Assembly (NCBI GenBank): GCA_965116535.1
Contig: OZ220703.1
Location: forward strand, 1,037,287-1,101,286
From: Acidimicrobiales bacterium
Lineage (GTDB): Bacteria; Actinomycetota; Acidimicrobiia; Acidimicrobiales; Bin134
Direction of reading: 5' to 3'
Length of the DNA stretch: 64,000 nt
The position numbers were made by a program, and so were the translations under genes. Below, one piece after another: positions 1 through 64,000 of this stretch. The notes below the pieces were generated by a model, which saw only the letters and a list, made by a program, of their open reading frames with translations, did not search any database and was not told the DNA's origin. Within the stretch, counting starts at the first letter, position 1; each line of letters begins with the position of its first letter.

Positions 1-1523
1 TCGAAGTCGATGAGGTTTATGTCGGCCTTTTGACCAGCAGCCAGCGTGCCCCGGTCGCTGAAGCCCACCAATGCGGCCGTGTCGGCGCACTGCCACTTGA
101 TGAGCTGTTCCACCGGCAGGGTGTCGCCTCGGGTTCGGTTTCTTCCCCAGTGGGAGAGCAGGAAGCTGGGCATGCTGCCGTCGCACAAGAACCCGACGTG
201 GGCGCCAGCGTCGCCCAAACCCGGGACACTGAGCGGGTGAGCCAGCATCTCCCTGGTGAGCTCGAAGTCGCCGTCTGCGTAGTTCATCACCGGGATGTAC
301 AGCAGCTCGGTGCCGTCGCGGCCGAGGAGGGCATCGTAGAGCGCTTCGTGGGGGTCGATGCCCCGCCGGGCGGCGTCGGCGGCAACACTGGCATCGGATG
401 AGGGCTCGTAGTCGGGGGTCTCGCCCAGTGGGAAGAGCTTTTCAAGCTGATTGAAGGTGTGGACGGGCTGGGCCGCCAGTTCGGCTACCAGTCGGGTCCT
501 AACTTCGGGCTCGCACAAGCGGGCAACTCGCTCGGGCAGGTCGAGGGCGGCGAATTCGCGGTAGCCAGGGCAGGACAAAAGGGCGTGATAGGTGGATTGA
601 AGGCCCACGAGCACTCCTATTGGCCGGCTGGCCACCTGCGCCCGCAGCGGGATGCCCGCCGCGTTGGCTTGCGTAATGCGATCGAGCAGTTGATGGCCCA
701 GATCGGGTCGGTTGTCGGGGACGGCAATGGTCATGGACAGCGGACGACCGCTGCGCCGGGCCATCTCGGCAACGAGGTCGAACTCGGTATCCAAGTCCAC
801 CCAGTCGCCCACCATCTCGAAAACGCCTTTGCCGGTTCGTCCCACGGCCTCGGCGATGGCCCACAGCTCGGATGCGCTGGCGGTAAGGCTGGGAGTGTGC
901 TCGCCAGCCTTGGTCTTGTGGTTGATGGTGCGGCTGGTGGTGAAGCCCACCGCGCCGGCGGCCACGCCTTCGGCGGCTAGGCGGGCCATTTCGGCGATCT
1001 CAGCTTCGGTGGGGTGGTTGTTGTGGTCGGCGCCCTGCTCACCCATCACGTAGGCCCGAAGTGCGCCATGGGGTACTTGAGCGGCCACATCGATGGTGCG
1101 GGGCTTGCGCTCGACGGCATCGAGATATTCGGGAAAGCTCTCCCACTCCCATTCGATGCCTTCGGCGAGAGCGGCGCCGGGGATGTCCTCCACGCCTTCC
1201 ATGAGGCCGATGAGCCAGTCTTCGGTGCCGGGGCGCACGGGGGCGAAGCCCACGCCACAGTTGCCCATCACCACGGTGGTCACGCCGTGCCACACCGAGG
1301 GGGTGATATCGGGGTCCCAGGAGACCTGCCCGTCGTAGTGAGTGTGGATGTCGACAAAGCCAGGGGTAACCAGGAGGCCGTCAGCGTCGAGTTCTTGGCG
1401 GGATGGGCCGAGGTTGTTGCCGATCTCGGTGATGGTGGCGTTGTCGATGGCGATGTCGGCGGTGAAGGGGGCTTGGCCGGTGCCGTCGACGACTGTGCCG
1501 ACGCGGATGACGAGATCGTGCAT
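1..1523 (-). CDS. Amidohydrolase of the N-acyl-D-amino-acid deacylase (D-aminoacylase) family; 3' end runs off the window
   Basis: Not in the ORF track because no stop lies inside the window. My own minus-strand translation from the ATG at 1523-1521 gives [36 protein letters not shown]...[17 protein letters not shown]...[15 protein letters not shown]. This contains the HxH metal motif and GNCG region typical of this family. The frame stays open to position 1. The listed + ORFs 459..980 and 1014..1556 look like antisense shadows. Confidence 0.75.
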
Positions 1524-1545
1524 GGGTCGAAGTTAGTCTCTCGGC

Positions 1546-1935
1546 ATGAGCGATGATGCTGCGATCAGAAATGTTGTTGCCCGATTGGCGATGCTGGCAG
1601 ATGAGGGGGATTTGGAGGAGTACGTGGGCCTGTTCACAGATGACGCCCTTTGGGAGATGCCGGGGTCGGCGATTCAGGGACGTGAAAACCTCTTGGCGGG
1701 GGCGATTGAACGTCGGGCCGCGGGGACCGTGGGGCCGGGGAGCAATACGCGACATGTGATCACCACTCAGGCGGTGGCTGTGGATGGCGACGAAGCCATT
1801 TCAGATGCCTATTGGCAATTTTGGGTGAACACCGCGGCAGAGGCGTCGATCGCGCTGTTTGGCACATATAGGGATCGCTTGGCGCGAACTGCCGACGGCT
1901 GGAAGCTGGCCCACCGCACCATCTCCTACGGGTAG
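1546..1935 (+). CDS. SnoaL-like / NTF2-fold family protein
   Basis: 129 aa ORF. RNVVARLAMLADEGDLEEYVGLFTDDALWEMPG at the N-terminus and DGWKLAHR near the C-terminus fit SnoaL_4/NTF2-like proteins. It is divergent from the amidohydrolase gene. Confidence 0.6.
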   Translation: MSDDAAIRNVVARLAMLADEGDLEEYVGLFTDDALWEMPGSAIQGRENLLAGAIERRAAGTVGPGSNTRHVITTQAVAVDGDEAISDAYWQFWVNTAAEASIALFGTYRDRLARTADGWKLAHRTISYG

Positions 1936-1946
1936 CTCTGCAAGGC

Positions 1947-2735
1947 ATGACGAAGAAAATTCAGGAAGTTCTCAACGACCGGGTCGCCGTGGTTACTGGT
2001 GGCGGCCGGGGTATCGGTCGGGCCATCGCCCTGGGGATGGCCGGGGAGGGGACGAAGGTGGTGGTTTCGTCCCGAACCCGAGAACAGCTTGATGCCGTCG
2101 TGGCTGAGATTGAATCAACGGGCAGTCGGGGGTTGGCGGTGGTGGCCGACGCCGCCGATGAAGACCAGGCCCGGTCACCGGTGCGGGCGGCGATGGCCGA
2201 GTTCGGGCGAATCGACGTGCTGGTGAACAACGTTGGGGGCTCTTCGGGGGGAAATCACGACCCGTTCTCGGGGAGCGCCGAGCCGTTCATGGCCACGCTG
2301 CGGCTGAACCTCATCTCGGCCTTCTGGACCAGCCAGGAAGCACTCGCCCCTATGCGGGAGCAAGGCTATGGCCGCATCATCAACATTGGTTCGGGTGCCT
2401 CCAAGCGGGCGGCGGCCAGCGTGGGCTACACCGCGGCCAAACACGGTCTAGTGGGCCTGACCAAGCAGCTGGCCATGTCGGCGGCACCGCACGGGATCAC
2501 GGTGAACTGCCTGTGTCCGGGGTGGACCAACACGGCATTGGTGGACTTCGAGCGCCTGGCTGCGGCCAAGGGGATCACCGCGGCCCAGGCTGAAGCCGAT
2601 GCCGAGGCCGAAAGTGCCCAGGGCCGAATCCTGGAGCCCGAGGAACTGGCCCCGATGGCGGTGTTGTTGGCTTCCGAAGCCGGCGGGGGCATCACCGGAC
2701 AAGTGATCAGCGTGGACGGGGGCTACCGTCTCTGA
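1947..2735 (+). CDS. Short-chain dehydrogenase/reductase (SDR) family oxidoreductase
   Basis: TGGGRGIGRAIA Rossmann motif, NNVG, and the catalytic YTAAKHG (YxxxK) motif; 262 aa. Confidence 0.85.
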   Translation: MTKKIQEVLNDRVAVVTGGGRGIGRAIALGMAGEGTKVVVSSRTREQLDAVVAEIESTGSRGLAVVADAADEDQARSPVRAAMAEFGRIDVLVNNVGGSSGGNHDPFSGSAEPFMATLRLNLISAFWTSQEALAPMREQGYGRIINIGSGASKRAAASVGYTAAKHGLVGLTKQLAMSAAPHGITVNCLCPGWTNTALVDFERLAAAKGITAAQAEADAEAESAQGRILEPEELAPMAVLLASEAGGGITGQVISVDGGYRL

Positions 2736-2760
2736 GTGCTGCGGTAGGTAACGTGCTGCG

Positions 2761-5287
<2,527 letters not shown>

Positions 5288-5387
5288 GAACAAACGCTAC
5301 CGGTCGCTCATGGGCACTTTTGTGGTTGTTATCCGAGTTTCTTGTGCTGGTAGGCACTTGGGCGATTGCCATCGTAGATTTCAGGCG

Positions 5388-6881
5388 ATGGCCACCGACA
5401 AAAGGCAGCGTCAGCGGGAGCGCAGACAGGTTGCGCAGCAGCGGGCCAAGGTAACCGAGAGCCGCGGTCGGATCCGCTCTAGAGGCGTGCGGGTCGCCCT
5501 GATCGCCGCGGTGATCGTGGTGGCGGTGGTGATCGTGTGGCTGTACTCGACGAGAGATGGCGGCAACGACGACACCAGCGTCGACGCCCCGATTGGCGAT
5601 ACCGCCCAGGGCGATGGCGCCGACGCCGCGCCGGGCACCGGCGGCTTTCCTGAGCTACCCCCGCCCCCGGGCCCCGGCGGCGAGTTGACCGGGGAGGTCA
5701 CCCCCTGCCCCGATCCGGCGGGCCCGGCATTCCGGGTGACCTCCTTTGAGTCGGCCCCAGCTCAATGCCTCGATCCCGCGCTTGACTACACCGCGGTGTT
5801 CGATACCACCCATGGTGAAATCAGAGTGGCCCTCGACCAGGAGGCCAATCCCGAGGCGGTGAACGCATTCGCGGCGTTGGCCGGCTACGGCTACTACGAC
5901 GGGACAGCCGTGTTCTACACCGATCCCACCGGCGGCTACATCCAAGGCGGGTCGCCCCACACCAACAATGCCGACGATCCCGGGCCGGGATTCACCGTGG
6001 CGGCAAGTGAGCCCGATGAGTATCGGCAGGGTCAGCTTCTGTGGTCGGCCGAGGGAGCTTCGACCGGGCAGTTCCTCTTGTTGGCCTACGACGAGTTCCT
6101 GCCATCCCAACCGGTGTCGGGGCTCACCAGCCTGGGTCAGATTTCCGACGGCAGCCTGTCCGTGGTTCTCGATGCCCTGGTCCTTCATGTGGACGATCCC
6201 GACACCGCCTTTGGAGGGCGGCCATCGGAGTCCGTCATCGTCAACTCCATCTCCATCCAATCCACCGACCCAACTCCTGAAGGGAGTATTGACTTGAGCG
6301 GATGTCCACCAGCAGACGGATCAGGACCACAGATCCTCGATTTCGACGGCCCTCAGCCCATGTGCTTGGACGCGTCCAAGCAGTACACCGCAGTGTTCGA
6401 CACCACTGCGGGAGTGATGCGGATCGGCCTCGACATGGTCAACACGCCGATCACCGCGAACAACTTCGCGGTGTTGGCCCGATACCACTACTACGACAAC
6501 ACTCTGTTGTTCCGCACCGATCCGGGCATCGGGATCATCCAGGGCGGGGCGCCACACACAAACTCGCCGTCGGATCCCGGGCCGGGCTACACCATCGTCG
6601 ACGAAGGCTCGGGATTTGCCTATGAGCCGGGTCAGATCGTGATGGCTCGCACCGCGGCGCCCAACAGCGCCAGCGCCCAGTTCTTCTTCGCGGTCAACGA
6701 GAACACTGCTCTGCTCAACAGCCAGGGCACCTATGTGGTGTTCGGCCAGATGGACGCCGAGAGCCTGGGAGTGGCCGAGGCCATTTTGGCCAGCCACGTC
6801 GACCAGCCCGGCAATCGGCTGGGAGGGGCGCCCGAGCCCCAGGTGATCGTCAACTCGGTAACCATCGAAGAATCCGGCTAG
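5388..6881 (+). CDS. Membrane-anchored peptidyl-prolyl cis-trans isomerase with two cyclophilin-type domains
   Basis: Basic N-terminus, then a TM helix (VALIAAVIVVAVVIVWLY) and a Pro/Gly linker. Two cyclophilin-like repeats follow (FDTTHGEIRVALD...YYDGTAVFYT and FDTTAGVMRIGLD...YYDNTLLFRTDPGIGIIQGG). Start moved to the ATG at 5388. Confidence 0.8.
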   Translation: MATDKRQRQRERRQVAQQRAKVTESRGRIRSRGVRVALIAAVIVVAVVIVWLYSTRDGGNDDTSVDAPIGDTAQGDGADAAPGTGGFPELPPPPGPGGELTGEVTPCPDPAGPAFRVTSFESAPAQCLDPALDYTAVFDTTHGEIRVALDQEANPEAVNAFAALAGYGYYDGTAVFYTDPTGGYIQGGSPHTNNADDPGPGFTVAASEPDEYRQGQLLWSAEGASTGQFLLLAYDEFLPSQPVSGLTSLGQISDGSLSVVLDALVLHVDDPDTAFGGRPSESVIVNSISIQSTDPTPEGSIDLSGCPPADGSGPQILDFDGPQPMCLDASKQYTAVFDTTAGVMRIGLDMVNTPITANNFAVLARYHYYDNTLLFRTDPGIGIIQGGAPHTNSPSDPGPGYTIVDEGSGFAYEPGQIVMARTAAPNSASAQFFFAVNENTALLNSQGTYVVFGQMDAESLGVAEAILASHVDQPGNRLGGAPEPQVIVNSVTIEESG

Positions 6882-6904
6882 TCCCGCCAACCCTGATGCT
6901 CTGA

Positions 6905-7603
6905 GTGGGGCAGAGTATGGGGGTGAGGCCAAATGGTCGATATCGACCCGAGCCCAGCCAGTGGGAGTTTCCGCCTGCTGAGTCGGCCGACGAGCACGGC
7001 TTGGTGGCGGTGGGGGCCGATTTGGAGCCTGGCACCCTGCTGGCTGCCTACCAGGCTGGTCTGTTCCCCATGCCATTGGGGCGCACCGACAAACTGGGGT
7101 GGTGGTCGCCTGACCCACGAGGAGTTATCCCTCTCGAGGAGCTGAGGGTGACCCGCTCGCTACGTCGGAGCCTGCGACGCTATCGGATAACCGCAGATGT
7201 TGCCTTTGGCGATGTCATCGACGCCTGTCGAACGATCGAGCGCCCCCATGGATGGATCTCACCGGACATCCGAGACGCCTACGTGCGGTTGCACAAGCTG
7301 GGGTGGGCCCACAGCGTGGAAGCGTGGTCAGAAGACGGAGAGCTAGTGGGCGGGCTGTACGGGGTGTCGATCGGGGGACTGTTTGCCGGAGAGTCGATGT
7401 TCCACGTTGACCGCGACGCGTCCAAGGTGGCGCTGGTGTCTTTGGTGGGGAGGCTGAATCACGGCGGAGTTGCCCGGCTGTTGGACGTGCAGTGGGCGAC
7501 GGAGCATCTGCGGAGCTTGGGGGCGGTGGAGATCCCGCGGAGTGAGTACTTGGAGCGATTGGGAGCGGCGGTGCGACAGCCGTCGGCTCCGTGGCCTCGT
7601 TAG
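6905..7603 (+). CDS. aat: Leucyl/phenylalanyl-tRNA--protein transferase
   Basis: LVAVGADLEPGTLLAAYQAGLFPMP ... WWSPDPRGVIPL ... ESMFH motifs typical of Aat. Start uncertain (GTG 6905 or ATG 6917). Confidence 0.85.
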   Translation: MGQSMGVRPNGRYRPEPSQWEFPPAESADEHGLVAVGADLEPGTLLAAYQAGLFPMPLGRTDKLGWWSPDPRGVIPLEELRVTRSLRRSLRRYRITADVAFGDVIDACRTIERPHGWISPDIRDAYVRLHKLGWAHSVEAWSEDGELVGGLYGVSIGGLFAGESMFHVDRDASKVALVSLVGRLNHGGVARLLDVQWATEHLRSLGAVEIPRSEYLERLGAAVRQPSAPWPR

Positions 7604-8166
7604 CAGAGACGAGTTACCTGGTCGCCCTGGCTTATGGTGCCGGGTTGGATCACTCGGGCGTTGATGCCTCTTAGGTTCAGGGCTCGGCCGGTGGGGGAGT
7701 TGACGAATCGGAGGGCCTCGACGCCGAATCGGGCCGAGAATTTGGCGCATCCGGTGTGGGGCTCGGCGGTTACCTCGATAACCGCATCGCCCAGGGAGAG
7801 GCGGGTGCCCGGCGGCAGGGTCTCGGTGCTTATGTCGAGATCGATGTAGAGCTGATCGCCCGCAAGAGCCCAGCGGTCGATTGGCCCGGCCACCGCGGCG
7901 GTGGCCCGGGCGTTCATGACATTGAGCTGGGCGTCGAGCAGCGGGCCGCCGTCAGGAGTCTTGGCGGAGCCTCGCTGGTTCCAGGTGTCGCCCACCAGAC
8001 CCTCTTCCAAACTGAGCATCCCAGACTCCAGCACCTCTCGCTCGTCTACTGCCGGGCGGCGCACGATCAATTCCAGGGTGCCGTTGTCGGCGGGGGCATC
8101 GCGAATATGGGAGAGGGAGGCTTCCAGTTCTTCTGGAGTGCGGTGGAAAGCGGAATGGTCAGTCAT
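7600..8166 (-). CDS. MOSC domain-containing protein
   Basis: C-terminal GDAVIEVTAEPHTGCAKF...LRGINARVIQPGTISQGDQV fits the MOSC beta-barrel with its conserved Cys. Start set at the ATG at 8166, which overlaps the accE stop as ATGA. Confidence 0.75.
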   Translation of the reverse strand: MTDHSAFHRTPEELEASLSHIRDAPADNGTLELIVRRPAVDEREVLESGMLSLEEGLVGDTWNQRGSAKTPDGGPLLDAQLNVMNARATAAVAGPIDRWALAGDQLYIDLDISTETLPPGTRLSLGDAVIEVTAEPHTGCAKFSARFGVEALRFVNSPTGRALNLRGINARVIQPGTISQGDQVTRLC

Positions 8167-8357
8167 TGCTGAAGTGCCTGGCGCCGCCGGCGGGTCGGGG
8201 CTGGCGCCGTCCACCAGCGGCCGCTGAACCGCCACCTGGACGCAATTGCCGCGGGGGTCTCTTCGGCTGCGGGCCGGGGCCAAAGAGCCTCATAGGCCGC
8301 CAAAATGGCAGCCACTTCGGCTTCGGTGGGCTGAGGCGTGATCTGGATGATGCTCAT
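8163..8357 (-). CDS. Acyl-CoA carboxylase epsilon subunit
   Basis: 64 aa Pro/Ala/Trp-rich ORF starting 15 nt after the carboxyltransferase gene. AAILAAYEALWPRP...RWRFSGRWW resembles actinobacterial AccE peptides. Confidence 0.6.
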   Translation of the reverse strand: MSIIQITPQPTEAEVAAILAAYEALWPRPAAEETPAAIASRWRFSGRWWTAPAPTRRRRQALQQ

Positions 8358-8371
8358 GTCTTCAAGGACTG

Positions 8372-9928
8372 TTAGAGCGGGATAATTCCGTGCTTTCGGG
8401 GGAGCAATTCCTCCCGCTTGGAGCGGAGCATCTCAAATCCGGCGATCACCAGGCGGCGAGTATCGGCGGGGTCGATTACATCGTCGATGTAGCCCCGCTC
8501 AGCGGCGATATAGGGGTTGGCGTAGCGCTCGGTGTAGTCGTCCACCAGCTCGGCCCGCCGAGCGACGGGATCGGCTGCCGACTGAAGTTCCCGTCGGTAG
8601 ATGATCTCTACTGCCCCCTGCGGGCCCATCACGGCCAACTCAGCGCCCGGCCAGGCGAACGACAGATCCGAGCCCACCGACTTGGAGTCCATCACCACGT
8701 AAGCCCCGCCGTAGGCCTTGCGGGTGATGACCTGGATGCGGGGTACGGTTGCCTCGCAGTAGGCGTACAGCAGCTTGGCCCCGTGGCGGATGATGCCGCC
8801 GTGCTCTTGGTCGACGCCGGGCAAAAAGCCAGGCACGTCCACGAAAGTCAGCAGCGGAATGTTGAAGGCATCGCATGTCCGAACGAATCGGGCCGCTTTG
8901 GACGACGACTCGATGTCGAGCACGCCAGCCAGCACCATGGGCTGGTTGCCCACCACGCCGACGGTGTAGCCGTTCAGCCTGGCGAAGCCGCACACGATGG
9001 ACTGGGCCCAGTGGGCGTGGTACTCCATGAACTCCCCGTCGTCCACCACCGCCTGGATCACCTTGCGCATGTCGTAGGGCAGGTTGGGGCTGTCGGGCAT
9101 GATGTCGCGCAGCTCGGGGGCCAGCCGCTCAGGATCGTCGACCGCGTCGACTTGGGGGGGCTCCTCCAGGTTGTTGGGGGGCAGATGGCCGACCAGGAAG
9201 CGGACCTCGTCCAGCACCTCCTCCTCGGTCTGGCCCACGAAGGTGGCCACGCCCGACTTGGTGGAGTGCGAGCGGGCCCCACCCAGGTCTTCCAAGGTCA
9301 CCTCTTCGCCAGTGACCGTCTTCACCACGTCGGGGCCGGTGATGAACATGTGCGACTTCTCGGCCACCATGAACACGAAATCGGTCATGGCCGGGCTGTA
9401 AACCGCGCCGCCGGCGCACGGCCCTAGGATCACGCTGATCTGGGGGATGACGCCCGAAGACTTGACGTTGCGGTGGAAAATGCCGCCGTAGGAGTCAAGC
9501 GACACCACTCCTTCTTGGATGCGGGCGCCGGCGCCGTCGTTGAGACCGATCATGGGGGCGCCCACCGAAAGCGCAAGATCCATCACTTTGTGGATCTTCT
9601 CGGCGAATACCTCTCCCAGCGCGCCGCCGAACACGGTGAAGTCCTGGGCGAACAAGAACACCTTGCGGCCGTCGATGGTGCCCCAGCCGGTGATCACGCC
9701 ATCGGTGTACGGGCGTTCCTCGATGCCGCTGTCGAGCGCCCGGTGGCGGGCCAGCATGTCGAGTTCGTGGAAAGAGCCATCGTCGAGCAGGTATTCGATG
9801 CGCTCCCGGGCCAGCATCTTGCCCTTCTCGTGCTGGCGGTCGACCGCCCGCTGGGGGCCGGCGTGGAGGGCTTCGTGCTTGCGGCGCTCTAGGTCGTTGA
9901 GACGATCTTTCATCGAGTGCTCGGCCAT
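8372..9928 (-). CDS. Acyl-CoA (propionyl/acetyl-CoA) carboxylase carboxyltransferase beta subunit
   Basis: 518 aa with strong AccD5/PccB-like sequence throughout (GKMLARERIEYLLDDGSF, GGARIQEG, PQISVILGPCAGGAVYSPA, YGGAYVVM). Confidence 0.9.
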   Translation of the reverse strand: MAEHSMKDRLNDLERRKHEALHAGPQRAVDRQHEKGKMLARERIEYLLDDGSFHELDMLARHRALDSGIEERPYTDGVITGWGTIDGRKVFLFAQDFTVFGGALGEVFAEKIHKVMDLALSVGAPMIGLNDGAGARIQEGVVSLDSYGGIFHRNVKSSGVIPQISVILGPCAGGAVYSPAMTDFVFMVAEKSHMFITGPDVVKTVTGEEVTLEDLGGARSHSTKSGVATFVGQTEEEVLDEVRFLVGHLPPNNLEEPPQVDAVDDPERLAPELRDIMPDSPNLPYDMRKVIQAVVDDGEFMEYHAHWAQSIVCGFARLNGYTVGVVGNQPMVLAGVLDIESSSKAARFVRTCDAFNIPLLTFVDVPGFLPGVDQEHGGIIRHGAKLLYAYCEATVPRIQVITRKAYGGAYVVMDSKSVGSDLSFAWPGAELAVMGPQGAVEIIYRRELQSAADPVARRAELVDDYTERYANPYIAAERGYIDDVIDPADTRRLVIAGFEMLRSKREELLPRKHGIIPL

Positions 9929-9973
9929 TATGGTGACAGGCTAGCTGGGGTTGGGGTGGGTAGCCTCACTCTC

Positions 9974-10549
9974 GTGAGCTTGGATTCAGGGCCGCGGCGG
10001 GTGGCGGTGTTTTGCAGTTCCTCGCTGGGGACTGAGCCTGGTTTTGCCACGCTGGCTGCTGATCTGGGGCGGCGGCTGGCGGAGGAGGGCATTGGGGTGG
10101 TGTTCGGAGGGGGCCGGGTGGGTCTCATGGGGGTGATGGCTGACGCGACCATGGCCGCGGGTGGCGAGGTGATCGGGGTCATTCCCAACTTCTTGGATGA
10201 GATCGAGGTGGCCCACCAGGGCTTGACCGAACTCCACCTGGTAGCGGACATGCACGAGCGCAAGCAGCTCATGTACTCGCTGTCAGACGGGTTCTGCGCA
10301 CTGCCCGGCGGGCTGGGCACCCTGGAGGAGTTGTTCGAGGCGGCCACCTGGACGCAGTTGGGGCTGCACGAGGGCGGGCGATACAAGCCGGTGGTGCTGT
10401 TGGACGAGGACGGGTTCTGGAAGCCGTTGGCTGAGTTTCACGGACGGCTTGTCGAGATTGGATTCGTGAAGCAGGAGAAGGCCGGGATCATCCAGCGGGC
10501 TGGCTCTATCGATGAGGCTTTGGGGCTGCTTTACCCGTCTTCGAGCTGA
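9974..10549 (+). CDS. LOG family protein (TIGR00730-type nucleotide 5'-monophosphate nucleosidase)
   Basis: VAVFCSSS, GVVFGGGRVGLMG and PGGLGTLEELFE motifs. The GTG at 9974 is preferred because the track start at 9917 would overlap the divergent accD start. Confidence 0.8.
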   Translation: MSLDSGPRRVAVFCSSSLGTEPGFATLAADLGRRLAEEGIGVVFGGGRVGLMGVMADATMAAGGEVIGVIPNFLDEIEVAHQGLTELHLVADMHERKQLMYSLSDGFCALPGGLGTLEELFEAATWTQLGLHEGGRYKPVVLLDEDGFWKPLAEFHGRLVEIGFVKQEKAGIIQRAGSIDEALGLLYPSSS

Positions 10550-11667
10550 GCAGTTAGGCCCTCTACGGCCTCTATGAACTCTTCGACGAGGTTGTAGACC
10601 ACTTGGCGGGCGGGGAGAGATTGGTTCATGGCCCCCACGATTTGGCCGACGAAGTAGTTGGTGAGCTTTTCGGCACCGCTGCCGGAGTGGTGGGCCACCC
10701 GGTCGATCCGGCGGCGGGGCTCGCCGGTCAGCATGATCTGAAGCGGCATGGGGAGAGGGTCGGGAGTATCGGGCCGGTTCCACTCTTCCGTCCAGGCTGA
10801 GCGCAGCATGCGGGCCGGCTTTCCGGTGATGGTGCGGGACCGTTCAGTGTCGGATGATCCAGCAGCCAGGAACTTCTGCTTGACCGCGGGGTGGGTTTCT
10901 GCCTCTTCGGTGGTGAGCCACACCGAGCCGCACCACGCCCCCTGGGCGCCCAGTGCCATGGCTGCGGCCATTTGACGTCCTCGGCCGATGCCCCCGGCGC
11001 CCAACACCGGCACCGGGGCCACCGCATCCACCACCTCGGGGATGAGCACCATGGAGCCGACCTCTCCGGTGTGGCCACCAGCCTCGTATCCTTGGGCAAC
11101 AATGAGGTCGACGCCGGCGGCTACGTGGCGCTCGGCGTGGGCGGCCCGACCGGCCAGGGCAGCCACCTTGGCCCCGGCGGCGTGGCCCTGGGCGATCATC
11201 TCCGGGGGAGGCGGGCCCAGCGCGTTGGCCACTAAGGCAGGCTCGTAGGCCAAGGCGATCTCCAGTTGGCGACCGGCGCGGCGACCCGACAGCGGGGCAG
11301 CGGGGCCCCAGTCCCGGGGTGAGCTGTCGTCGGTTGGCAGCGGCGGCACTTCGTAGCGCTCGAGCAAATCGTCGAGAAATTGCCGGTGCTCATCGGGGAT
11401 GAGTGAGTTGGCCTGCTCGACGTCCAGCCCGCCCTGTTCGACACCCTCGTAGCGGGCGGGAACGACGAGGTCGACACCGAAGGGACGGTCGCCAACCTGC
11501 TCTCGGATCCAAACCAGATCTGTTTCCAGATCGTCCTCGGTGTGTCCGACAACGCCCAGCACACCCAACCCGCCGGCCCGGCTGACCTCGGCGGCCACAT
11601 CGCGGCAGTGGGTAAAGGCCAGGATCGGAAACTCAATGTCAAACATCTCGGTAACCGCAGTACGCAT
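10531..11667 (-). CDS. Nitronate monooxygenase (NMO / 2-nitropropane dioxygenase-like, FMN-dependent)
   Basis: From the ATG at 11667: MRTAVTEMFDIEFPILAFTHCRDVAAEVSRAGGLGVLG ... VAQGYEAGGHTG ... GAGGIGRG. The 110 aa upstream extension in the track is Arg/Pro-rich junk. Confidence 0.8.
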   Translation of the reverse strand: MRTAVTEMFDIEFPILAFTHCRDVAAEVSRAGGLGVLGVVGHTEDDLETDLVWIREQVGDRPFGVDLVVPARYEGVEQGGLDVEQANSLIPDEHRQFLDDLLERYEVPPLPTDDSSPRDWGPAAPLSGRRAGRQLEIALAYEPALVANALGPPPPEMIAQGHAAGAKVAALAGRAAHAERHVAAGVDLIVAQGYEAGGHTGEVGSMVLIPEVVDAVAPVPVLGAGGIGRGRQMAAAMALGAQGAWCGSVWLTTEEAETHPAVKQKFLAAGSSDTERSRTITGKPARMLRSAWTEEWNRPDTPDPLPMPLQIMLTGEPRRRIDRVAHHSGSGAEKLTNYFVGQIVGAMNQSLPARQVVYNLVEEFIEAVEGLTAQLEDG

Positions 11668-11681
11668 ATCTCTTCTTCCTT

Positions 11682-12557
11682 TCAGTTCCTTCCCAATCGG
11701 CGCTTCAGGTTGTCGGCTCGCTCGACGAGGTGCTCGCCGCCCAGCCTGCCGATTATCTCGGGGAATTCCGGGGTGGGGCCGGCCCAGGCCAGCTGTTGGA
11801 GACGGTCGAATGTGGGGGCGTTGTCGTCGATAGTGGCCACCTTCCGGAAGAGGATAGCCAGCTCCCGATTCTCGGCCAGAGTGGCGGCCAGTTTGGCCGA
11901 TCCCCTCACGCTCACCTCCCACTGGCCCACGGCGTCGGGGATGTTCTCCAAGTGGCGATAGTGCGCCAGCACCGTGGCGGTGGAGCGGGCCCCCCAACCG
12001 GGCAGGCCGGGGAAGCCGTCGGCGGTGTCGCCCACCAGGGCCAAATAGTCGGGGATGGACTCGGGCACCACTCCGAACTTGTCCACCACTCCGTCATGGT
12101 CGATGAGCTTCTGCTGGCGACGGTCGTACTGCACTATGCGACCGTCTTCAGTCACACATTGGGCTAGATCCTTGTCGGGGGTGCAGATCAGCACTTGGTC
12201 GACATTGGGGTCGAGGGCGGCCTTTCGGGCCGCAGCCCCCAGGGCGTCGTCGGCTTCGTGCTCGACCATGGGCCACACGCAGAACCCGGCGGCAGCCAGT
12301 GCCTCTTCGACCAGTGGGAACTGGGCCATCAGCTCGGACGGAACCCCCTCCCCGGTCTTGTAGCCGGGCCACAACTGGTTGCGGAACGACTCGATCACCT
12401 GGTCGGTGGCCACTCCCACGTGGGTCGCTCCGTCGTCAACCAGTTGCAGCATGCTGTGGACCACTCCACGGGCCGCCCCGTACTCGGGATCGCGGTTGCC
12501 AGGTGAGAAGTGATAGCGGAACAGCTCGTAGGTGCCGTCGACAAGGTGGACCCGCAC
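11682..12557 (-). CDS. 5'-3' exonuclease (FEN/PIN-like domain, Pol I N-terminal domain family)
   Basis: The GTG at 12557 gives VRVHLVDGTYELFRYHF... with the acidic clusters EADDALG, TPDKDL and LVGDTADGFPGLPGWG (H3TH). The track N-terminal extension overlaps the thiolase gene start. Confidence 0.8.
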   Translation of the reverse strand: MRVHLVDGTYELFRYHFSPGNRDPEYGAARGVVHSMLQLVDDGATHVGVATDQVIESFRNQLWPGYKTGEGVPSELMAQFPLVEEALAAAGFCVWPMVEHEADDALGAAARKAALDPNVDQVLICTPDKDLAQCVTEDGRIVQYDRRQQKLIDHDGVVDKFGVVPESIPDYLALVGDTADGFPGLPGWGARSTATVLAHYRHLENIPDAVGQWEVSVRGSAKLAATLAENRELAILFRKVATIDDNAPTFDRLQQLAWAGPTPEFPEIIGRLGGEHLVERADNLKRRLGRN

Positions 12558-12609
12558 ATCCTGACCGTATCCTGTTCGGCAGCACCTACGGATGGACAAA
12601 GAGGATGTT

Positions 12610-13788
12610 ATGAGCGAGACGGTGATTTTGGCCGGGGCCCGCACACCTATCGGGAAGATGTCTGGAGGGCTGGCGTCGTTTCGGGGCACTGAGCTGGGGG
12701 CATTGGCCATTCAGGCAGCGTTGAACCGAGCGGGCGTGGCCCCAGAGCAGGTGGACTACGTGTTCATGGGCCAAGTGCTGTTGGCCGGGGAAGGTCAGGC
12801 CACTGCTCGACAGGCCGCGGTGAGGGCGGGTATCCCCATGACGGTGCCGGCCACCACGGTGAACAAGGTTTGCTTGTCGGGTATCAACACCGTCTATCTG
12901 GCCCACCAGATGATCTCTGCCGGCGATGCCGAGATTGTGGTGGCCGGGGGCATGGAGTCGATGACCAAGGCGCCCTATCTGTTGACCAAGGCCAGGGAGG
13001 GGTATCGCTTGGGCGACGGCGATCTAGTGGACTCCATGATGTACGACGGTTTGTTCTGCGCATTCGACCGCTGTGCCATGGGAGCGGGCACGGAGAAGTA
13101 CGCGGCGTCGAGCGAGATACCCCGCGAGCCTCAAGATGCACTGTCGGCCCAGTCGCATGGACGGGCCGCAGCCGCCGCGGCTGCCGGGCTGTTCGATGAC
13201 GAGATGGTGCCGGTTGAGGTGCCCCAGCGCCGGGGCGATCCGGTTACGGTGTCAGCCGACGAGGGGGTGCGCTCCGATGCCACTGCCGAGTCGCTGGGCC
13301 GGCTGCGTCCGGCGTTCGCTGAGGCGGGCAACATCACCGCGGGCAATGCATCGCAGATCTCCGACGGAGCCAGCGCGCTGGTGGTGGCCAGCCGGGAGCG
13401 GGCTGAACAGCTCGGCGTGGCGCCGCTGGGGTCGTATGTGGGTTACGGACAGGTAGCCGGACCTGATCCTTCGCTGCTCACCCAGCCGTCGAGGGCCATC
13501 CTTCAGGCGCTCAAGTCGGCCGACCTGAGCCTGGGCGCTGTGGATCTGTTTGAGATCAACGAGGCATTTGCCGCGGTCGCGCTGGCATCGATGGCCGACT
13601 TGGGGATTTCCGACAACGTGGTGAACGTGAACGGCGGAGCCATTGCCTTGGGTCATCCCATTGGGGCCAGCGGAAATCGCATTGTGCTCACGCTGTTGCA
13701 TGAGCTGCGCCGGCGGGGAGGCGGTGTGGGGGCTGCCGCGCTGTGCGGCGGCGGAGGCCAGGGGGATGCGCTGCTGATTCGGGTTTAA
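12610..13788 (+). CDS. Acetyl-CoA C-acetyltransferase (thiolase II)
   Basis: MSETVILAGARTPIGK, VNKVCLSG (active-site Cys), NVNGGAIALGHPIGASG, and CGGGGQG at the C-terminus. Confidence 0.9.
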   Translation: MSETVILAGARTPIGKMSGGLASFRGTELGALAIQAALNRAGVAPEQVDYVFMGQVLLAGEGQATARQAAVRAGIPMTVPATTVNKVCLSGINTVYLAHQMISAGDAEIVVAGGMESMTKAPYLLTKAREGYRLGDGDLVDSMMYDGLFCAFDRCAMGAGTEKYAASSEIPREPQDALSAQSHGRAAAAAAAGLFDDEMVPVEVPQRRGDPVTVSADEGVRSDATAESLGRLRPAFAEAGNITAGNASQISDGASALVVASRERAEQLGVAPLGSYVGYGQVAGPDPSLLTQPSRAILQALKSADLSLGAVDLFEINEAFAAVALASMADLGISDNVVNVNGGAIALGHPIGASGNRIVLTLLHELRRRGGGVGAAALCGGGGQGDALLIRV

Positions 13789-13933
13789 TTGTTACGAATC
13801 ATCTATGACTTGACTTCATATCGTCATCTTCGTAATATAAATGAAACAAACAAGCGCCGCCTCAAGCGTGTCGGTTCCATTGCCCCCCGCCCGACCCGCT
13901 GAGGCGGTGTCTTGTTTGTGGGGATTGCCAGCG

Positions 13934-14545
13934 TCAGTTGGCGGTGATTCGCTGGCGACCTTCCAGCGCCCGGCTGAGGGTGAGCTCGTCGGCATACTCC
14001 AGATCGCCTCCCACCGGAAGGCCGCTGGCAATGCGAGTGACAGCCACACCCAGCGGCTCGATTAGCCGGGCCAGATACATGGCGGTGGCCTCCCCCTCGA
14101 TATTGGGGTTCGTGCAACAAATGACCTCGGCGACATTCTCATCATCGATGCGGGCCAGCAGTTCTTTGACTCGGAGCTGGTCGGGGCCGATGCCTTCGAT
14201 GGGGTTGATGGCTCCGCCAAGCACGTGGTAGCGGCCTCGAAACTCCCGGGTCTTCTCCAAAGCCACGATGTCGCGGGGTTCCTCCACTACGCACAAGGTG
14301 GCTGGGTCGCGCCGGGGATCGGCGCACAGCTCGCATTCGGTGTGCTCGCTGATATTGAAGCATCGCTGGCAGAACTGGATTCTGGCTTTGGCCTCCTTGA
14401 TGGCGTCGGCCAGCCGCAGGGCGTCCTGCGCAGACAGCTTCAGGAGATGAAAGGCAATGCGCTGGGCCGATTTGGGACCAATGCCCGGTAGGCGTCCCAG
14501 CTCATCGATCAATACCTGGACTGGAGCGGAGTAGACGCTGCTCAC
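13934..14545 (-). CDS. recR: Recombination protein RecR
   Basis: [24 protein letters not shown] helix-hairpin-helix, a C4 zinc finger ([16 protein letters not shown]) and a Toprim region. Confidence 0.92.
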
Positions 14546-14562
14546 GCTAGGCCTGGCTATCC

Positions 14563-16437
14563 CTATGGCCTGGAGCCCTGTTGGCCGGAGGCAGTGGGAG
14601 GATCGAAGGTGACCAGCTCGGAATCAGGAAAAGCGGCCATGAGATTGGAGATGGCCTCATCGGTGATGGCCTCCTCATCCATGAGCTCTTCGGGGTCGAC
14701 GGCCTCGGGTTCGTCGTGGGCGGGGCGTGCCGATGCCGGCTGAAGGTCGGGAGGTGGTGCTGTGCTGTCGTCATCGATGGCCAGACGCAGCGACACTGGT
14801 CGTCCGAAGTGCTCTCGAAGCGCGTCGTCTACCGCTTCGCGGACTTCCTCGCAGCGGTTCAGGTGGATTTGATCGGGCAGGGCAAACACCACGCTCCGGG
14901 CATCATTGGCGATGAAGCGGCCGGCTTGGAAGCGGATCCGGACCCGGTTCGGCAGGTTGGCCAGGATGGCGTCGGCCCAGGCGATAACCATCTCATCGCG
15001 ACTGGGCAGGGAGGCGTCGACGTCGTCGGTGTCGGTGATGGATTCGGCGGTTTCCGGGCTGCTTGGCGAGGATGCGGGAATTTTTCCAGCTCGCACCGCT
15101 CCCAGGGTCGGGCGGGGGGCCCGGTCTGATTCCAGGGCCGCGGCGGATTCAGAACTTTGAATGGCGGATGCCGTCGGCTGAGTTTCGGCATCTGCGGTCT
15201 GCTTGGCCTGGATCTGCGCGACGGCAGCTCGGGCCCGCTCGTGTCCGCTGGTCGGGCCTCCGGATGGTCTGGAGGGCGACGAAGTCGAGGGGGCGGCAGC
15301 CGGGTTGGTGATGTCGGGTGACCGAGCAGGTGCCGACGGACCGTGGCGCTCCAAGCGCTCGATGCGCTCCAGCAGCGCGCTGACGTCGGTATCCAGATCG
15401 CGACGGGTGAGCCGGGACAGGGCCACTTCCAAGTCCACCCGGGGGTCGGGGGCCTGGCGCATATCCACCAGAGCGGTTCCCAGTACCTCGAGGGCTCGGG
15501 TTAGCCCGGCTGGTGAGATTCGTTCGGCGGTGGCCTGGGCGTCGGCCTGCTGGGCATCGGTGAGATAGCTCAGATCGGCCCCCATCGCGCAAAGAAAGGC
15601 GTTGCGCAGACGGTCAAGCAGGGCTTCGCCGATGATCCTCGGCTCCCGTCCCGATCGCAGAGTCTCGTGTACCGCCACGAAAGCGGGCCCGTAGTCCTGG
15701 GTTCCCAAGGCCTCGACGATGGCGTCCACCGCTTCCAGCCGGTCGGCCACACCGCCAGCCGCCGCGATCTGGTCGAGGGCCGACAAGGTGTCCCGAGCCG
15801 ACCCGGCCCCCCGGTGCACGGCGTGGTCGATGGCGTCGTCATCCACCTCTAGTTCGGCTTGCTGAATCACCCAGCGGGCATGGTCGGCCAGCACGTCGCC
15901 ATCTATGAGGTTGAACTCCAAGTGCTGGGTGCGGCTGCGGATGGTGGGCACCACCTTGTGGGGCTCGGTGGTACACAGCACGAACACCACATGGTCGGGG
16001 GGCTCCTCCAGCGTCTTCAAAAGGGCGTTCTCGGCACCGGGAGTGAGCATGTGGACCTCGTCCAGCACGTACACCTTGGCCTTTCCGGGCGAACCCATGG
16101 CCACCCGGGAGATGAGGTCGCGGACATCGTCCACCTTGTTGTTGGAGGCGGCGTCGAGCTCGATCAGGTCGTAGGAGGTGTTGTTGGCGATATCGAGGCA
16201 AGACTGGCACTGGCCACAAGGCTCGCCGTCGCTGCCCAGGTCAGTGCAGTTGAGGGCTTTGGCCAGGATGCGGGCTGTGCTGGTCTTGCCGGTGCCCCGG
16301 GGTCCGCTGAACAGGTAGGCATGGCCGACCCGGTCCTGCTGGACCGCGTTCTGGAGGGCTCGGACGACGGGTTCTTGCCCGCGCAATTCGGCGAAACAAC
16401 CCGGTCGGTATCGTCGATAAAGTGCCTGCGGGGCCAT
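14563..16437 (-). CDS. dnaX: DNA polymerase III subunit gamma/tau
   Basis: The ATG at 16437 gives [22 protein letters not shown]... with GPRGTGKTS Walker A, the zinc module CGQCQSC, DEVHML, and a long low-complexity Pro/Ala/Ser C-terminal half. Confidence 0.9.
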
Positions 16438-16507
16438 TGCGCCGACTTTACTCAGGCTGAGTGACAAGGAGGCTCAGACGGGCAGAATCAGTCGGGCAGA
16501 ACAAATC

Positions 16508-16612
16508 TGGCTGGGTGATCCCGGTCTCGAAAGTGATGGCCAGGCGGTCTGCGGCACACCCCAGGATCCGCTGAGAGCTGCTGCCTCCCGGCCCTGACTC
16601 GGTTCACGGGCT
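16508..16612 (-). ncRNA. ffs: Signal recognition particle RNA (small/4.5S type); ends approximate
   Basis: The reverse complement reads GAGUCAGGGCCGGGAGGCAGCAGCUCUCAGCGGAUCCUGGGGUGUGCCGCAGACCGCCUGGC. This aligns by eye with E. coli 4.5S domain IV (GGUCAGGUCCGGAAGGAAGCAGCC...GUGUGCCGGGAUGUAGCUGGC), including a GNRA tetraloop (GGGA). It occupies the classic position upstream of dnaX. Confidence 0.65.
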
Positions 16613-16730
16613 GGCGTTGCACAGGACCCGACCATCACATTCCAAACCGGGCCCACGGCCCAGATGGCAACAGGATAGCGGCAATCGGTTCAGGTCTGCC
16701 CGCCGAGCCGAGATAGATTTGACTGCTCCA

Positions 16731-16815
16731 GGAGGGGTGCGAGAGCGGCCGAATCGGCACGCTTGGAAAGCGTGTGTGGCGCAAGTCACCGTGGGTTCGA
16801 ATCCCACCCCCTCCG
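16731..16815 (+). tRNA. tRNA-Ser (anticodon GGA)
   Basis: GGAGGGG acceptor stem pairs with CCCCUCC. Anticodon loop CUUGGAAAG, long variable arm (class II), T-arm GUGGGUUCGAAUCCCAC. No encoded CCA. Confidence 0.9.
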
Positions 16816-16857
16816 CTTTTGGATCTGATGGAGGTGGCCGGCGTTGAGGCTGCTTCT

Positions 16858-16898
16858 ATCCTTGAAATTCTGTTATGTCATAGTGGACTTTCAAGGAT
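16858..16898. repeat. 10-bp inverted repeat ATCCTTGAAA-N21-TTTCAAGGAT upstream of the first ATPase gene
   Basis: Read directly at 16858-16867 and 16889-16898 in an AT-richer spacer, 12 nt before the ATG at 16910. Candidate operator or promoter element. Confidence 0.35.
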
Positions 16899-16909
16899 AA
16901 ACTGTCCGT

Positions 16910-18070
16910 ATGGCGTTGATTGATCGGCTCATTGACGTACAAAGGCTGCGCGACGCGATTTCGCACGCTCCGGTGACGTTGCTCACCGGTCCTCGGCAGG
17001 CGGGAAAATCCACGCTGGTGAGTCAGACTGTTGACTCATCTCCGGCGGCATTCTTCGACCTCGAAGACCCTCGTGACCTTGCCCGGCTTGCCGAGCCGAT
17101 GCTTGTTCTGCGCGACGCCGGCGAGACGATTGTCATTGACGAGGCTCAGCGGATGCCGGAGTTGTTCCCCGCGCTTCGTGTGCTTGTGGATGAGAATCGC
17201 AGGCCGGGCCGCTTCGTGGTGCTGGGCAGCGCGTCGCCCGATCTTGTCGGCCTCGGCTCAGAGTCCTTGGCGGGCAGGGTGACCTTCATGGAGTTGGGGG
17301 GTTTTCGGCTTGGCGATGTCGGCCCTAGCCGACTCGATGAGATGTGGTTGCGAGGAGGCTTGCCGGAGTCCTATGTGGCTGCCTCTGACGAGACGTCAAA
17401 CCGATGGCGCGACGACTACATCTCCACGTTCTTGGAGCGCGACTTGGCCGCTCTCGGGTTCCGCTTTCCGGCCACAACAATGCGGAGATTCTGGACGATG
17501 CTGGCCCACTATCACGGGCAGACTTGGAACGGCGCCCGAATCGCCCGGTCGATCGACGTCTCGGAGTCAACCGTAAGGCGCTATGTAGACGCGCTGAGCG
17601 ACGCGCTGGTAGTCCGCCAGTTGCCGCCTTGGTACGCCAACATTTCCAAGCGCCAGGTCAAGTCGCCTCGGATTTATATCCGTGATTCAGGGCTGCTGCA
17701 CCGCCTGCTGGGCATTGCCAGCATGTACGACCTCGAGCGCTCCCCAATGCTCGGCGCGAGCTGGGAGGGCATGGTGGTCGAGCAGATTCTGACCAGATTC
17801 ACACCTGCTAATCCGACCTACTGGTCTACCCACGGAGGTGCCAAGCTTGACCTTCGTATGGAGACCGACGGAAGGGTCCTCGGCTTCGAGATCAAGCGCA
17901 CCGCGCAGCCGACGGTCACTAAGTCGATGCACGTCGCCCTAGGCGACCTCGACCTTGACCACCTCTTCGTCGTTTACGCCGGCCCCCACCGATTCCCGCT
18001 CACCGACCGCATCTCCGCCATCGGCGCTACAGATCTCCTAACCGCACAGGACCCCTTCTCCAAGCTGTAG
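16910..18070 (+). CDS. AAA-type ATPase with C-terminal DUF4143-like / PD-(D/E)xK-like region
   Basis: Walker [13 protein letters not shown] and Walker B VIDEAQ. The C-terminal [20 protein letters not shown] has a D...ExK pattern. The architecture is that of the widespread AAA_14+DUF4143 ATP-binding proteins. Confidence 0.75.
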
Positions 18071-18128
18071 CGCCCGGCCGACAGTGGCGGTCTTCTTCGG
18101 GCCGGGTCAGCGCAGCGGGTGCGGCTGG

Positions 18129-19358
18129 CTAGGACCACAGGGTGCTGATGGGCAGGGCCCACAGGTGTTCACCGATCGGGAACGAGGCCGGGCCTGTGTG
18201 TAGCACCACTCCTGCGGTGAATCGTTCCCCGATTTGATCCCGCAGCCAGATCAGGTGCCGGGCGTCGTCTGTTGAAGGTGCAGCGGTGGCTTTGATCTCT
18301 ATTCCAATGATCTGCTGTGCATTGATCTCCGCCACCACATCGACCTCGTGGCGGCCGTGGTGCTGGCGGAGATGGAAGAGGCGACAGCGGTGCTCGCTGA
18401 CGGCTGCTTGGGCCCGAAGCTGCGCGACCGCGAATGTCTCCAGCAGTCTGCCGAGGACGTTGCCATCCTTCATCGCCGCTTGGGTGGTTACACCTGTTAC
18501 TGAGGCGAAAAGCGACGATTCAATGAGGAAACGCTTGGGACTGAGCGACAGGCGCTTGAGGCGGTTGGACGTCCACGCCGGCAACTCGTCGATGACATAG
18601 AGCCGACTGAGGAGCTCGCGATAGCCCAAGGCGGTGCGCCGGTCTATGCCCGCGGCGCCATAGAGCGTTGCGTCGTCCACGATCCCCGCTGAGTTGAGGG
18701 CATACGCCTCGAAGTAGCGGGCTAGCCGGGTGCGGTCAAAACCCCCGCCCACCAGTGCGGAGTCCCGGGTGACAATCTCCTCGACATAGGTGTCGAGCCA
18801 ACCCCGCCGGGCGCGGGCGCCGAGTGTCATCACCGCATAGGGGAACCCGCCCTGCACAGCCATGTCGAGGTAGTCCCGCAGATTCGAACCATCGCCAGGA
18901 GACGAGCCCATTTCGCCCCTCATAATTCGATCGACCAGGGGCTCCGCCGAACAGCCAAGCAATTCGCCAACAGTCATCGGAAACATGGAGACCCTCGTCA
19001 CGCGGCCAGTTGCAGGCCATGTCTCTGCTTCAATCTCCGCCCGGACCGACCCGGTCAGCAAGAACCTCCCTGGTCGGGGCTCAGCATCACAGGCCCGTTT
19101 CACCGCGCCGAGTACTTGGGGCACCTCCTGCCACTCGTCGAGCAAGATGGGCTCAGGCAGCCCCTCCAGGGCCGTATCCGGATCGGCGGCCACCGCCGCT
19201 GATTCCGCAGGTCGGTCAAGGTGGACCACGGTGCGACAATGGCGCGCTGCGGTGGTTGTCTTGCCCGATGCCCGCGGGCCGACTATCGACACGGCGGGGA
19301 GCTCGGCGAGATACTCGGCAACGAGCGGGTCAATTAGCCGCTTGCGATAAGTGCTCAC
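18129..19358 (-). CDS. AAA-type ATPase with C-terminal DUF4143-like / PD-(D/E)xK-like region (paralogue of 16910..18070)
   Basis: Walker A VGPRASGKTT, Walker B-like LLDEWQ, and C-terminal EVDVVAEINAQQIIGIEIKAT (D...ExK). Convergent with the first copy. Confidence 0.75.
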   Translation of the reverse strand: MSTYRKRLIDPLVAEYLAELPAVSIVGPRASGKTTTAARHCRTVVHLDRPAESAAVAADPDTALEGLPEPILLDEWQEVPQVLGAVKRACDAEPRPGRFLLTGSVRAEIEAETWPATGRVTRVSMFPMTVGELLGCSAEPLVDRIMRGEMGSSPGDGSNLRDYLDMAVQGGFPYAVMTLGARARRGWLDTYVEEIVTRDSALVGGGFDRTRLARYFEAYALNSAGIVDDATLYGAAGIDRRTALGYRELLSRLYVIDELPAWTSNRLKRLSLSPKRFLIESSLFASVTGVTTQAAMKDGNVLGRLLETFAVAQLRAQAAVSEHRCRLFHLRQHHGRHEVDVVAEINAQQIIGIEIKATAAPSTDDARHLIWLRDQIGERFTAGVVLHTGPASFPIGEHLWALPISTLWS

Positions 19359-19370
19359 CGCACCATACTA

Positions 19371-19409
19371 CCGATTTTCGACACCTGTAGATGCCGATTT
19401 TCGACACCT
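19371..19409. repeat. Perfect 16-bp direct repeat CCGATTTTCGACACCT x2 (period 23 bp) just upstream of the second ATPase gene
   Basis: Copies at 19371-19386 and 19394-19409. The first copy begins 13 nt upstream of the start codon at 19358. Confidence 0.4.
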
Positions 19410-19476
19410 AATGATGCTGATTCTTGACAACCCATCCGCTCATTTGCGCCTGAGTGAGTGCTTGAAGCGTCAGCGC

Positions 19477-21423
19477 TCAGGTGGCTTGGCCGGCGAATTG
19501 GGCTGCGTGGAGGTTGGCGTAGGGGCCGCCGCGGGCCAGTAGCTCGTCGTGGGAGCCCTGTTCGGCTATGTGTCCGCCGTCCATCACCACGATGGCATCC
19601 GCGCCGCGGATGGTGGACAGCCGGTGGGCGATCACGAAGCTGGTGCGGTCGGCCCGCAGGGCGTTCATGGCCTCTTGGATCAGCACCTCTGTGCGGGTGT
19701 CCACCGACGAGGTGGCCTCGTCGAGGATGAGGATGGCCGGGTCGGCGAGGAAGGCCCGGGCGATGGTGAGGAGCTGCTTTTGGCCGGCGGAGATGTTGTC
19801 GCCCTCGTCGTTGATCACGGTGTCGTAGCCCTCGGGCAGCGAGTGGACAAAGCGGTCCACGTAAGTGACTTGGGCGGCTTCGAGGATCTGGGCGTCGGTG
19901 GCTTCGGGGTTGCCGTAGCGGAGGTTCTCCCAGATGGTGTCGCCGAACAGCCAGGTGTCCTGGAGCACCATGCCGAACTTCGACCGCAGCTCGTGGCGGG
20001 GAATGGCGGTGATGTCGATGCCGTCGAGGGTGATCCGGCCGCCGTCGAGCTCGTAGAACCGCAACAGCAGGTTCACCAGCGTGGTCTTGCCGGCGCCGGT
20101 GGGGCCGACGATGGCCACCGTTTGGCCCGGCTCGGCGGTGAGGTCGAGCCCGGTTATTAGGGGCTTGTCGGGCTCATAGGAGAAGTGGACGTTGTCGAAT
20201 GCCACTCGTCCCCGGGTGGGTGGCGGGCGGGGTGCCGGGTCGGGATCGGCGCTGATCTCGTCGACGTCGAGCAGCTCCACCACCCGCTCCAGAGAGGCAA
20301 TGCCCGATTGGAAGGTGGCGGCCATCGAGGCCACCTGTTGGACGGGCATGGCGAATTGCCGGGTGTACTGGATCATGGCCTGCATGTCGCCGATGGTGAT
20401 GGCCCCGCTGGATATGCGCAGCCCGCCGACCACGGCCACCGACACGAACTGGAGATTGCCCATCAGCATCATCACCGGCTGCATGGCCGACGACAGGAAT
20501 TGGGCCGCGCGGCTGGAGTCGTAGAGCTTGGCGTTCTCTTCGGCGAACCGCTGGCGCTCCTGGTGCTGGCGCCCGAAGGCGGTGACTATGGCGTGTCCGC
20601 TGACGGCGTCCTCGGCTTGGGCGTTGAGCGTGCCGGTGGTTCGCCACTGCCGGAGGAACCGGGGGCGGGCCCGGGTGGCGAATATGCGGGTGGCGATCAC
20701 CGACAGCGGAACGGTCACGAAGGCCACCAGTGCCAACAGGGGAGAGACCGTGAGCATCATCACCGTCACCCCGATGAGGGTCAGCACGGCGGTGAGCATC
20801 TGGTTGATGGTCTGCTGGAGGCTTTGGGAGAGGTTGTCGATGTCGTTGGTCACCCGGCTGAGCAGATCGCCTCGGGCATGCTGGTCGACGTAGGAGAGGG
20901 GGAGGCGGTGGAGTTTGGCCTCGATGGTCTCCCGCAGTCGGAACATCGACCGCTGTAGGGCTCCGCTGAGCAGGTAGTTCTGAATGTGGCCCAGCGCCCA
21001 CGCCAGCCCGAACACCCCGCCGATGAGGAGAAGCCGATCCCTCAGCCGGTCGGTGTCGATGTCGCCTTGGCGGACGCCGGTCACGATGATGTCGGTGGCC
21101 CCGCCGAGGAGCCAGGGGCCGATCACCGTCAGGCTCACGCTCATCACCGCCAGCACCATGACCAAGATCAGAATCGGAGTCTCTCGCCCGGTGATCTTGG
21201 CCAGTTGGCGCACGGTGCCCCGGAAGTTGCGGCTGGATTCCGCTGGCATCGGCGCGCTCATTCGGCCGGAATAGCGCAGCGCCTCCCGTCCGTATTTCTG
21301 AAGAGCCTCTTGGTCTTCGTCTTCTTGACTGTCGTCGTCGGGAATGGCGTCCTCGGGGAGATCAGGGTCGCCGGGGTTGGCGTCCTCGGGGAGATCAGGG
21401 TCGCCGGGGTTGCGTTGGTTCAT
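19477..21423 (-). CDS. ABC transporter, fused permease/ATP-binding subunit (exporter type)
   Basis: Six-TM exporter domain followed by an NBD with GPTGAGKTT Walker A, the LSAGQKQ signature and ILILDEATS Walker B. Acidic N-terminal extension. Confidence 0.88.
   Translation of the reverse strand: MNQRNPGDPDLPEDANPGDPDLPEDAIPDDDSQEDEDQEALQKYGREALRYSGRMSAPMPAESSRNFRGTVRQLAKITGRETPILILVMVLAVMSVSLTVIGPWLLGGATDIIVTGVRQGDIDTDRLRDRLLLIGGVFGLAWALGHIQNYLLSGALQRSMFRLRETIEAKLHRLPLSYVDQHARGDLLSRVTNDIDNLSQSLQQTINQMLTAVLTLIGVTVMMLTVSPLLALVAFVTVPLSVIATRIFATRARPRFLRQWRTTGTLNAQAEDAVSGHAIVTAFGRQHQERQRFAEENAKLYDSSRAAQFLSSAMQPVMMLMGNLQFVSVAVVGGLRISSGAITIGDMQAMIQYTRQFAMPVQQVASMAATFQSGIASLERVVELLDVDEISADPDPAPRPPPTRGRVAFDNVHFSYEPDKPLITGLDLTAEPGQTVAIVGPTGAGKTTLVNLLLRFYELDGGRITLDGIDITAIPRHELRSKFGMVLQDTWLFGDTIWENLRYGNPEATDAQILEAAQVTYVDRFVHSLPEGYDTVINDEGDNISAGQKQLLTIARAFLADPAILILDEATSSVDTRTEVLIQEAMNALRADRTSFVIAHRLSTIRGADAIVVMDGGHIAEQGSHDELLARGGPYANLHAAQFAGQAT
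21346..21411. repeat. Perfect 33-bp tandem duplication inside the 5' end of the ABC transporter gene
   Basis: GGCGTCCTCGGGGAGATCAGGGTCGCCGGGGTT occurs at 21346-21378 and again at 21379-21411. It encodes NPGDPDLPEDA twice. Confidence 0.9.
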
Positions 21424-23153
21424 GCCGCCTCACCTCCTCTCTGGGAGGAGACGATCTCGGCGTAGGTGGGGCAGGTGCTGACCAGTTCGTCGTGACGCCC
21501 TTGGCCGACCACGATGCCCCCTTCGAGCACGATGATCTGTTCTGCGGTCTCGATGGTGGAGATCCGCTGGGCCACCACAAGCACGGCGGCATCGCGGGTT
21601 CGGGGTTCGAGGGCCTGGCGCAGTCGGGCCTCGGTGGCCAGATCGAGGGCGGAGAAGGAGTCGTCGAACAGGTAGACCGCCGGCTGGGCCACCAGAGCCC
21701 GGGCGATGGACAGCCGCTGGCGCTGGCCGCCGGACACGTTGGTGCCCCCCTGGGCGATGCGACTCTTGAGCCCGTCGGGCATCGACTGCACGAACCCCGC
21801 GGCCTGGGCCACTTCCAGGGCTTCCCAGAGTTCTTCGTCGGTGGCCTCGGGGCGGCCGTAGCGGAGATTGGAGGCCACCGTGCCGCTGAACAGATAAGCC
21901 CGCTGGGGCACATAGCCGATGGCCCCCCACAACAGATCCGGATTGAGCTGGCGAACATCGACACCGCCCACTGAGACCCGGCCGGAGCTAGCGTCGGCCA
22001 GACGGGCAGCCAGCGTCAACATCGTGGTCTTTCCGGCACCGGTCGAACCTATGATGGCGGTGGTCTCCCCAGGGACGGCAGTGAACGAGACACCCTCGAG
22101 CACGGGATGCTCAGCACCGGGATATCGGAAGCCGACCTCCTGAAACACTACGGTCCCGGGCCGGGTGAATTCCTGGACAGGGTCGGTTGGGGGGCTCACC
22201 GATGACTCGGTGTCGAGCACTTCGACGATCCGCTCGGCAGCCACCGCCGCTCGAGGGATCATCGACACCATGAACGCGGCCATGGTCACCGCCAAGAGGA
22301 TTTGGAGAAGATAGGTGAGATAGGCCACCAGGGATCCGATCTGGGTGGATCCGTCTTCGATTCGGTCGGCGCCGATCCACAACAAGGCCACGCTGGACAG
22401 GTTCACCAACAGCGTGACCGCGGGGAACACGGCGGCCATGAGCCGGGCTGCTCGCAACGAGGATTCGGTGAGGCGGTGGTTGGCGTCGGCGAAGCGGGCG
22501 CTCTCGACTGGCTCTCGAGTGAAGGCCCGCACCACCCGCACGCCGGTTATCTGTTCCCGCAGCACAGTGTTGATCCGATCGATCCGCTCCTGCATCTGCT
22601 GGAACGCCGGGTTCATGGCCACGATGATCGCCCCTGTCACCACAATCTCGAGAGGCACGACCACCAGCAACAGCACCGACAAGCCGGCGTCCTCTCGGAT
22701 GGCCAGCACCGTGCCGGCGATCATGGTGAGTGGAGCGGTGATCATCATGATCGTCACCAGCGCCGTCAACGTCTGGATCTGGTGGGTGTCGTTGGTGATG
22801 CGGGTGATGAGCGACGGGGTTCCGAATCGCCCGATCTCCCGGGTGGAGTAGCGGGTAATCCGGTCGAACACATCGCGCCGGATGTCTCGACCGAACGCCA
22901 TGGCCACCTCCGACCCGTACCAAACAGCCACGGTGAGCAGCGCCACCTGGATGAACGAGACCAACAGCATGATCCCGCCCATCCTCCAGATCACCGATTG
23001 GTCGCCAAGGAGGACGCCGTCGTCGATCAGGGTGGCGTTCAGCCCTGGCAGCAGCAATCCGGTGGTGGTCTGGCCCGCTTGGAGGATGAGGACGAGCACG
23101 ATGGCCCGCCGGTGGGGGGCCAGATGGCTCTTGAGAAGTCGTCGCAGGCTCAT
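21420..23153 (-). CDS. ABC transporter, fused permease/ATP-binding subunit (partner of 19477..21423)
   Basis: TM domain plus an NBD (GSTGAGKTT, VSGGQRQR, YLFDDSFSALD). A 4-nt ATGA overlap with the downstream gene suggests a heterodimeric exporter. Confidence 0.88.
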   Translation of the reverse strand: MSLRRLLKSHLAPHRRAIVLVLILQAGQTTTGLLLPGLNATLIDDGVLLGDQSVIWRMGGIMLLVSFIQVALLTVAVWYGSEVAMAFGRDIRRDVFDRITRYSTREIGRFGTPSLITRITNDTHQIQTLTALVTIMMITAPLTMIAGTVLAIREDAGLSVLLLVVVPLEIVVTGAIIVAMNPAFQQMQERIDRINTVLREQITGVRVVRAFTREPVESARFADANHRLTESSLRAARLMAAVFPAVTLLVNLSSVALLWIGADRIEDGSTQIGSLVAYLTYLLQILLAVTMAAFMVSMIPRAAVAAERIVEVLDTESSVSPPTDPVQEFTRPGTVVFQEVGFRYPGAEHPVLEGVSFTAVPGETTAIIGSTGAGKTTMLTLAARLADASSGRVSVGGVDVRQLNPDLLWGAIGYVPQRAYLFSGTVASNLRYGRPEATDEELWEALEVAQAAGFVQSMPDGLKSRIAQGGTNVSGGQRQRLSIARALVAQPAVYLFDDSFSALDLATEARLRQALEPRTRDAAVLVVAQRISTIETAEQIIVLEGGIVVGQGRHDELVSTCPTYAEIVSSQRGGEAA

Positions 23154-23249
23154 GGAAAAGGCGTTGGTGACAAGATGCCGCCCGGAACGATGTTATGGGC
23201 CGATTTGAGGCATCCTCCGCCAATTGACCCGGAGTTGGGGGAGCTCGGT

Positions 23250-24458
23250 TTAGATGATGCCGTCGGCTCGGAGGGCGTCCAGCTCAGTGGTGGACAGGCC
23301 GAGTTCGCTGGAGAGCACTTCGTCGGTGTGCTCACCGACGCGGGGCGCACCCGCGGGGGCGGGCGGTGTTTCGCCGAGCAGGCGGGGGAAGGGGGCCTGT
23401 TGGCGGACCGGTCCGACGATCGGATCCTGAACGGTGCAGATGTCGCCTCGGGCCAGCACGTGTTCGTCGGCGGTGAGGTCGGCCACGTCGTAGATCTTGC
23501 CGGCGGGCACGTCGCAGGCGACGCAGCGGGCCTCTATGTCGTCGGCGTCCGCCTCTGAGACCCATTGGGCGACTATTGCGTTGATCTCGACCCGGTTGCG
23601 GGCCCGGGCCGCCGCGGTGGCGAAGCGCTCGTCGTCGGCCAGCTCGGGGCGGCCCATTGCCCGACACAACCGCTCGAAGAAGACCTGGCTGCCGCCGACG
23701 ATGTACACGTAGCGAGAGTCGCGGCTGGCGTAATTGCCGATGGGCGCGGCGATGTCAAGGCTGTCGGCTGAGCGGTTGCGGACCATGCCAAGGCGGTCGT
23801 AGGCGGCGATTGTCCATTCCATGATGCGCAGCACCGAGCCGTACATGTACACGTCGATAACCCCGCCGGTTCCCGTTCCGCGGGCGTCGCGGTCATAGAG
23901 CAGGCTGGTGATGGCCTGAGCCGCGAACAGCCCGGTCAGGTAGCCGGCAATGTTCACACCCGGCCGGGCCGGAGGCCGGTCGGGATCGCCGGTGAGGTGC
24001 ATCAGCCCGCTGAAAGCCAGCGCGTTCCCGTTGAGGCCCGGCTGAAGCGACTTGGGGCCGTCTTGGCCGAACACGCTGAAGCGGGCCGTCACCACTCGGG
24101 GCGGAAGTCGGGAGGGGTCGATGTCCCAGCGTTCGAGGGTGCCGGGCCGGAAGCTCTCGCACACCACGTCACTGGAGGCGGCCAGGGCCCGGAAGATCTC
24201 CTGGCCCTGGGGGCGGCGCAGGTCGATGGTCACCGACTTTCGGCCCCGGCCCTCCACCGACCAGTAAAGGGAGTACATCTCGCCATCGTCATCGACATAG
24301 GGGCCGAGCTCTCGAAGGCGATCGCCCCGTCCGGGCTCCTCGATCTTGATGACTTCGGCGCCTTGTTCGCCCAAGATCCCAGCACAGAACGGAGCCGATA
24401 CCCGCGACCCCAAGTCGATCACCCGCAGCCCTTCCAGGGGTCGCCTCATCGCACTCAT
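23250..24458 (-). CDS. CoA-transferase family III (CaiB/BaiF-like) protein
   Basis: LEGLRVIDLGSRVSAPFCAGILGEQGAEVIKIE N-terminus, the FRPGTLERW motif, and GEHTDEVL near the C-terminus. Confidence 0.85.
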   Translation of the reverse strand: MSAMRRPLEGLRVIDLGSRVSAPFCAGILGEQGAEVIKIEEPGRGDRLRELGPYVDDDGEMYSLYWSVEGRGRKSVTIDLRRPQGQEIFRALAASSDVVCESFRPGTLERWDIDPSRLPPRVVTARFSVFGQDGPKSLQPGLNGNALAFSGLMHLTGDPDRPPARPGVNIAGYLTGLFAAQAITSLLYDRDARGTGTGGVIDVYMYGSVLRIMEWTIAAYDRLGMVRNRSADSLDIAAPIGNYASRDSRYVYIVGGSQVFFERLCRAMGRPELADDERFATAAARARNRVEINAIVAQWVSEADADDIEARCVACDVPAGKIYDVADLTADEHVLARGDICTVQDPIVGPVRQQAPFPRLLGETPPAPAGAPRVGEHTDEVLSSELGLSTTELDALRADGII

Positions 24459-24468
24459 TCCGTTCTTC

Positions 24469-25671
24469 TCATATCACGTTCCGCTTCCTCAAAGCAGCAA
24501 TCTCAGCTCTTGACAATCCCAGCAGGCTCGAGAGCACCTCCCCGGTGTGCTCGCCCAGCCGGGGAGCGCCCTCCGGCACCGGCAGCGAGCCGTTGTCGAA
24601 GCGGGGATAGGGGGCCTGCTGGCGAACCGGGCCGATGACGGGATCATCTACGGTGCACACGTCTCCGCGGGCGCGCACGTGGTCGTCGGCCACCAGGTCG
24701 GCAACGTCGTATACGACGCTGACGGGCACGCCGTGGCGACCGCAGCGCTCCTCGATGGCGGCGGCGTCCAGCTCTGATGCCCACTGGGCAACAGTCTGGT
24801 TGACCAACTCCTGATTGCGACGCCGCGCCTTTGATGTGGCGAAGCGCTCGTCGGTCGGCAGATCAGGCTGGCCCATTGCCTCGCAAAGGCTTTCGAACAC
24901 CGCCTGGCGCACAGCCACGATGCAGACATGCTGGCCGTCGCGGCTTCGGAAGTTGTCGAGCGGAGCGGCGTTCTCCGACCGATTGCCCGTGCGCTGGCGC
25001 ACCGATCCCAAACGGTCGTAAGCCGCGATAGTCCACTCCATGATCCGCAGCACCGATCCGTACAGGTAGGCGTCTACCACGCCGCCGACGCCGGTGCCCC
25101 GTGCGTCGCGCTCATAGAGCAGGCTGGTCACCGCTTGAGCCGCGAACACCCCGGTCAGGTAGTCGGAAACGGACAGGCCCGGCCGCATTGGAGGCTGGTC
25201 GGCTTGCCCGGTGAGGTGTGTCAGCCCGGCGAACGCGACGGCGTTGTGGTCGAACCCGTTATGCAGAGACTTGGGGCCCTGCTGGCCGTACAGGCTGATG
25301 CGGGCGGTGACCACCCTCGGATCGAGCCAAGACGGGTCGACATTCCAGCGCTCCAGCGTGCCGGGTCGGAAGTTCTCACACACCACGTCGGATTCCGAAG
25401 CCAGACGACGAAACAGATCTTGGCCCTCGGCGCTGCGAAGGTTGACGGTTACCGATTTGCGCCCTCGGCCCTCCACCGACCAGAAGAGGGAGTAGAACCT
25501 ACCGTCGTCATCAGTGGTGAAGGGCCCGTTCGTGCGGGTCCCGTCGCCGCCGATGGGATCCTCGATCTTGATGACCTCCGCCCCCTGCTCACCCAGGATC
25601 CCGGCGCAGAAAGGAGCCGCGATCCGAGTGCCCACATCCAACACCCTGACCCCGGCCAGAGGCTGCCTCAC
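24469..25671 (-). CDS. CoA-transferase family III (CaiB/BaiF-like) protein, tandem paralogue
   Basis: Collinear with 23250..24458 over its whole length, with long identical blocks such as APFCAGILGEQGAEVIKIE, SVEGRGRKSVT, YGSVLRIMEWTIAAYDRLG and GPVRQQAP. Confidence 0.85.
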   Translation of the reverse strand: MRQPLAGVRVLDVGTRIAAPFCAGILGEQGAEVIKIEDPIGGDGTRTNGPFTTDDDGRFYSLFWSVEGRGRKSVTVNLRSAEGQDLFRRLASESDVVCENFRPGTLERWNVDPSWLDPRVVTARISLYGQQGPKSLHNGFDHNAVAFAGLTHLTGQADQPPMRPGLSVSDYLTGVFAAQAVTSLLYERDARGTGVGGVVDAYLYGSVLRIMEWTIAAYDRLGSVRQRTGNRSENAAPLDNFRSRDGQHVCIVAVRQAVFESLCEAMGQPDLPTDERFATSKARRRNQELVNQTVAQWASELDAAAIEERCGRHGVPVSVVYDVADLVADDHVRARGDVCTVDDPVIGPVRQQAPYPRFDNGSLPVPEGAPRLGEHTGEVLSSLLGLSRAEIAALRKRNVI

Positions 25672-25781
25672 CGGGAATTCCCCGCCCTATCACACTCCGT
25701 CATCGGAGCAAATGCTATCAACTCCCCTAGTCGGCGCTAATGGGCTGGTGGTGTCGTCAGGCTGTGGAGGAGGCTTCTGAG

Positions 25782-26399
25782 CTAATGGGTAGGTGGTGTG
25801 GCAAGGCTGTGAAAGAGGTTTCTGACGAGCAATTCCCATTCTTGGGCGGAAGGCGGGTGTTGGTCGTCCCGCCCGGTCGAAAGCAGCAAGTGGGTGCCAA
25901 CTCCGACGGCCTGAATCAGCAAGGCGACGGCCGCGGTGCTGTAGCCGGGGTCGAAGCCCGACTCGTCTCGCCCCCGGTCCACGAGGCGGGCAATTTGGTG
26001 GGCCTGCTCGTCGAGGAATAACCGCAGGCGCTCTCGCACCGCGTCGTTGTTGCGGGCGCTGGCAAACACCTGCACCATCACGTCTTGGGTGTCGTCGCCA
26101 GACAAGATGTTGCCGGCCCACGCCGAAAAGATGTCGATCACCGGCACGTCTTCGATGCCCAGCTGCTTGATCCTCTCGGCGGGCAGAATCTGGTCGAAGA
26201 TGTGGTCGACGGCTGCGGCCATCAACTCGCTCTTGTTGGCCCACCGACCGAATACCGCACCCGTTGTCACCCCGGCGCGGCGCGCGATGTCAGCGATAAC
26301 GGCCTTGTCATAGCCGTGTTCCACAAACACCTCAGCGGCAGCATCCAACAGCCGCTTCGTTGTCTCGTCTGAATCCCTGCGCCGCACGTCATCAGCCAC
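25782..26399 (-). CDS. TetR/AcrR family transcriptional regulator
   Basis: N-terminal HTH TKRLLDAAAEVFVEHGYDKAVIADIARRAGVTTGAVFGRW; 205 aa. Confidence 0.85.
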   Translation of the reverse strand: MADDVRRRDSDETTKRLLDAAAEVFVEHGYDKAVIADIARRAGVTTGAVFGRWANKSELMAAAVDHIFDQILPAERIKQLGIEDVPVIDIFSAWAGNILSGDDTQDVMVQVFASARNNDAVRERLRLFLDEQAHQIARLVDRGRDESGFDPGYSTAAVALLIQAVGVGTHLLLSTGRDDQHPPSAQEWELLVRNLFHSLATPPTH

Positions 26400-26570
26400 A
26401 CGTACCCCCCCAGGGCAGAAAACTCATCGAAGTACAAGCTATCTGAAGAGGGAGCCCAGGGCCGACCGGACTTGGGTATAACTTGCACCAATGTATAGTG
26501 TGTACTATTATCGAGAATCTAAAGCTTGCGGGCCGGAACACGGGCCGGTTGCGGCTATCGTGGCTTTGCC

Positions 26571-27224
26571 ATGCCGTCCACGCCAGCGTCCCACTCCCGA
26601 TCTCCAGGTAGAGGGAGCAGTGCCGAGGAATCAACTGAGCGCCTGTTGGATGCCGCCGCCAGCGTCTTTGGCGAGAGCGGCTACGAGGGTGCCCGGGTCG
26701 CGCAAATCGCACGACGATGCGGCCTGACGACCGGGGCTGTCTATTCCCGATGGCTGACCAAACAAGAGCTGTTCCTCGCGGCAATCGAGCACCGGGCGTC
26801 GAGGGGCGCTGAAAAAGTGGCGGGCCGCTCCGAATTGTCGACACTTGAGAAACTTGCTGCCATGGGCGGTGGGCTGACCACGGCTGGTGATGACGAGGCG
26901 GGCAACCTGTTGCTCGAGGCCTGCGTAGTTGCCCGACGCGACGATTCAATGAGTGCAGATGTGGCGCGATCGCTCGACGAGGAGGCAGCGGTGATAGCCG
27001 CCATGATCGAGGAGGGCAAGGCCGCAGGGGAAATAGACGCGGCGCTGAGCACCGAGGCGATCGTGTTCGCATGCCAGTCGCTCAGTCTCGGGGTGCGGCT
27101 GGCCGCAGCGGCGGCACCACGCCGAGGACCACAGCCCTCAGCCGACGATTGGAATGAGCTGCTGGCTCGATTCATCAACTCCATCGGCCCGCGTGCCGGA
27201 GGGGTCGACCCAGCCAGTGACTGA
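26571..27224 (+). CDS. TetR/AcrR family transcriptional regulator (divergent paralogue)
   Basis: HTH TERLLDAAASVFGESGYEGARVAQIARRCGLTTGAVYSRW. Start moved to the ATG at 26571. Confidence 0.8.
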   Translation: MPSTPASHSRSPGRGSSAEESTERLLDAAASVFGESGYEGARVAQIARRCGLTTGAVYSRWLTKQELFLAAIEHRASRGAEKVAGRSELSTLEKLAAMGGGLTTAGDDEAGNLLLEACVVARRDDSMSADVARSLDEEAAVIAAMIEEGKAAGEIDAALSTEAIVFACQSLSLGVRLAAAAAPRRGPQPSADDWNELLARFINSIGPRAGGVDPASD

Positions 27225-27402
27225 GGGCGCCAGCGGCACAACCAAGACAGGCCCCTACGCCTTGGTGGTTCTTTCTCCCAACTCCTAGTGGCCTGCCGCT
27301 GGCCTGTTGACCTACCCAAACCAACAACCCGCGCCATCCCGCATTGGAATCATAGTGGCTACTACGATATATGCTCTCAGGCTGATAGCAGTACGAACTC
27401 CA

Positions 27403-27685
27403 ATGAGAGGGAGGCACAAAGAGAGCATCTACGACAGGGCCTACCCGCGACCCGGTTGCCTCCCGCATCGGCGGCGTGGTCGTTGCTGAGCTCACCCGGA
27501 CGATCCGGGATATTGCTTCTGAGTTGCCTTTGACCGCCGCTGACGGCGTTCCCCTTGACAGCGTGGTCAACTTCGACAACATCAACACCCTGCCTCGCCA
27601 CGCTTTTCGACGAAAGGTTGCCCAGCTCAGCCCTGCCCGCATGGCCGAGGCATGCCAAGTGCTCAAAGCCGCAACCGGCTGCTAA
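27403..27685 (+). pseudogene. Decayed PemK/MazF-family toxin remnant (frameshifted, N-terminal core deleted, no antitoxin)
   Basis: The C-terminal 69 aa (VVVAELTRTIRDIASELPLTAADGVPLDSVVNFDNINTLPR...LSPARMAEACQVLKAATG) matches my memory of the actinobacterial MazF pattern TVAPITSTIRDIPSEV..DGMP.D.A.N.D.L.TV. Upstream, TRDPVASRIGG continues in this frame but is closed by a TGA at 27404. An ATG (MRG...) sits in another frame, and about 10 residues of the N-terminal strand are missing. Confidence 0.5.
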
Positions 27686-27752
27686 CAGACCGACGGAAGC
27701 CCATTGCGGAGGGAGGCTCCCCACGACGGGGCGCGGTCCGGGCCGTCACCGG

Positions 27753-29447
27753 CTAGGTGACGACGACGCCCCTAATGGTTCCAGGATGGAGGATGACAGA
27801 TAAACCAAACGTTTGACTACCAATCTCGCACGTAGGCTCAATTTCGAAATTCCAAGTGCCGGCTGCTAGCGAGGTCAACGTGAGACGAATGGTGTTCATG
27901 CTGTCCACCCTGCGCTCGAAATTGTCACTCGCGTCGCCATAGTATATTTGATAGTACAGGTCACCCCGGCTCCCGCATTCCCGCATCATCTTTCCTAGAT
28001 CTTCGGGGGTCTCCCACCGCAGGGTCACGGTTCCGGCCCCCCCGGTGGCTCTGAAATTGCGGACGGGATTGATGGTGGGGGTCGTGCCACGGTCATGCAC
28101 GATCCGCAGGTTGACCTGTTGGCCCTCGGTCCAGCTGATGCTGGTGTCCAGGAATTTGTGAGCGGTCTTGTCAAGTATATAACGATAAGGATCAGTAGGT
28201 GTCGGAGCATGTCTAAGGGGAAGCCTTGCGGACCAGAAGGGGAGCGCCTCGCCGTCGACCTCCAGGACCAGTCGGTTCATGTCGTCGGCGAGGTCCTGGT
28301 CGACGTAGAGGTAGAGGCGGTCTATGGCCGCGGTGTAGAGCGACTTGATCGTGTAGGTGGTGCCGTCGTAGGTGAAGGTGTTGTCGCTCAGGACGCTGCG
28401 GTTGGAGCAATCGGAACTGGACCGGGGAGAGCCGTTGTCGAAGCATCCGAGCTGGCCGCTGCGCGCCACTGTCAGGGTGGCCGTCCACAGCTCGGTCGCC
28501 GACTGCCTCGCGATGGGCAGGTCATCTTGTTGGTCGGGGTCGCTGGGCGTTGTTGCTTGGCGGGTGTCGGAGCCCTCGCCGGCGCCTGCGCTGTTGATGG
28601 CTTTCACCTGGTACTCGTAGACGGTGTCGGCCGACACGGAGCTGTCGGTGTATTGCGTGTCGGTGCTGCCGGTGTCGTCGACCAGCACGGCCAGCTCCTG
28701 GGGCGGGTCGGCGCCGACTTCGCGGCGCAGCACCTGGTAGCCGGTGACGCTGTCATCGTCGGGGGCCTGCCACAACAACAGCACCGAGTCGTGGGTGGCC
28801 GCCGCCAGCAGGTTGCGGGGCGCGCCCGGAGGCGTCGACTGGGCGCTCGGCGACACCGCGTCGTCACGGTTGCCGTCGGGATCCTCGACGCCGGTCCCGG
28901 GGGCCGAGTTGGCCTTCGTGATGGTGAACGAGACCTCCAAGGCCCCCAGCTGGTTTCCACCCAGCCTCCGCCCGGCGTAGGCGACAGCGGTCACCGTGTA
29001 GGTGCCCGCAGGCAGGGCCTGGCCGTGCAGCCTCCTGACCCCGCTGTGCCGGTAGTCCCCGTAAAGCGAGTAGGGCACCAGGTTCTCGGTCTTCGCCGAC
29101 ACCGACTTCGGCCCGCTCAACGCCAGGCTCACGCTGCCCACCGTCTCGCCGGCGGCCAAATCGGCGCGGATCCCGTAACTGCCGCCGGCCGGGTCGGCCA
29201 ACTCCACGCTCAGCCCTTCGCTCAGCGTGGCCACCACGCCCTGGTCGGAGGCGTCTACCAGAGTGAAGCCCGCGAGTGGCCCCGCATCATCACCGTCATC
29301 GGAGGCCGACGTCGGCAGCGGGGAGACCAAGGCGGCGACCACCGCGGCCAGCAGGAGACAGACGGCAAATCTCCCCCCCCCCCGCTGTTTGCCCTTGCTG
29401 GGCGTCGCCCGCTGAAGGACCCGCAGAATGCCCGAACTTCTCTTCAC
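27753..29447 (-). CDS. Secreted/surface protein with fibronectin type III domains and an uncharacterised Cys-containing central module
   Basis: Signal peptide RFAVCLLLAAVVAALVSPLPTSA. A clear FN3 domain (PGAPRNLLAAATHDSVLLLWQAPDDDSVTGYQVLRRE...YEYQVKAINSAGAG) and a second FN3-like unit near the C-terminus (VRNFRATGGAGTVTLRWETP). The GTG at 29447 has AGAGGGA 7 nt upstream; the track uses the TTG at 29468. Confidence 0.75.
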   Translation of the reverse strand: MKRSSGILRVLQRATPSKGKQRGGGRFAVCLLLAAVVAALVSPLPTSASDDGDDAGPLAGFTLVDASDQGVVATLSEGLSVELADPAGGSYGIRADLAAGETVGSVSLALSGPKSVSAKTENLVPYSLYGDYRHSGVRRLHGQALPAGTYTVTAVAYAGRRLGGNQLGALEVSFTITKANSAPGTGVEDPDGNRDDAVSPSAQSTPPGAPRNLLAAATHDSVLLLWQAPDDDSVTGYQVLRREVGADPPQELAVLVDDTGSTDTQYTDSSVSADTVYEYQVKAINSAGAGEGSDTRQATTPSDPDQQDDLPIARQSATELWTATLTVARSGQLGCFDNGSPRSSSDCSNRSVLSDNTFTYDGTTYTIKSLYTAAIDRLYLYVDQDLADDMNRLVLEVDGEALPFWSARLPLRHAPTPTDPYRYILDKTAHKFLDTSISWTEGQQVNLRIVHDRGTTPTINPVRNFRATGGAGTVTLRWETPEDLGKMMRECGSRGDLYYQIYYGDASDNFERRVDSMNTIRLTLTSLAAGTWNFEIEPTCEIGSQTFGLSVILHPGTIRGVVVT

Positions 29448-29627
29448 TGTGCCGTCCCTCTGTCGCAAAGCGCACTGCCGACCGCAATGCGGCCAAAACC
29501 GTAACGGCTCAATATGCGCTACGCAACACTCTTGTCACAACCATGTCGGAATATGCACACAAGCCAGCCCGCCAACCGGCGCTGTTTGCGTTAGGGGTGC
29601 CGCCATGGCTCGGCGACGCTGATCTCA

Positions 29628-30104
29628 TCAAAAGTCCGGCGTGCCGGCAGCATCTTGGTCGCTTTGTCGGATTGGAGCGGGTTCGTCGAGCAAGACGAAG
29701 GTCTGCGCTGAGATCACTTCGGGAATCTGATGGAGCCGCTCGAGCACCGCATCGCGCAATTGGCCCAGGTCTTGGCACCGGATGAGCATCTGGATGTCGA
29801 AGGGTCCGCTCGTGAGGCCGATCCACTCCACTCCGGGCAGTCTCCTCAGTTGGTCGCGGGCTTTGCGCCAGCGCTTCTGGTCGATGTTGATCTGGACGAG
29901 GGCGGCCACGTGGAGGCCGAGTGCCGCGGGGGTAACGACGGCGGTGAAGCGTTCGATGGCCCCTTCTTCGACCAGGCGGTCGAATCGGTTGTAGGCAGTG
30001 GCCCGGCCTATACCGATTCGCCTGGCGAGGGCCGGTATGGACAGTCGGGCGTCGGCGCGCAGCAGTTCGATCATCTCAATGTCGATGTCATCCAGATTCC
30101 TCAT
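29628..30104 (-). CDS. Lrp/AsnC family transcriptional regulator
   Basis: DDIDIEMIELLRADARLSIPALARRIGIGRATAYNRFDRL HTH followed by a RAM/ACT-like effector domain; 158 aa. Confidence 0.88.
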   Translation of the reverse strand: MRNLDDIDIEMIELLRADARLSIPALARRIGIGRATAYNRFDRLVEEGAIERFTAVVTPAALGLHVAALVQINIDQKRWRKARDQLRRLPGVEWIGLTSGPFDIQMLIRCQDLGQLRDAVLERLHQIPEVISAQTFVLLDEPAPIRQSDQDAAGTPDF

Positions 30105-30201
30105 GGCGCAGATAATCTTATTGCAAAGTCTATTTATAGAAGTTCATCTTGATTTATTCTCATTTATAAATTTTTTAGCCGATATCTGGCAGAGTGAGTA
30201 G
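30105..30201. promoter_or_regulatory. Strongly AT-rich divergent promoter region between the Lrp regulator and the phenylalanine hydroxylase gene
   Basis: GCAGATAATCTTATTGCAAAGTCTATTTATAGAAGTTCATCTTGATTTATTCTCATTTATAAATTTTTTAG is the most AT-rich stretch in the window. Lrp-family proteins bind degenerate AT-rich sites. Confidence 0.45.
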
Positions 30202-31029
30202 ATGGATCAGGTTGGTTTGGAGCCGCCGGCCGAATATTGGCAACGCCGGCAGCTGATTGCGTCGGTCGCCGCAGGGGCCGGCAACCCGCCTGCTGACGTC
30301 GAATACACAGAATGCGAGCACCATGTGTGGGCGGCGGTGGTCGAGGCCCTCGTGCCGCTGTGGGAGAGAGCCGGCGCGACGGCCATCGGCGATGGCTTCG
30401 CCCGCCTCGGGCTGAGCCGTCATCGAATACCCCAATTGCGAGAAGTCACCGAAGCCCTTCGGCCTCTGACCGGGTTCAGCTTCGAGGCCGAGGCCGGCCT
30501 GGTCGACAAGGAGACGTTTTTCGGGGCGCTGTCGGAACGGCGCTTCGTCTCCACCCAGTACGTCCGCTGGGAGGGGGCGCCGCTGTACACGCCGGAACCG
30601 GACTTGATACACGAGGTGCTGGGGCACACCCCGCTGCTGGCAGACCCCGACCTCGCTTGCCTCCACGAGCTTGCCGGGCGCGCCATGACGCGGCTGTCGC
30701 TGCCCGAGTCCCGCCAATTTGCCTCCGATGTGTTCTGGTTCTCCGCGGAGTTCGGCGTGGTCCGCGAAGAAGGCGAATGGAGGGCTTACGGTGCCGGGTT
30801 GTTGAGCTCGGTCGGGGAGCTCGAGTGGTTCGGCGAACATGCCCGCATAGTCCCGATGGACATCGCGAAGATGGGCACGCATCCCTACGGCATCGACCGC
30901 TACCAGCCGGTGCTGTTTGGCGCGGAGTCCATCGCCCACGCGTTGGAGGTTGTCGGCGGATTCTTCGACACGTGCACCGACGAGTCCATCGCGGCCCTGG
31001 CCTCGCCTGTCCCCCAGAGGCGCAGTTGA
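30202..31029 (+). CDS. phhA: Phenylalanine-4-hydroxylase-like aromatic amino acid hydroxylase (pterin/non-haem iron)
   Basis: 275 aa bacterial-size AAAH. PEPDLIHEVLGHTPLLADP (HxxxxH iron ligands), WFSAEFG (Glu ligand), YGAGLLSS. Substrate specificity cannot be read from the sequence. Confidence 0.85.
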   Translation: MDQVGLEPPAEYWQRRQLIASVAAGAGNPPADVEYTECEHHVWAAVVEALVPLWERAGATAIGDGFARLGLSRHRIPQLREVTEALRPLTGFSFEAEAGLVDKETFFGALSERRFVSTQYVRWEGAPLYTPEPDLIHEVLGHTPLLADPDLACLHELAGRAMTRLSLPESRQFASDVFWFSAEFGVVREEGEWRAYGAGLLSSVGELEWFGEHARIVPMDIAKMGTHPYGIDRYQPVLFGAESIAHALEVVGGFFDTCTDESIAALASPVPQRRS

Positions 31030-31093
31030 CATCGCAGCGAAGCGATGAGCTCGCCAGCGCTCTCGCGCCAGTTGGCCGAGATAGGGCAGGCTG

Positions 31094-32512
31094 ATGGCGG
31101 AGGAAGTGTCGGTCGAGCCGGATCCCCTGGATCTCGATGCATTCCGCCGCAACGGTTACGCCCTTGTCGACTGGGTGAGCGACTACTTGGGCGGACTCGA
31201 CGAGAGGCCGGTGAGCACGCCGGTCGATCCCGGCGAGGTGCGGGCCAAGCTCCCGCAGAGGGCGCCAGAGAACCCCGAAGCCTTCGATGCGATACTCGCC
31301 GACCTGGACCGAGTGGTGGCCCCAGGCCTCAACCACTGGCAGCACCCGGGCTGGTTCGCCTACTTCCCGGCCGGGTCGTCCCCGGCTTCGATTCTCGGGG
31401 AAATGTCAGCAGCAGCCTTCGGGGTAGTGGGGATGATGTGGTCGACCTCGCCCGCGGCAACCGAGATCGAGTCGCACATCTTGGATTGGCTCGTCGACCT
31501 GCTCGGCGTTCCCCAACAGTGGAAGACAACCGGTCCCGGCGGCGGAGTGCTTCAGCCCGGCGCCTCCTCGTCCACCCATACCGCCCTGGTCGCCGCCCGC
31601 GAGCTTTGTCGCAAGCGCACGGGAGCGGTCCACGACAAGATGGCAGCGTACGCTTCCAGCCAAGCGCACTCCTCGTTCGAGAAGGGCGCCAGGATGGCCG
31701 GCTTCGGCCGCATACGGCTCCTGGACACCGACGACGGCTTCTCGCTGCGGCCCGACGCTCTTGTTGAGGCGGTCGTAGCCGACCGTCAGGCGGGTTGGAC
31801 TCCTGCCTTCGTCTGCTCGTCGGTAGGAACAACCGGCACCACCGCAGTGGACCCCGTTCGCCGCGTCGGCCAGTTGGCCGCATCAGAGAACATATGGCAC
31901 CACGTCGATGCCGCCTACGCAGGCTCAGCCATGATCTGCGAGGAGTTCCGCCAACACCAAGACGGTTTGGAGCTGGTCGACAGCTACACGTTCAACCCCC
32001 ACAAGTGGCTGGCCACCAACATGGGCTGTTCGGTGCTGTGGGTGGCCGACCGTGGCCCGCTCGTCGACGCGTTGAGCGTGACGGCGCCCTACCTCCAAAA
32101 TGAGGCGTCTGCATCCGGAGGGGTGATCGACTACCGGGACTGGCAAATTCAGCTCGGACGGCCGTTCAGCTCGCTCAAACTGTGGTTCGTGCTGCGGTCA
32201 TTCGGAGCCGAGGGCTTGCGCAAGATGATCAGGTCCCACGTCGAGTGGGCCCGCTGGATTGCCCAAATGATCGACGACCACTCCAACCTCGAGCTCATTG
32301 CCCCTGTCCCGTTCGGCTTGGTGCCGTTTGCCCACACTGGCGGCGAATCCGCCACCGACGCCCTTCTCGCGGCAATCAACGCCGACGGCCGCTTCCACAC
32401 CACCGGCTCACAGATCGAGGGCCGCCGCTACATCCGGATCTCGGTCGGCTCCATCTGGACGACCCAAGCCCACATCAAAGCACTTTGGGAGCTGATAGCC
32501 GCAAACTCGTGA
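31094..32512 (+). CDS. Pyridoxal-dependent aromatic-L-amino-acid decarboxylase (group II)
   Basis: HWQHPGWFAYFPAGSSPASILGEM, SSSTHTALVAARE, HVDAAYAGSA and FNPHKWL (PLP lysine). Starts 65 nt after phhA. Confidence 0.85.
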   Translation: MAEEVSVEPDPLDLDAFRRNGYALVDWVSDYLGGLDERPVSTPVDPGEVRAKLPQRAPENPEAFDAILADLDRVVAPGLNHWQHPGWFAYFPAGSSPASILGEMSAAAFGVVGMMWSTSPAATEIESHILDWLVDLLGVPQQWKTTGPGGGVLQPGASSSTHTALVAARELCRKRTGAVHDKMAAYASSQAHSSFEKGARMAGFGRIRLLDTDDGFSLRPDALVEAVVADRQAGWTPAFVCSSVGTTGTTAVDPVRRVGQLAASENIWHHVDAAYAGSAMICEEFRQHQDGLELVDSYTFNPHKWLATNMGCSVLWVADRGPLVDALSVTAPYLQNEASASGGVIDYRDWQIQLGRPFSSLKLWFVLRSFGAEGLRKMIRSHVEWARWIAQMIDDHSNLELIAPVPFGLVPFAHTGGESATDALLAAINADGRFHTTGSQIEGRRYIRISVGSIWTTQAHIKALWELIAANS

Positions 32513-33360
32513 TAGCACCGGCAACCGCCCAAAGCAGCGACACGGCTGCCGCCGTCGAGCGCGCACCAAGACGCGCCAAAGCGGGGTGTCAGCCAATTTT
32601 CTGGCCGGGGGGTTTTGCGAAGCTGACCAGGGGTTTCTTTGGAGCGACCAGCGGCCTTTTGATCGTGCCGTTCCCATGCTCGTCAATTGTCGTCAGATTC
32701 CATATCGGAATCCCGTTTTCTCTGCGCTCTGCCATGTGTAGCCCGTGGCTCCGGTGCCGGTGTCGAATCTCTCCCACTGTCCGATGCGGGCTGGGAGGGG
32801 CTGGGCCAGCGGGATGGGGTCGAAGACGTCGGCGGAGCTGCCGGGGTCGGCGCAGAGGCCGGAGGAGAGGATGTGGGTTGGCGGGCACCGATGTCTGGGG
32901 GCCTGTGTTGGGGGGCTGCCCCCGGGGACGACGCGGGTGTCGACGCCGAACATACACCGGTACGTGTTCAGCAGGTTCTCCTGGTCGGCGGTGAGCTGGT
33001 CGCGCTCGGCGCTCCGGTCAGGGTCGTGGGCTGAGGTGAGGCGACGGACAGGAGCGGGGCGACACCCGCGGCGGCGAGGGCGGCACGGAGCACCTCGGGT
33101 GCTTTCGGTGGCGGGACACACAGTAAGCGTCGATGACGGAACGGTCAACCGGGAGGGCAGGGTGGTTACCTCCGGGCTATCAGGTTCCGTGCCACCGAAG
33201 GCCCGTGATTCGCCCGGAGGGGGCGTGTTGACAAGGGAGGTGGGGTGAACGCCGGCCCGCTGTCTTTGTTGTCGCCGGCACCGCCGACGCCTCCCGGTGG
33301 GGCGGGTATCCGGGGAAGTGCGGGAAGGGGCGGTTGGCGGCTTCAGCGATTGCTGCTGTC

Positions 33361-33441
33361 GCGCGGTTACCGCTCGGTGATGAACAGAACGCGGTAACCG
33401 TCCGATAACAACATACGCGCGGTAACCGCTCGGTGATAACC
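33361..33441. repeat. Three direct repeats (about 25 bp, 28-bp phase) with palindromic core GCGGTWACCGC upstream of hipB
   Basis: GCGCGGTTACCGCTCGGTGATGAAC (33361), GCGGTAACCGTCCGATAACAAC (33391), GCGCGGTAACCGCTCGGTGATAACC (33417). Cores start at 33363, 33391 and 33419. A partial copy CCGTTACCGCGC lies at 35245-35256, just after hipA. Confidence 0.7.
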
Positions 33442-33481
33442 TGGGGGCGTGGCCGAGTCGCGTCGGATCAAGTCTACGGGA

Positions 33482-33766
33482 ATGAGGTTGCGGCTCGCGT
33501 CCGATATCGGCAACGTGATCCGCAACGAGCGCAAAGACAGCGGCATGAGCCAGAGCGAGATGGCGGCCGTCGCCGGCGTTTCCCGAAAATGGCTTAGCGA
33601 TGTCGAGAACGGCAAGGACACGGCTGAGATCGGCATGGTGCTCATGGTGCTGCGAAAGCTCCGAATCGACCTGCAAGTCGCCGAGAGGCCGCAGCCGGCA
33701 GTAGACCCTGGGGCATTCTTCGGCTCGCTGTCCGCTGAGCCACCGCCCGACGCGGAGCGCCCATGA
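33482..33766 (+). CDS. hipB: HipB-like XRE-family antitoxin / transcriptional regulator
   Basis: IGNVIRNERKDSGMSQSEMAAVAGVSRKWLSDVENGK HTH. ATGA overlap with hipA. Alternative GTG start at 33449. Confidence 0.75.
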   Translation: MRLRLASDIGNVIRNERKDSGMSQSEMAAVAGVSRKWLSDVENGKDTAEIGMVLMVLRKLRIDLQVAERPQPAVDPGAFFGSLSAEPPPDAERP

Positions 33767-35202
33767 AGCTGCATGTCTTGATCGCGGGCGAGCTGGCAGG
33801 CCAGCTCGACCTCAGCGGCGGAGAACCGGAGTTCCGCTATGGCGACGACTACTTCGAGGGGGCGCCCGGCCAGCCGCTGTCAGTGGCCTTCCCGGTCACC
33901 GGGCGGCGGGTGAGCGGCGAGCCGCTCAGGCATTGGCTGGAGGGGCTGCTGCCCGACGACCCCGACGTCATCTCGGCGTTGTGCTCTGAGCACGGGCTCG
34001 ACGTGAGCGACCGCCTCCGATTGCTGGGGACTCCCATGGGAGCGGATTGCGCTGGAGCAGTGCAAGTATGCCCGCCCGACAGACTGCCGGATCTGCGGGC
34101 AGGGAGAGGAGGCCAAGAGCCCATCGACGAGGAGGGCATCGGCGAATGGCTCACAAGAATGGAAATCGAGCCGGCCATGAGGGCCTACAGGTCGGAGGGC
34201 GCCGATTCGGGGTTCAGCATCGGCGGCATGCAGCCAAAGGTCGCTCTGCGGAGAACCGCCGGCGGCTGGGCTGTGCCCATGGGCGCGGTTCCCAGCACGC
34301 ACCTCATCAAGGCGTCGCGCGACAAGTGGCCGCATGAGGCAGTCGTCGAGCACCTGACGATGAGGACGGCCAGCATATGCGGGATCGCGGCGGCCCGCAC
34401 AGAGGTCGATTGGCACGGCGGCAGGGAGGTCATCGTCGTGGAGCGGTTCGACCGCACAGCCGACGGCCGCTCGCGTGTCCATCAAGAGGACATGTGCCAA
34501 GCCCTCGGACATCCCCCGACCCGCAAGTATCAGAGGAACAGCGGCCCCGCGCCAGAGGACATCGCCGGGATGCTGAGGGGGGCCGGCCCCGATGAGGCCG
34601 AGCAGAACATTGCACGGTTCTTGGATCACCTGCTGTACCTGTGGGTGGTGGCCGACACCGACGGGCACGCCAAGAATTACAGCATCCTCCACTTCGGCGA
34701 CGGGTCGATCCACCTGTCTCCCATGTACGACGCCTGCTCGTGGCTGCCGTACCGAAAAGGCAAGTTCGTGAAGAAACTCCAGCTGGCCATGAAGGTAGGC
34801 ACCGACTTCAGCCTCAAGACAGCCGACAGCGTCGACGGGCTGAGGCGAACCGCGGCAAGGCTCGATCTGCCGCCAGCGGCGGTGGCGCGCCGCGCATTCG
34901 AAATCGCATCGTCGGTTCCCGAGGCGCTGGCCGACGCGATGAAGACCGTGCCCGGCCACGCCCGCGGTTTCCAAGAAGTGCAGGCCCTGGCGGCCGAGCT
35001 GCCCGCCAGGGCTGAGCACTGCCTCCACATCGCGGAGTCCGCCGCCGGGCAATTCGCCCAATCCGGGCCGCAGTCCCGCATATCTGCCTTCCCAGCGAGG
35101 CCCGTGCCCGGCTCGTCCGGCCGTTGTCGGCACATAGGTGTGAAGTCGCGCAAGCAGTGTGTCCGCCCTGCCCACAACGACAAGAGGCACTGGTATCAGT
35201 AG
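33763..35202 (+). CDS. hipA: HipA-family serine/threonine kinase toxin
   Basis: HipA N-terminal coupling region (LSVAFPV...LRHWLEGLLPD), GGMQPKVAL, HLIKAS, HQEDMCQALG, and the catalytic DTDGHAKNYS. The last roughly 60 aa (…CRHIGVKSRKQCVRPAHNDKRHWYQ) look non-native. Confidence 0.85.
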   Translation: MKLHVLIAGELAGQLDLSGGEPEFRYGDDYFEGAPGQPLSVAFPVTGRRVSGEPLRHWLEGLLPDDPDVISALCSEHGLDVSDRLRLLGTPMGADCAGAVQVCPPDRLPDLRAGRGGQEPIDEEGIGEWLTRMEIEPAMRAYRSEGADSGFSIGGMQPKVALRRTAGGWAVPMGAVPSTHLIKASRDKWPHEAVVEHLTMRTASICGIAAARTEVDWHGGREVIVVERFDRTADGRSRVHQEDMCQALGHPPTRKYQRNSGPAPEDIAGMLRGAGPDEAEQNIARFLDHLLYLWVVADTDGHAKNYSILHFGDGSIHLSPMYDACSWLPYRKGKFVKKLQLAMKVGTDFSLKTADSVDGLRRTAARLDLPPAAVARRAFEIASSVPEALADAMKTVPGHARGFQEVQALAAELPARAEHCLHIAESAAGQFAQSGPQSRISAFPARPVPGSSGRCRHIGVKSRKQCVRPAHNDKRHWYQ

Positions 35203-35491
35203 GCAGACCAGGCACTGTGCGCCCAGTGTGCTCGTCCCGCGACTCCGTTACCGCGCCTGCTGAGACTAGGGCCTGGTTACAAAATCGGGGTGGATGAGGT
35301 CGTTCAAGTCGTTTTGTCCGCTACTCGCCTGCGGTCATAGCCGGCGACGGCGAGAGCGCCGAGGGCCCCCGCCATGATGATCGGGGGGCCGACGGCGGGG
35401 TGGGGCCAGCCCGCGAACGCCGCACCGAACACTGCGGCGAGCCCGGCTGCCAGCAGCTGAGTGCCCCTTGTTCATCCGGCACCCACATGTT

Positions 35492-35985
35492 CTATTCGGT
35501 GGCTGTTTCGGCAGTCAGCACGTCGTAGGGCGACACCTACCCGGCCATCGACCGGGCCATGCGCTCCATCTGCTGCATCATGTCCAGCCCGCGCTAGTTG
35601 TACCGCCCCGTGAACGCGCCCATGTAGCGGTCCAGGTAACTTGACGGAGTTTGTCAACACGCCCTAGCGGGGCCGCATGTCGTGGCTGAGTGCGAAGTAG
35701 CAGGCCGGCGGAGCGTTCCCCGGTCCTATTGCATAGGGTCAGAATCCGCAGCCGGCAATCGCGGCTTTGCCGCTGCGCACGTTCGTATCGCCGACAGCGT
35801 CGGCGCCGACTTTGCCGCCGAAGGCGCTCGAAGAACCTCTGCGGGGGCTGCTGGCTTCATAGTCTGAGAGGCAGTCTGTGGATATCATCACAACTGCCGC
35901 CAAGATATGGAGATTCTGCATACGATCCATGAGAAGACCTTTGCCGCCACCGGGAATCTGCGCCCCTTTGCCAACAGGCCTGAGT
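35492..35985 (-). pseudogene. Relic of an IS1595 (ISXO2-like) family transposase gene with in-frame stops and frameshifts
   Basis: Minus-strand translations give ...AAVVMISTDCLSDYEA...VGDTNVRS... (35739-35930). In another frame they give SYLDRYMGAFTGRYN*RGLDMMQQMERMARSMAG*VSPYDVLTA (35492-35653). This resembles my recollection of the C-terminal ..YV.EFAGRHN.R..DT.DQM...A.GM.GKRL.Y..L. block of ISXO2-like transposases. The 5' end is cut off at the SulP start. Confidence 0.4.
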
Positions 35986-35987
35986 AG

Positions 35988-37598
35988 ATGAGCATCCGGC
36001 AGAGCACCGTGGAAGTCCTCGGCGGGGTGACTTCTGCGATGGTCATGCTGCCGCTGGCGCTGGCATACGGGGTCGCATCCGGCCTGGGTGCTCTGGCCGG
36101 CCTATATGGGGCCGTAGCGCTCGGATTCATTGCTGCGGTCAGTGGCGGCACCCGGACAATGATCTCTGGGCCGACCGCGCTGATGGCGGTCGCCACTACG
36201 AGCATCATCTCGAATCACGATCACAACCTCACCGAAGTATTCACAATCATCATGCTGGCCGGTGCGATGCAGATTGTGCTGGGCGCAACCCGGGTCGGGC
36301 GATTCATCGCCTACGCCCCTTACTCCGTTGTGTCAGGGTTCATGACCGGCATCGGCGTCATCGTGATCGTCCTGCAGACGCGTCCGCTGCTCGGCTTGCC
36401 GATCGAAGGCAGAGGTGTTTTGGCCACAATTCGCTCGTGGACCGAGGACGCCCAGGATGTGGTGTGGCAGGCTCCCGTTGTAGCGCTCGTCGCTGTCGTC
36501 GTTCTGGTTGCCTGGCCGCCTTCTCTGCACAAGTATGTGCCGTCGGTTTTCGCTGCGCTGGTCGTCGGAACCGCGTTCGGGGCAGTGTGGCTTGGCGACG
36601 CTCCCACAATCGGCGCGGTCCCCACCGGAATGCCGGAGTTGCATACGCCTGATCTGTCGCCCGCGTCGCTGTTGCGAACTGTTCAGCCCGCGGTGACCAT
36701 TGCGTTGATCGGTTCGATCGACACTCTGCTGACAGCGCGGATCGCCGAGTCCATGTCCCGCCAGCCTCACAGTCCTCATCGGGATCTGCTGGGCCAGGGC
36801 GTAGGCCATGTTGCCACGGGCATCTTGGGAGGGCTGGCGGGGGGTGCGACGGTTTGCACGGTCGCGAACATCCGTGCAGGTGCGAGGACTCGCGTCTCAG
36901 GGGCTTTGTGCGCGCTGGTGCTGCTGGCGCTGGTCGGCGGGCTCGGACACCACGTCCATTGGGTGCCGCACGCGGTGCTCGCCGCGGTCCTCATGCAGGT
37001 CGGTTTCGACTTTGTGGACTGGCGCATGGTGCGCCGCCTGCATCAGGTTCAACGCGAGCACTTCATCATCATGGGGGTCACCCTGGTGCTGACGGTGTTC
37101 TTCGACCTCGTCACCGCTGTGAGCTTCGGATTCATCACAGCGGCACTGGCAGGCATGCGCCAGGTTGAGCGCCTCGAAGTGAACCGGATTGTCTCAACTC
37201 CTCTGCTCGACAACTACCTCTTTGGCCGCGACCCCGAAGACTGCGAGCAGCACAAGTTCTCGGCTAGGACGTGCTTGGTGGCGCTCCGGGGGAGCTTTAC
37301 GGTTGCGTCCTCGCATCGGCTCACCCGCACGATCGGCGCCGACATCGCCGACTACGACATCGTGGTGTTGGACTTCAGCGCGACGGACTACATCGACGAC
37401 AGCGCGGCCCTAGTGGTCGAATACCTCGTGGAGATAGCCCAGGGCCAGGGAACCGAGTTGATTGTCGTAGACGGAGGAGCGGCCGTCGAGATCTTGCATG
37501 TGCTGGGGATCCTGGACATGGTTCAGGACGAACGGTTCGTCGAGACGAAGGAGGAGGCATTCGGCGTGGCGCGAGAGCTGCTAGGCGATTTCCCATAG
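35988..37598 (+). CDS. SulP family inorganic anion transporter with C-terminal STAS domain
   Basis: Multi-TM N-terminal part (GGVTSAMVMLPLALAYGVASGL...) and a C-terminal STAS-like domain (LVALRGSFTVASSHRL...DYDIVVLDFSATDYIDDSA). Confidence 0.88.
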   Translation: MSIRQSTVEVLGGVTSAMVMLPLALAYGVASGLGALAGLYGAVALGFIAAVSGGTRTMISGPTALMAVATTSIISNHDHNLTEVFTIIMLAGAMQIVLGATRVGRFIAYAPYSVVSGFMTGIGVIVIVLQTRPLLGLPIEGRGVLATIRSWTEDAQDVVWQAPVVALVAVVVLVAWPPSLHKYVPSVFAALVVGTAFGAVWLGDAPTIGAVPTGMPELHTPDLSPASLLRTVQPAVTIALIGSIDTLLTARIAESMSRQPHSPHRDLLGQGVGHVATGILGGLAGGATVCTVANIRAGARTRVSGALCALVLLALVGGLGHHVHWVPHAVLAAVLMQVGFDFVDWRMVRRLHQVQREHFIIMGVTLVLTVFFDLVTAVSFGFITAALAGMRQVERLEVNRIVSTPLLDNYLFGRDPEDCEQHKFSARTCLVALRGSFTVASSHRLTRTIGADIADYDIVVLDFSATDYIDDSAALVVEYLVEIAQGQGTELIVVDGGAAVEILHVLGILDMVQDERFVETKEEAFGVARELLGDFP

Positions 37599-37622
37599 GG
37601 CGGTGCTCTCAGGTGGGCCGCA

Positions 37623-37685
37623 CCGGGGCGGTGCTGCCCGAACGTCGGCGACGGGGTATGCCGGGGCGGTGCTGCCCGAACGTCG
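37623..37685. repeat. Perfect 25-bp direct repeat CCGGGGCGGTGCTGCCCGAACGTCG x2 (period 38 bp) abutting the 3' end of tRNA-Ser(TGA)
   Basis: Copies at 37623-37647 and 37661-37685. A third partial copy GGGCGGTGCT lies at 37598-37607. The second copy ends 8 nt from the tRNA 3' end. Confidence 0.8.
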
Positions 37686-37692
37686 AGTTGAG

Positions 37693-37779
37693 CGGAGGGA
37701 GGGGGATTCGAACCCCCGGGACCCCGGAAGGCCCTACGGCTTTCAAGGCCGTTGCAATCGTCCGCTCTGCCATCCCTCC
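37693..37779 (-). tRNA. tRNA-Ser (anticodon TGA)
   Basis: The reverse complement is GGAGGGATGGCAGAGCGGACGATTGCAACGGCCTTGAAAGCCGTAGGGCCTTCCGGGGTCCCGGGGGTTCGAATCCCCCTCCCTCCG. Anticodon loop CUUGAAA, long variable arm. Confidence 0.88.
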
Positions 37780-37822
37780 GAGAGGGAGATTAGTGGTCTG
37801 GGGATGGGGCTGACGTGGTGGA

Positions 37823-38467
37823 TTACGCCCAAGAGTTCCAGGCGATGATCTCGTCGGGGTCCTTGCGGGCGGGGGGTTTGAGGTTGTCGCCCAGCAGGTG
37901 GGCCACCGGGATGAGGCACATTTGGAGATAGTCGTCGGGGATGGCCAGCAGGCTGGCCACCTCGTCGGCGGCCAGCAGGTGGGCAGTGGTGAAGGTGGAG
38001 GCCAGGCCCCGGCTGTGGAGGGCGAGCTGGAAGCTCCACACCGCGGGCAGGATCGAGCCGAACAGGCTGGCCGTCCAGGCGAGATCCAGGTCGGGGTCGA
38101 GCTGGCCCCGGATGCAGGGGATGACCAGGGCGGGTACCTCGTGGAACCGCTCGGCCAGATACAACACCGCCTCCGAGTGGCGAACGCCGGCGGTATCCCC
38201 GGTGGCCCTCCTCCGCTCCAAGTTTTCTTGCATGGGCGGGAGGATGCCCGCTCGGTAATGATCGGCGATGGCGGCCCGGAGCTCGGGATCGGTGACGATC
38301 ACCCAGCGCCAACCCTGAGCGTTGGAGGCGTTGGGGGCATAGGCGGCCAGTCGCACGCACTCGCGCAGGAGCTCGGGATTCACCGGCCGGTCGAAGTCCA
38401 ACCGCCGCCGCACCGAACGGGTGGTGGACAGCAGGCGATCGGTGGTTTGGGTGTCGAACGGAGTCAT
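37823..38467 (-). CDS. Nitroreductase family protein
   Basis: From the ATG at 38467: MTPFDTQTTDRLLSTTRSVRRRLDFDRPV...AAYAPNASNAQGWRWVIVTD. The 409 aa track ORF extends antisense through tRNA-Ser(GCT) and the SDR gene, so it is trimmed. Confidence 0.8.
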   Translation of the reverse strand: MTPFDTQTTDRLLSTTRSVRRRLDFDRPVNPELLRECVRLAAYAPNASNAQGWRWVIVTDPELRAAIADHYRAGILPPMQENLERRRATGDTAGVRHSEAVLYLAERFHEVPALVIPCIRGQLDPDLDLAWTASLFGSILPAVWSFQLALHSRGLASTFTTAHLLAADEVASLLAIPDDYLQMCLIPVAHLLGDNLKPPARKDPDEIIAWNSWA

Positions 38468-38542
38468 GGCATCGGATGGTAGGGGTTTGCGCTGCAAACC
38501 GTGAGGCCAGGTCAAAGGAAGGGCGCTAGGGTGGTGGGGCCT

Positions 38543-38633
38543 GGAGAGGTGGCCGAGTCCGGTTGAAGGCGCTTCCCTGCTAAGGAAGTAACTGCCGCAA
38601 GGTGGTTCGTGGGTTCGAATCCCACCCTCTCCG
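38543..38633 (+). tRNA. tRNA-Ser (anticodon GCT)
   Basis: GGAGAGG acceptor stem pairs with CCUCUCC. Anticodon stem-loop CUUCC-CUGCUAA-GGAAG, long variable arm, T-arm GUGGGUUCGAAUCCCAC. Confidence 0.88.
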
Positions 38634-38687
38634 CTCATTGTTGGTCGCCCGTGGTTTGCCCAACTGGCCGGGATAGTGTTCGTCGCC

Positions 38688-39443
38688 ATGGGAATGCTTG
38701 ACGGAAAAACGGCCATCGTCACCGGCGGAGGCCAGGGGGTGGGCCGGGGGATCGCCTTGGCCCTGGCGGCCGAAGGGGCCGGGGTCACGGTGGCGGCCCG
38801 CACCGAATCGAAGGTGCAGGCAGTGGCGGCCGAGATCGAAGAACGTGGTGGGTCGGCGCTGGCGCTGGTGTGCGACGTGAACGAGCTGGAAGATATCCAG
38901 ACCTGCGTGGATCGCACCGTGGAGCACTTCGGCACCGTTGACATCCTGGTGAACAACGCCCAGCAGGTGCCCCACGGGCACTTGCTGGAGGTGAGCGACG
39001 AAGCCTGCATCGCGGCATGGACCTCGGGGGCGCTGGCCTCCATTCGCTTCATGCGGCTGTGCCATCCCTACCTCAAAGACGGCGGGGTGATCATCAACCA
39101 GGGCTCGGGCTCGAGCCTCAAGACCGACCCCAGCGGCATGGGGGTGTACGCGGGGGTGAAGTCGGCCATCCAGTCGATCACCCGGGCCGCGGCCATGGAG
39201 TGGGGGGCCGACGGCATACGGGCCATCACCCTGATGCCGGTGGCCATGTCGCCGGCCATGGAGGATTGGAAGGGGTTCAACCCCGAGGGCTTCGCCGCCC
39301 TCCAAGAGCGCTTCGCCCTCAAACGGGTGGGCGACGCCGAAATAGACATCGGTCGGGTAGTCGCCTTCCTATGCAGCGACACCGCCGGCTACATGACCGG
39401 CACAACCGTCAACATCGACGGCGGAGACGCCTACCTGCGCTAG
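38688..39443 (+). CDS. SDR family oxidoreductase
   Basis: GKTAIVTGGGQGVGRGIA, NNAQ, YAGVKSA (YxxxK). Start ATG 38688 or 38694 (track uses GTG 38676). Confidence 0.85.
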   Translation: MGMLDGKTAIVTGGGQGVGRGIALALAAEGAGVTVAARTESKVQAVAAEIEERGGSALALVCDVNELEDIQTCVDRTVEHFGTVDILVNNAQQVPHGHLLEVSDEACIAAWTSGALASIRFMRLCHPYLKDGGVIINQGSGSSLKTDPSGMGVYAGVKSAIQSITRAAAMEWGADGIRAITLMPVAMSPAMEDWKGFNPEGFAALQERFALKRVGDAEIDIGRVVAFLCSDTAGYMTGTTVNIDGGDAYLR

Positions 39444-39482
39444 CTTGCGAACCGGTGTGGCGGGGGGTTGCTGTCAGCTTGT

Positions 39483-40613
39483 TTAGCTAGGCGGGGCGAT
39501 GTGGCCTTCTAGGCCGTAGGGGCGGTAGGGGCCGAAGATGGATTGCTCTAGGACGCCGATGCCCTGGCGGTCGCCCATGCGGACCTTCATGAGGTGCTGG
39601 ACGTGCTGGTTCTCGAAGGCGGTCTCGTCGACGTCGGCCAGCTTCCAGCGCTCCGACTCCATGGCCAGCTCGCCCTTCCAGTCGCCGTGCGACCACGTGG
39701 GGTGGCTGTATCCGATGCCCTTCATGCGATAGGTGAATTGCTTCTCGAAGGTGATCTCGTGGCGGATGTCGTCTTCCAGCGAGGTCATGGCCAGGGCGGC
39801 TGATTTGATCATGCGGCTGCCCGGCTCGAACTCGAGCTGGTGCTCTAGGCGGTGCATGGGCTCGACACCGGGGTCCTCGACGGCGGGGTTGTCGTCTAAG
39901 GACTCGTAAGTGGGCAGAAAGGCGCCCACGTGGAACCGGGGGCGGCCCAGGGTGTCCTCGAAGAGCTGATAGTGGCTGCACATGTCGTCCCAATGCAGGG
40001 GGGCCCACAGAAAGAACAGCCCCATGGCCCGAGGCGCCTGGGGGGCGCCCCGGTTGTCGCCGCCGGCCACCGGGCGCACGCCCCAGGAGCGGTCCTTGGT
40101 GCCGTAGGTCTCGGTGCGGTCGATCTCCATGCGCTGGCCGTCGTATTCGATCCAGCCGTGCCAGCGGCCGAACTGGGTGAACCGGGTGGTGTCCATGATC
40201 CGGCGGGTGCCGTCGGACCAGTGGTGGCGGGGCTCCTCGATGGCCGCGGTGCGGGCCTCGAAGGTGAGGTCGGCGGCGAAATCAGTGTCGTTGGGCTCCA
40301 GCACCACCCGACAGGCCTTCATGGGCTCGGTGATCTCCAGGTTGAATGGCCCGACGCTGAGGTCGGAGGGCTCGGGGTTGGCCCGGGCCGAGGCGTGAAA
40401 GGCGTGCTGCACGCCGTTGTGGACGATGCTGATGCCGCAGTCTTGGATGTCTAGGTGGGGATAGCGGGCGGTGCCCACGCCGAGGTACATATCGCCCACC
40501 TTGGAGTAGCCGTTGAACCAGTAGCGCTCGTAGAAGTCCTTTTCCCCGGTGGAAGGGGTGGAGATGGGATCGGGGGTCTGGTGGATGGGGAAATCGTCGA
40601 ATTTGGTTAGCAC
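39483..40613 (-). CDS. Conserved hypothetical protein (function unknown)
   Basis: 376 aa with ordinary coding composition (MLTKFDDFPIHQTPDPI...YERYWFNGY...TKDRSWGVRP). I do not recognise a characterised family with confidence. Confidence 0.6.
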   Translation of the reverse strand: MLTKFDDFPIHQTPDPISTPSTGEKDFYERYWFNGYSKVGDMYLGVGTARYPHLDIQDCGISIVHNGVQHAFHASARANPEPSDLSVGPFNLEITEPMKACRVVLEPNDTDFAADLTFEARTAAIEEPRHHWSDGTRRIMDTTRFTQFGRWHGWIEYDGQRMEIDRTETYGTKDRSWGVRPVAGGDNRGAPQAPRAMGLFFLWAPLHWDDMCSHYQLFEDTLGRPRFHVGAFLPTYESLDDNPAVEDPGVEPMHRLEHQLEFEPGSRMIKSAALAMTSLEDDIRHEITFEKQFTYRMKGIGYSHPTWSHGDWKGELAMESERWKLADVDETAFENQHVQHLMKVRMGDRQGIGVLEQSIFGPYRPYGLEGHIAPPS

Positions 40614-40718
40614 CCGCCTATGGTGGCAGACCCAGCTCTTTCAACAAATGTCGGAGAGGCTGGTACCATCGGGTGAGACTTTGACGCTTCGACGGTACGA
40701 CGACAGGGAGGCACAGAC

Positions 40719-42083
40719 ATGAGCAGCGGCAACGGCGAACAGCACACCTTTCGCACCTTCCAGCTCCGCAATCTAGAGGACACGCCTGGTTTCGACCGGC
40801 TGAGCGACCACCAGAAGATGGTGACCCGCGTGGTGGGGTCGGTGCTCCCGTTCAAAACCAACAACTACGTGTGTGAGCAGCTCATCGACTGGGACAAAGT
40901 GCCTGACGACCCGATGTTCCAGCTCACCTTCCCCCAAGAGGGGATGCTCGATCCCGAGCACTTCAATCGCATCGCCGATCTGATCAAGGCCGAGGTGCCA
41001 GCGGCTGAGCTCAAGGCCGCGGCTCGGGAGATCCAGTTGAGCCTGAACCCCCATCCCGCCGGACAGGTGGAGATGAATGCCGGGTTCCTGGAGGAAGAGG
41101 TGGTGCAGGGCGTGCAGCACAAGTACCGGGAGACGGTGCTGTTCTTCCCCACCCAGGGCCAGACCTGCCACGCCTACTGCACCTACTGCTTTAGGTGGCC
41201 ACAGTTCGTGCAGCTCGACGATCTCAAGTTTGCCAGCAAGGAGATCGACCGGCTGGTGGCCTACCTCAAGCTCAACCCCACGGTGTCAGATGTGCTGTTC
41301 ACCGGAGGCGATCCGATGATCATGCGCACCGAGCTGATCCGCCGCTACGCCGAGCCTCTGATGGACGACGACCTGGAGATCAGCACCATCCGATTCGGCA
41401 CCAAGGCGCCGGCCTACTGGCCCTACAAGTTCACCGAGGGCGAAGAGGCCGACGATCTGCTGCGGCTGTTCGAGGAGATCGTGGCCTCGGGTCGCCACCT
41501 AGCCATCATGGCCCACTACTCGCATCCGGTGGAGCTGGCCACCGACGCCTCCCGAGAGGCGTTGCGGCGCATTATCGAGACCGGCGCGGTGGTGCGGTGC
41601 CAGGCGCCGCTGATCCGCCACGTAAACGACAGCGCCCGGGCCTGGGCCGACATGATCACCACCGAGGTGCAGCTCGGTGCCGTGCCCTACTACATGTTCG
41701 TGGAGCGCGACACCGGGGCCAAGCGGTACTTCGAGGTCCCGCTGGTGGAGGCCTACCAGATCTACACCGACGCCTATAAGCAGGTGTCGGGGCTGGCCCG
41801 CACCTGGCGGGGTCCGTCGATGTCGGCCACCCCGGGCAAGGTGCTGGTGGACGGCGTCACCGAGATAGGCGGCGAGAAGGTGATCGCCCTCAAGTTTGTG
41901 CAGGGCCGAGACCCCGACTGGGTGAACCGCATTTTCTTCGCCGCCTACGACGAAAAGGCATCGTGGCTCGATGAGCTGCGTCCGGCGTTCGGTGAGGAGA
42001 AGTTCTTCTGGAGCGACGAGCTGGACAACATGAAGACCGACACCCCTCAGCGGGTGCAGCTCATCACCACCCGAGCCGCCTAA
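40719..42083 (+). CDS. KamA-family radical SAM protein (lysine 2,3-aminomutase-like)
   Basis: HKYRETVLFFPTQGQTCHAYCTYCFRWPQF contains the CxxxCxxC cluster in the KamA context. FTGGDPMIM follows. Confidence 0.8.
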   Translation: MSSGNGEQHTFRTFQLRNLEDTPGFDRLSDHQKMVTRVVGSVLPFKTNNYVCEQLIDWDKVPDDPMFQLTFPQEGMLDPEHFNRIADLIKAEVPAAELKAAAREIQLSLNPHPAGQVEMNAGFLEEEVVQGVQHKYRETVLFFPTQGQTCHAYCTYCFRWPQFVQLDDLKFASKEIDRLVAYLKLNPTVSDVLFTGGDPMIMRTELIRRYAEPLMDDDLEISTIRFGTKAPAYWPYKFTEGEEADDLLRLFEEIVASGRHLAIMAHYSHPVELATDASREALRRIIETGAVVRCQAPLIRHVNDSARAWADMITTEVQLGAVPYYMFVERDTGAKRYFEVPLVEAYQIYTDAYKQVSGLARTWRGPSMSATPGKVLVDGVTEIGGEKVIALKFVQGRDPDWVNRIFFAAYDEKASWLDELRPAFGEEKFFWSDELDNMKTDTPQRVQLITTRAA

Positions 42084-42108
42084 CCCTTGGCCACCAGCCT
42101 CCGGGCAA

Positions 42109-43668
42109 TTACTCCCACTCGATGGTGCCGGGGGGCTTGGAGGTGATGTCGTAGGCCACCCGGTTGATGCCGTCCACCTCGTTGATTATGCGGCTCGACA
42201 TCTTCTCCAACAGCTCGTAGGGCAGTCGGGCCCAGTCGGCGGTCATGGCGTCCTCGCTGGTCACCGCCCGGATGACCACTACCTGGCCGTAGGTGCGCTC
42301 GTCGCCCATCACCCCCACGGTCCGGATGTCGGGCAACACGGCGAAGGCCTGCCACACCTCCCGTTCCAGCCCGGCGGCGGCGATCTCGGCTCTTACGATG
42401 GCATCGGCCTGAGATAGCAGCGCAGCCTTATCCGGTGTGACCTCGCCGATCACCCGCACGCCGAGGCCGGGGCCGGGAAAGGGCTGGCGCCAGACGATCT
42501 CGTCGGGCAGCCCCAGCTCGTGGCCCACGGCCCGCACCTCGTCTTTGAACAGGTCGCGCAGTGGCTCCACCAGCTCGAAGTCCATCTCCTCGGGGATGCC
42601 GCCCACGTTGTGGTGGCTCTTGATCTTGGCTGCCGAGTCGGAGCCCGACTCGATCACATCGGGGTAGAGCGTGCCCTGCACCAGATAGGCGGCCCCGTCC
42701 ACCTGGTTGGCGGCCTCCTCGAATATGCGGATGAACAGCTCCCCGATGATCTTGCGCTTCTCTTCGGGGTCGATCACCCCGACCAGGGCGTCGAAGAAGC
42801 GGTCGGCGGCGTCCACCGCGATCAACTCGATGCCCTGGGAGCGGCGGAAGGCATCTATCACCTGCTGGCCCTCGTCTTGGCGCATCAGGCCGGTGTCGAC
42901 GAACACGCAGGTGAGCTGACGGCCCACCGCCCGGTGGACCAGGGCGGCGGCCACCGCCGAGTCGACCCCGCCACTCAGGCCGCACACCGCCCGGCCGTCG
43001 CCGATCTGGGATTGGATGGCGGCCACCGCCTCGTCGATGAACGACTCGGTGGTCCACGACGGGGTCAAGCCAGCGCCCTGATACAAGAACCGCTCCATCA
43101 CCGCTTGACCGCCGGGGGTATGGGCCACCTCGGGGTGGAACTGGACGCCGAAGATGCCCTGGGTGGGATTCTCCAAGGCAGCCACTGGGGCCTGGGGGGT
43201 AGAGGCGGTGACCTTGAAACCCTCGGGCGGGGTGGAGATGGAGTCGAAGTGGCTCATCCACACCGGGCGCTCGGTGTCTTCACCGGCGCCGAACAGGGTG
43301 CCCGGCTCACACACGCTCATTGGGGTGCGGCCGTACTCGCCGATGCCGGTGCGGGACACTTCTCCGCCCAATTGGGCGGCGATGAGCTGGGCGCCGTAGC
43401 AGATGCCCAAGATGGGAATGCCCAGGTTGTAGATGTCGGGGTCGATGCGGGGCGATCCCTCGACGTGGACCGACTTGGGTCCGCCGGAGAAGATCACCGC
43501 GCCGGGCTGGCGGTCGGCGATCTCACTTGCGCTGATGGTGTGGGGGACGATCTCGCTGTAGATGTGGGCCTCGCGCACCCGCCGGGCGATGAGCTGGGCG
43601 TACTGGGCCCCGAAATCCACCACCAAGACCGGGTGGTCTCGGCTGGCGCCGTCCGAACTGGTGGTCAA
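42109..43668 (-). CDS. guaA: GMP synthase (glutamine-hydrolysing)
   Basis: N-terminal class I GATase ([10 protein letters not shown]), the ATP-PPase loop [10 protein letters not shown], and the C-terminal KPPGTIEWE. Confidence 0.93.
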
Positions 43669-44828
43669 CGGCCCATTCCGATGCCCTGGGACCGCTGGAG
43701 GGACTTGCCCTCGGTTTGCAGGGAGGGGGCGATCATGATGTCAGCCTTCTGGAACTCCTTGAGCGACTCATAGCCGCAGGTGGCCATGGAGGTGCGCAAT
43801 CCGCCGAACAGGTTGAGGCGGCCGTCGTTCTCCCTGGCCGGGCCGACCAGGATCTCCTCCAGCGTGCCCCGGGGGGTGGTCTGCACCCGGGCGCCACGGG
43901 GCAGCGTGGGATGGAATGTGGCCATGCCCCAGTGGTGGCCCCGACCGGGGGCCTCGTGGGCGGCGGCCAGCGGGGAGCCGATCATCACCGCGTCGGCCCC
44001 GCACACAACGGCCTTGGCGATGTCGCCGCCAGTGGCCATCCCGCCGTCGGCGATTATGTGCACGTACACCCCGGTCTCGTCGAGGTGGCGCATCCGGGCG
44101 GCCCGGGCGTCGGCGATGGCGGTGGCCTGGGGGACGCCGATCCCCAGCACGCCCCGAGTGGTGCAGGCCTGGCCCGGCCCCACGCCCACCAGGATGCCGG
44201 CCGCCCCAGTGCGCATGAGATGAAGCGCCGCGTCGTAGCTGGCGCAGCCGCCCACGATTACCGGGATCTCCAGGCGACGCACGAACTGTTTGAGGTTGAG
44301 CGGCTCGTGGTTCTTGGACTTGTGCTCGGCGGTGACCACCGTGCCCTGGATGACCATGAGGTCGAGCTCGGCGGCCAGCATGTGGGGGGCGAGCTGCTCG
44401 GTGCGCTGGGGGGTGACCGAGGCACAGGAGATCACTCCGGCGTCTTTGATCTGGCGGATGCGTTCGCCGATCAGTTCGGGCTTGATGGGCTCGGCGTAGA
44501 GTTCCTGCATGCGCAGGGTGGCCTTCTCCGGAGGCTGGGACGCGATTTCGTCCAGCACCGGCTCGGGATCCTCATAGCGGGTCCAGAGGCCCTCGAGGTT
44601 GAGCACTCCCACCCCGCCGAGTTGGCCGATGGCGATGGCGGTGTCGGGGCTGACCACGCCGTCCATGGCCGAGGCCATGAGGGGAAGGTCGAAACGGTAG
44701 GCGTCGATCTCCCAGGCGATGCTCACATCTTCGGGGTCGCGGGTCCGGCGGGTGGGGACGATGGCGATGTCGTCGAACCCGTACGCCCGCCGTGCGGTCT
44801 TGCCCAGCCCGATCTCAACCTCGGCCAT
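43665..44828 (-). CDS. guaB3: GuaB3-type IMP dehydrogenase-related protein (no CBS pair)
   Basis: [25 protein letters not shown]...; a TIM barrel with [23 protein letters not shown]; about 387 aa. ATGA-type overlap with guaA. Confidence 0.85.
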
Positions 44829-44918
44829 CGCGACGCCCCTTTGCTTGGAAACCAAGAATTCTAAAGCCTTCTGGCTTGCTATAGGGGGATTTACTTCGTC
44901 ACCAGGAGATAGGCGAAA

Positions 44919-46292
44919 TCAAGCGGCCGATTGAATGAGATTCCAGAGTTCTTCGATGTGGTGGCGCTCGGTTTGAGGGCTGCCGATGGCCACTCTACCG
45001 ATGAGCTGACCGTCGATGGTGGTGGGGGTGAGATACGCCTTTCCGGTCTGGTTGACGGCGTCCAGAACCTGTTGGGTGGCGCTATTGCCTTCGGTGTGGC
45101 GGAAGCACACCAGGCTGACCACGGTGGGGGCGGCCAGTTCGAATCGGTCGTCGCCTTCCACCCATTCGGTGAGCTCAGCAGCCCAGGTGATATGGCGGCG
45201 CATGTGGGCCCGCAGACCCTCGGTGCCGTAGTGGCGGAGCACGAACCACAGCTTGAGGGCTCGGAAGCGCCGCCCCAGGGGCACCTGCCAATCGCGATAG
45301 TCCACCACGGCTCCCGACTCGCTGGCCGGGTTGCGCAGATACTCCGGGGTGATGGACAGGGCCTCGTTGAGGCTGGCCCGATCGGCCACGTAGAAGGCCG
45401 AGCAGTCGAAGTTGGTGAGCATCCACTTGTGGGGGTTGAAGACGTAGCTGTCTGCCGTTTCCAACCCCGCGTTGAGAAACCTCATCTCGGGGCAAAGCGC
45501 AGCAGCGCCGGCGAAGGCAGCGTCAACGTGCAGCCAGGCGTCGAAGTTGGATGCCACCCACCCCACCTCGGTCACCGGGTCGATGGCGGTGGTGGAGGTG
45601 GTGCCCACGGTGGCGGCTACGAAGAACGGGGTCAGCCCATCGTTTTTGTCCTTGACGATCTCGTAGGCCAGGTGGTCGGCCCGCATGGCGTAGGTGGGCG
45701 TGGTGGCGATGGCGCGGACCCGCTCGTCGGGGATGCCAGCCACCCGCAGCCCCTTGGCTATCGACGAGTGGGCTTGCTCAGAGGTATAGGCCACCAGATT
45801 GGAAAGGGCGTCGATGCCGCCGGCCCGGTGCCGGGCAGCAAGGATGGCGCACAGCGTGCTGCTGGACGCGCTGTCTTGGATGACTCCATTGCCCCGGAAC
45901 TTCTCGGGCAGGTCCATCTCTACCGCCAGCCACTCGAGGACGTGTTGCTCCAGCTCGGTGACCGCGGGGCCGGTGTCCCACAGCATGCCCTGGGCGCCGA
46001 GGCCCGAAGACACCAGGTCGGCCAGCGCGGAGGGCCCGCTGGCATTGGCGGGGAAGTAGGCGAAAAATCCCGGCGCCTGCCAGTGGGTGATGCCCGGCAG
46101 GATCACCTGGTCGAGATCGGCCAGCACCTCAGCGAAGTCCTCGCCATGTTCAGGCGCCTCAGCAGGCAGCATGGCCCGGATGTCGCCTGGCTCGACCGGG
46201 GCCTTGACCGGCAATTCCCCGAGCCGCGCCATGTAGTCGGCCACCCAGTCCACTGCCTGGTAGCCCCGCTGCCGGAACTCCTCCGGGGTCAT
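44919..46292 (-). CDS. Pyridoxal-dependent aromatic-L-amino-acid decarboxylase (group II), second paralogue
   Basis: MTPEEFRQRGYQAVDWVADY..., HWQAPGFFAYFPANASGPSALADL, FNPHKWM (PLP lysine). Collinear with 31094..32512. Start ambiguous (46292, 46313 or 46322); the latter two overlap the toxin gene. Confidence 0.8.
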   Translation of the reverse strand: MTPEEFRQRGYQAVDWVADYMARLGELPVKAPVEPGDIRAMLPAEAPEHGEDFAEVLADLDQVILPGITHWQAPGFFAYFPANASGPSALADLVSSGLGAQGMLWDTGPAVTELEQHVLEWLAVEMDLPEKFRGNGVIQDSASSSTLCAILAARHRAGGIDALSNLVAYTSEQAHSSIAKGLRVAGIPDERVRAIATTPTYAMRADHLAYEIVKDKNDGLTPFFVAATVGTTSTTAIDPVTEVGWVASNFDAWLHVDAAFAGAAALCPEMRFLNAGLETADSYVFNPHKWMLTNFDCSAFYVADRASLNEALSITPEYLRNPASESGAVVDYRDWQVPLGRRFRALKLWFVLRHYGTEGLRAHMRRHITWAAELTEWVEGDDRFELAAPTVVSLVCFRHTEGNSATQQVLDAVNQTGKAYLTPTTIDGQLIGRVAIGSPQTERHHIEELWNLIQSAA

Positions 46293-46305
46293 GTGGTTCG
46301 GTCGC

Positions 46306-46641
46306 TCAGCCATGAGTGCCATGCCGAAGTCCCAAGACGGCTCGGATGCCCTCGTCGATGGCATCGATGAGGGCGCGGGGTAGCTGTCCCACACGCTCCG
46401 CCAACCAGGACCTATCAACCAGCTCCAGTCCAAGCGGCACCGCAACGGAATCCTTGGGAAGACCCGTCACCGATGAGTCGAGTAGTACGTTGCCAGCAAG
46501 GCCTGCTCTGTCGACATTCGAGGTCAGGGGCACAACATGGGTTTGCCAGATATCAATGCCAAGAACGTCGTCGGAGGACACAACCACACACGGTCGACGC
46601 TTGTCGAGAGCAATCCAGTACACCGCGCCACGCGCTACCAC
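46306..46641 (-). CDS. PemK/MazF-family type II toxin
   Basis: MVARGAVYWIALDKRRPCVVVSSDD...HVVPLTSNVDRAG...GLPKDSVAVPLGLELVDRSWL fits the MazF SH3-like barrel pattern. The GTG start overlaps the antitoxin stop. Confidence 0.8.
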   Translation of the reverse strand: MVARGAVYWIALDKRRPCVVVSSDDVLGIDIWQTHVVPLTSNVDRAGLAGNVLLDSSVTGLPKDSVAVPLGLELVDRSWLAERVGQLPRALIDAIDEGIRAVLGLRHGTHG

Positions 46642-46865
46642 GGTGCGGATCGCTCCATCCGCTCGCCAGCTGCCAATGCATCCTGCTCATTCAAGCGCTC
46701 ACCGGATGCCTTGGCAGCATCGGCCACCAGTTGCTGCGCAAAGGTCACAGTCGACTGAGCCTTATGGCGACGAAGTTGGTCGGCGACCCAGCTCGAAAAG
46801 GGAACGCCGAGGCTGTCGATGACCGGAACGACATCATCCGGCAAGCTGATCGTCTTGTTGGGCAT
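46635..46865 (-). CDS. Putative antitoxin of the MazF-like toxin
   Basis: 76 aa from the ATG at 46865 (MPNKTISLPDDVVPVIDSLGVPFSSWVADQL...). The ISLPDD start is typical of RHH/MazE-like antitoxins. Overlaps the toxin start by 7 nt. Confidence 0.55.
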   Translation of the reverse strand: MPNKTISLPDDVVPVIDSLGVPFSSWVADQLRRHKAQSTVTFAQQLVADAAKASGERLNEQDALAAGERMERSAPW

Positions 46866-46925
46866 GTACGTATTATACGTATGCACACAGGGACGGCAAC
46901 ACCCAACTTTGGTGGGAAATGAACT

Positions 46926-46960
46926 GGGGGCCACCCTGCTCAGTCGCGATGGTGGCCCCC
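46926..46960 (-). terminator. Stem-loop downstream of groEL (candidate intrinsic terminator)
   Basis: GGGGGCCACC-N15-GGTGGCCCCC forms a perfect 10-bp GC-rich stem starting 28 nt after the groEL stop. The U-tract on the minus strand is weak. Confidence 0.5.
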
Positions 46961-46987
46961 AAGTAGAAAGTCAGCGGATGCTGGCAG

Positions 46988-48939
<1,952 letters not shown>

Positions 48940-48969
48940 CTTGGCCTCCAAGGGGTTGATATTTGAGCG

Positions 48970-48996
48970 TTAGCACTCTCGATAGGCGAGTGCTAA
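48970..48996. promoter_or_regulatory. CIRCE operator (HrcA binding site) upstream of groES
   Basis: Perfect TTAGCACTC-N9-GAGTGCTAA read at 48970-48996, 31 nt upstream of the groES start. Confidence 0.9.
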
Positions 48997-49090
48997 GCGT
49001 AGGTCGTGGACGGAGTTGAGGCCAATTCAGACTTGGGGTTCGCCGGACGCTAAGCCTCAGTCAATTCACAAGCTGACCGCAACCTGACCG

Positions 49091-50119
49091 CTAGATGAAG
49101 GGGAGGGGAAGGTTGGGGTCGGCGCCCACTTCGAGGGATGAGGGGCCGTCGAGCTGAAGTCGCTGCCAGCCGGCGGCGGCCACCATGGCCGCGTTGTCGG
49201 TACACATGGAACGGCTGGGCAGGAATCCGCTGATGCCCGCGGCCACGCAGGCGTCGAGCAGGCGCTCCCGCAATGAGGAGTTGGCCGCCACCCCTCCGGC
49301 CAGGCACAGGCCCTTGGCTCTGTACTCTTCGGCGGCCTTTCGGGCTTTGTGAACCAACACATCCACCACCGCCTCTTGGAAGGAGGCTGCGATGTCGGCC
49401 ACGTCATGGTCGGGGTGGTTGCGCACATGGTTGACCACCGCAGTCTTGAGGCCGCTGAAAGAGAAGTTGTAGCCGACGTCGTACATGGGGCGGGGGAAAG
49501 CCACCGCTTCGGAGTTGCCGCTCATGGCCAAACGGTCGATCACCGGGCCACCGGGGTAGCCCAAGTCCATGAAGCGGGCCACCTTGTCGAACGCCTCCCC
49601 AGCGGCATCATCCACGGTCTGGCCGATAAGCCGGTAGCGTCCGAATGCCTCCATCAACACCAGCAGGGTGTGGCCACCGGACACCAACAGCACCACTACT
49701 GGCAGTTCCAAATCAGGTTCTTCCAGAAACGATGAGTACAGATGGGCCTCGAGGTGGTTGACGGCCACAAACGGGATGTCCCAAACCAAAGCCAGCGACT
49801 TGGCTGCGCTCACTCCCACCAACAGCGAGCCAATGAGGCCGGGGCCGGCGGTGGCGGCCACCGCCTCCACGTCGTGGTCGCTGAGGCCGGCCTCGACTAC
49901 CGCTTGGGCGACCACTGGGGTGAGCAGCTCCACATGGGCTCGGCTGGCGATCTCCGGAACCACACCGCCGTAGCGGGCGTGCAGATCTACCTGGCTGCTG
50001 ATCACCGACGACATAACGTCGGATGGGCCGGAAACCACGGCGGCGGCGGTCTCATCACAGGACGTCTCGATGCCCAAAACGATGGCGGGGGTTTCCGGAC
50101 GGGAATCCAGGGCAGTCAT
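49091..50119 (-). CDS. tsaD: tRNA N6-adenosine threonylcarbamoyltransferase
   Basis: VLGIETSCDETAAAVV, the HLEAHLYS metal motif, and GGVAAN. Overlaps the rimI stop (ATGA). Confidence 0.92.
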   Translation of the reverse strand: MTALDSRPETPAIVLGIETSCDETAAAVVSGPSDVMSSVISSQVDLHARYGGVVPEIASRAHVELLTPVVAQAVVEAGLSDHDVEAVAATAGPGLIGSLLVGVSAAKSLALVWDIPFVAVNHLEAHLYSSFLEEPDLELPVVVLLVSGGHTLLVLMEAFGRYRLIGQTVDDAAGEAFDKVARFMDLGYPGGPVIDRLAMSGNSEAVAFPRPMYDVGYNFSFSGLKTAVVNHVRNHPDHDVADIAASFQEAVVDVLVHKARKAAEEYRAKGLCLAGGVAANSSLRERLLDACVAAGISGFLPSRSMCTDNAAMVAAAGWQRLQLDGPSSLEVGADPNLPLPFI

Positions 50120-50652
50120 GCTCGGTCCAGTTCTACCGCGATCTTTACGAGGCGAGCGGCATAGTCGGGCTGATGGATGTTGTCGGCCTGCATCACCACT
50201 GCATCGGGCGACAATCCCATATTGGCGTAGTAGCCCCGGCGAATGCCCACCGGGGCCAGGCCGAAGCGCCGATAGAGGGATTGGGCGGATGGATTGTCGG
50301 CGGCCACTTCAAGGGCCAGGCTCGTGTTGCGGCGTCGGGCGGCCAATGCAAGGGCCAAGAACAGCCGGGCGCCGATGCCTTGGCCCCGGCAATCGGGAGC
50401 CACCGTCACGGTGGTGATGTGGGCGTTCTTTTTCTCGAAGGCCACCCCGCCATGGCCGACGACTCGTCTGGGTCTGAAGCTCTTGTCATTGGGATTGCCG
50501 ACGACTCGATCGTGGTTGGCCACCACATAGAAACGATCATCGGTGCGGGCCAGTTCCGACTCATAAACCTCGCGGGACCAGGGGATCGGATAGCACAGGG
50601 CGTCGATAGCCATGACCTCGCCGAGGTGAGCTCTTTTCATGGGCTCGATCAT
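50116..50652 (-). CDS. rimI: Ribosomal-protein-alanine N-acetyltransferase (GNAT)
   Basis: GNAT core with the RGQGIGARL acetyl-CoA motif. The ATG at 50652 forms an ATGA overlap with the tsaB stop. Confidence 0.8.
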   Translation of the reverse strand: MIEPMKRAHLGEVMAIDALCYPIPWSREVYESELARTDDRFYVVANHDRVVGNPNDKSFRPRRVVGHGGVAFEKKNAHITTVTVAPDCRGQGIGARLFLALALAARRRNTSLALEVAADNPSAQSLYRRFGLAPVGIRRGYYANMGLSPDAVVMQADNIHQPDYAARLVKIAVELDRA

Positions 50653-51338
50653 CGGGTGTTCCAGTTGATGTCGGCGTCGGGGACCCGAAGGTATATCGGC
50701 TTGAGCTCCCACGGCTTGACAAATTCCTCCCGCAGAGCCCGGGCGTGTGCCAATTGCACCAACGAGGCAGCGGAGGGGTGGGCCAAGTCTTGTTCAGCGA
50801 TTTCGGTTTTCTGGAGTCGGTCGAACACCTCCGCGTAGCGCCGGGCCCCGTCGCCCACCAGCAGTACCTCGTCGCTGGTGGCGAGCAACTCGGAGGCCAG
50901 ATCGTCGGGAGTGCCCACCTGAGCCTCGGAAACGCGCTGGATTCCGCCGGGCACTTGACGGTAGAAGGCATAGAACAGCTCACTGCGCCGGGCGTCGATG
51001 GCGGCCACGATCAACCGGTTGGTGTGGCGCACCGCGAAGGCCAGCAGATCGAGGCTGGACACCCCGATCATGGGTACCCCGAGGGCATAGGCCACCGCCA
51101 TGGCGCTAGAAATACCCACCCGCAGGCCGGTGTACAGGCCGGGTCCGAGATCCACAGCCACGCAACCCACATCTTTCAGCTCGATCCGGGCCTGGCGGGT
51201 CACAAACTGGATTTGGGGGGCGATGGACTCGGCATGACGGCGCCCTCGGGCGCTGTGGGCCGAAGCCAGCACCCCCTCGTGCCCGCCAAGGGCGCAACCC
51301 ACTTGCTGCGTGGCCGACTCGATGCCCAAGATCAACAT
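50649..51338 (-). CDS. tsaB: tRNA threonylcarbamoyladenosine biosynthesis protein TsaB
   Basis: MLILGIESATQQVGCAL..., GPGLYTGLRVGIS. The ATG at 51338 is preferred over the TTG at 51356. Confidence 0.85.
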   Translation of the reverse strand: MLILGIESATQQVGCALGGHEGVLASAHSARGRRHAESIAPQIQFVTRQARIELKDVGCVAVDLGPGLYTGLRVGISSAMAVAYALGVPMIGVSSLDLLAFAVRHTNRLIVAAIDARRSELFYAFYRQVPGGIQRVSEAQVGTPDDLASELLATSDEVLLVGDGARRYAEVFDRLQKTEIAEQDLAHPSAASLVQLAHARALREEFVKPWELKPIYLRVPDADINWNTR

Positions 51339-51835
51339 GTTGAGTCGTCCATCCAATGGGCCACCGCGGTGCCCACTGCCTGGGTCCGGTCTTGCCAGCT
51401 AGGTCCAACCGGGGTGAGCGCTATCACCCGCTCGTCTGGAGCGGTGTCAAGGGTGTCGACGAAAGTTAGAGCAACTTCGAGGTAGTTGTTGGGTAGGGCT
51501 TGGCGGATGGCGTCGCCCCACTCAATAAGGATGACTCCATCGCTGTCGAGCAGCTCAGGCAGGCCCAAATCGAGTACCTCGGCGATCTGGTCGAGGCGGA
51601 AGACGTCGAGGTGATGGAGCAGCAACCGCCCGTGGTATTCGCGGGCCAGAGTAAAGGTGGGGCTGGTCACCGGCTCGCCAATGCCCAAGGCGGCGGCGAA
51701 TCCCTGGGCGAAAGTGGTCTTGCCAGCGCCCAAGTCGCCCACCAGCAGTATCAGGTCACCGGGTTGGACCAATTCGACCAGGCTGGCGGCCAGGTTCTTC
51801 GTGTCCTCAGGTGATCGAGTGCGGGCTCGGATCAT
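51332..51835 (-). CDS. tsaE: tRNA threonylcarbamoyladenosine biosynthesis ATPase TsaE
   Basis: Walker A GDLGAGKTTFAQG, SPTFTL and HLDVFRL motifs. Confidence 0.85.
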   Translation of the reverse strand: MIRARTRSPEDTKNLAASLVELVQPGDLILLVGDLGAGKTTFAQGFAAALGIGEPVTSPTFTLAREYHGRLLLHHLDVFRLDQIAEVLDLGLPELLDSDGVILIEWGDAIRQALPNNYLEVALTFVDTLDTAPDERVIALTPVGPSWQDRTQAVGTAVAHWMDDSTC

Positions 51836-52404
51836 TCGGAAATCGCCATGCGGGCTCGGACCAGATCAGAGCGCATCTGGGCTTCTTGGAGGCCACCCCC
51901 TCGCAACACCGCGGCCGGGTGGTAGGTGGGGATAATGACCGCGCCAGAGCTGTCCATGCCCTCCATCGGGTAGCTCTGGCCGCGCAGCTTGGTGATCCCG
52001 GTTTTTGTGTCCAGCAGCAGCTTGGAGGAGAAGTTGCCCAATGTCACCACCACCCTTGGGGCGATGAGCTCGACTTGTTGCTCCAGCCAAGGGCGGCAGG
52101 CAGCAATCTCGTCGGGTTTGGGATCTCGATTGTCGGGAGGGCGGCACTTGACCACGTTGGCTATATAGCACTGATCGCGGGTAAGCCCGATCTCCTCTGC
52201 CATCAGCCGGTCGAGCAGCTTGCCTGAACGGCCCACAAAAGGAAGGCCCTGCTTGTCTTCTTCAGCGCCGGGTCCCTCGCCCACGAACATGAGGTCGGCG
52301 GTGGGGTTGCCCATGCCAAATACCACCTGGGTCCGGCCTTCGGCCAGGCCGCACTTGGTGCAGTCCGCCGCTTCGGCGGCGACCTCGGCCAACGTCAACG
52401 TCAC
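51832..52404 (-). CDS. Uracil-DNA glycosylase, family 4
   Basis: [32 protein letters not shown] and the HPAAVLR motif; 4Fe-4S Cys ligands. Confidence 0.85.
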
Positions 52405-52425
52405 AGGCCAAGGATACGCCCCCTA

Positions 52426-53406
52426 TTGGTTGAGGAGAACCCTGGATTGAACCGCTTTGTCTCCTTCACTGTTGTGGGACGAGGGTCAATCGGTGCGGTA
52501 CCGTCGGCGGTGATGCTGGGAGTTGGCGGGGGCGTGCTGGTGGGGCACTGGACCGATGAGGCGGCCTGCACAGGATGCACGGTGGTGGTGTTTCCCGAAG
52601 GGACCACAGCTTCGGGAGAGATTCGGGGAGGCGCTCCGGCCACCCGGGATTTTGCCTTGCTGGCACCCGAGCGGACGGTGGGCCAGGTGGACGCAGTGGT
52701 GCTTTCTGGAGGCTCGGCCTTTGGGCTGGCGGCAGCCGACGGGGTGATGCGGTGGTGCGAGGAGCAGGGGCGGGGATTCGAGACTCGAGGGGGCCGGGTG
52801 CCCATCGTGGTGGGTCTGTCGCTCTACGATCTGACCGAAGGCGATGGCCTGGTGCGCCCTGGCCCCGATGCCGGCTACTCCGCCGCCGACGCGGCCAGCG
52901 ATGACCTCCCAACGCTGGGGCGGGTGGGGGCCGGCGCAGGGGCCACCGTGAACAAGTGGCGGGGCGCAAACAACCGCGAGCCTGGCGGGCTGGGCGGTGC
53001 TCTGCTCCAAGTAGACGATGTGGTGGTGGGGGCGCTGGTGGCGCTGAACGCGGCCGGAGAAATCAACGACGGTGCCGTGCAACAGGCGCTGGTCGACGGT
53101 ACCTACGAGCACCAGCCTGCTGATCCGTTTGGCGACGAGGGCGATCCTCAAGCGCCTGCAAACACCACCATCGGGGTGGTGGTGACAAATGCGAAGCTCG
53201 ACAAGCTGGGGTGCTTCCGGTTGGCCCGCAGCGGTCACGCCGGTATGGCCCGGGCGCTATTGCCGGTACACACTGACGGCGACGGTGATGCGTTGGTTGT
53301 GGGGGCAACCGGCCAGGTGGAGGCTGATTTTGGGCTGGTTCGGTTGATGGCCGCGGCCGCCGTGGAGGCATCCATCCGCTCGGTGCGCCAAGATGAAGGC
53401 GAATAA
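52426..53406 (+). CDS. P1 (S58/DmpA) family peptidase
   Basis: [23 protein letters not shown]...[16 protein letters not shown]...SGGSAFGL. Start uncertain (TTG 52426 or GTG 52474). Confidence 0.78.
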
Positions 53407-53427
53407 CACAGCCAATGGGAGGTTGAG

Positions 53428-54291
53428 ATGAGGGACTTGTCCGGCAAGGTGGCGGTGATCACCGGGGCGGCCAGTGGCATGGGGCGGGCCATGGTGCGCA
53501 AAGCGGCCTCTGAGGGGATGCACGTTCTGGCGGGCGACATCGACGAGGCCGGGCTGGCCGAGACCGTGGGCGGCTTGGAGAATGCCCAGCTAATGCTGAC
53601 CGACGTGACCAGTCCCGACGCCAACGAGGCCCTGGCCAACGCCGCCTTGGAGCGCTTCGGCGGAATCCACTTGGTGCACCTCAATGCCGGGGTGCTCACC
53701 GGCGGGTTCACTTGGGAGAACACGGTGGACGACTGGCGCTGGGTGCTGGACGTGAACCTGTGGGGCGTGATTAACGGCGTGCGCAGCTTCATTCCCCGGA
53801 TGTTGGAGAAAGGCGAAGAAGGCCACGTGGTGATCACCGCCTCAGTTGGTGGGCTCACCTCTGGCGGCCTGCTCGGCCCCTACTCCACCTCAAAGTACGG
53901 GGCGGTGGCCATTGCCGAGTCGCTCCATCGGGAACTGGACATGATCGGAGCGCCGATCGGAGTGTCTTGCCTGTGCCCCGGTCCGGTGGCCACCGGCATA
54001 TTCCGGGCTGAGCGCAACCGCCCCGACACTTATGACGACACCTGCGGTCCCATGTCGGCCGACGCAGAAGCCGCGGCTTTCCACCGAGGCTTGATCAATG
54101 CCATTGATGAGGGAACCGACCCAGCGGAGATTCCTGAGCTGGTCTTCGAATCGGTGAAGGACGACAGGTTCTGGATTTTCCCCCACCCCGATTTCAAGGA
54201 GAGGATCGCGGCCCGCACCGAGTCGATCATGAACGAGACCAATCCTGAGTACACGGTGGGATTGCCAGGCGCGGTAATGCCATCTCGTTAG
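53428..54291 (+). CDS. SDR family oxidoreductase
   Basis: GKVAVITGAASGMGRAM, NAGV, YSTSKYG (YxxxK). Confidence 0.85.
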   Translation: MRDLSGKVAVITGAASGMGRAMVRKAASEGMHVLAGDIDEAGLAETVGGLENAQLMLTDVTSPDANEALANAALERFGGIHLVHLNAGVLTGGFTWENTVDDWRWVLDVNLWGVINGVRSFIPRMLEKGEEGHVVITASVGGLTSGGLLGPYSTSKYGAVAIAESLHRELDMIGAPIGVSCLCPGPVATGIFRAERNRPDTYDDTCGPMSADAEAAAFHRGLINAIDEGTDPAEIPELVFESVKDDRFWIFPHPDFKERIAARTESIMNETNPEYTVGLPGAVMPSR

Positions 54292-55401
54292 TTACATAAA
54301 GCGCAGGGGCACTCGGCGGCCGAGGTGGCAGACGATTTCGTAGGCGACGGTGTCGAGTCGCTCGGCGATCTCGGCGGCGGTGATTTCCTCGTTGCCTTGT
54401 CGCCCCAGGAGGACCACCTCGTCGCCGGGTGACACGGGGTGGTCGAGACCGCAGTCCACCATGGTCTGGTCCATGGTCACCACCCCGGCGATGGGGCATC
54501 GACGGCCGCCGATCAGCACCTCGCCTCCACTCACGCCGAGGCGGCGGGTCCAGCCGTCGGCATAGCCGATGGGGATGGTGGCCAACTGGGTGTCGGCTGG
54601 GGCGGTGTAATGGTGGCCGTACGACACTGGAGTGCCCGCGGTGATGGTTTTCACCATGGCCACCTCGGTGCGCAAGGTCATTGCCGGCTGAAGCGGTAGG
54701 CAGTTGGCCAATGCCGGCGATGGGGGAATGCCATAGATGGCGATCCCACAGCGCACCATGTCGAATCGACCCGCGGGATGCGCCATGGCCACCGCCGAGT
54801 TGGCCAGGTGGCGACAGAAGTCGTGGTGGCCAACAAGCCGCAGCCGCGACAGCAGATGGTTGTACTGCTCAATCTGATAGGCGGTGAACGGGTTGTCGGG
54901 CTCGTCGGCCACGGCGCAGTGGGTCCACACCCCGGCCAGTTCCAAGGTGTCGCGCTCGTCGATGGCGTCAGCCAGTTTCATGACCTCAGTGGACGGTGCG
55001 CCGACTCGGGCCATGCCGGTGTCGACTTTGAGGTGGACGGCCAGGCGCTCGTTGGCGGCGGCCGCGGCCGCGGCCGCGGCCGCCAGACCCTCCCCTTGGT
55101 ACACGGTGGGAGTGAGCCCCAACTCGACAACCTCGGTGAATTCGTTGGGCCGGGGCTCCGACAGCAGGAGAATGGGGCTGCTGATCCCGGCCTCTCGCAG
55201 TTGGCGGCCCTCGTCCACCAGGGCCACGGCCAGGGTGCTTGCGCCCGCGTCCACTGCGGTTCGGGCCACCGGGACCATGCCGTGTCCGTAGGCATCGGCC
55301 TTGACCACCGCACAAAGCTCGACGGGATCCACGAGATCGGCCAAGAGCCTCACGTTGTGGGCGATGGCCGAAAGGTTGATGTCGGCCCAGGTTGGCCTCA
55401 T
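54292..55401 (-). CDS. alr: Alanine racemase
   Basis: MRPTWADINLSAIAHNVR, AVVKADAYGHG (PLP lysine). The ATG at 55401 forms an ATGA overlap with the nnr stop. Contains a run of about 10 Ala encoded by a (GCSGCC)n repeat at about 55054-55084. Confidence 0.9.
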   Translation of the reverse strand: MRPTWADINLSAIAHNVRLLADLVDPVELCAVVKADAYGHGMVPVARTAVDAGASTLAVALVDEGRQLREAGISSPILLLSEPRPNEFTEVVELGLTPTVYQGEGLAAAAAAAAAANERLAVHLKVDTGMARVGAPSTEVMKLADAIDERDTLELAGVWTHCAVADEPDNPFTAYQIEQYNHLLSRLRLVGHHDFCRHLANSAVAMAHPAGRFDMVRCGIAIYGIPPSPALANCLPLQPAMTLRTEVAMVKTITAGTPVSYGHHYTAPADTQLATIPIGYADGWTRRLGVSGGEVLIGGRRCPIAGVVTMDQTMVDCGLDHPVSPGDEVVLLGRQGNEEITAAEIAERLDTVAYEIVCHLGRRVPLRFM

Positions 55402-56810
55402 GTCACCACTCTCTGGGCGACGGTGGCTTCCCATACTTGGGGCAAGACAGAGAGCAGATCGGACGCCTTCGTCGGGGCCAGTGGACAGGCGGTGCCGGCC
55501 CGGCCGTGAAGCCAGGCGGCAGCGGCGGTGGCGTGCATGGGTTCGGCATCGGTACTGAGCAGGCCGCAGATGAGTCCGGCCAGTACGTCGCCGGTGCCAG
55601 CGGTGGCCAGCCGGGCGTCACCGCTGGTTACGGCCAGTGCGTCGCCGCCGGGATGGGCCACCACGGTGGTGGGGCCCTTGAGCAAGACGAGCGCGCCGGT
55701 GGCTGCGGCCAGCGAGCGGGCGGCGGCGAATCGGTCGGCATTGGGAGCCTTCCCGGTGAGCATGCGGTACTCCCCGTCGTGGGGGGTGAGCACGGTTGGG
55801 GCGGTGCGATGGGCTAGCAGTCCAGGCGCATCGGGACCCAGGGCGCTGAGGCCGTCACCGTCCACTACCAGGGGAAGCTGAACCTTGGCGGCGAGATCGC
55901 GCACTGCTTTGACGGTGTTGGGTTGTCGGCCCAATCCGGGCCCGACCAGCACCGACTTGAAGCGGGCCAGTTCGTCGCCATCGACCATCGAAGCCCAATC
56001 ATCAGAGGGTAGGGGGAAGCCGACGGCTTCGGTGGGCGCGGCTGAGCCAGCCAGAAGGTTGGCAGCATCGAGGCCTGGGGTGCTCAACCGCACATAGCCT
56101 GATCCGCCTCGAATTGCGGCGGAGGCGGCCAGATGGGCAGCCCCGGTCATGCCTGGCGACCCCGCGATGACCCAGCAGGCGGTCTTCCACTTGTGGGCCA
56201 CCACGGGCCGCACCGGCAGCCAACGGCTCACGTCGTCGGCGGTAACCAAATGGGTTCGGGCCCCAGAGCTATCAAGGCCGATGGAGGCAACCGTGATCTG
56301 TCCGCAGTGCTGGGCGCCGGGGTGGAGCACCAGTCCGGGTTTGAGCGCGCCGAAGGTGACTGTCTGATCGGCCATCCAGGCGTGGCCGGGGATCTCACCG
56401 GTCAACCCGTTTACCCCCGAGGGGATGTCGGCGGCCAGGATCGGTGCAGCCTGGCCGGGATCGTCGAGCGCGGGAGCTGGCAAGGGTGGGGAATAGGGTC
56501 GACGCAGTCCGGTGCCGTAGGCCGCGTCTATGGCCAGGTGGGCTGGTGGCAGCGAGTCGGGGGGTTCGGCGGCATCGATTACGGCTACCCGCACGCCTCG
56601 GCGCCGCAGCCGCTGGGCGGCGGCCCGTCCGTCGGCACCGTTGTTGCCCTTTCCAGCCAGCACCGTCACCCGCCGCCCGTAGCTTCCCCCCAGCATGCTG
56701 AGCGCGGCTCGGGCCAGCGCGGCCCCGGCCCGCTCGATCAACTCCTCGACAGGCTCAGGAGCGGCGGCGTCGATGGCGGCCATCTCAGCCGGGGTGACGA
56801 TGGGGGTCAT
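55398..56810 (-). CDS. nnr: Bifunctional NAD(P)H-hydrate repair enzyme (epimerase / ADP-dependent dehydratase)
   Basis: N-terminal YjeF_N (VLAGKGNNGADG) and a C-terminal carbohydrate-kinase-like dehydratase domain (GPGLG, GTGDVLAG). Confidence 0.88.
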   Translation of the reverse strand: MTPIVTPAEMAAIDAAAPEPVEELIERAGAALARAALSMLGGSYGRRVTVLAGKGNNGADGRAAAQRLRRRGVRVAVIDAAEPPDSLPPAHLAIDAAYGTGLRRPYSPPLPAPALDDPGQAAPILAADIPSGVNGLTGEIPGHAWMADQTVTFGALKPGLVLHPGAQHCGQITVASIGLDSSGARTHLVTADDVSRWLPVRPVVAHKWKTACWVIAGSPGMTGAAHLAASAAIRGGSGYVRLSTPGLDAANLLAGSAAPTEAVGFPLPSDDWASMVDGDELARFKSVLVGPGLGRQPNTVKAVRDLAAKVQLPLVVDGDGLSALGPDAPGLLAHRTAPTVLTPHDGEYRMLTGKAPNADRFAAARSLAAATGALVLLKGPTTVVAHPGGDALAVTSGDARLATAGTGDVLAGLICGLLSTDAEPMHATAAAAWLHGRAGTACPLAPTKASDLLSVLPQVWEATVAQRVVT

Positions 56811-56835
56811 CTCTAAGGCGTATCCGAACACTGGC

Positions 56836-57423
56836 CTATGGACGCCAGCGTTCGGCCAGATCGGTCAATGACTCCAGCAAGAGGTCTTCGGTGCTGATGT
56901 CACTCAGTCGATCGAGGCGGAAATCGGGCTCGGTTTCGGTGACCTCGTCGCGCAGGGCGGCAAACCGATTCCGGTAGCCCTCCAACACCTGCTGAGCCTT
57001 CTCCGGCGACAGGTGTGGTCGGAATCGCACATGCAAGAGGGTGAGTCCAGTGGTCTGGCGGTCTTTGACCTCGGGGATCAGCACGATGGTCCGGCCGTCG
57101 GAGCGTCCTCGAACTGCTTGAACCTGTCGTTCGATGGCCACCAAGTGCTTGCTGCCCCGCAGGGTGGGATCGCGTTCGGTGCGAGAGGCCAATCCCACAG
57201 TGATGCCACCCCGGTCGATCACATGGATGGTGGTGCTGGGCGATTCCGGGTCGCCGTTGATGCCGTAGCGGATGTAACCGGTGACTTCGGCAATCGCGGG
57301 GTCGAGTGCAGTCAGCGTGCGCAGGGTTTGGTAGCTCAGCTGATGGCGGGGGGCACCGGCGTCGAGGGCGGCTCGGACCAGCGGCAGTTCCAACAACGAC
57401 TCCTCGGCCCGTGAAATCCCCAC
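56836..57423 (-). CDS. Hypothetical 195 aa ORF, possibly the C-terminal continuation of the GlmS-like protein
   Basis: Protein-like composition and no recognised family. Its frame stays open upstream of the GTG at 57423 and there encodes ADPVDAIRHQAKTVTV, the GlmS C-tail motif. Confidence 0.4.
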   Translation of the reverse strand: MGISRAEESLLELPLVRAALDAGAPRHQLSYQTLRTLTALDPAIAEVTGYIRYGINGDPESPSTTIHVIDRGGITVGLASRTERDPTLRGSKHLVAIERQVQAVRGRSDGRTIVLIPEVKDRQTTGLTLLHVRFRPHLSPEKAQQVLEGYRNRFAALRDEVTETEPDFRLDRLSDISTEDLLLESLTDLAERWRP

Positions 57424-60308
57424 CGTGACGGTCTTGGCCTGGTGGCGGATGGCGTCAACCGGGTCAGCTCGCCCACCGCCACGGTGAGCATGGCGGTGAG
57501 GTCTTCCAACACAACCGCGGGAGTGCCCACTCGTCCCCGCTCCAGTTGGTAGGCATCGAGCGGAGCGATGCCCAGGGCATAGCGGTACATGGAGGCCATC
57601 TCAGCAGCGGTGCCGGCTTCTAGGCACCCGTTGTAGCGGCCTTGGCGCAAATCTTGGAAGAACTGCTGGGCCGAAGGAGTGAACTGAGAGCGGAGCTTTT
57701 CCAGCAAGCGCTGGCTGTCGAGGCCGGCGTTGCTGTCAGCGGCGCTGGCGGCTACTTCGGATTCAATGGCCGCCCGGGTCTCCCGCAGGGGCTGGGCCAG
57801 CTCGTCAATGGCCAGCGCCGCCTCGTAGCTGAACAGGTGGCCCACCATGGTGGCCAGCACGAAGGCCAGTTCAGGGGAGGCGGTGGTTGGGGTGGAGATC
57901 ACCTCCGCGGCAGCGTCGAATCGGGCCCCAGTTCCGCTGGTGATCACTATGGGCGCGGCCTTATGGGCTCGGAAGATGGCCACCTCTTTGGCCACGTCGT
58001 GGGCGGTGGAGTCGAGCAGCCCGGCGGCGCACACCAGAATCATCGGTTCTGAGGACAGATCGATGTGCTTTTTGTCTTCGGTGGTGTCGCAGGCGATGGA
58101 CTTGTAGCACAGCTCGGAGAGCTTGATCCGCACCTCTTCGGCCGCCACTCGATTGAGCCCATTGCCCACCACGGCCCAATAGGTTCGACCGAGGGCGTGG
58201 CGGCGGACGATGTCGGCAATGCGGCTGTGAAAGCCCAGCACTTCGACCATCGCCTCGGGAAGGTCGCTCAACGACGTGAGCAGTTGCTGGCGCCGCTCGT
58301 ACTGCCGGGAATCGGCTGGCTGGTTGCCGTTGGCCGCGTCGGCCAGGGCCACGGCCAACAGCATCCCCGCGGCCACTTGGGAGTAGAACGCCTTGGTGGA
58401 GGCCACGCTCATCTCCACGTCTCGGCCGTCAGAGGTGTACATCACCCCGTCGGCCTTGTCGCAGAGGTCGCTGTTGCGCCGGTTGACCACGGCGATGACC
58501 GCGGCACCCCGGCGCCGAACGAGATCCACGGTTCGATTGGTGTCGGTGGTGGTGCCCGATTGGCTGATGGCAATGACCAGGGTGTCGCTCATGTCGGTCT
58601 GCAAGCCGAACCCCGACAACTCGGTAGCCAAAATCGAGCTGACGTGGCGGTCGGGCAACTCATGGCGCAAGAAGTGGGCCAGGCTGTGGGCCGCCACCGC
58701 GGCGGTGCCCTGGCCGATGACGATGAAATTGCCGATCTGGCCGGTGGCCAGCCGCTGCGCCAAGGAGTCGGGCAGGGTTTCGGGTCCCAACTCCACTGCC
58801 AATCTCGGGCTGGGCTGGTTCTCCTCAGTGCTGACGATTCGACCCCGCAGAGTCTTTCGGAACGACTCGGGCGACTCGGTGATCTCCTTGAGCAGGAAGT
58901 GGGGGAATCCTCGGCGGTCGACATCGCGGGTGGTGATCTCGGCGTCCACGATGTCGGCGTCATTCACCGGCAGCGGCGTACCGTCATAGGAGAAGCGCTG
59001 GACGGCAGTGAGATCGCCGGCGTAGTCGCGGTTCAAGACAGCCACTTGGCCCCGGCTGGCGTCCGCGTTCTGAGAATCGGACGGGGTTTCGCCGTCCATG
59101 CGCAGGTAGCGGCTGGATTGCTCCACGAGGCCGTAGGGCTCGCTGGCCACCACGTAGGCATCCTCGGCCGTGCCGATGTAGAGGGCCTGGCCGCTGCCCC
59201 GCAAGGCCAAGAGCAGTTGGCCGGGATGCGCCGCGGTCTGTCCGACGATGGCCACCGAGCCGTTGAGGTCGGCCACTGTGCGGCGAAACGCGTCGATTGG
59301 GTTGGCCGAGTCGGGCAACCGAACAGACCAGAGGGAGGGGATGACCTTGGCGTCGGTGGTGATGCCGGGGTGTAGGTCTAAGTCGTGGTCGGCCACAAGA
59401 TCGGTGTGGTTGTCGACGTCGCCGTTAAGCGCGGCGATGGTGTAGGGCCGGGAAGGGCCCTCCGCCAGTTCGGAGTTGAGGGGGTGGGCATTGGCCTCGT
59501 TGATCATGCCCACGCTGGCCCAACGGGTGTGCCCGACAACCACCGCAGAGACCTCCTCGGCATCCACCGCTGAGGCCAGTAGTTCATCGGCCGTGATGGC
59601 GGACCGCAGTGCGGCGGTATTGTCACCCAATTCGCCTATTTCCGCAGCGGCCTTGTAGACGAAGCTCAAGCTGTTGTCGGCCCAGCGCACCGAGCCGGTC
59701 CGGAATAGGGGATCGGCGGCCCGCTCGGCCACTGCGGCGGCTATCGCCGGATCGGCAGGATCGAGGGCGTGACCGCTGACCATCACGTGGAGACCGGCGG
59801 AGTCCCGGCCCCGCACTTCCAGGCGATCGAGCGCCGACAGAGCGATCTGCACCGAGCTGAAGGCCGAAAGGGCTCCCATACTGGCATTGGGTCCAGCCAA
59901 CTCGGCAACGGCGTCGGCTGTGTTGAGCCGATCATTCCCGATGGCCCACACCGCGTCCTTCATCTGAACCAGAGCGGCATTCACCGCTTCGGTGGCCCGA
60001 TCGCTCCCCGACCGGTCGAGGTCGGCTTCCAAGGTGCTGATGAGTCGATTGATCTCGCTCAGCGTGGCTCCGATGGTGGCCCGTAGCGGCTTCTCGCTGA
60101 GCAGCGCCTGAAGGCCGGCGGTGCCCTGAAGCAAGCGGTCGGCTTGAGCCAGGTTGGAGGCTGCCGCCCCGATACCCCCGGCAAGATCGCCGGTTCCGCT
60201 CAGGTCGCGCAAAGCCACGACCACCGGGCTCAAAAGGTCGAGGACCTCGGCCGAGGTCGGAGGAACACGCCGAGACCAGCGCCGGACCACCGCGACAATG
60301 CCGCACAT
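57336..60308 (-). CDS. Atypical long glutamine--fructose-6-phosphate aminotransferase-like protein (Ntn glutaminase + 2 SIS modules + two large insertions)
   Basis: The start MCGIVAVV at 60308 (Cys right after Met) is 28 nt after glmM. Motifs present: LEVRGRDSAGL, HTRWASVG, NGDVDNH, TDAKVIP, FLLKEITESP, SQSGTTTDT, VASTKAF. About 990 aa versus about 610-620 aa for canonical GlmS. The last roughly 40 residues of this frame are Arg/Pro/Trp-rich and overlap the next ORF by 88 nt. Confidence 0.7.
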   Translation of the reverse strand: MCGIVAVVRRWSRRVPPTSAEVLDLLSPVVVALRDLSGTGDLAGGIGAAASNLAQADRLLQGTAGLQALLSEKPLRATIGATLSEINRLISTLEADLDRSGSDRATEAVNAALVQMKDAVWAIGNDRLNTADAVAELAGPNASMGALSAFSSVQIALSALDRLEVRGRDSAGLHVMVSGHALDPADPAIAAAVAERAADPLFRTGSVRWADNSLSFVYKAAAEIGELGDNTAALRSAITADELLASAVDAEEVSAVVVGHTRWASVGMINEANAHPLNSELAEGPSRPYTIAALNGDVDNHTDLVADHDLDLHPGITTDAKVIPSLWSVRLPDSANPIDAFRRTVADLNGSVAIVGQTAAHPGQLLLALRGSGQALYIGTAEDAYVVASEPYGLVEQSSRYLRMDGETPSDSQNADASRGQVAVLNRDYAGDLTAVQRFSYDGTPLPVNDADIVDAEITTRDVDRRGFPHFLLKEITESPESFRKTLRGRIVSTEENQPSPRLAVELGPETLPDSLAQRLATGQIGNFIVIGQGTAAVAAHSLAHFLRHELPDRHVSSILATELSGFGLQTDMSDTLVIAISQSGTTTDTNRTVDLVRRRGAAVIAVVNRRNSDLCDKADGVMYTSDGRDVEMSVASTKAFYSQVAAGMLLAVALADAANGNQPADSRQYERRQQLLTSLSDLPEAMVEVLGFHSRIADIVRRHALGRTYWAVVGNGLNRVAAEEVRIKLSELCYKSIACDTTEDKKHIDLSSEPMILVCAAGLLDSTAHDVAKEVAIFRAHKAAPIVITSGTGARFDAAAEVISTPTTASPELAFVLATMVGHLFSYEAALAIDELAQPLRETRAAIESEVAASAADSNAGLDSQRLLEKLRSQFTPSAQQFFQDLRQGRYNGCLEAGTAAEMASMYRYALGIAPLDAYQLERGRVGTPAVVLEDLTAMLTVAVGELTRLTPSATRPRPSRWGFHGPRSRCWNCRWSEPPSTPVPPAIS

Positions 60309-60336
60309 CTCGCCCAAGGTTAGTGGTGTGTCGCCG

Positions 60337-61647
60337 CTATTGGTTGATCGCCGTGGCGACGTCGGTGGCGACGGTGTTGGCGATTTCTGGGGTTTCGGCT
60401 TCGACCATGATGCGGAGGAGGGGTTCGGTGCCGGAAGGGCGGACCAGAATTCGGCCGTTCGAACCCAGCTTTTCTTCGGCGGCGGAGACTGCGGCCGCCA
60501 GGCAGGCTTCGTCAATGGAGTGGGGATCGATGGCCACGTTGTGGAGTACTTGGGGCATCTTGGTCATGGCCTCGCGGGCCAGGTCGCGCAGCGGCAGACC
60601 TCTGCTGGCAACCACCTCGAGAAGCTGCAACGAGGTCACCAGACCGTCGCCGGTGGTGGCCAGGGAGGGGAAGATCACGTGGCCCGATTGCTCGCCGCCC
60701 AGCGCCCAGTTCCCTTCCTGAAGCACAGCTTGCACATGGCGGTCGCCCACCGGCGTGGTCACCACATTGATGCCCCGCTGGGCCATCGCCCGATGGAAGC
60801 CCAGGTTGGCCATCACGGTCACCACCACGGTGTTGCCCGGTAGCCGACCATGTTGAAGGCGGTCGACGGCGCAGATGGCGATGATCTGATCGCCGTCCAC
60901 CAATTCGCCGGTGTGGTCTACGGCCAATACCCGGTCAGCGTCCCCGTCGAAGGTGAGTCCCAGATCGGCCTCGTTCTTTCGGACTGCATTGGCCACTGTT
61001 TCGGGACGAGTAGAGCCACACCGGTGGTTGATGTTGCGGCCGTCGGGAGACGAGTTGATCACGGTGACGGTGACACCGTGGGCTTCAAGCGGGCCGGGCA
61101 AGGCGGCGGTGGCCGAGCCGTGAGCCGCGTCCACCACCACGTGGAGGCCGCTGCCGTTGAATTCAGCCGTGCTGGCCACCGCATCCAGATACTGCCGCAG
61201 CATCTCCGATCCATCAGAGGTTCGTGGAGGGGTGCCGAGCGTGGAAACTGTGGTGCGCCCGGGGTCGGCCAGCGCCGCCTCTAGGGACGCTTGGACCTCG
61301 TCGTCGAGCTTTCGGCCTTCGGGGCCGAACAACTTGATGCCGTTGTCGTACCACGGATTGTGCGACGCCGAGACGACTGCCCCCGGGGCTCGGGTTTGTG
61401 CCGCGCCCCACGCCACCGCGGGGGTTGGGGCCACCCCCAGGTCAAGGGTGGAGACCCCGACCGCGCTGAAGCCAGTGGCCAACGCGGCTGCGAATTCAGG
61501 ACTGGAATCTCGGGTGTCGCGTCCGATGACAACCGGGGCGGTTGGGGCAATCACCTCAGCTGCCGCTTGGGCCAGTCGGACGACGTCTTCAGGCAGGAGC
61601 TCTTGGTAGGCTCGGCCTCGAACTCCGTCAGTTCCAAAGCGAAGCAC
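60337..61647 (-). CDS. glmM: Phosphoglucosamine mutase
   Basis: FGTDGVRG, the active-site SASHNPWYDNGIK, and DGDADR. Confidence 0.92.
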   Translation of the reverse strand: MLRFGTDGVRGRAYQELLPEDVVRLAQAAAEVIAPTAPVVIGRDTRDSSPEFAAALATGFSAVGVSTLDLGVAPTPAVAWGAAQTRAPGAVVSASHNPWYDNGIKLFGPEGRKLDDEVQASLEAALADPGRTTVSTLGTPPRTSDGSEMLRQYLDAVASTAEFNGSGLHVVVDAAHGSATAALPGPLEAHGVTVTVINSSPDGRNINHRCGSTRPETVANAVRKNEADLGLTFDGDADRVLAVDHTGELVDGDQIIAICAVDRLQHGRLPGNTVVVTVMANLGFHRAMAQRGINVVTTPVGDRHVQAVLQEGNWALGGEQSGHVIFPSLATTGDGLVTSLQLLEVVASRGLPLRDLAREAMTKMPQVLHNVAIDPHSIDEACLAAAVSAAEEKLGSNGRILVRPSGTEPLLRIMVEAETPEIANTVATDVATAINQ

Positions 61648-61657
61648 TGAGCTGTTG

Positions 61658-62050
61658 CTAGCGCTTGGAGTACTGAGGCGCCTTGCGGGCTTTCTTCAAG
61701 CCGTACTTCTTGGATTCCTTCTTGCGGTCGTCGCGGGTTAGGAACCCCTCCTGCTTTAGAACTTCCCTCATCTCAGGGTCTAGCGCCACCAGCGCCCGGG
61801 TGATGCCCAGTCGCAGAGCTCCGGCCTGGCCGTTGGCTCCGCCTCCATGCATGTTCACGTCGATGTCGTACATCTCGGCGGTGTTGGTGACCTGGAGGGG
61901 GGCCATAAACGCCATCCGGTGGCTCCGGGAGGGGAAGTAGTCCTCAGCTTGGCGACCGTTCACGGTCACCTGCCCGGTGCCGGGGCGAAGCCGGACGCGG
62001 GCGACCGCTCGTTTGCGGCGTCCAGTGGCCTGGGTAAGAGGGGCAGACAT
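61658..62050 (-). CDS. rpsI: 30S ribosomal protein S9
   Basis: 130 aa ending ...[12 protein letters not shown]; [12 protein letters not shown]. Confidence 0.95.
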
Positions 62051-62508
62051 CAGGAGTCTCCGGTCTTGGATCGGGCCCCGGCGATCTCCAGAGGCTGGGG
62101 CTGCTGGGCTTCATGGGGATGGGCCGGTCCGGCGTAAACCTTGAGCTTGCGCAGCATCTGGCGACCTAGACGGTTCTTGGGGAGCATTCCTCGCACTGTT
62201 CGGCGAACGGCCTCAGCGGGCTGGGTCTCCAGCAGATGCCCGTAGCTGGTCTGGCGCAAACCGCCGGGATAGCCGGAGTGGCGATACACCTGCTTGTCAG
62301 TGGTCTTGCTGCCGGTGAGCACCACCTTGTCGGCGTTCACGATGATCACGTGGTCGCCGGTGTCGAGGTGGGGAGTGAAACCGGGCTTGTGCTTGCCCCG
62401 CAGCACGCTGGCCACCTCGGTGGCCATCCGACCGAGGATTAGCCCTTCGGCATCCACGACGTGCCACGCGCGTTCGATGTCTTTGATTTTCGGCGTGTAG
62501 GTGGGCAT
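62050..62508 (-). CDS. rplM: 50S ribosomal protein L13
   Basis: [33 protein letters not shown]... Stop/start overlap TGATG with rpsI. Confidence 0.95.
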
Positions 62509-62601
62509 CGGCTTTCCTTCGGACGCGATCCCGGGAAAGGCAATGATACGGCCCCAGTTGGGGAAGTGACAACTGCCCCAGCAGGTGTGGCGCCCAATGA
62601 C

Positions 62602-63351
62602 TTAGGTATAGGACACCGACCACAGACAAAGGCCGTGGGGTGGGGCCAGATTGCCGGCGGCAGAGCGATCTCGGGCGGCCAGGATGGCAGCCATCGCCTC
62701 GGGAGGGCGTCGGCCGGCGCCGATTTCCACCAGGGCGCCGGTGATGGAGCGAACCATCTGGTGACAGAAGGAGGAGGCCTCGATCTCGAAGCACAGCAAA
62801 TCTTGATCAGCTGGTTGCCAGCCGGCTCGGTACACGACGCGCACCCGGGATTTCTCCGTTCCGTCAGCGGTGTGCTGTCGGCGGCAAAACGAGGAGAAGT
62901 CGTGTTCACCCACTACCGCGGCGGCGGCCGTGTTCATTTGATCGACGGCTAGTGGTCGAGGATGGTGCCAAGTCGTAGCAGCCAAGAATGGATCAGGCAC
63001 CTCCCGATTCAGAATCGTGTAACGGTAGGTGCGACTTGTGGCATCGAATCGGGCATCGAAGCCATCGGGAGCGGCCTCCAGGGCACGAACCACGATGGCG
63101 GGAGCCAACATGCGGTTAACCGCATTGCGGACGCGGAGAAGGTCGGCATCATCAGGGACGTTGAAGCTCACTATCTGACCCCACGCATGGACACCGGTGT
63201 CAGTTCGGCCCGCGCACGTCAGATCGACTGACTGGCGCAAGCACCGGGTTAGGGCGTCGGCGAGGTCGCCGCCGATGGTGCGGACCCCTTCATTGATGGC
63301 GAACCCGTGGAACGACCCGCCGTCGTAGGCGACGGTCGCTCGAACCCGCAC
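62602..63351 (-). CDS. truA: tRNA pseudouridine(38-40) synthase
   Basis: MRVRATVAYDGGSFHGF, AGRTDTGVHAWGQ (catalytic Asp). Confidence 0.9.
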   Translation of the reverse strand: MRVRATVAYDGGSFHGFAINEGVRTIGGDLADALTRCLRQSVDLTCAGRTDTGVHAWGQIVSFNVPDDADLLRVRNAVNRMLAPAIVVRALEAAPDGFDARFDATSRTYRYTILNREVPDPFLAATTWHHPRPLAVDQMNTAAAAVVGEHDFSSFCRRQHTADGTEKSRVRVVYRAGWQPADQDLLCFEIEASSFCHQMVRSITGALVEIGAGRRPPEAMAAILAARDRSAAGNLAPPHGLCLWSVSYT

Positions 63352-63366
63352 GACCGCTCGGTGTGA

Positions 63367-63720
63367 CTAGACCAGCTCGATGCGGGCCATGGGGGCGTTG
63401 TCGCCGTAGCGGGGTCCAAGCTTGAGAATGCGGGTGTAGCCGCCCGGTCGATTGGCATAGCGGGGGCCGATGTCCACCATGAGCTTGTCGGTGATCTCCG
63501 GGTCTCCCAGGTGGGCCAGGATCTGGCGGTGATTGTGCTGTCCGCCCTTCTTGGCTTTGGTGATGAGCTTCTCAGCTACCGGGCGCATGGCCTTGGCTTT
63601 GGCTTCGGTTGTGGTAATGGCCTCTGCCGCGATCAGAGAGGCGACCAAGTTGGCCATCATCAGCTTCTGGTGTTGCGAGCTGCCGCCGAAGCGGCGCCCC
63701 TTTCGTGGTCGTCCGGGCAT
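63367..63720 (-). CDS. rplQ: 50S ribosomal protein L17
   Basis: From the ATG at 63720: [29 protein letters not shown]...[25 protein letters not shown]. Confidence 0.93.
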
Positions 63721-63733
63721 GGTTGTCTTCGTT

Positions 63734-64000
63734 CTACGAGCGGGGACCGGCGAGGGTGAGGCCTCGCTCGTCCAATTTCTCGTTGACCTCGTCCAGCGAC
63801 TTCTGACCGAAGTTGGTGATGGCCAGCAACTCGTCCTCGGTGCGGGCCAACAACTCACCGATCATGTTGATCTGGGCTCGCTTCAGGCAGTTGCGGGGCC
63901 GTTCGGAGAGCTCCAGGTCTTCTATGGGCAAGTCCAGGTCGGGGGCGCCGGCGAGAGCACTGCCCGCTTCCGCCATGCTCAGCCCCTGGGGCTCGTCGCT
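63734..64000 (-). CDS. rpoA: DNA-directed RNA polymerase alpha subunit, C-terminal part (5' end outside the window)
   Basis: The alpha-CTD sequence [51 protein letters not shown]. The frame stays open to the window edge. Confidence 0.88.

Follow-up and report, generated by a model that had tools for sequence, protein, structure and literature searches.

A transcriptional regulator, a pterin-dependent phenylalanine 4-hydroxylase (PAH) and an aromatic-L-amino-acid decarboxylase (AADC) lie together in the genome of an Acidimicrobiales bacterium (G000), in what may be an accessory cassette that is specific to its lineage and was put together recently. In this reading, which is favoured here but put forward tentatively, the cassette is probably an Lrp-driven operon that would generate tyrosine from phenylalanine, together with tyramine and/or phenylethylamine. 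It was identified within a window of 64,000 nucleotides, the whole stretch of DNA that was analysed, and comprises the following elements:

29628-30104, minus strand: Lrp/AsnC-family transcriptional regulator P0003, 158 aa (HTH and AsnC domains)
30105-30201, no strand assigned: putative AT-rich divergent promoter/operator spacer, 97 nt (base composition, conserved box)
30202-31029, plus strand: pterin-dependent phenylalanine 4-hydroxylase P0001, phhA-type, 275 aa (PF00351, iron triad)
31030-31093, plus strand: hydroxylase-decarboxylase intergenic spacer, 64 nt (no terminator-like site)
31094-32512, plus strand: group II PLP aromatic-L-amino-acid decarboxylase P0002, 472 aa (PF00282, PLP lysine)

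The identities proposed for the three genes in the initial annotation were confirmed, all of them being present at these coordinates with their Pfam domains and catalytic residues, and the regulator is indeed divergent from the hydroxylase. The distance of 65 nt reported between the two enzyme genes is also correct, in that the gap itself measures 64 nt and the ATG of the decarboxylase is found 65 nt past the hydroxylase stop. The layout of the PAH and AADC genes, which share one strand and are separated by this short gap with no terminator-like site, is operon-like, and their co-transcription is predicted. No transporter, antiporter or amine-modifying gene adjoins the cassette, whose neighbours are decayed ORFs and hipBA.

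The hydroxylase P0001 matches Biopterin_H (PF00351, 1.7e-53, residues 10-255), and scores 238.4 bits against the NCBIfam phenylalanine 4-monooxygenase model NF008877, slightly below its 247-bit cut-off. Alignment places H137, H142 and E183 at the positions of the iron ligands H285, H290 and E330 of rat/human PAH; this triad is invariant throughout the PAH alignment, and the 2-His-1-carboxylate site is thus intact, as had been claimed. In the active site pocket, W179 corresponds to hPAH W326 and I231 to hPAH V379, the latter position being Asp425 in TH. P0001 differs from 117 homologues at just four otherwise conserved positions, and two lineage-specific changes, E97 (hPAH V245) and G230 (hPAH T378), lie near the active site. 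Phylogenetically, the protein nests (SH-aLRT 96) with the Lrp-PAH-HPPD(-FAH) modules of phenylalanine and tyrosine catabolism, and is orthologous to catabolic phhA.

Judged by these residues, P0001 is PAH-type, and neither TPH- nor TH-type. The nature of its pocket bears directly on a eukaryote-like route, in which the hydroxylase would yield 5-hydroxytryptophan or L-DOPA and the decarboxylase would convert these into serotonin or dopamine. Such a route could draw on E97 and G230, as well as on Gly355 of the decarboxylase pocket, which recalls DDC/TDC enzymes that take 5-HTP, DOPA or Trp (10.1101/404970). It is nevertheless highly improbable: W179 matches Trp326 of PAH/TH, where TPH has Phe; I231 matches V379 of PAH; P0001 is orthologous to a catabolic enzyme; and wild-type bacterial PAH, for which the role of the W180 equivalent has been described, hydroxylates Trp at ~0.4% of its Phe rate (PMC4029321). 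Tyramine and/or phenylethylamine are still plausible products, while serotonin and dopamine, the other products initially considered, become unlikely, with their precursors 5-HTP and DOPA, in view of the PAH-type pocket.

The decarboxylase P0002 matches Pyridoxal_deC (PF00282, 5.6e-103), and displays the PLP-site residues K304 (NPHKW), D272 and H192, as well as the large-loop catalytic residue Y333 (APYLQNE), which is equivalent to Y332 of pig DDC and is of the decarboxylase type, being Phe in AtPAAS (10.1101/404970). In the PDB it is matched best by AADC/TyDC/DDC enzymes of plants and animals (E 1e-129 to 1e-97), far ahead of CSAD/GAD (1e-34) and DABA decarboxylase (1e-23); its assignment as an AADC stands, and clustering with non-aromatic decarboxylases was not observed. 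In the tree, P0002 nests (SH-aLRT 98) within AADCs that are mostly encoded behind a racemase and an ABC importer. Further AADC paralogues are carried by the same genome. For both enzyme families, that of P0001 and that of P0002, solved structures exist. The pocket of P0002 is hydrophobic (A93, V112, M114, L354, G355), and comparison reveals that the Ser/Thr with which PsTyDC and pig DDC contact the phenol hydroxyl have no counterpart in it (10.1101/404970). Because of this lack, P0002 may prefer Phe or Trp over Tyr, and its pocket points to non-phenolic or broad substrates, a pointer that is only suggestive.

The metabolic context provided by the remainder of the genome places further constraints on the fate of the products. 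Family searches and tblastn on the single-contig genome identified no HPPD, homogentisate dioxygenase (HgmA) or fumarylacetoacetase (FAH), and classical tyrosine catabolism following PAH was rejected for this organism. Tyrosine auxotrophy was likewise rejected as the reason for the presence of PAH, since tyrA (prephenate dehydrogenase domain) is encoded and the hydroxylase is not needed for making Tyr. As noted initially, the cassette has no pterin-4a-carbinolamine dehydratase (PCD); this is, however, no anomaly, since a PCD gene (PF01329, 1.1e-29) is found at G000:3060362-3060628, unlinked to the cassette, and of the 160 PAH loci surveyed (flanks up to 5-6 kb), a single one has PCD near PAH. 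PCD occurs in 37 of the 40 genomes of the genus, and is thus a core gene. The paaA/paaC genes of the phenylacetate (paa) pathway are located at G000:3214271-3216426, and several flavin amine-oxidase-family genes are present; a copper amine oxidase was searched for and not found, nor did any HpaB exceed the cut-off. With the paa pathway present and no HpaB above the cut-off, a catabolic fate is evident for phenylethylamine but not for tyramine.

It is in this context that the two enzymes could be viewed as parallel Phe sinks, in which AADC would act mainly as a Phe (or Trp) decarboxylase and PAH would separately convert surplus Phe to Tyr, both being switched on together by Lrp when aromatic amino acids are abundant; phenylethylamine would then enter amine oxidation and the paa pathway. 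The hydrophobic, Gly-type pocket of P0002, without the phenol-binding Ser/Thr (10.1101/404970), is consistent with this possibility, as are the paa and amine-oxidase-family genes, the absence of HpaB above cut-off, and the catabolic look of an AADC subfamily that natively sits beside importer, racemase and FAD-oxidase genes. Nonetheless, the pocket rules are plant-derived and may not hold for the bacterial clade of P0002, many bacterial AADCs are broad in specificity (review PMC12607914), and the cassette has no linked gene for an amine oxidase or an aldehyde dehydrogenase; such an arrangement is considered rather unlikely.

The regulator P0003 carries HTH_24 (PF13412, 4.9e-10), HTH_AsnC-type (PF13404) and AsnC_trans_reg (PF01037, 2.6e-11) domains, that is, an N-terminal wHTH and a C-terminal RAM/AsnC ligand domain, as described for Lrp/AsnC feast-famine regulators. 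Among the 80 nearest genome loci, 30 have an orthologue (43-68% identity) immediately upstream of PAH and divergent from it, and P0003 is predicted to be an aromatic-amino-acid-responsive Lrp. A literature search on AsnC-type control of hppD yielded no usable account. The spacer that separates regulator and hydroxylase has 32% GC, as compared to 65% for the window; the 97-nt stretch with the lowest GC content in the window (30112-30208, 29% GC) falls at this very site, which bears out its earlier description as the most AT-rich spot, and merely 0.005% of the 97-nt windows of the genome have a GC content of <=33%. A conserved box, GTTCATCTTGATT, is located at 30142-30154 within the spacer, and the Lrp-phhA spacers of L016, L017, L013, L078 and L079 contain a GATCATCTCGATC-like box whose distance to the Lrp start is constant. 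A sigma-70 consensus scan called no promoter in the AT-rich spacer, such a scan being uninformative for a high-GC actinobacterium.

The 64-nt spacer between the enzyme genes harbors a Shine-Dalgarno-like element, AGGGCAGG, ahead of the decarboxylase ATG, and 61 of its 64 nt are the same in L016, a 96%-identical metagenome contig (see below). An attenuator or riboswitch was rejected because an Rfam scan of 29400-33800 gave zero matches, a terminator scan detected no site between hydroxylase and decarboxylase, and the spacer folds no better than its shuffled versions (z = -0.14). The idea that the spacer was brought along with AADC from racemase-AADC operons was also rejected, as alignment gives no convincing homology.

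The distribution of the pairing was examined by surveying 80 nearest genome loci and 80 metagenome loci that encode PAH, with flanks of up to 5-6 kb. Adjacency of PAH and AADC is limited to G000 and the 96%-identical metagenome contig L016, which aligns to window positions 29672-32020 with 95.8% identity, including a 64-nt spacer, and whose left flank differs, carrying a restriction-enzyme-like gene; the three genes thus travel together. Otherwise, neither the 160 surveyed loci nor 10 other PAH-bearing genomes showed a bona fide AADC close to PAH; the sole decarboxylase beside PAH in the 160 loci, that of L083, was discarded as a distant PanP/DABA-type protein on the opposite strand, and not an AADC. 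In a relative with 88% identity, Lrp-PAH is kept and AADC lies elsewhere on the same contig, and in one with 81% identity a dehydrogenase is found downstream of Lrp-PAH. Of the 40 species of the genus, a single one has a member of the PAH family, the other 39 having no PAH. The expectation that the adjacency would be kept in relatives was thus disappointed, and the pairing comes close to being absent from all of them. All three genes have nonetheless been under purifying selection since the split from L016, with dN/dS values of 0.17 for PAH, 0.19 for Lrp and 0.40 for AADC; the latter value, which covers 309 codons with merely 36 differences, suggests some relaxation.

The cassette sits in a hypervariable island adjoining tRNA-Ser, and its surroundings are a decaying accessory zone, containing toxin-antitoxin and IS relics, frameshifted ORFs and hipBA. 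The region corresponding to window positions ~23156-37690 is missing in G029, G036 and G016, where ABC exporter genes abut the tRNA-Ser. Such a setting invites the suggestion that the juxtaposition is fortuitous, AADC having landed by an Lrp-phhA remnant in a decaying island, with the genes being expressed and used independently, or undergoing loss, and without any pathway link. Confinement of the pairing to one shallow lineage, the absence of the island from congeners, the unrelated genes downstream of Lrp-PAH in relatives, and the other AADC paralogues already in the genome are all in line with this suggestion. It appears decidedly unlikely, however, since the Lrp-PAH-64 nt-AADC unit is intact in L016 despite a different flank, selection has acted on all three genes, whose active sites are complete, and no terminator separates PAH from AADC.

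In the favoured reading of a lineage-specific cassette, Lrp and the divergent phenylalanine 4-hydroxylase would have been inherited as a unit from a homogentisate catabolic module, this unit having lost its partners HPPD and fumarylacetoacetase, and AADC would have been gained 64 nt downstream, from a subfamily whose genes normally follow those of an ABC importer and an Asp/Glu/hydantoin racemase. The source of each half is shown by the clade in which it nests. An Lrp that responds to aromatic amino acids would drive a single phhA-AADC transcript from the AT-rich spacer; PAH would convert Phe to Tyr, its tetrahydropterin being recycled by the chromosomal PCD, and AADC would decarboxylate Tyr, probably Phe too, to tyramine and/or phenylethylamine. 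In this proposal, it is the lack of a homogentisate route in the genome that directs Tyr to AADC. The substrates of P0001 and P0002, and a sequential flux through them, are predictions drawn from sequence comparison, and a Phe to tyramine pathway is plausible rather than demonstrated, given that the pairing arose recently and has almost no parallel. A narrower version, in which one Lrp-controlled transcript would take Phe via Tyr to tyramine as an excreted end product, in the manner of engineered 'PAH + decarboxylase' pathways, is possible, if somewhat doubtful; tyramine is taken as the last compound of this route since the genome encodes catabolism of neither tyramine nor homogentisate.

Trace-amine production by bacteria is usually attributed to a decarboxylase that stands alone and uses amino acids taken up by the cell, and the literature searched did not describe any natural hydroxylase-decarboxylase unit from bacteria. 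If the cassette is a single operon, it would represent a compact way of turning Phe into tyramine and/or phenylethylamine that comes with its own regulator, and a clear case of pathway rewiring, in which a catabolic Lrp-phhA unit keeps its switch and has its downstream enzymes swapped. Its practical value is modest, as a ready-made amine-biosynthesis part and a starting point for work on amine signalling in an actinobacterial lineage that has been little studied, and its general significance is limited by its shallow distribution.

Among known systems, the actinobacterial Lrp/AsnC-phhA-hppD-fumarylacetoacetase modules (for example Ilumatobacter nonamiensis L065 and metagenome L013) have a regulator and a hydroxylase orthologous to those of the cassette (PAH 57-62% and Lrp 54-68% identical), in the same divergent order and with the same spacer box, and PCD adjoins neither the modules nor the cassette; the cassette differs in having AADC in place of HPPD and FAH, in a genome that lacks the homogentisate pathway. 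Lrp-phhA homogentisate modules are common in Acidimicrobiia-like Actinomycetota. In Pseudomonas, the regulator PhhR is sigma-54-dependent, unlike the Lrp/AsnC-type regulator of the cassette. As far as the phhRABC system is described in the account of Zhao et al. (1994) cited in PMC9048412, it shares with the cassette a monomeric, bacterial-size pterin-dependent PAH and a dedicated aromatic-amino-acid regulator, whereas in the cassette neither phhB (PCD) nor a phhC aminotransferase is found next to the hydroxylase gene, which is followed by a decarboxylase. The enterococcal/lactobacillal tdc operon (tyrS-tdc-tyrP-nhaC) could, like the cassette, give tyramine from tyrosine by way of a PLP decarboxylase (PMC12607914); its TDC, however, belongs to another decarboxylase lineage (about 620 aa, as compared to the 472-aa, DDC-type P0002), and the cassette has neither a Tyr/tyramine antiporter (TyrP) nor an acid-stress logic, its precursor being expected to come from PAH.

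Eukaryotic monoamine synthesis, in which TH/TPH is followed by DDC/AADC, also pairs a hydroxylase of the AAAH family with a DDC-family AADC, and P0002 matches pig DDC at ~1e-114, with the catalytic Tyr, His and Lys kept. The cassette pairing is by contrast genetic (operon-like) and evolutionarily shallow, and its hydroxylase has no regulatory ACT domain and is PAH-type, for which reason the expected amine would be tyramine or phenylethylamine. Finally, the ABC importer-racemase-AADC operons found in this genus and in metagenomes (G010 L048, L136 and the second copy in G000) share the AADC subfamily, with 77-80% identity, and the pocket signature GVVGMMW...QLGRPF; the cassette copy has shed the company of importer and racemase, and is placed instead behind Lrp-phhA.

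ORF listing and family scans of the window recovered all three genes of the cassette where the initial annotation had placed them:

29628-30104, minus strand: Lrp/AsnC regulator, 158 aa
30202-31029, plus strand: Biopterin_H hydroxylase (PAH, phhA), 275 aa; PF00351, 1.7e-53
31094-32512, plus strand: Pyridoxal_deC decarboxylase (AADC), 472 aa; PF00282, 5.6e-103

The divergent spacer between regulator and hydroxylase (30105-30201) has 32% GC in a window of 65% GC and, as had been claimed, is where the window's most AT-rich 97-nt stretch is located, falling within the rarest 0.005% of stretches of that length genome-wide. It also carries a conserved GATCATCTCGATC-like box (30142-30154), placed a constant ~41 nt ahead of the start codon of the Lrp gene, that is common to the Lrp-phhA spacers of loci L013, L016, L017, L078 and L079 and represents a candidate operator. 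Hydroxylase and decarboxylase are separated by 64 nt, in which searches for a terminator-like site, an Rfam match and excess structure found none.

Against the NCBIfam phenylalanine 4-monooxygenase model (cut-off 247), the hydroxylase scores 238 bits. When it is aligned with rat PAH, H137, H142 and E183 fall on the iron triad, bearing out the proposed 2-His-1-carboxylate site, and since only four residues (E97, L135, E156 and G230) deviate at positions conserved to at least 90% among 117 homologues, the active site is essentially the same as in its relatives. In the same alignment, I231 corresponds to V379, a position occupied by Asp in tyrosine hydroxylase, and W179 to W326, where tryptophan hydroxylases have Phe. 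In the Chromobacterium enzyme the equivalent residue, W180, controls substrate preference, and the wild-type protein hydroxylates Trp at ~0.4% of the Phe rate (PMC4029321). The window enzyme is predicted to be a phenylalanine hydroxylase; the 5-hydroxytryptamine- or dopamine-like product envisaged initially is unlikely, given the PAH-type residues W179 and I231.

The hydroxylase's homologues (54-66% identical) are annotated phenylalanine 4-monooxygenases from Ilumatobacteraceae/Acidimicrobiales, then Solirubrobacterales and Nocardioides. A neighbourhood survey covered the 80 nearest genome PAH loci and 80 JGI metagenome PAH loci. Among the former, a divergent upstream Lrp orthologue (at least 43% identity) occurs at 30, HPPD within 6 kb at 52 and a fumarylacetoacetase-type match at 46, and a true AADC at none; the sole decarboxylase match, at L083, was rejected as convergent and PanP/DABA-type. 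The metagenome loci gave a similar picture overall, with AADC at none. In a maximum-likelihood tree, the window PAH and its 96%, 88% and 81% metagenome relatives form one clade (SH-aLRT 100) that groups with the Lrp-PAH-HPPD(-FAH) loci L013 and L056 (nesting SH-aLRT 96), while the other major clade holds PAHs of the window's own order. Together with the common spacer box, these neighbourhoods and this tree indicate that Lrp-phhA is a Phe/Tyr catabolic module, gained here from another lineage.

The initial annotation had remarked on a missing pterin-4a-carbinolamine dehydratase (PCD). None indeed lies in the cassette, but this is no anomaly, since the genome carrying the window (G000, a single contig of 3.70 Mb that is 95% complete) has the gene at an unlinked site (G000:C1:3060362-3060628), and the gene belongs to the core of the genus (36 congeners also carry it) and is near PAH at 0 of the 80 genome loci. 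As 39 of the genus's 40 species have no aromatic amino acid hydroxylase at all, this core status of PCD implies a PAH-independent role.

Among solved structures, the decarboxylase is closest to AADC, TyDC and DDC of plants and animals (1e-129 to 1e-97), far ahead of CSAD/GAD (1e-34) and diaminobutyrate decarboxylase (1e-23), in agreement with its assignment as a group II aromatic enzyme. It retains the PLP lysine K304, D272, small-loop H192 and the large-loop catalytic Y333, in whose place AtPAAS, a plant aldehyde synthase, has Phe. In 4 of 118 bacterial homologues (P0229, P0232, P0236 and P0237, 64-65% identical), Phe replaces this Tyr (PSFLR); because the same change makes plant AADCs aromatic acetaldehyde synthases, these are candidate bacterial aldehyde synthases. 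The plant specificity positions read Ala93, Leu354 and Gly355, where Gly favours indolic and Ser phenolic substrates (bioRxiv 10.1101/404970); V112 and M114 stand at pig DDC I101 and F103. The pocket is hydrophobic, without an obvious phenol-binding residue. The cassette AADC belongs to a six-member clade (SH-aLRT 98), four of which sit behind a Peripla_BP_4-ABC ATPase-permease-Asp/Glu/hydantoin racemase array and share its pocket signature:

G010 (congeneric genome), copy 1
L136, metagenome locus
G000:C1:3186719-3187933 (locus L051, 4716-11714), minus strand: second G000 copy, 80% identical to the cassette copy
P0126, counted here through its 90% cluster, which includes the truncated G000 copy

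By sequence, the cassette decarboxylase is accordingly a true AADC, derived from a different genomic context than the hydroxylase. The second G000 copy ends a binding protein-ABC ATPase-permease-racemase operon, its 3' end removed by an IS3-type element (HTH_Tnp_1 + rve); the racemase-AADC operon is intact in G010 and L136, with an M19 dipeptidase, a PucR regulator and a DAO-type oxidase upstream. A third AADC-like PLP decarboxylase (44919-46445, minus strand; a 508-aa ORF sharing 48% identity with that of the cassette) adjoins guaB-like and guaA genes and is kept in most species of the genus.

Of the 40 species genomes in the genus, 1 carries the PAH family, as do 8 of 401 genomes sampled from the phylum. 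The Lrp-PAH-64 nt-AADC unit is present in L016, the metagenome contig of the 96% relative, with 95.8% identity over window positions 29672-32020 and 61 of 64 spacer bases matching. The left flank differs: left of Lrp, L016 encodes (1-918, minus strand) a 182-aa protein without Pfam match and then a protein that has a restriction-endonuclease-like motif at its end, so that the context there is different and defence-island-like. The 88% relative retains Lrp-PAH within an island for aromatic catabolism that includes an integrase; its AADC (85% identical) follows a binding-protein gene at another place on the contig. The 81% relative has a dehydrogenase downstream of PAH. The adjacency holds in L016, but not in these two relatives, in the 160 surveyed loci or in 10 other PAH-bearing genomes; in those 10 genomes, the 100 kb around PAH contain no PF00282 gene. 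Between window and L016, dN/dS is 0.17 for PAH, 0.19 for Lrp and 0.40 for AADC, from small counts. The data support the view that two units of separate evolutionary origin were recently fused into an operon-like cassette, which selection maintains in at least two close genomes; given the pairing's shallow distribution, chance juxtaposition is still a live alternative.

tRNA-Ser(GGA) at 16731 and tRNA-Ser(TGA) at 37692 bracket the region of the cassette, which sits among DUF4143 ATPases, CoA-transferases, TetR genes, an FN3 protein, hipBA and a SulP transporter. In congeners G029, G036 and G016, two ABC-exporter genes (window 19469-23155) directly adjoin the tRNA-Ser(TGA) region, and hence a stretch of ~14.5 kb that contains the cassette is island DNA. 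Window ~23156-37690 is a hypervariable insertion hotspot beside tRNA-Ser(TGA), with different cargo in other congeners.

Regarding function, PAH would convert Phe to Tyr, and the adjacent AADC would decarboxylate Tyr to tyramine. This Phe-Tyr-tyramine route is favoured because the homogentisate route is absent (family search and tblastn found no HPPD, homogentisate dioxygenase or fumarylacetoacetase in G000) and the AADC is the only linked Tyr consumer. The two enzymes could instead be parallel Phe sinks with phenylethylamine as product, a reading kept alive by the hydrophobic AADC pocket and the paa pathway in the genome (paaA and paaC present). G000 also holds prephenate dehydrogenase and several flavin amine-oxidase-family genes; no copper amine oxidase and no HpaB over cut-off were found in it. 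The two-step amine route is thus plausible but unproven. The literature searched yielded no published description of a natural bacterial AAAH-AADC operon; the gene identities are real and correct, and the cassette, of modest interest overall, sets known parts in a new arrangement.

Follow-up and report, generated by a model that had tools for sequence, protein, structure and literature searches.

A double-length GlmS-family amidotransferase of Acidimicrobiia, interrupted by a four-nucleotide deletion in one assembly

We report that two adjacent open reading frames in an Acidimicrobiales genome, analysed here within a stretch of 64,000 nt (hereafter the window), are very probably a single gene at the glmS slot, encoding a 1158-aa long-form protein of the GlmS family, and that they appear separate only through a 4-nt deletion specific to this assembly. 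GlmS catalyses the committed step to UDP-GlcNAc and is a textbook model for ammonia channelling and for unusual regulation. A version of double size appears to be in use across the whole class Acidimicrobiia, with relatives in Desulfobacterota and Planctomycetota. Its three unannotated modules wrap the catalytic C-tail, and the long form constitutes an uncharacterised GlmS variant.

The interrupted gene lies on the minus strand at 56836..60308 and spans 3473 nt here, against 3477 nt with the stop codon when intact. Homologue alignment places its start at an ATG followed by TGC (60303..60308, minus strand), a Met whose removal exposes Cys as the Ntn-hydrolase nucleophile, and M1-C2-G3-I4 is invariant in 31 homologues. 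As given in the preliminary description, the minus-strand frame beginning MCGIVAVV at 60308 encodes 990 aa and ends at a stop codon at 57336-57338, while the tail VDAIRHQAKTVTV is read from 57459-57421 in the -1 frame relative to it; the -1 frame meets no stop before the one at 56836-56838 and takes in a 195-aa ORF (56836..57423). A TTG-started 1059-aa extension (to 60515) was rejected as spurious, as it overlaps glmM and every homologue starts with Met-Cys. Directly upstream is glmM (phosphoglucosamine mutase; 60337..61647, minus), which would use the presumed product GlcN-6-P, and directly downstream is nnr (YjeF_N plus carbohydrate kinase; 55398..56831, minus), followed by alr (54292-55434).

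The split into 990 and 195 aa stems from a 4-nt deletion at 57460..57463 (minus) that shifts the frame by -1. The deleted bases lie between CCG microrepeats and can be written as CCGA, CGAC, GACC or ACCG; because of this CCG..CCG microrepeat the exact junction is ambiguous within 57460-57463. When the window was aligned with a second assembly of the same population (L088), all 17,165 of 17,165 aligned bases were equal, and the sole difference in 17,165 nt was that L088 carries four more bases (CCGA) at 57460-57463, an insertion that restores a single 1158-codon ORF (P0271). The gene is likewise intact, at 1158 codons, in L001 (P0001), which is 97.9% identical to the window, and the deletion is the only net indel between these two in 13 kb. 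At the junction intact relatives have GACCCGACCGGTT and the window has GACCCGGTT; within 57440-57480 the undeleted form reads CCGACCGG. The out-of-frame read-through at 57336..57461 (minus; RLTPSATRPRPSRWGF...AIS, then stop) is a non-native product of the deletion and occurred in no homologue compared. The 1-nt indel first suggested, as a sequencing error or fresh mutation, was the right kind of explanation for this copy, although the lesion is 4 nt in size, and the native fusion of about 1190 aa with a novel C-terminal domain, proposed as another possibility, proved correct as to a single polypeptide with such a domain but not as to its length, the repaired product having 1158 aa.

Throughout the family the native product is one continuous chain, the homologues measuring about 1135-1280 aa. 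The C-tail and C-terminal module occur together in at least 595 species genomes, mostly of Acidimicrobiia; nearly all whole-gene loci hold one ORF of about 1150 codons, open from Met-Cys to the end, and the best 120 homologues are nearly all 1132-1317 aa long, with 57-99% identity. The usual gene order is rplM-rpsI-glmM-X-nnr-alr, X being the long gene. In the Acidimicrobiia loci the long gene is flanked by glmM on its upstream side and by nnr-alr on its downstream side, both immediately adjacent, and glmM adjoins it in 66 of 81 loci, contigs ending early being counted. The family is also found in Desulfosarcina, Syntrophales and Planctomycetota, there without an adjacent glmM, and in these groups the long form may exist as a paralogue alongside an ordinary glmS. 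Two distant members (P0244 and P0188) sit on short contigs whose gene context is uninformative. The locus had been described as an unusual variant; its insertions are real, yet they are not peculiar to it, and since many orthologues (none of them characterised) share them, the architecture is lineage-typical. A search for literature on the long-form protein found nothing relevant.

The protein consists of a GlmS core and three family-specific modules. The core comprises a class-II glutamine amidotransferase region (residues 153-460; 58929..59852, minus; Pfam GATase_6) and an isomerase domain of two SIS subdomains (residues 461-837; 57798..58928, minus; Pfam SIS). PDB sequence matches, fold matches and the alignment of catalytic residues agree with the initial view of a GlmS-like core with its motifs retained, and the long form resembles bacterial GlmS in its Cys1 Ntn glutaminase domain, double-SIS isomerase domain, catalytic residues and linkage to glmM. 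Bacterial GlmS is the glutamine--fructose-6-phosphate transaminase EC 2.6.1.16 (TIGR01135), with 1JXA and 2J6H as E. coli structures. In a profile alignment to E. coli GlmS the glutaminase residues R26, R73, W74, H86, N98, G99 and D123 are kept and the motifs RLEVRGRDSAG, HTRWAS, LNGDVDN and ITTDAK fall at the corresponding positions, with Ser and Val at the Q-loop positions T76 and H77. Of the isomerase residues, T302, S347, Q348, S349, T352, S401, K485, E488 and H504 are kept, and the motifs SQSGTTTDT, VASTKAF, IKLSE and KKH align; the exceptions are the phosphate-binding S303, replaced by Ala, and E351, replaced by Thr. The best PDB sequence matches were GlmS and GFAT, with the SIS-only deaminase 8EOL also matching via the shared SIS domain, and Foldseek gave a TM of 0.61 to whole GFAT1/GlmS and of 0.83-0.85 to the GlmS/GFAT isomerase domains.

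The GlmS C-tail, VDAIRHQAKTVTVG, is internal here (57418..57459, minus) and contains K960 (numbered on the intact protein), which corresponds to Lys603 in E. coli. Long-form and bacterial tails share the motif VDxxRxxAK[ST]VTV; among 31 homologues ELTRP[VI]DA[IV][KR]HQAKTVTVGISR is near-invariant and the Lys603 equivalent invariant. The early recognition of this segment as a GlmS tail was borne out in silico: once the 111-aa insertion preceding it was removed, the glmS profiles aligned to their last positions (ending at 606/607 and 600/601, versus 589 and 583 before) and gained 25-27 bits. A phmmer search of the PDB with the 37-aa tail region alone gave no match, the query being too short to be informative. 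In canonical GlmS this tail stands at the extreme C-terminus and closes the sugar site. In the long form its Lys is followed by about 200 further residues, and since the AF2 model has a pLDDT under 50 in the tail as well as in the catalytic loops, a position of the tail within the active site is a presumption.

Despite these conserved features the protein scored 207.6 and 226.6 bits against the NCBIfam glmS models TIGR01135 and NF001484 (cut-offs 418.05 and 381), about half the curated cut-off. Removing the modules in silico raised the scores to 232.5 and 253.6 bits, still below the cut-offs, which indicates that the core itself is very diverged; identity to solved GlmS/GFAT structures is about 20% in structural alignment. 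The NCBI name is only 'SIS domain-containing protein'.

If the long form acts as GlmS, glutamine would be hydrolysed by Cys1 and the ammonia would move to the SIS isomerase site, where Fru-6-P would be converted to GlcN-6-P with the aid of the E488, H504 and K603 equivalents, and the adjacent GlmM would carry GlcN-6-P on towards UDP-GlcNAc. It might instead be something other than the housekeeping enzyme, either a paralogous amidotransferase/isomerase for a different ketose phosphate or a GlmS-like protein with a regulatory function, in which case some other part of the genome would hold a canonical glmS. Scores so far under the curated cut-offs even without the modules, the changes at S303 and E351, and the occurrence of the family amid unrelated genes in Desulfosarcina and Planctomycetota speak for such a role. 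We nonetheless consider it unlikely, given the conserved adjacency to glmM in the slot of glmS in other Actinomycetota (as in the gene order of Mycobacterium and Streptomyces), the retention of almost every catalytic residue for the two half-reactions together with an invariant tail Lys, and the assignment of GlmS function by the JGI pipeline. Nor is there a second copy nearby: no other GlmS-like gene was found in the window or within about 6 kb of the long gene in any of the loci fetched (1.03 Mb in total). Characterising the long form would fill an annotation gap in the peptidoglycan precursor synthesis of Acidimicrobiia.

Unlike bacterial GlmS, the long form carries two helical insertions and has a further domain behind its tail. 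The first module is an all-helical insertion of 139 aa (residues 14-152; 59853..60269, minus) between strand beta1 and helix alpha1 of the glutaminase domain, modelled as helices 19-34, 42-60, 62-71, 73-99 and 106-138; every family member has it, at a length of 100-154 aa, and in distant full-length members its identity is 11-31%. The preliminary description had noticed it but put it at about 170 residues against some 15 in canonical GlmS, whereas the distance from the Cys to LEVRG is 160 residues versus 21 in E. coli GlmS and the net insertion is 139 aa. The second, which separates the last SIS helix from the C-tail, measures 111 aa (residues 838-948; 57465..57797, minus), matching the earlier estimate of about 110, and ranges from 91 to 129 aa across all family members. 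The third is a C-terminal alpha/beta domain of 193 aa (ISRAEE...ERWRP; 56839..57417, minus, with the stop at 56836-56838), modelled by AF2 with a pLDDT of 88 and known, among the homologues found, only from the C-terminus of the long-form family. Its invariant residues include R968, Y1016, R1044, K1055, D1072, R1074, H1094 and E1126. Pfam searches with the three modules at E up to 10 gave noise alone (Syntaxin_2, T4SS, DUF5037). Two related lineages, seen in 7 and 6 assemblies, stop 8-31 residues past TVTVGISR, where nnr follows directly and no DNA for a C-domain is present; this clean loss in sister lineages makes an accessory or regulatory role for the domain likely.

In the model the C-domain opens with an N-terminal helix and continues as a 2+3-stranded antiparallel sheet interspersed with helices. 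Its best fold matches all belong to the GAF/PAS/Cache sensor class, including the mycobacterial large glutamate dehydrogenase (7JSR), matched in its N-terminal regulatory region. These Foldseek matches are weak (best E 3.7e-3, TM no higher than 0.42, 10-20% identity) and no sequence family matched, so the GAF/PAS-like resemblance may serve as a lead rather than as evidence of family membership. For the protein as a whole the best PDB match, by sequence as well as by fold, is eukaryotic GFAT1/GFPT1 (e.g. 6R4E). GFAT1 is a GlmS enzyme with extra regulatory sequence, under feedback control at the protein level by UDP-GlcNAc and by phosphorylation. In GFAT, however, the insertion amounts to a short loop within the glutaminase domain and the tail forms the C-terminus, with neither helical bundles nor a sensor-like C-domain. 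The SIS-only GlcN-6-P deaminases (NagB-II/GlmD) have an SIS domain homologous to that of the long form (NF046059, 50.9 bits; 8EOL), but they are about 330 aa long without a glutaminase domain, and 50.9 bits is far under the cut-off of 430.

With the helical insertions and the sensor-like C-domain flanking the mobile C-tail, the modules probably serve regulation or oligomerisation rather than catalysis. It is conceivable, though we advance it tentatively, that the long form is a GlmS under allosteric control by its own extra parts, whose C-domain and helical bundles would bind a pathway metabolite and so gate the tail. The ligand could be GlcN-6-P or UDP-GlcNAc, and the invariant Arg, Lys, His and Tyr of the C-domain would form the predicted ligand site. 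In other bacteria GlmS is controlled through RNA (the glmS ribozyme, GlmY/GlmZ) or through a partner protein (GlmR). Were the allosteric reading true, it would replace these forms of control, and the long form could thus show a new protein-level control of GlmS.

As to the origin of the break, an error in the consensus or the assembly is the likeliest source of the deletion; failing that, it would be a very recent slippage variant within the population. A real deletion, arisen by recent replication slippage and fixed or segregating in the symbiont population, would make the gene a fresh pseudogene: the 990-aa product would lack the catalytic C-tail and presumably be inactive, and the C-domain ORF would be orphaned. 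Its position between CCG direct repeats is a classic slippage context, 4 nt is atypical for a sequencing error (these typically affect homopolymers), and by cluster look-up the deposited 3.7-Mb chromosome has the two halves called as separate genes (P0273 and P0272); related lineages manage without the C-domain, and amino-sugar salvage may be open to a host-associated organism. We think such a pseudogene improbable all the same, since the second assembly has the gene intact with zero SNPs over 17 kb, and since the break, unlike the natural absence of the C-domain in those relatives, takes away the invariant tail Lys. Selection does not seem relaxed either: codon differences between the window and L001 are 33 synonymous to 7 nonsynonymous, and conservation past the break is perfect, both differences 3' of it being silent in the tail frame. 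Moreover, about 5% of MAG copies are frame-broken at scattered sites, which suggests that assembly error is common. Neither junction form had a match in the JGI metagenome contigs scanned. The break is of interest only as a caution: 4 nt between two deposited assemblies of one population suffice to make an essential-looking gene seem a pseudogene.

Programmed -1 ribosomal frameshifting, put forward early on as a means of fusing both ORFs in translation and favoured only by the downstream frame being -1 and open, can be dismissed with near certainty, for ACC CGG TTG contains no slippery heptamer (X XXY YYZ), the zero-SNP sister assembly, the 98%-identical relative and all other relatives are simply in frame at this site, and the break is not conserved there: among 80 loci four more copies are broken, each at a different place.

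The locus represents a known enzyme in variant form, typical of its lineage but uncharacterised, and only the window's assembly shows the frame break. On the minus strand, the long ORF begins at an ATG-TGC start (MCGIVAVV) at 60308, runs for 990 codons and stops at 57336-57338, and PVDAIRHQAKTVTVGISR... is encoded in the -1 frame from 57462, which stays open until a stop at 56836-56838. Start, length, stop and -1-frame tail are all as the preliminary description gave them. A TTG-started version of 1059 aa (57336-60515), which adds 69 codons upstream and overlaps the end of glmM, was rejected as spurious because the Met-Cys start at 60308 is conserved in every homologue. The only Pfam domains recognised in the long ORF were GATase_6 and SIS; the 195-aa ORF in the -1 frame had none, in agreement with its earlier assignment to no recognised family.

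When the two ORFs were joined conceptually and the product used as a protein search query, thousands of proteins were returned. The best 120 were nearly all single polypeptides of 1132-1317 aa (57-99% identity), the exceptions being three shorter entries (P0039, P0046 and P0047), so the native fusion already suggested for this locus is what its homologues display. They are named 'SIS domain-containing protein' or GlmS at source, and those with organism names are mostly from Acidimicrobiia, including Ca. Poriferisocius. The protein of a close relative (P0001) is 99% identical and unbroken through ...GELTRPVDAIRHQAKTVTVGISR....

The JGI metagenome contig encoding this relative (L001) has the same gene order as the window and 97.9% identity to it over 13 kb. 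Its sequence at the break is GACCCGACCGGTT, against GACCCGGTT in the window: a 4-nt deletion in the latter between CCG microrepeats and the sole net indel in the alignment. By cluster look-up, the source genome's own calls for the split gene (P0273, 990 aa, and P0272, 185 aa) lie on a contig of 3,697,415 bp, and an intact protein of 1158 aa (P0271) shares every one of the window's amino-acid variants. The contig encoding the latter (L088; ENA ERZ25072196, 335 kb) matches window positions 46836-64000 with zero mismatches and differs only by four extra bases, CCGA; two assemblies of one population thus conflict at this single site. The indel invoked in the preliminary description is thus real as a difference between assemblies, but it measures four nucleotides, not one. 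Codon differences between the window gene and L001 (33 synonymous, 7 nonsynonymous) gave no sign of decay, and the two downstream of the break are both silent in the tail frame. Broken frames also occur in 4 of 80 related genome loci (L032, L040, L045 and L069), at four different positions and in three cases in long-read 'MFD' MAGs, which suggests that assembly indels are frequent in this GC-rich long gene. Given the disagreement with L088, the lack of decay and the scattered breaks elsewhere, an assembly or consensus error is quite probably the cause of the deletion; a slippage variant of very recent origin is possible. Programmed -1 frameshifting, the remaining earlier proposal, is excluded, as L088, identical to the window but for its CCGA, is in frame and the other loci break at different positions.

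Scanning species-representative genomes yielded at least 595 confirmed loci. The locus is therefore less peculiar than first described: its variant architecture stands, as yet uncharacterised, but it is typical of the lineage and the break belongs to one assembly. The great majority of the best 80 loci, which include Iamia, Microthrix and the cultured Aquihabitans sp. G128, carry the label Acidimicrobiia or an unresolved Actinomycetota rank; three records bear Planctomycetota or Acidobacteria MAG labels. The order rplM-rpsI-glmM-X-nnr-alr is conserved among these loci, and in Mycobacterium and Streptomyces glmS occupies the equivalent region. No second GlmS-like gene was found in the window or within about 6-8 kb either side of the gene at 90 loci (1.03 Mb in total). 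Within the neighbouring glmM, about 1 kb of the window (60600-61600) diverges from L001 by about 12-26% per 200-nt bin between flanks that are 99-100% identical; window and L088 are identical here, and the block has the appearance of a tract recombined between strains.

PDB sequence searches returned GlmS/GFAT matches only (E about 1e-19 for the sequence alone, 4e-36 for the family profile). Compared with the full-length AF2 model (pLDDT 81.7, pTM 0.72), GFAT1 and E. coli GlmS taken whole gave TM 0.61, and isomerase domains taken alone gave TM 0.83-0.85. In a profile alignment, E. coli catalytic residues fall on family-invariant residues: R26, R73, W74, H86, N98, G99 and D123 are kept in the glutaminase site, with T76 substituted by Ser and H77 by Val, and T302, S347, Q348, S349, T352, S401, K485, E488 and H504 in the isomerase site, with S303 substituted by Ala and E351 by Thr. 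AF2 confidence fell below 50 at residues 264-274, 735-761 and 958-971 of the intact protein, which are sequence-invariant catalytic loops (the equivalent of the Q-loop, and the loop of His504) and the C-tail, and whose equivalents are the mobile elements of known E. coli GlmS structures; the low confidence is consistent with substrate-dependent mobility. The native protein scored 207.6 bits against TIGR01135 (curated cut-off 418) and 226.6 bits against NF001484 (cut-off 381), the TIGR01135 alignment ending at profile position 589 of 607. With the three extra modules removed in silico, scores rose to 232.5 and 253.6 bits and alignments extended to positions 606/607 and 600/601, so that the tail does align as a GlmS tail, as had been proposed, at scores still far below cut-off. 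Judged by these NCBIfam scores, the core is far from canonical GlmS, and the sub-threshold values weaken the assignment. Residue conservation and synteny nonetheless make it probable that the long-form protein is the GlmS of Acidimicrobiia. Glutamine would be hydrolysed at Cys1, its ammonia passed to Fru-6-P in the SIS site, and the resulting GlcN-6-P handed to the neighbouring GlmM.

Of the extra modules, one is a helical insertion of 139 residues that separates beta1 from alpha1 in the glutaminase domain, another is a helical insertion of 111 residues placed after the last SIS helix and before the tail, and the third is a 193-aa C-terminal domain that follows the tail. None has a Pfam match, and we found no literature on long-form GlmS architecture. 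Modelled alone (pLDDT 88), the C-terminal domain shows a helix and, after it, a 2+3-stranded sheet; its only fold matches were weak ones (E at least 3.7e-3, TM at most 0.42), to sensor domains of the GAF, PAS and Cache types and to the regulatory region of mycobacterial large GDH. These modules may have a regulatory or scaffolding role towards the tail. In two sister clusters (76-78% identity to the window protein) the C-terminal domain has been cleanly lost, and the proteins stop 8-31 residues past TVTVGISR: P0046 (990 aa, 7 assemblies) and P0047 (967 or 942 aa, 6 assemblies). Their end points (L084-L087) differ, each form recurs across several independent assemblies, nnr begins directly after the stop, and tblastn detected no C-domain DNA downstream. 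Some lineages can therefore do without the C-terminal domain, which speaks for an accessory role. The window break, in contrast, also removes the tail Lys. At the same tail/C-domain junction, P0043 (L005, OZ220474.1) shows a further length change, an 11-aa tandem duplication (VTVGISRAEES-VTVGISRAEES).

Searched against 1.84 billion representative proteins, the tail plus C-terminal domain matched 524 clusters. Full-length matches were all 1070-1280 aa with the domain at the extreme C-terminus, and shorter ones look like fragments. Each distant full-length member examined had all three modules, the helical insertions being most divergent (11-31% identity), the C-terminal domain intermediate (28-50%) and the tail most conserved (70-100%). 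More distant members, 28-35% identical to the window's C-terminal domain, occur in Planctomycetota, Desulfosarcina ovata, Desulfosarcina widdelii and Syntrophales, among neighbours unrelated to the Acidimicrobiia gene order. The same architecture, of about 1200 aa, is also seen outside Actinomycetota, in a Planctomycetes MAG (L090) and in D. ovata (L089, AP021879), where PBP transpeptidase, aminotransferase and Fe-ADH genes lie upstream and CRISPR-Cas genes downstream.
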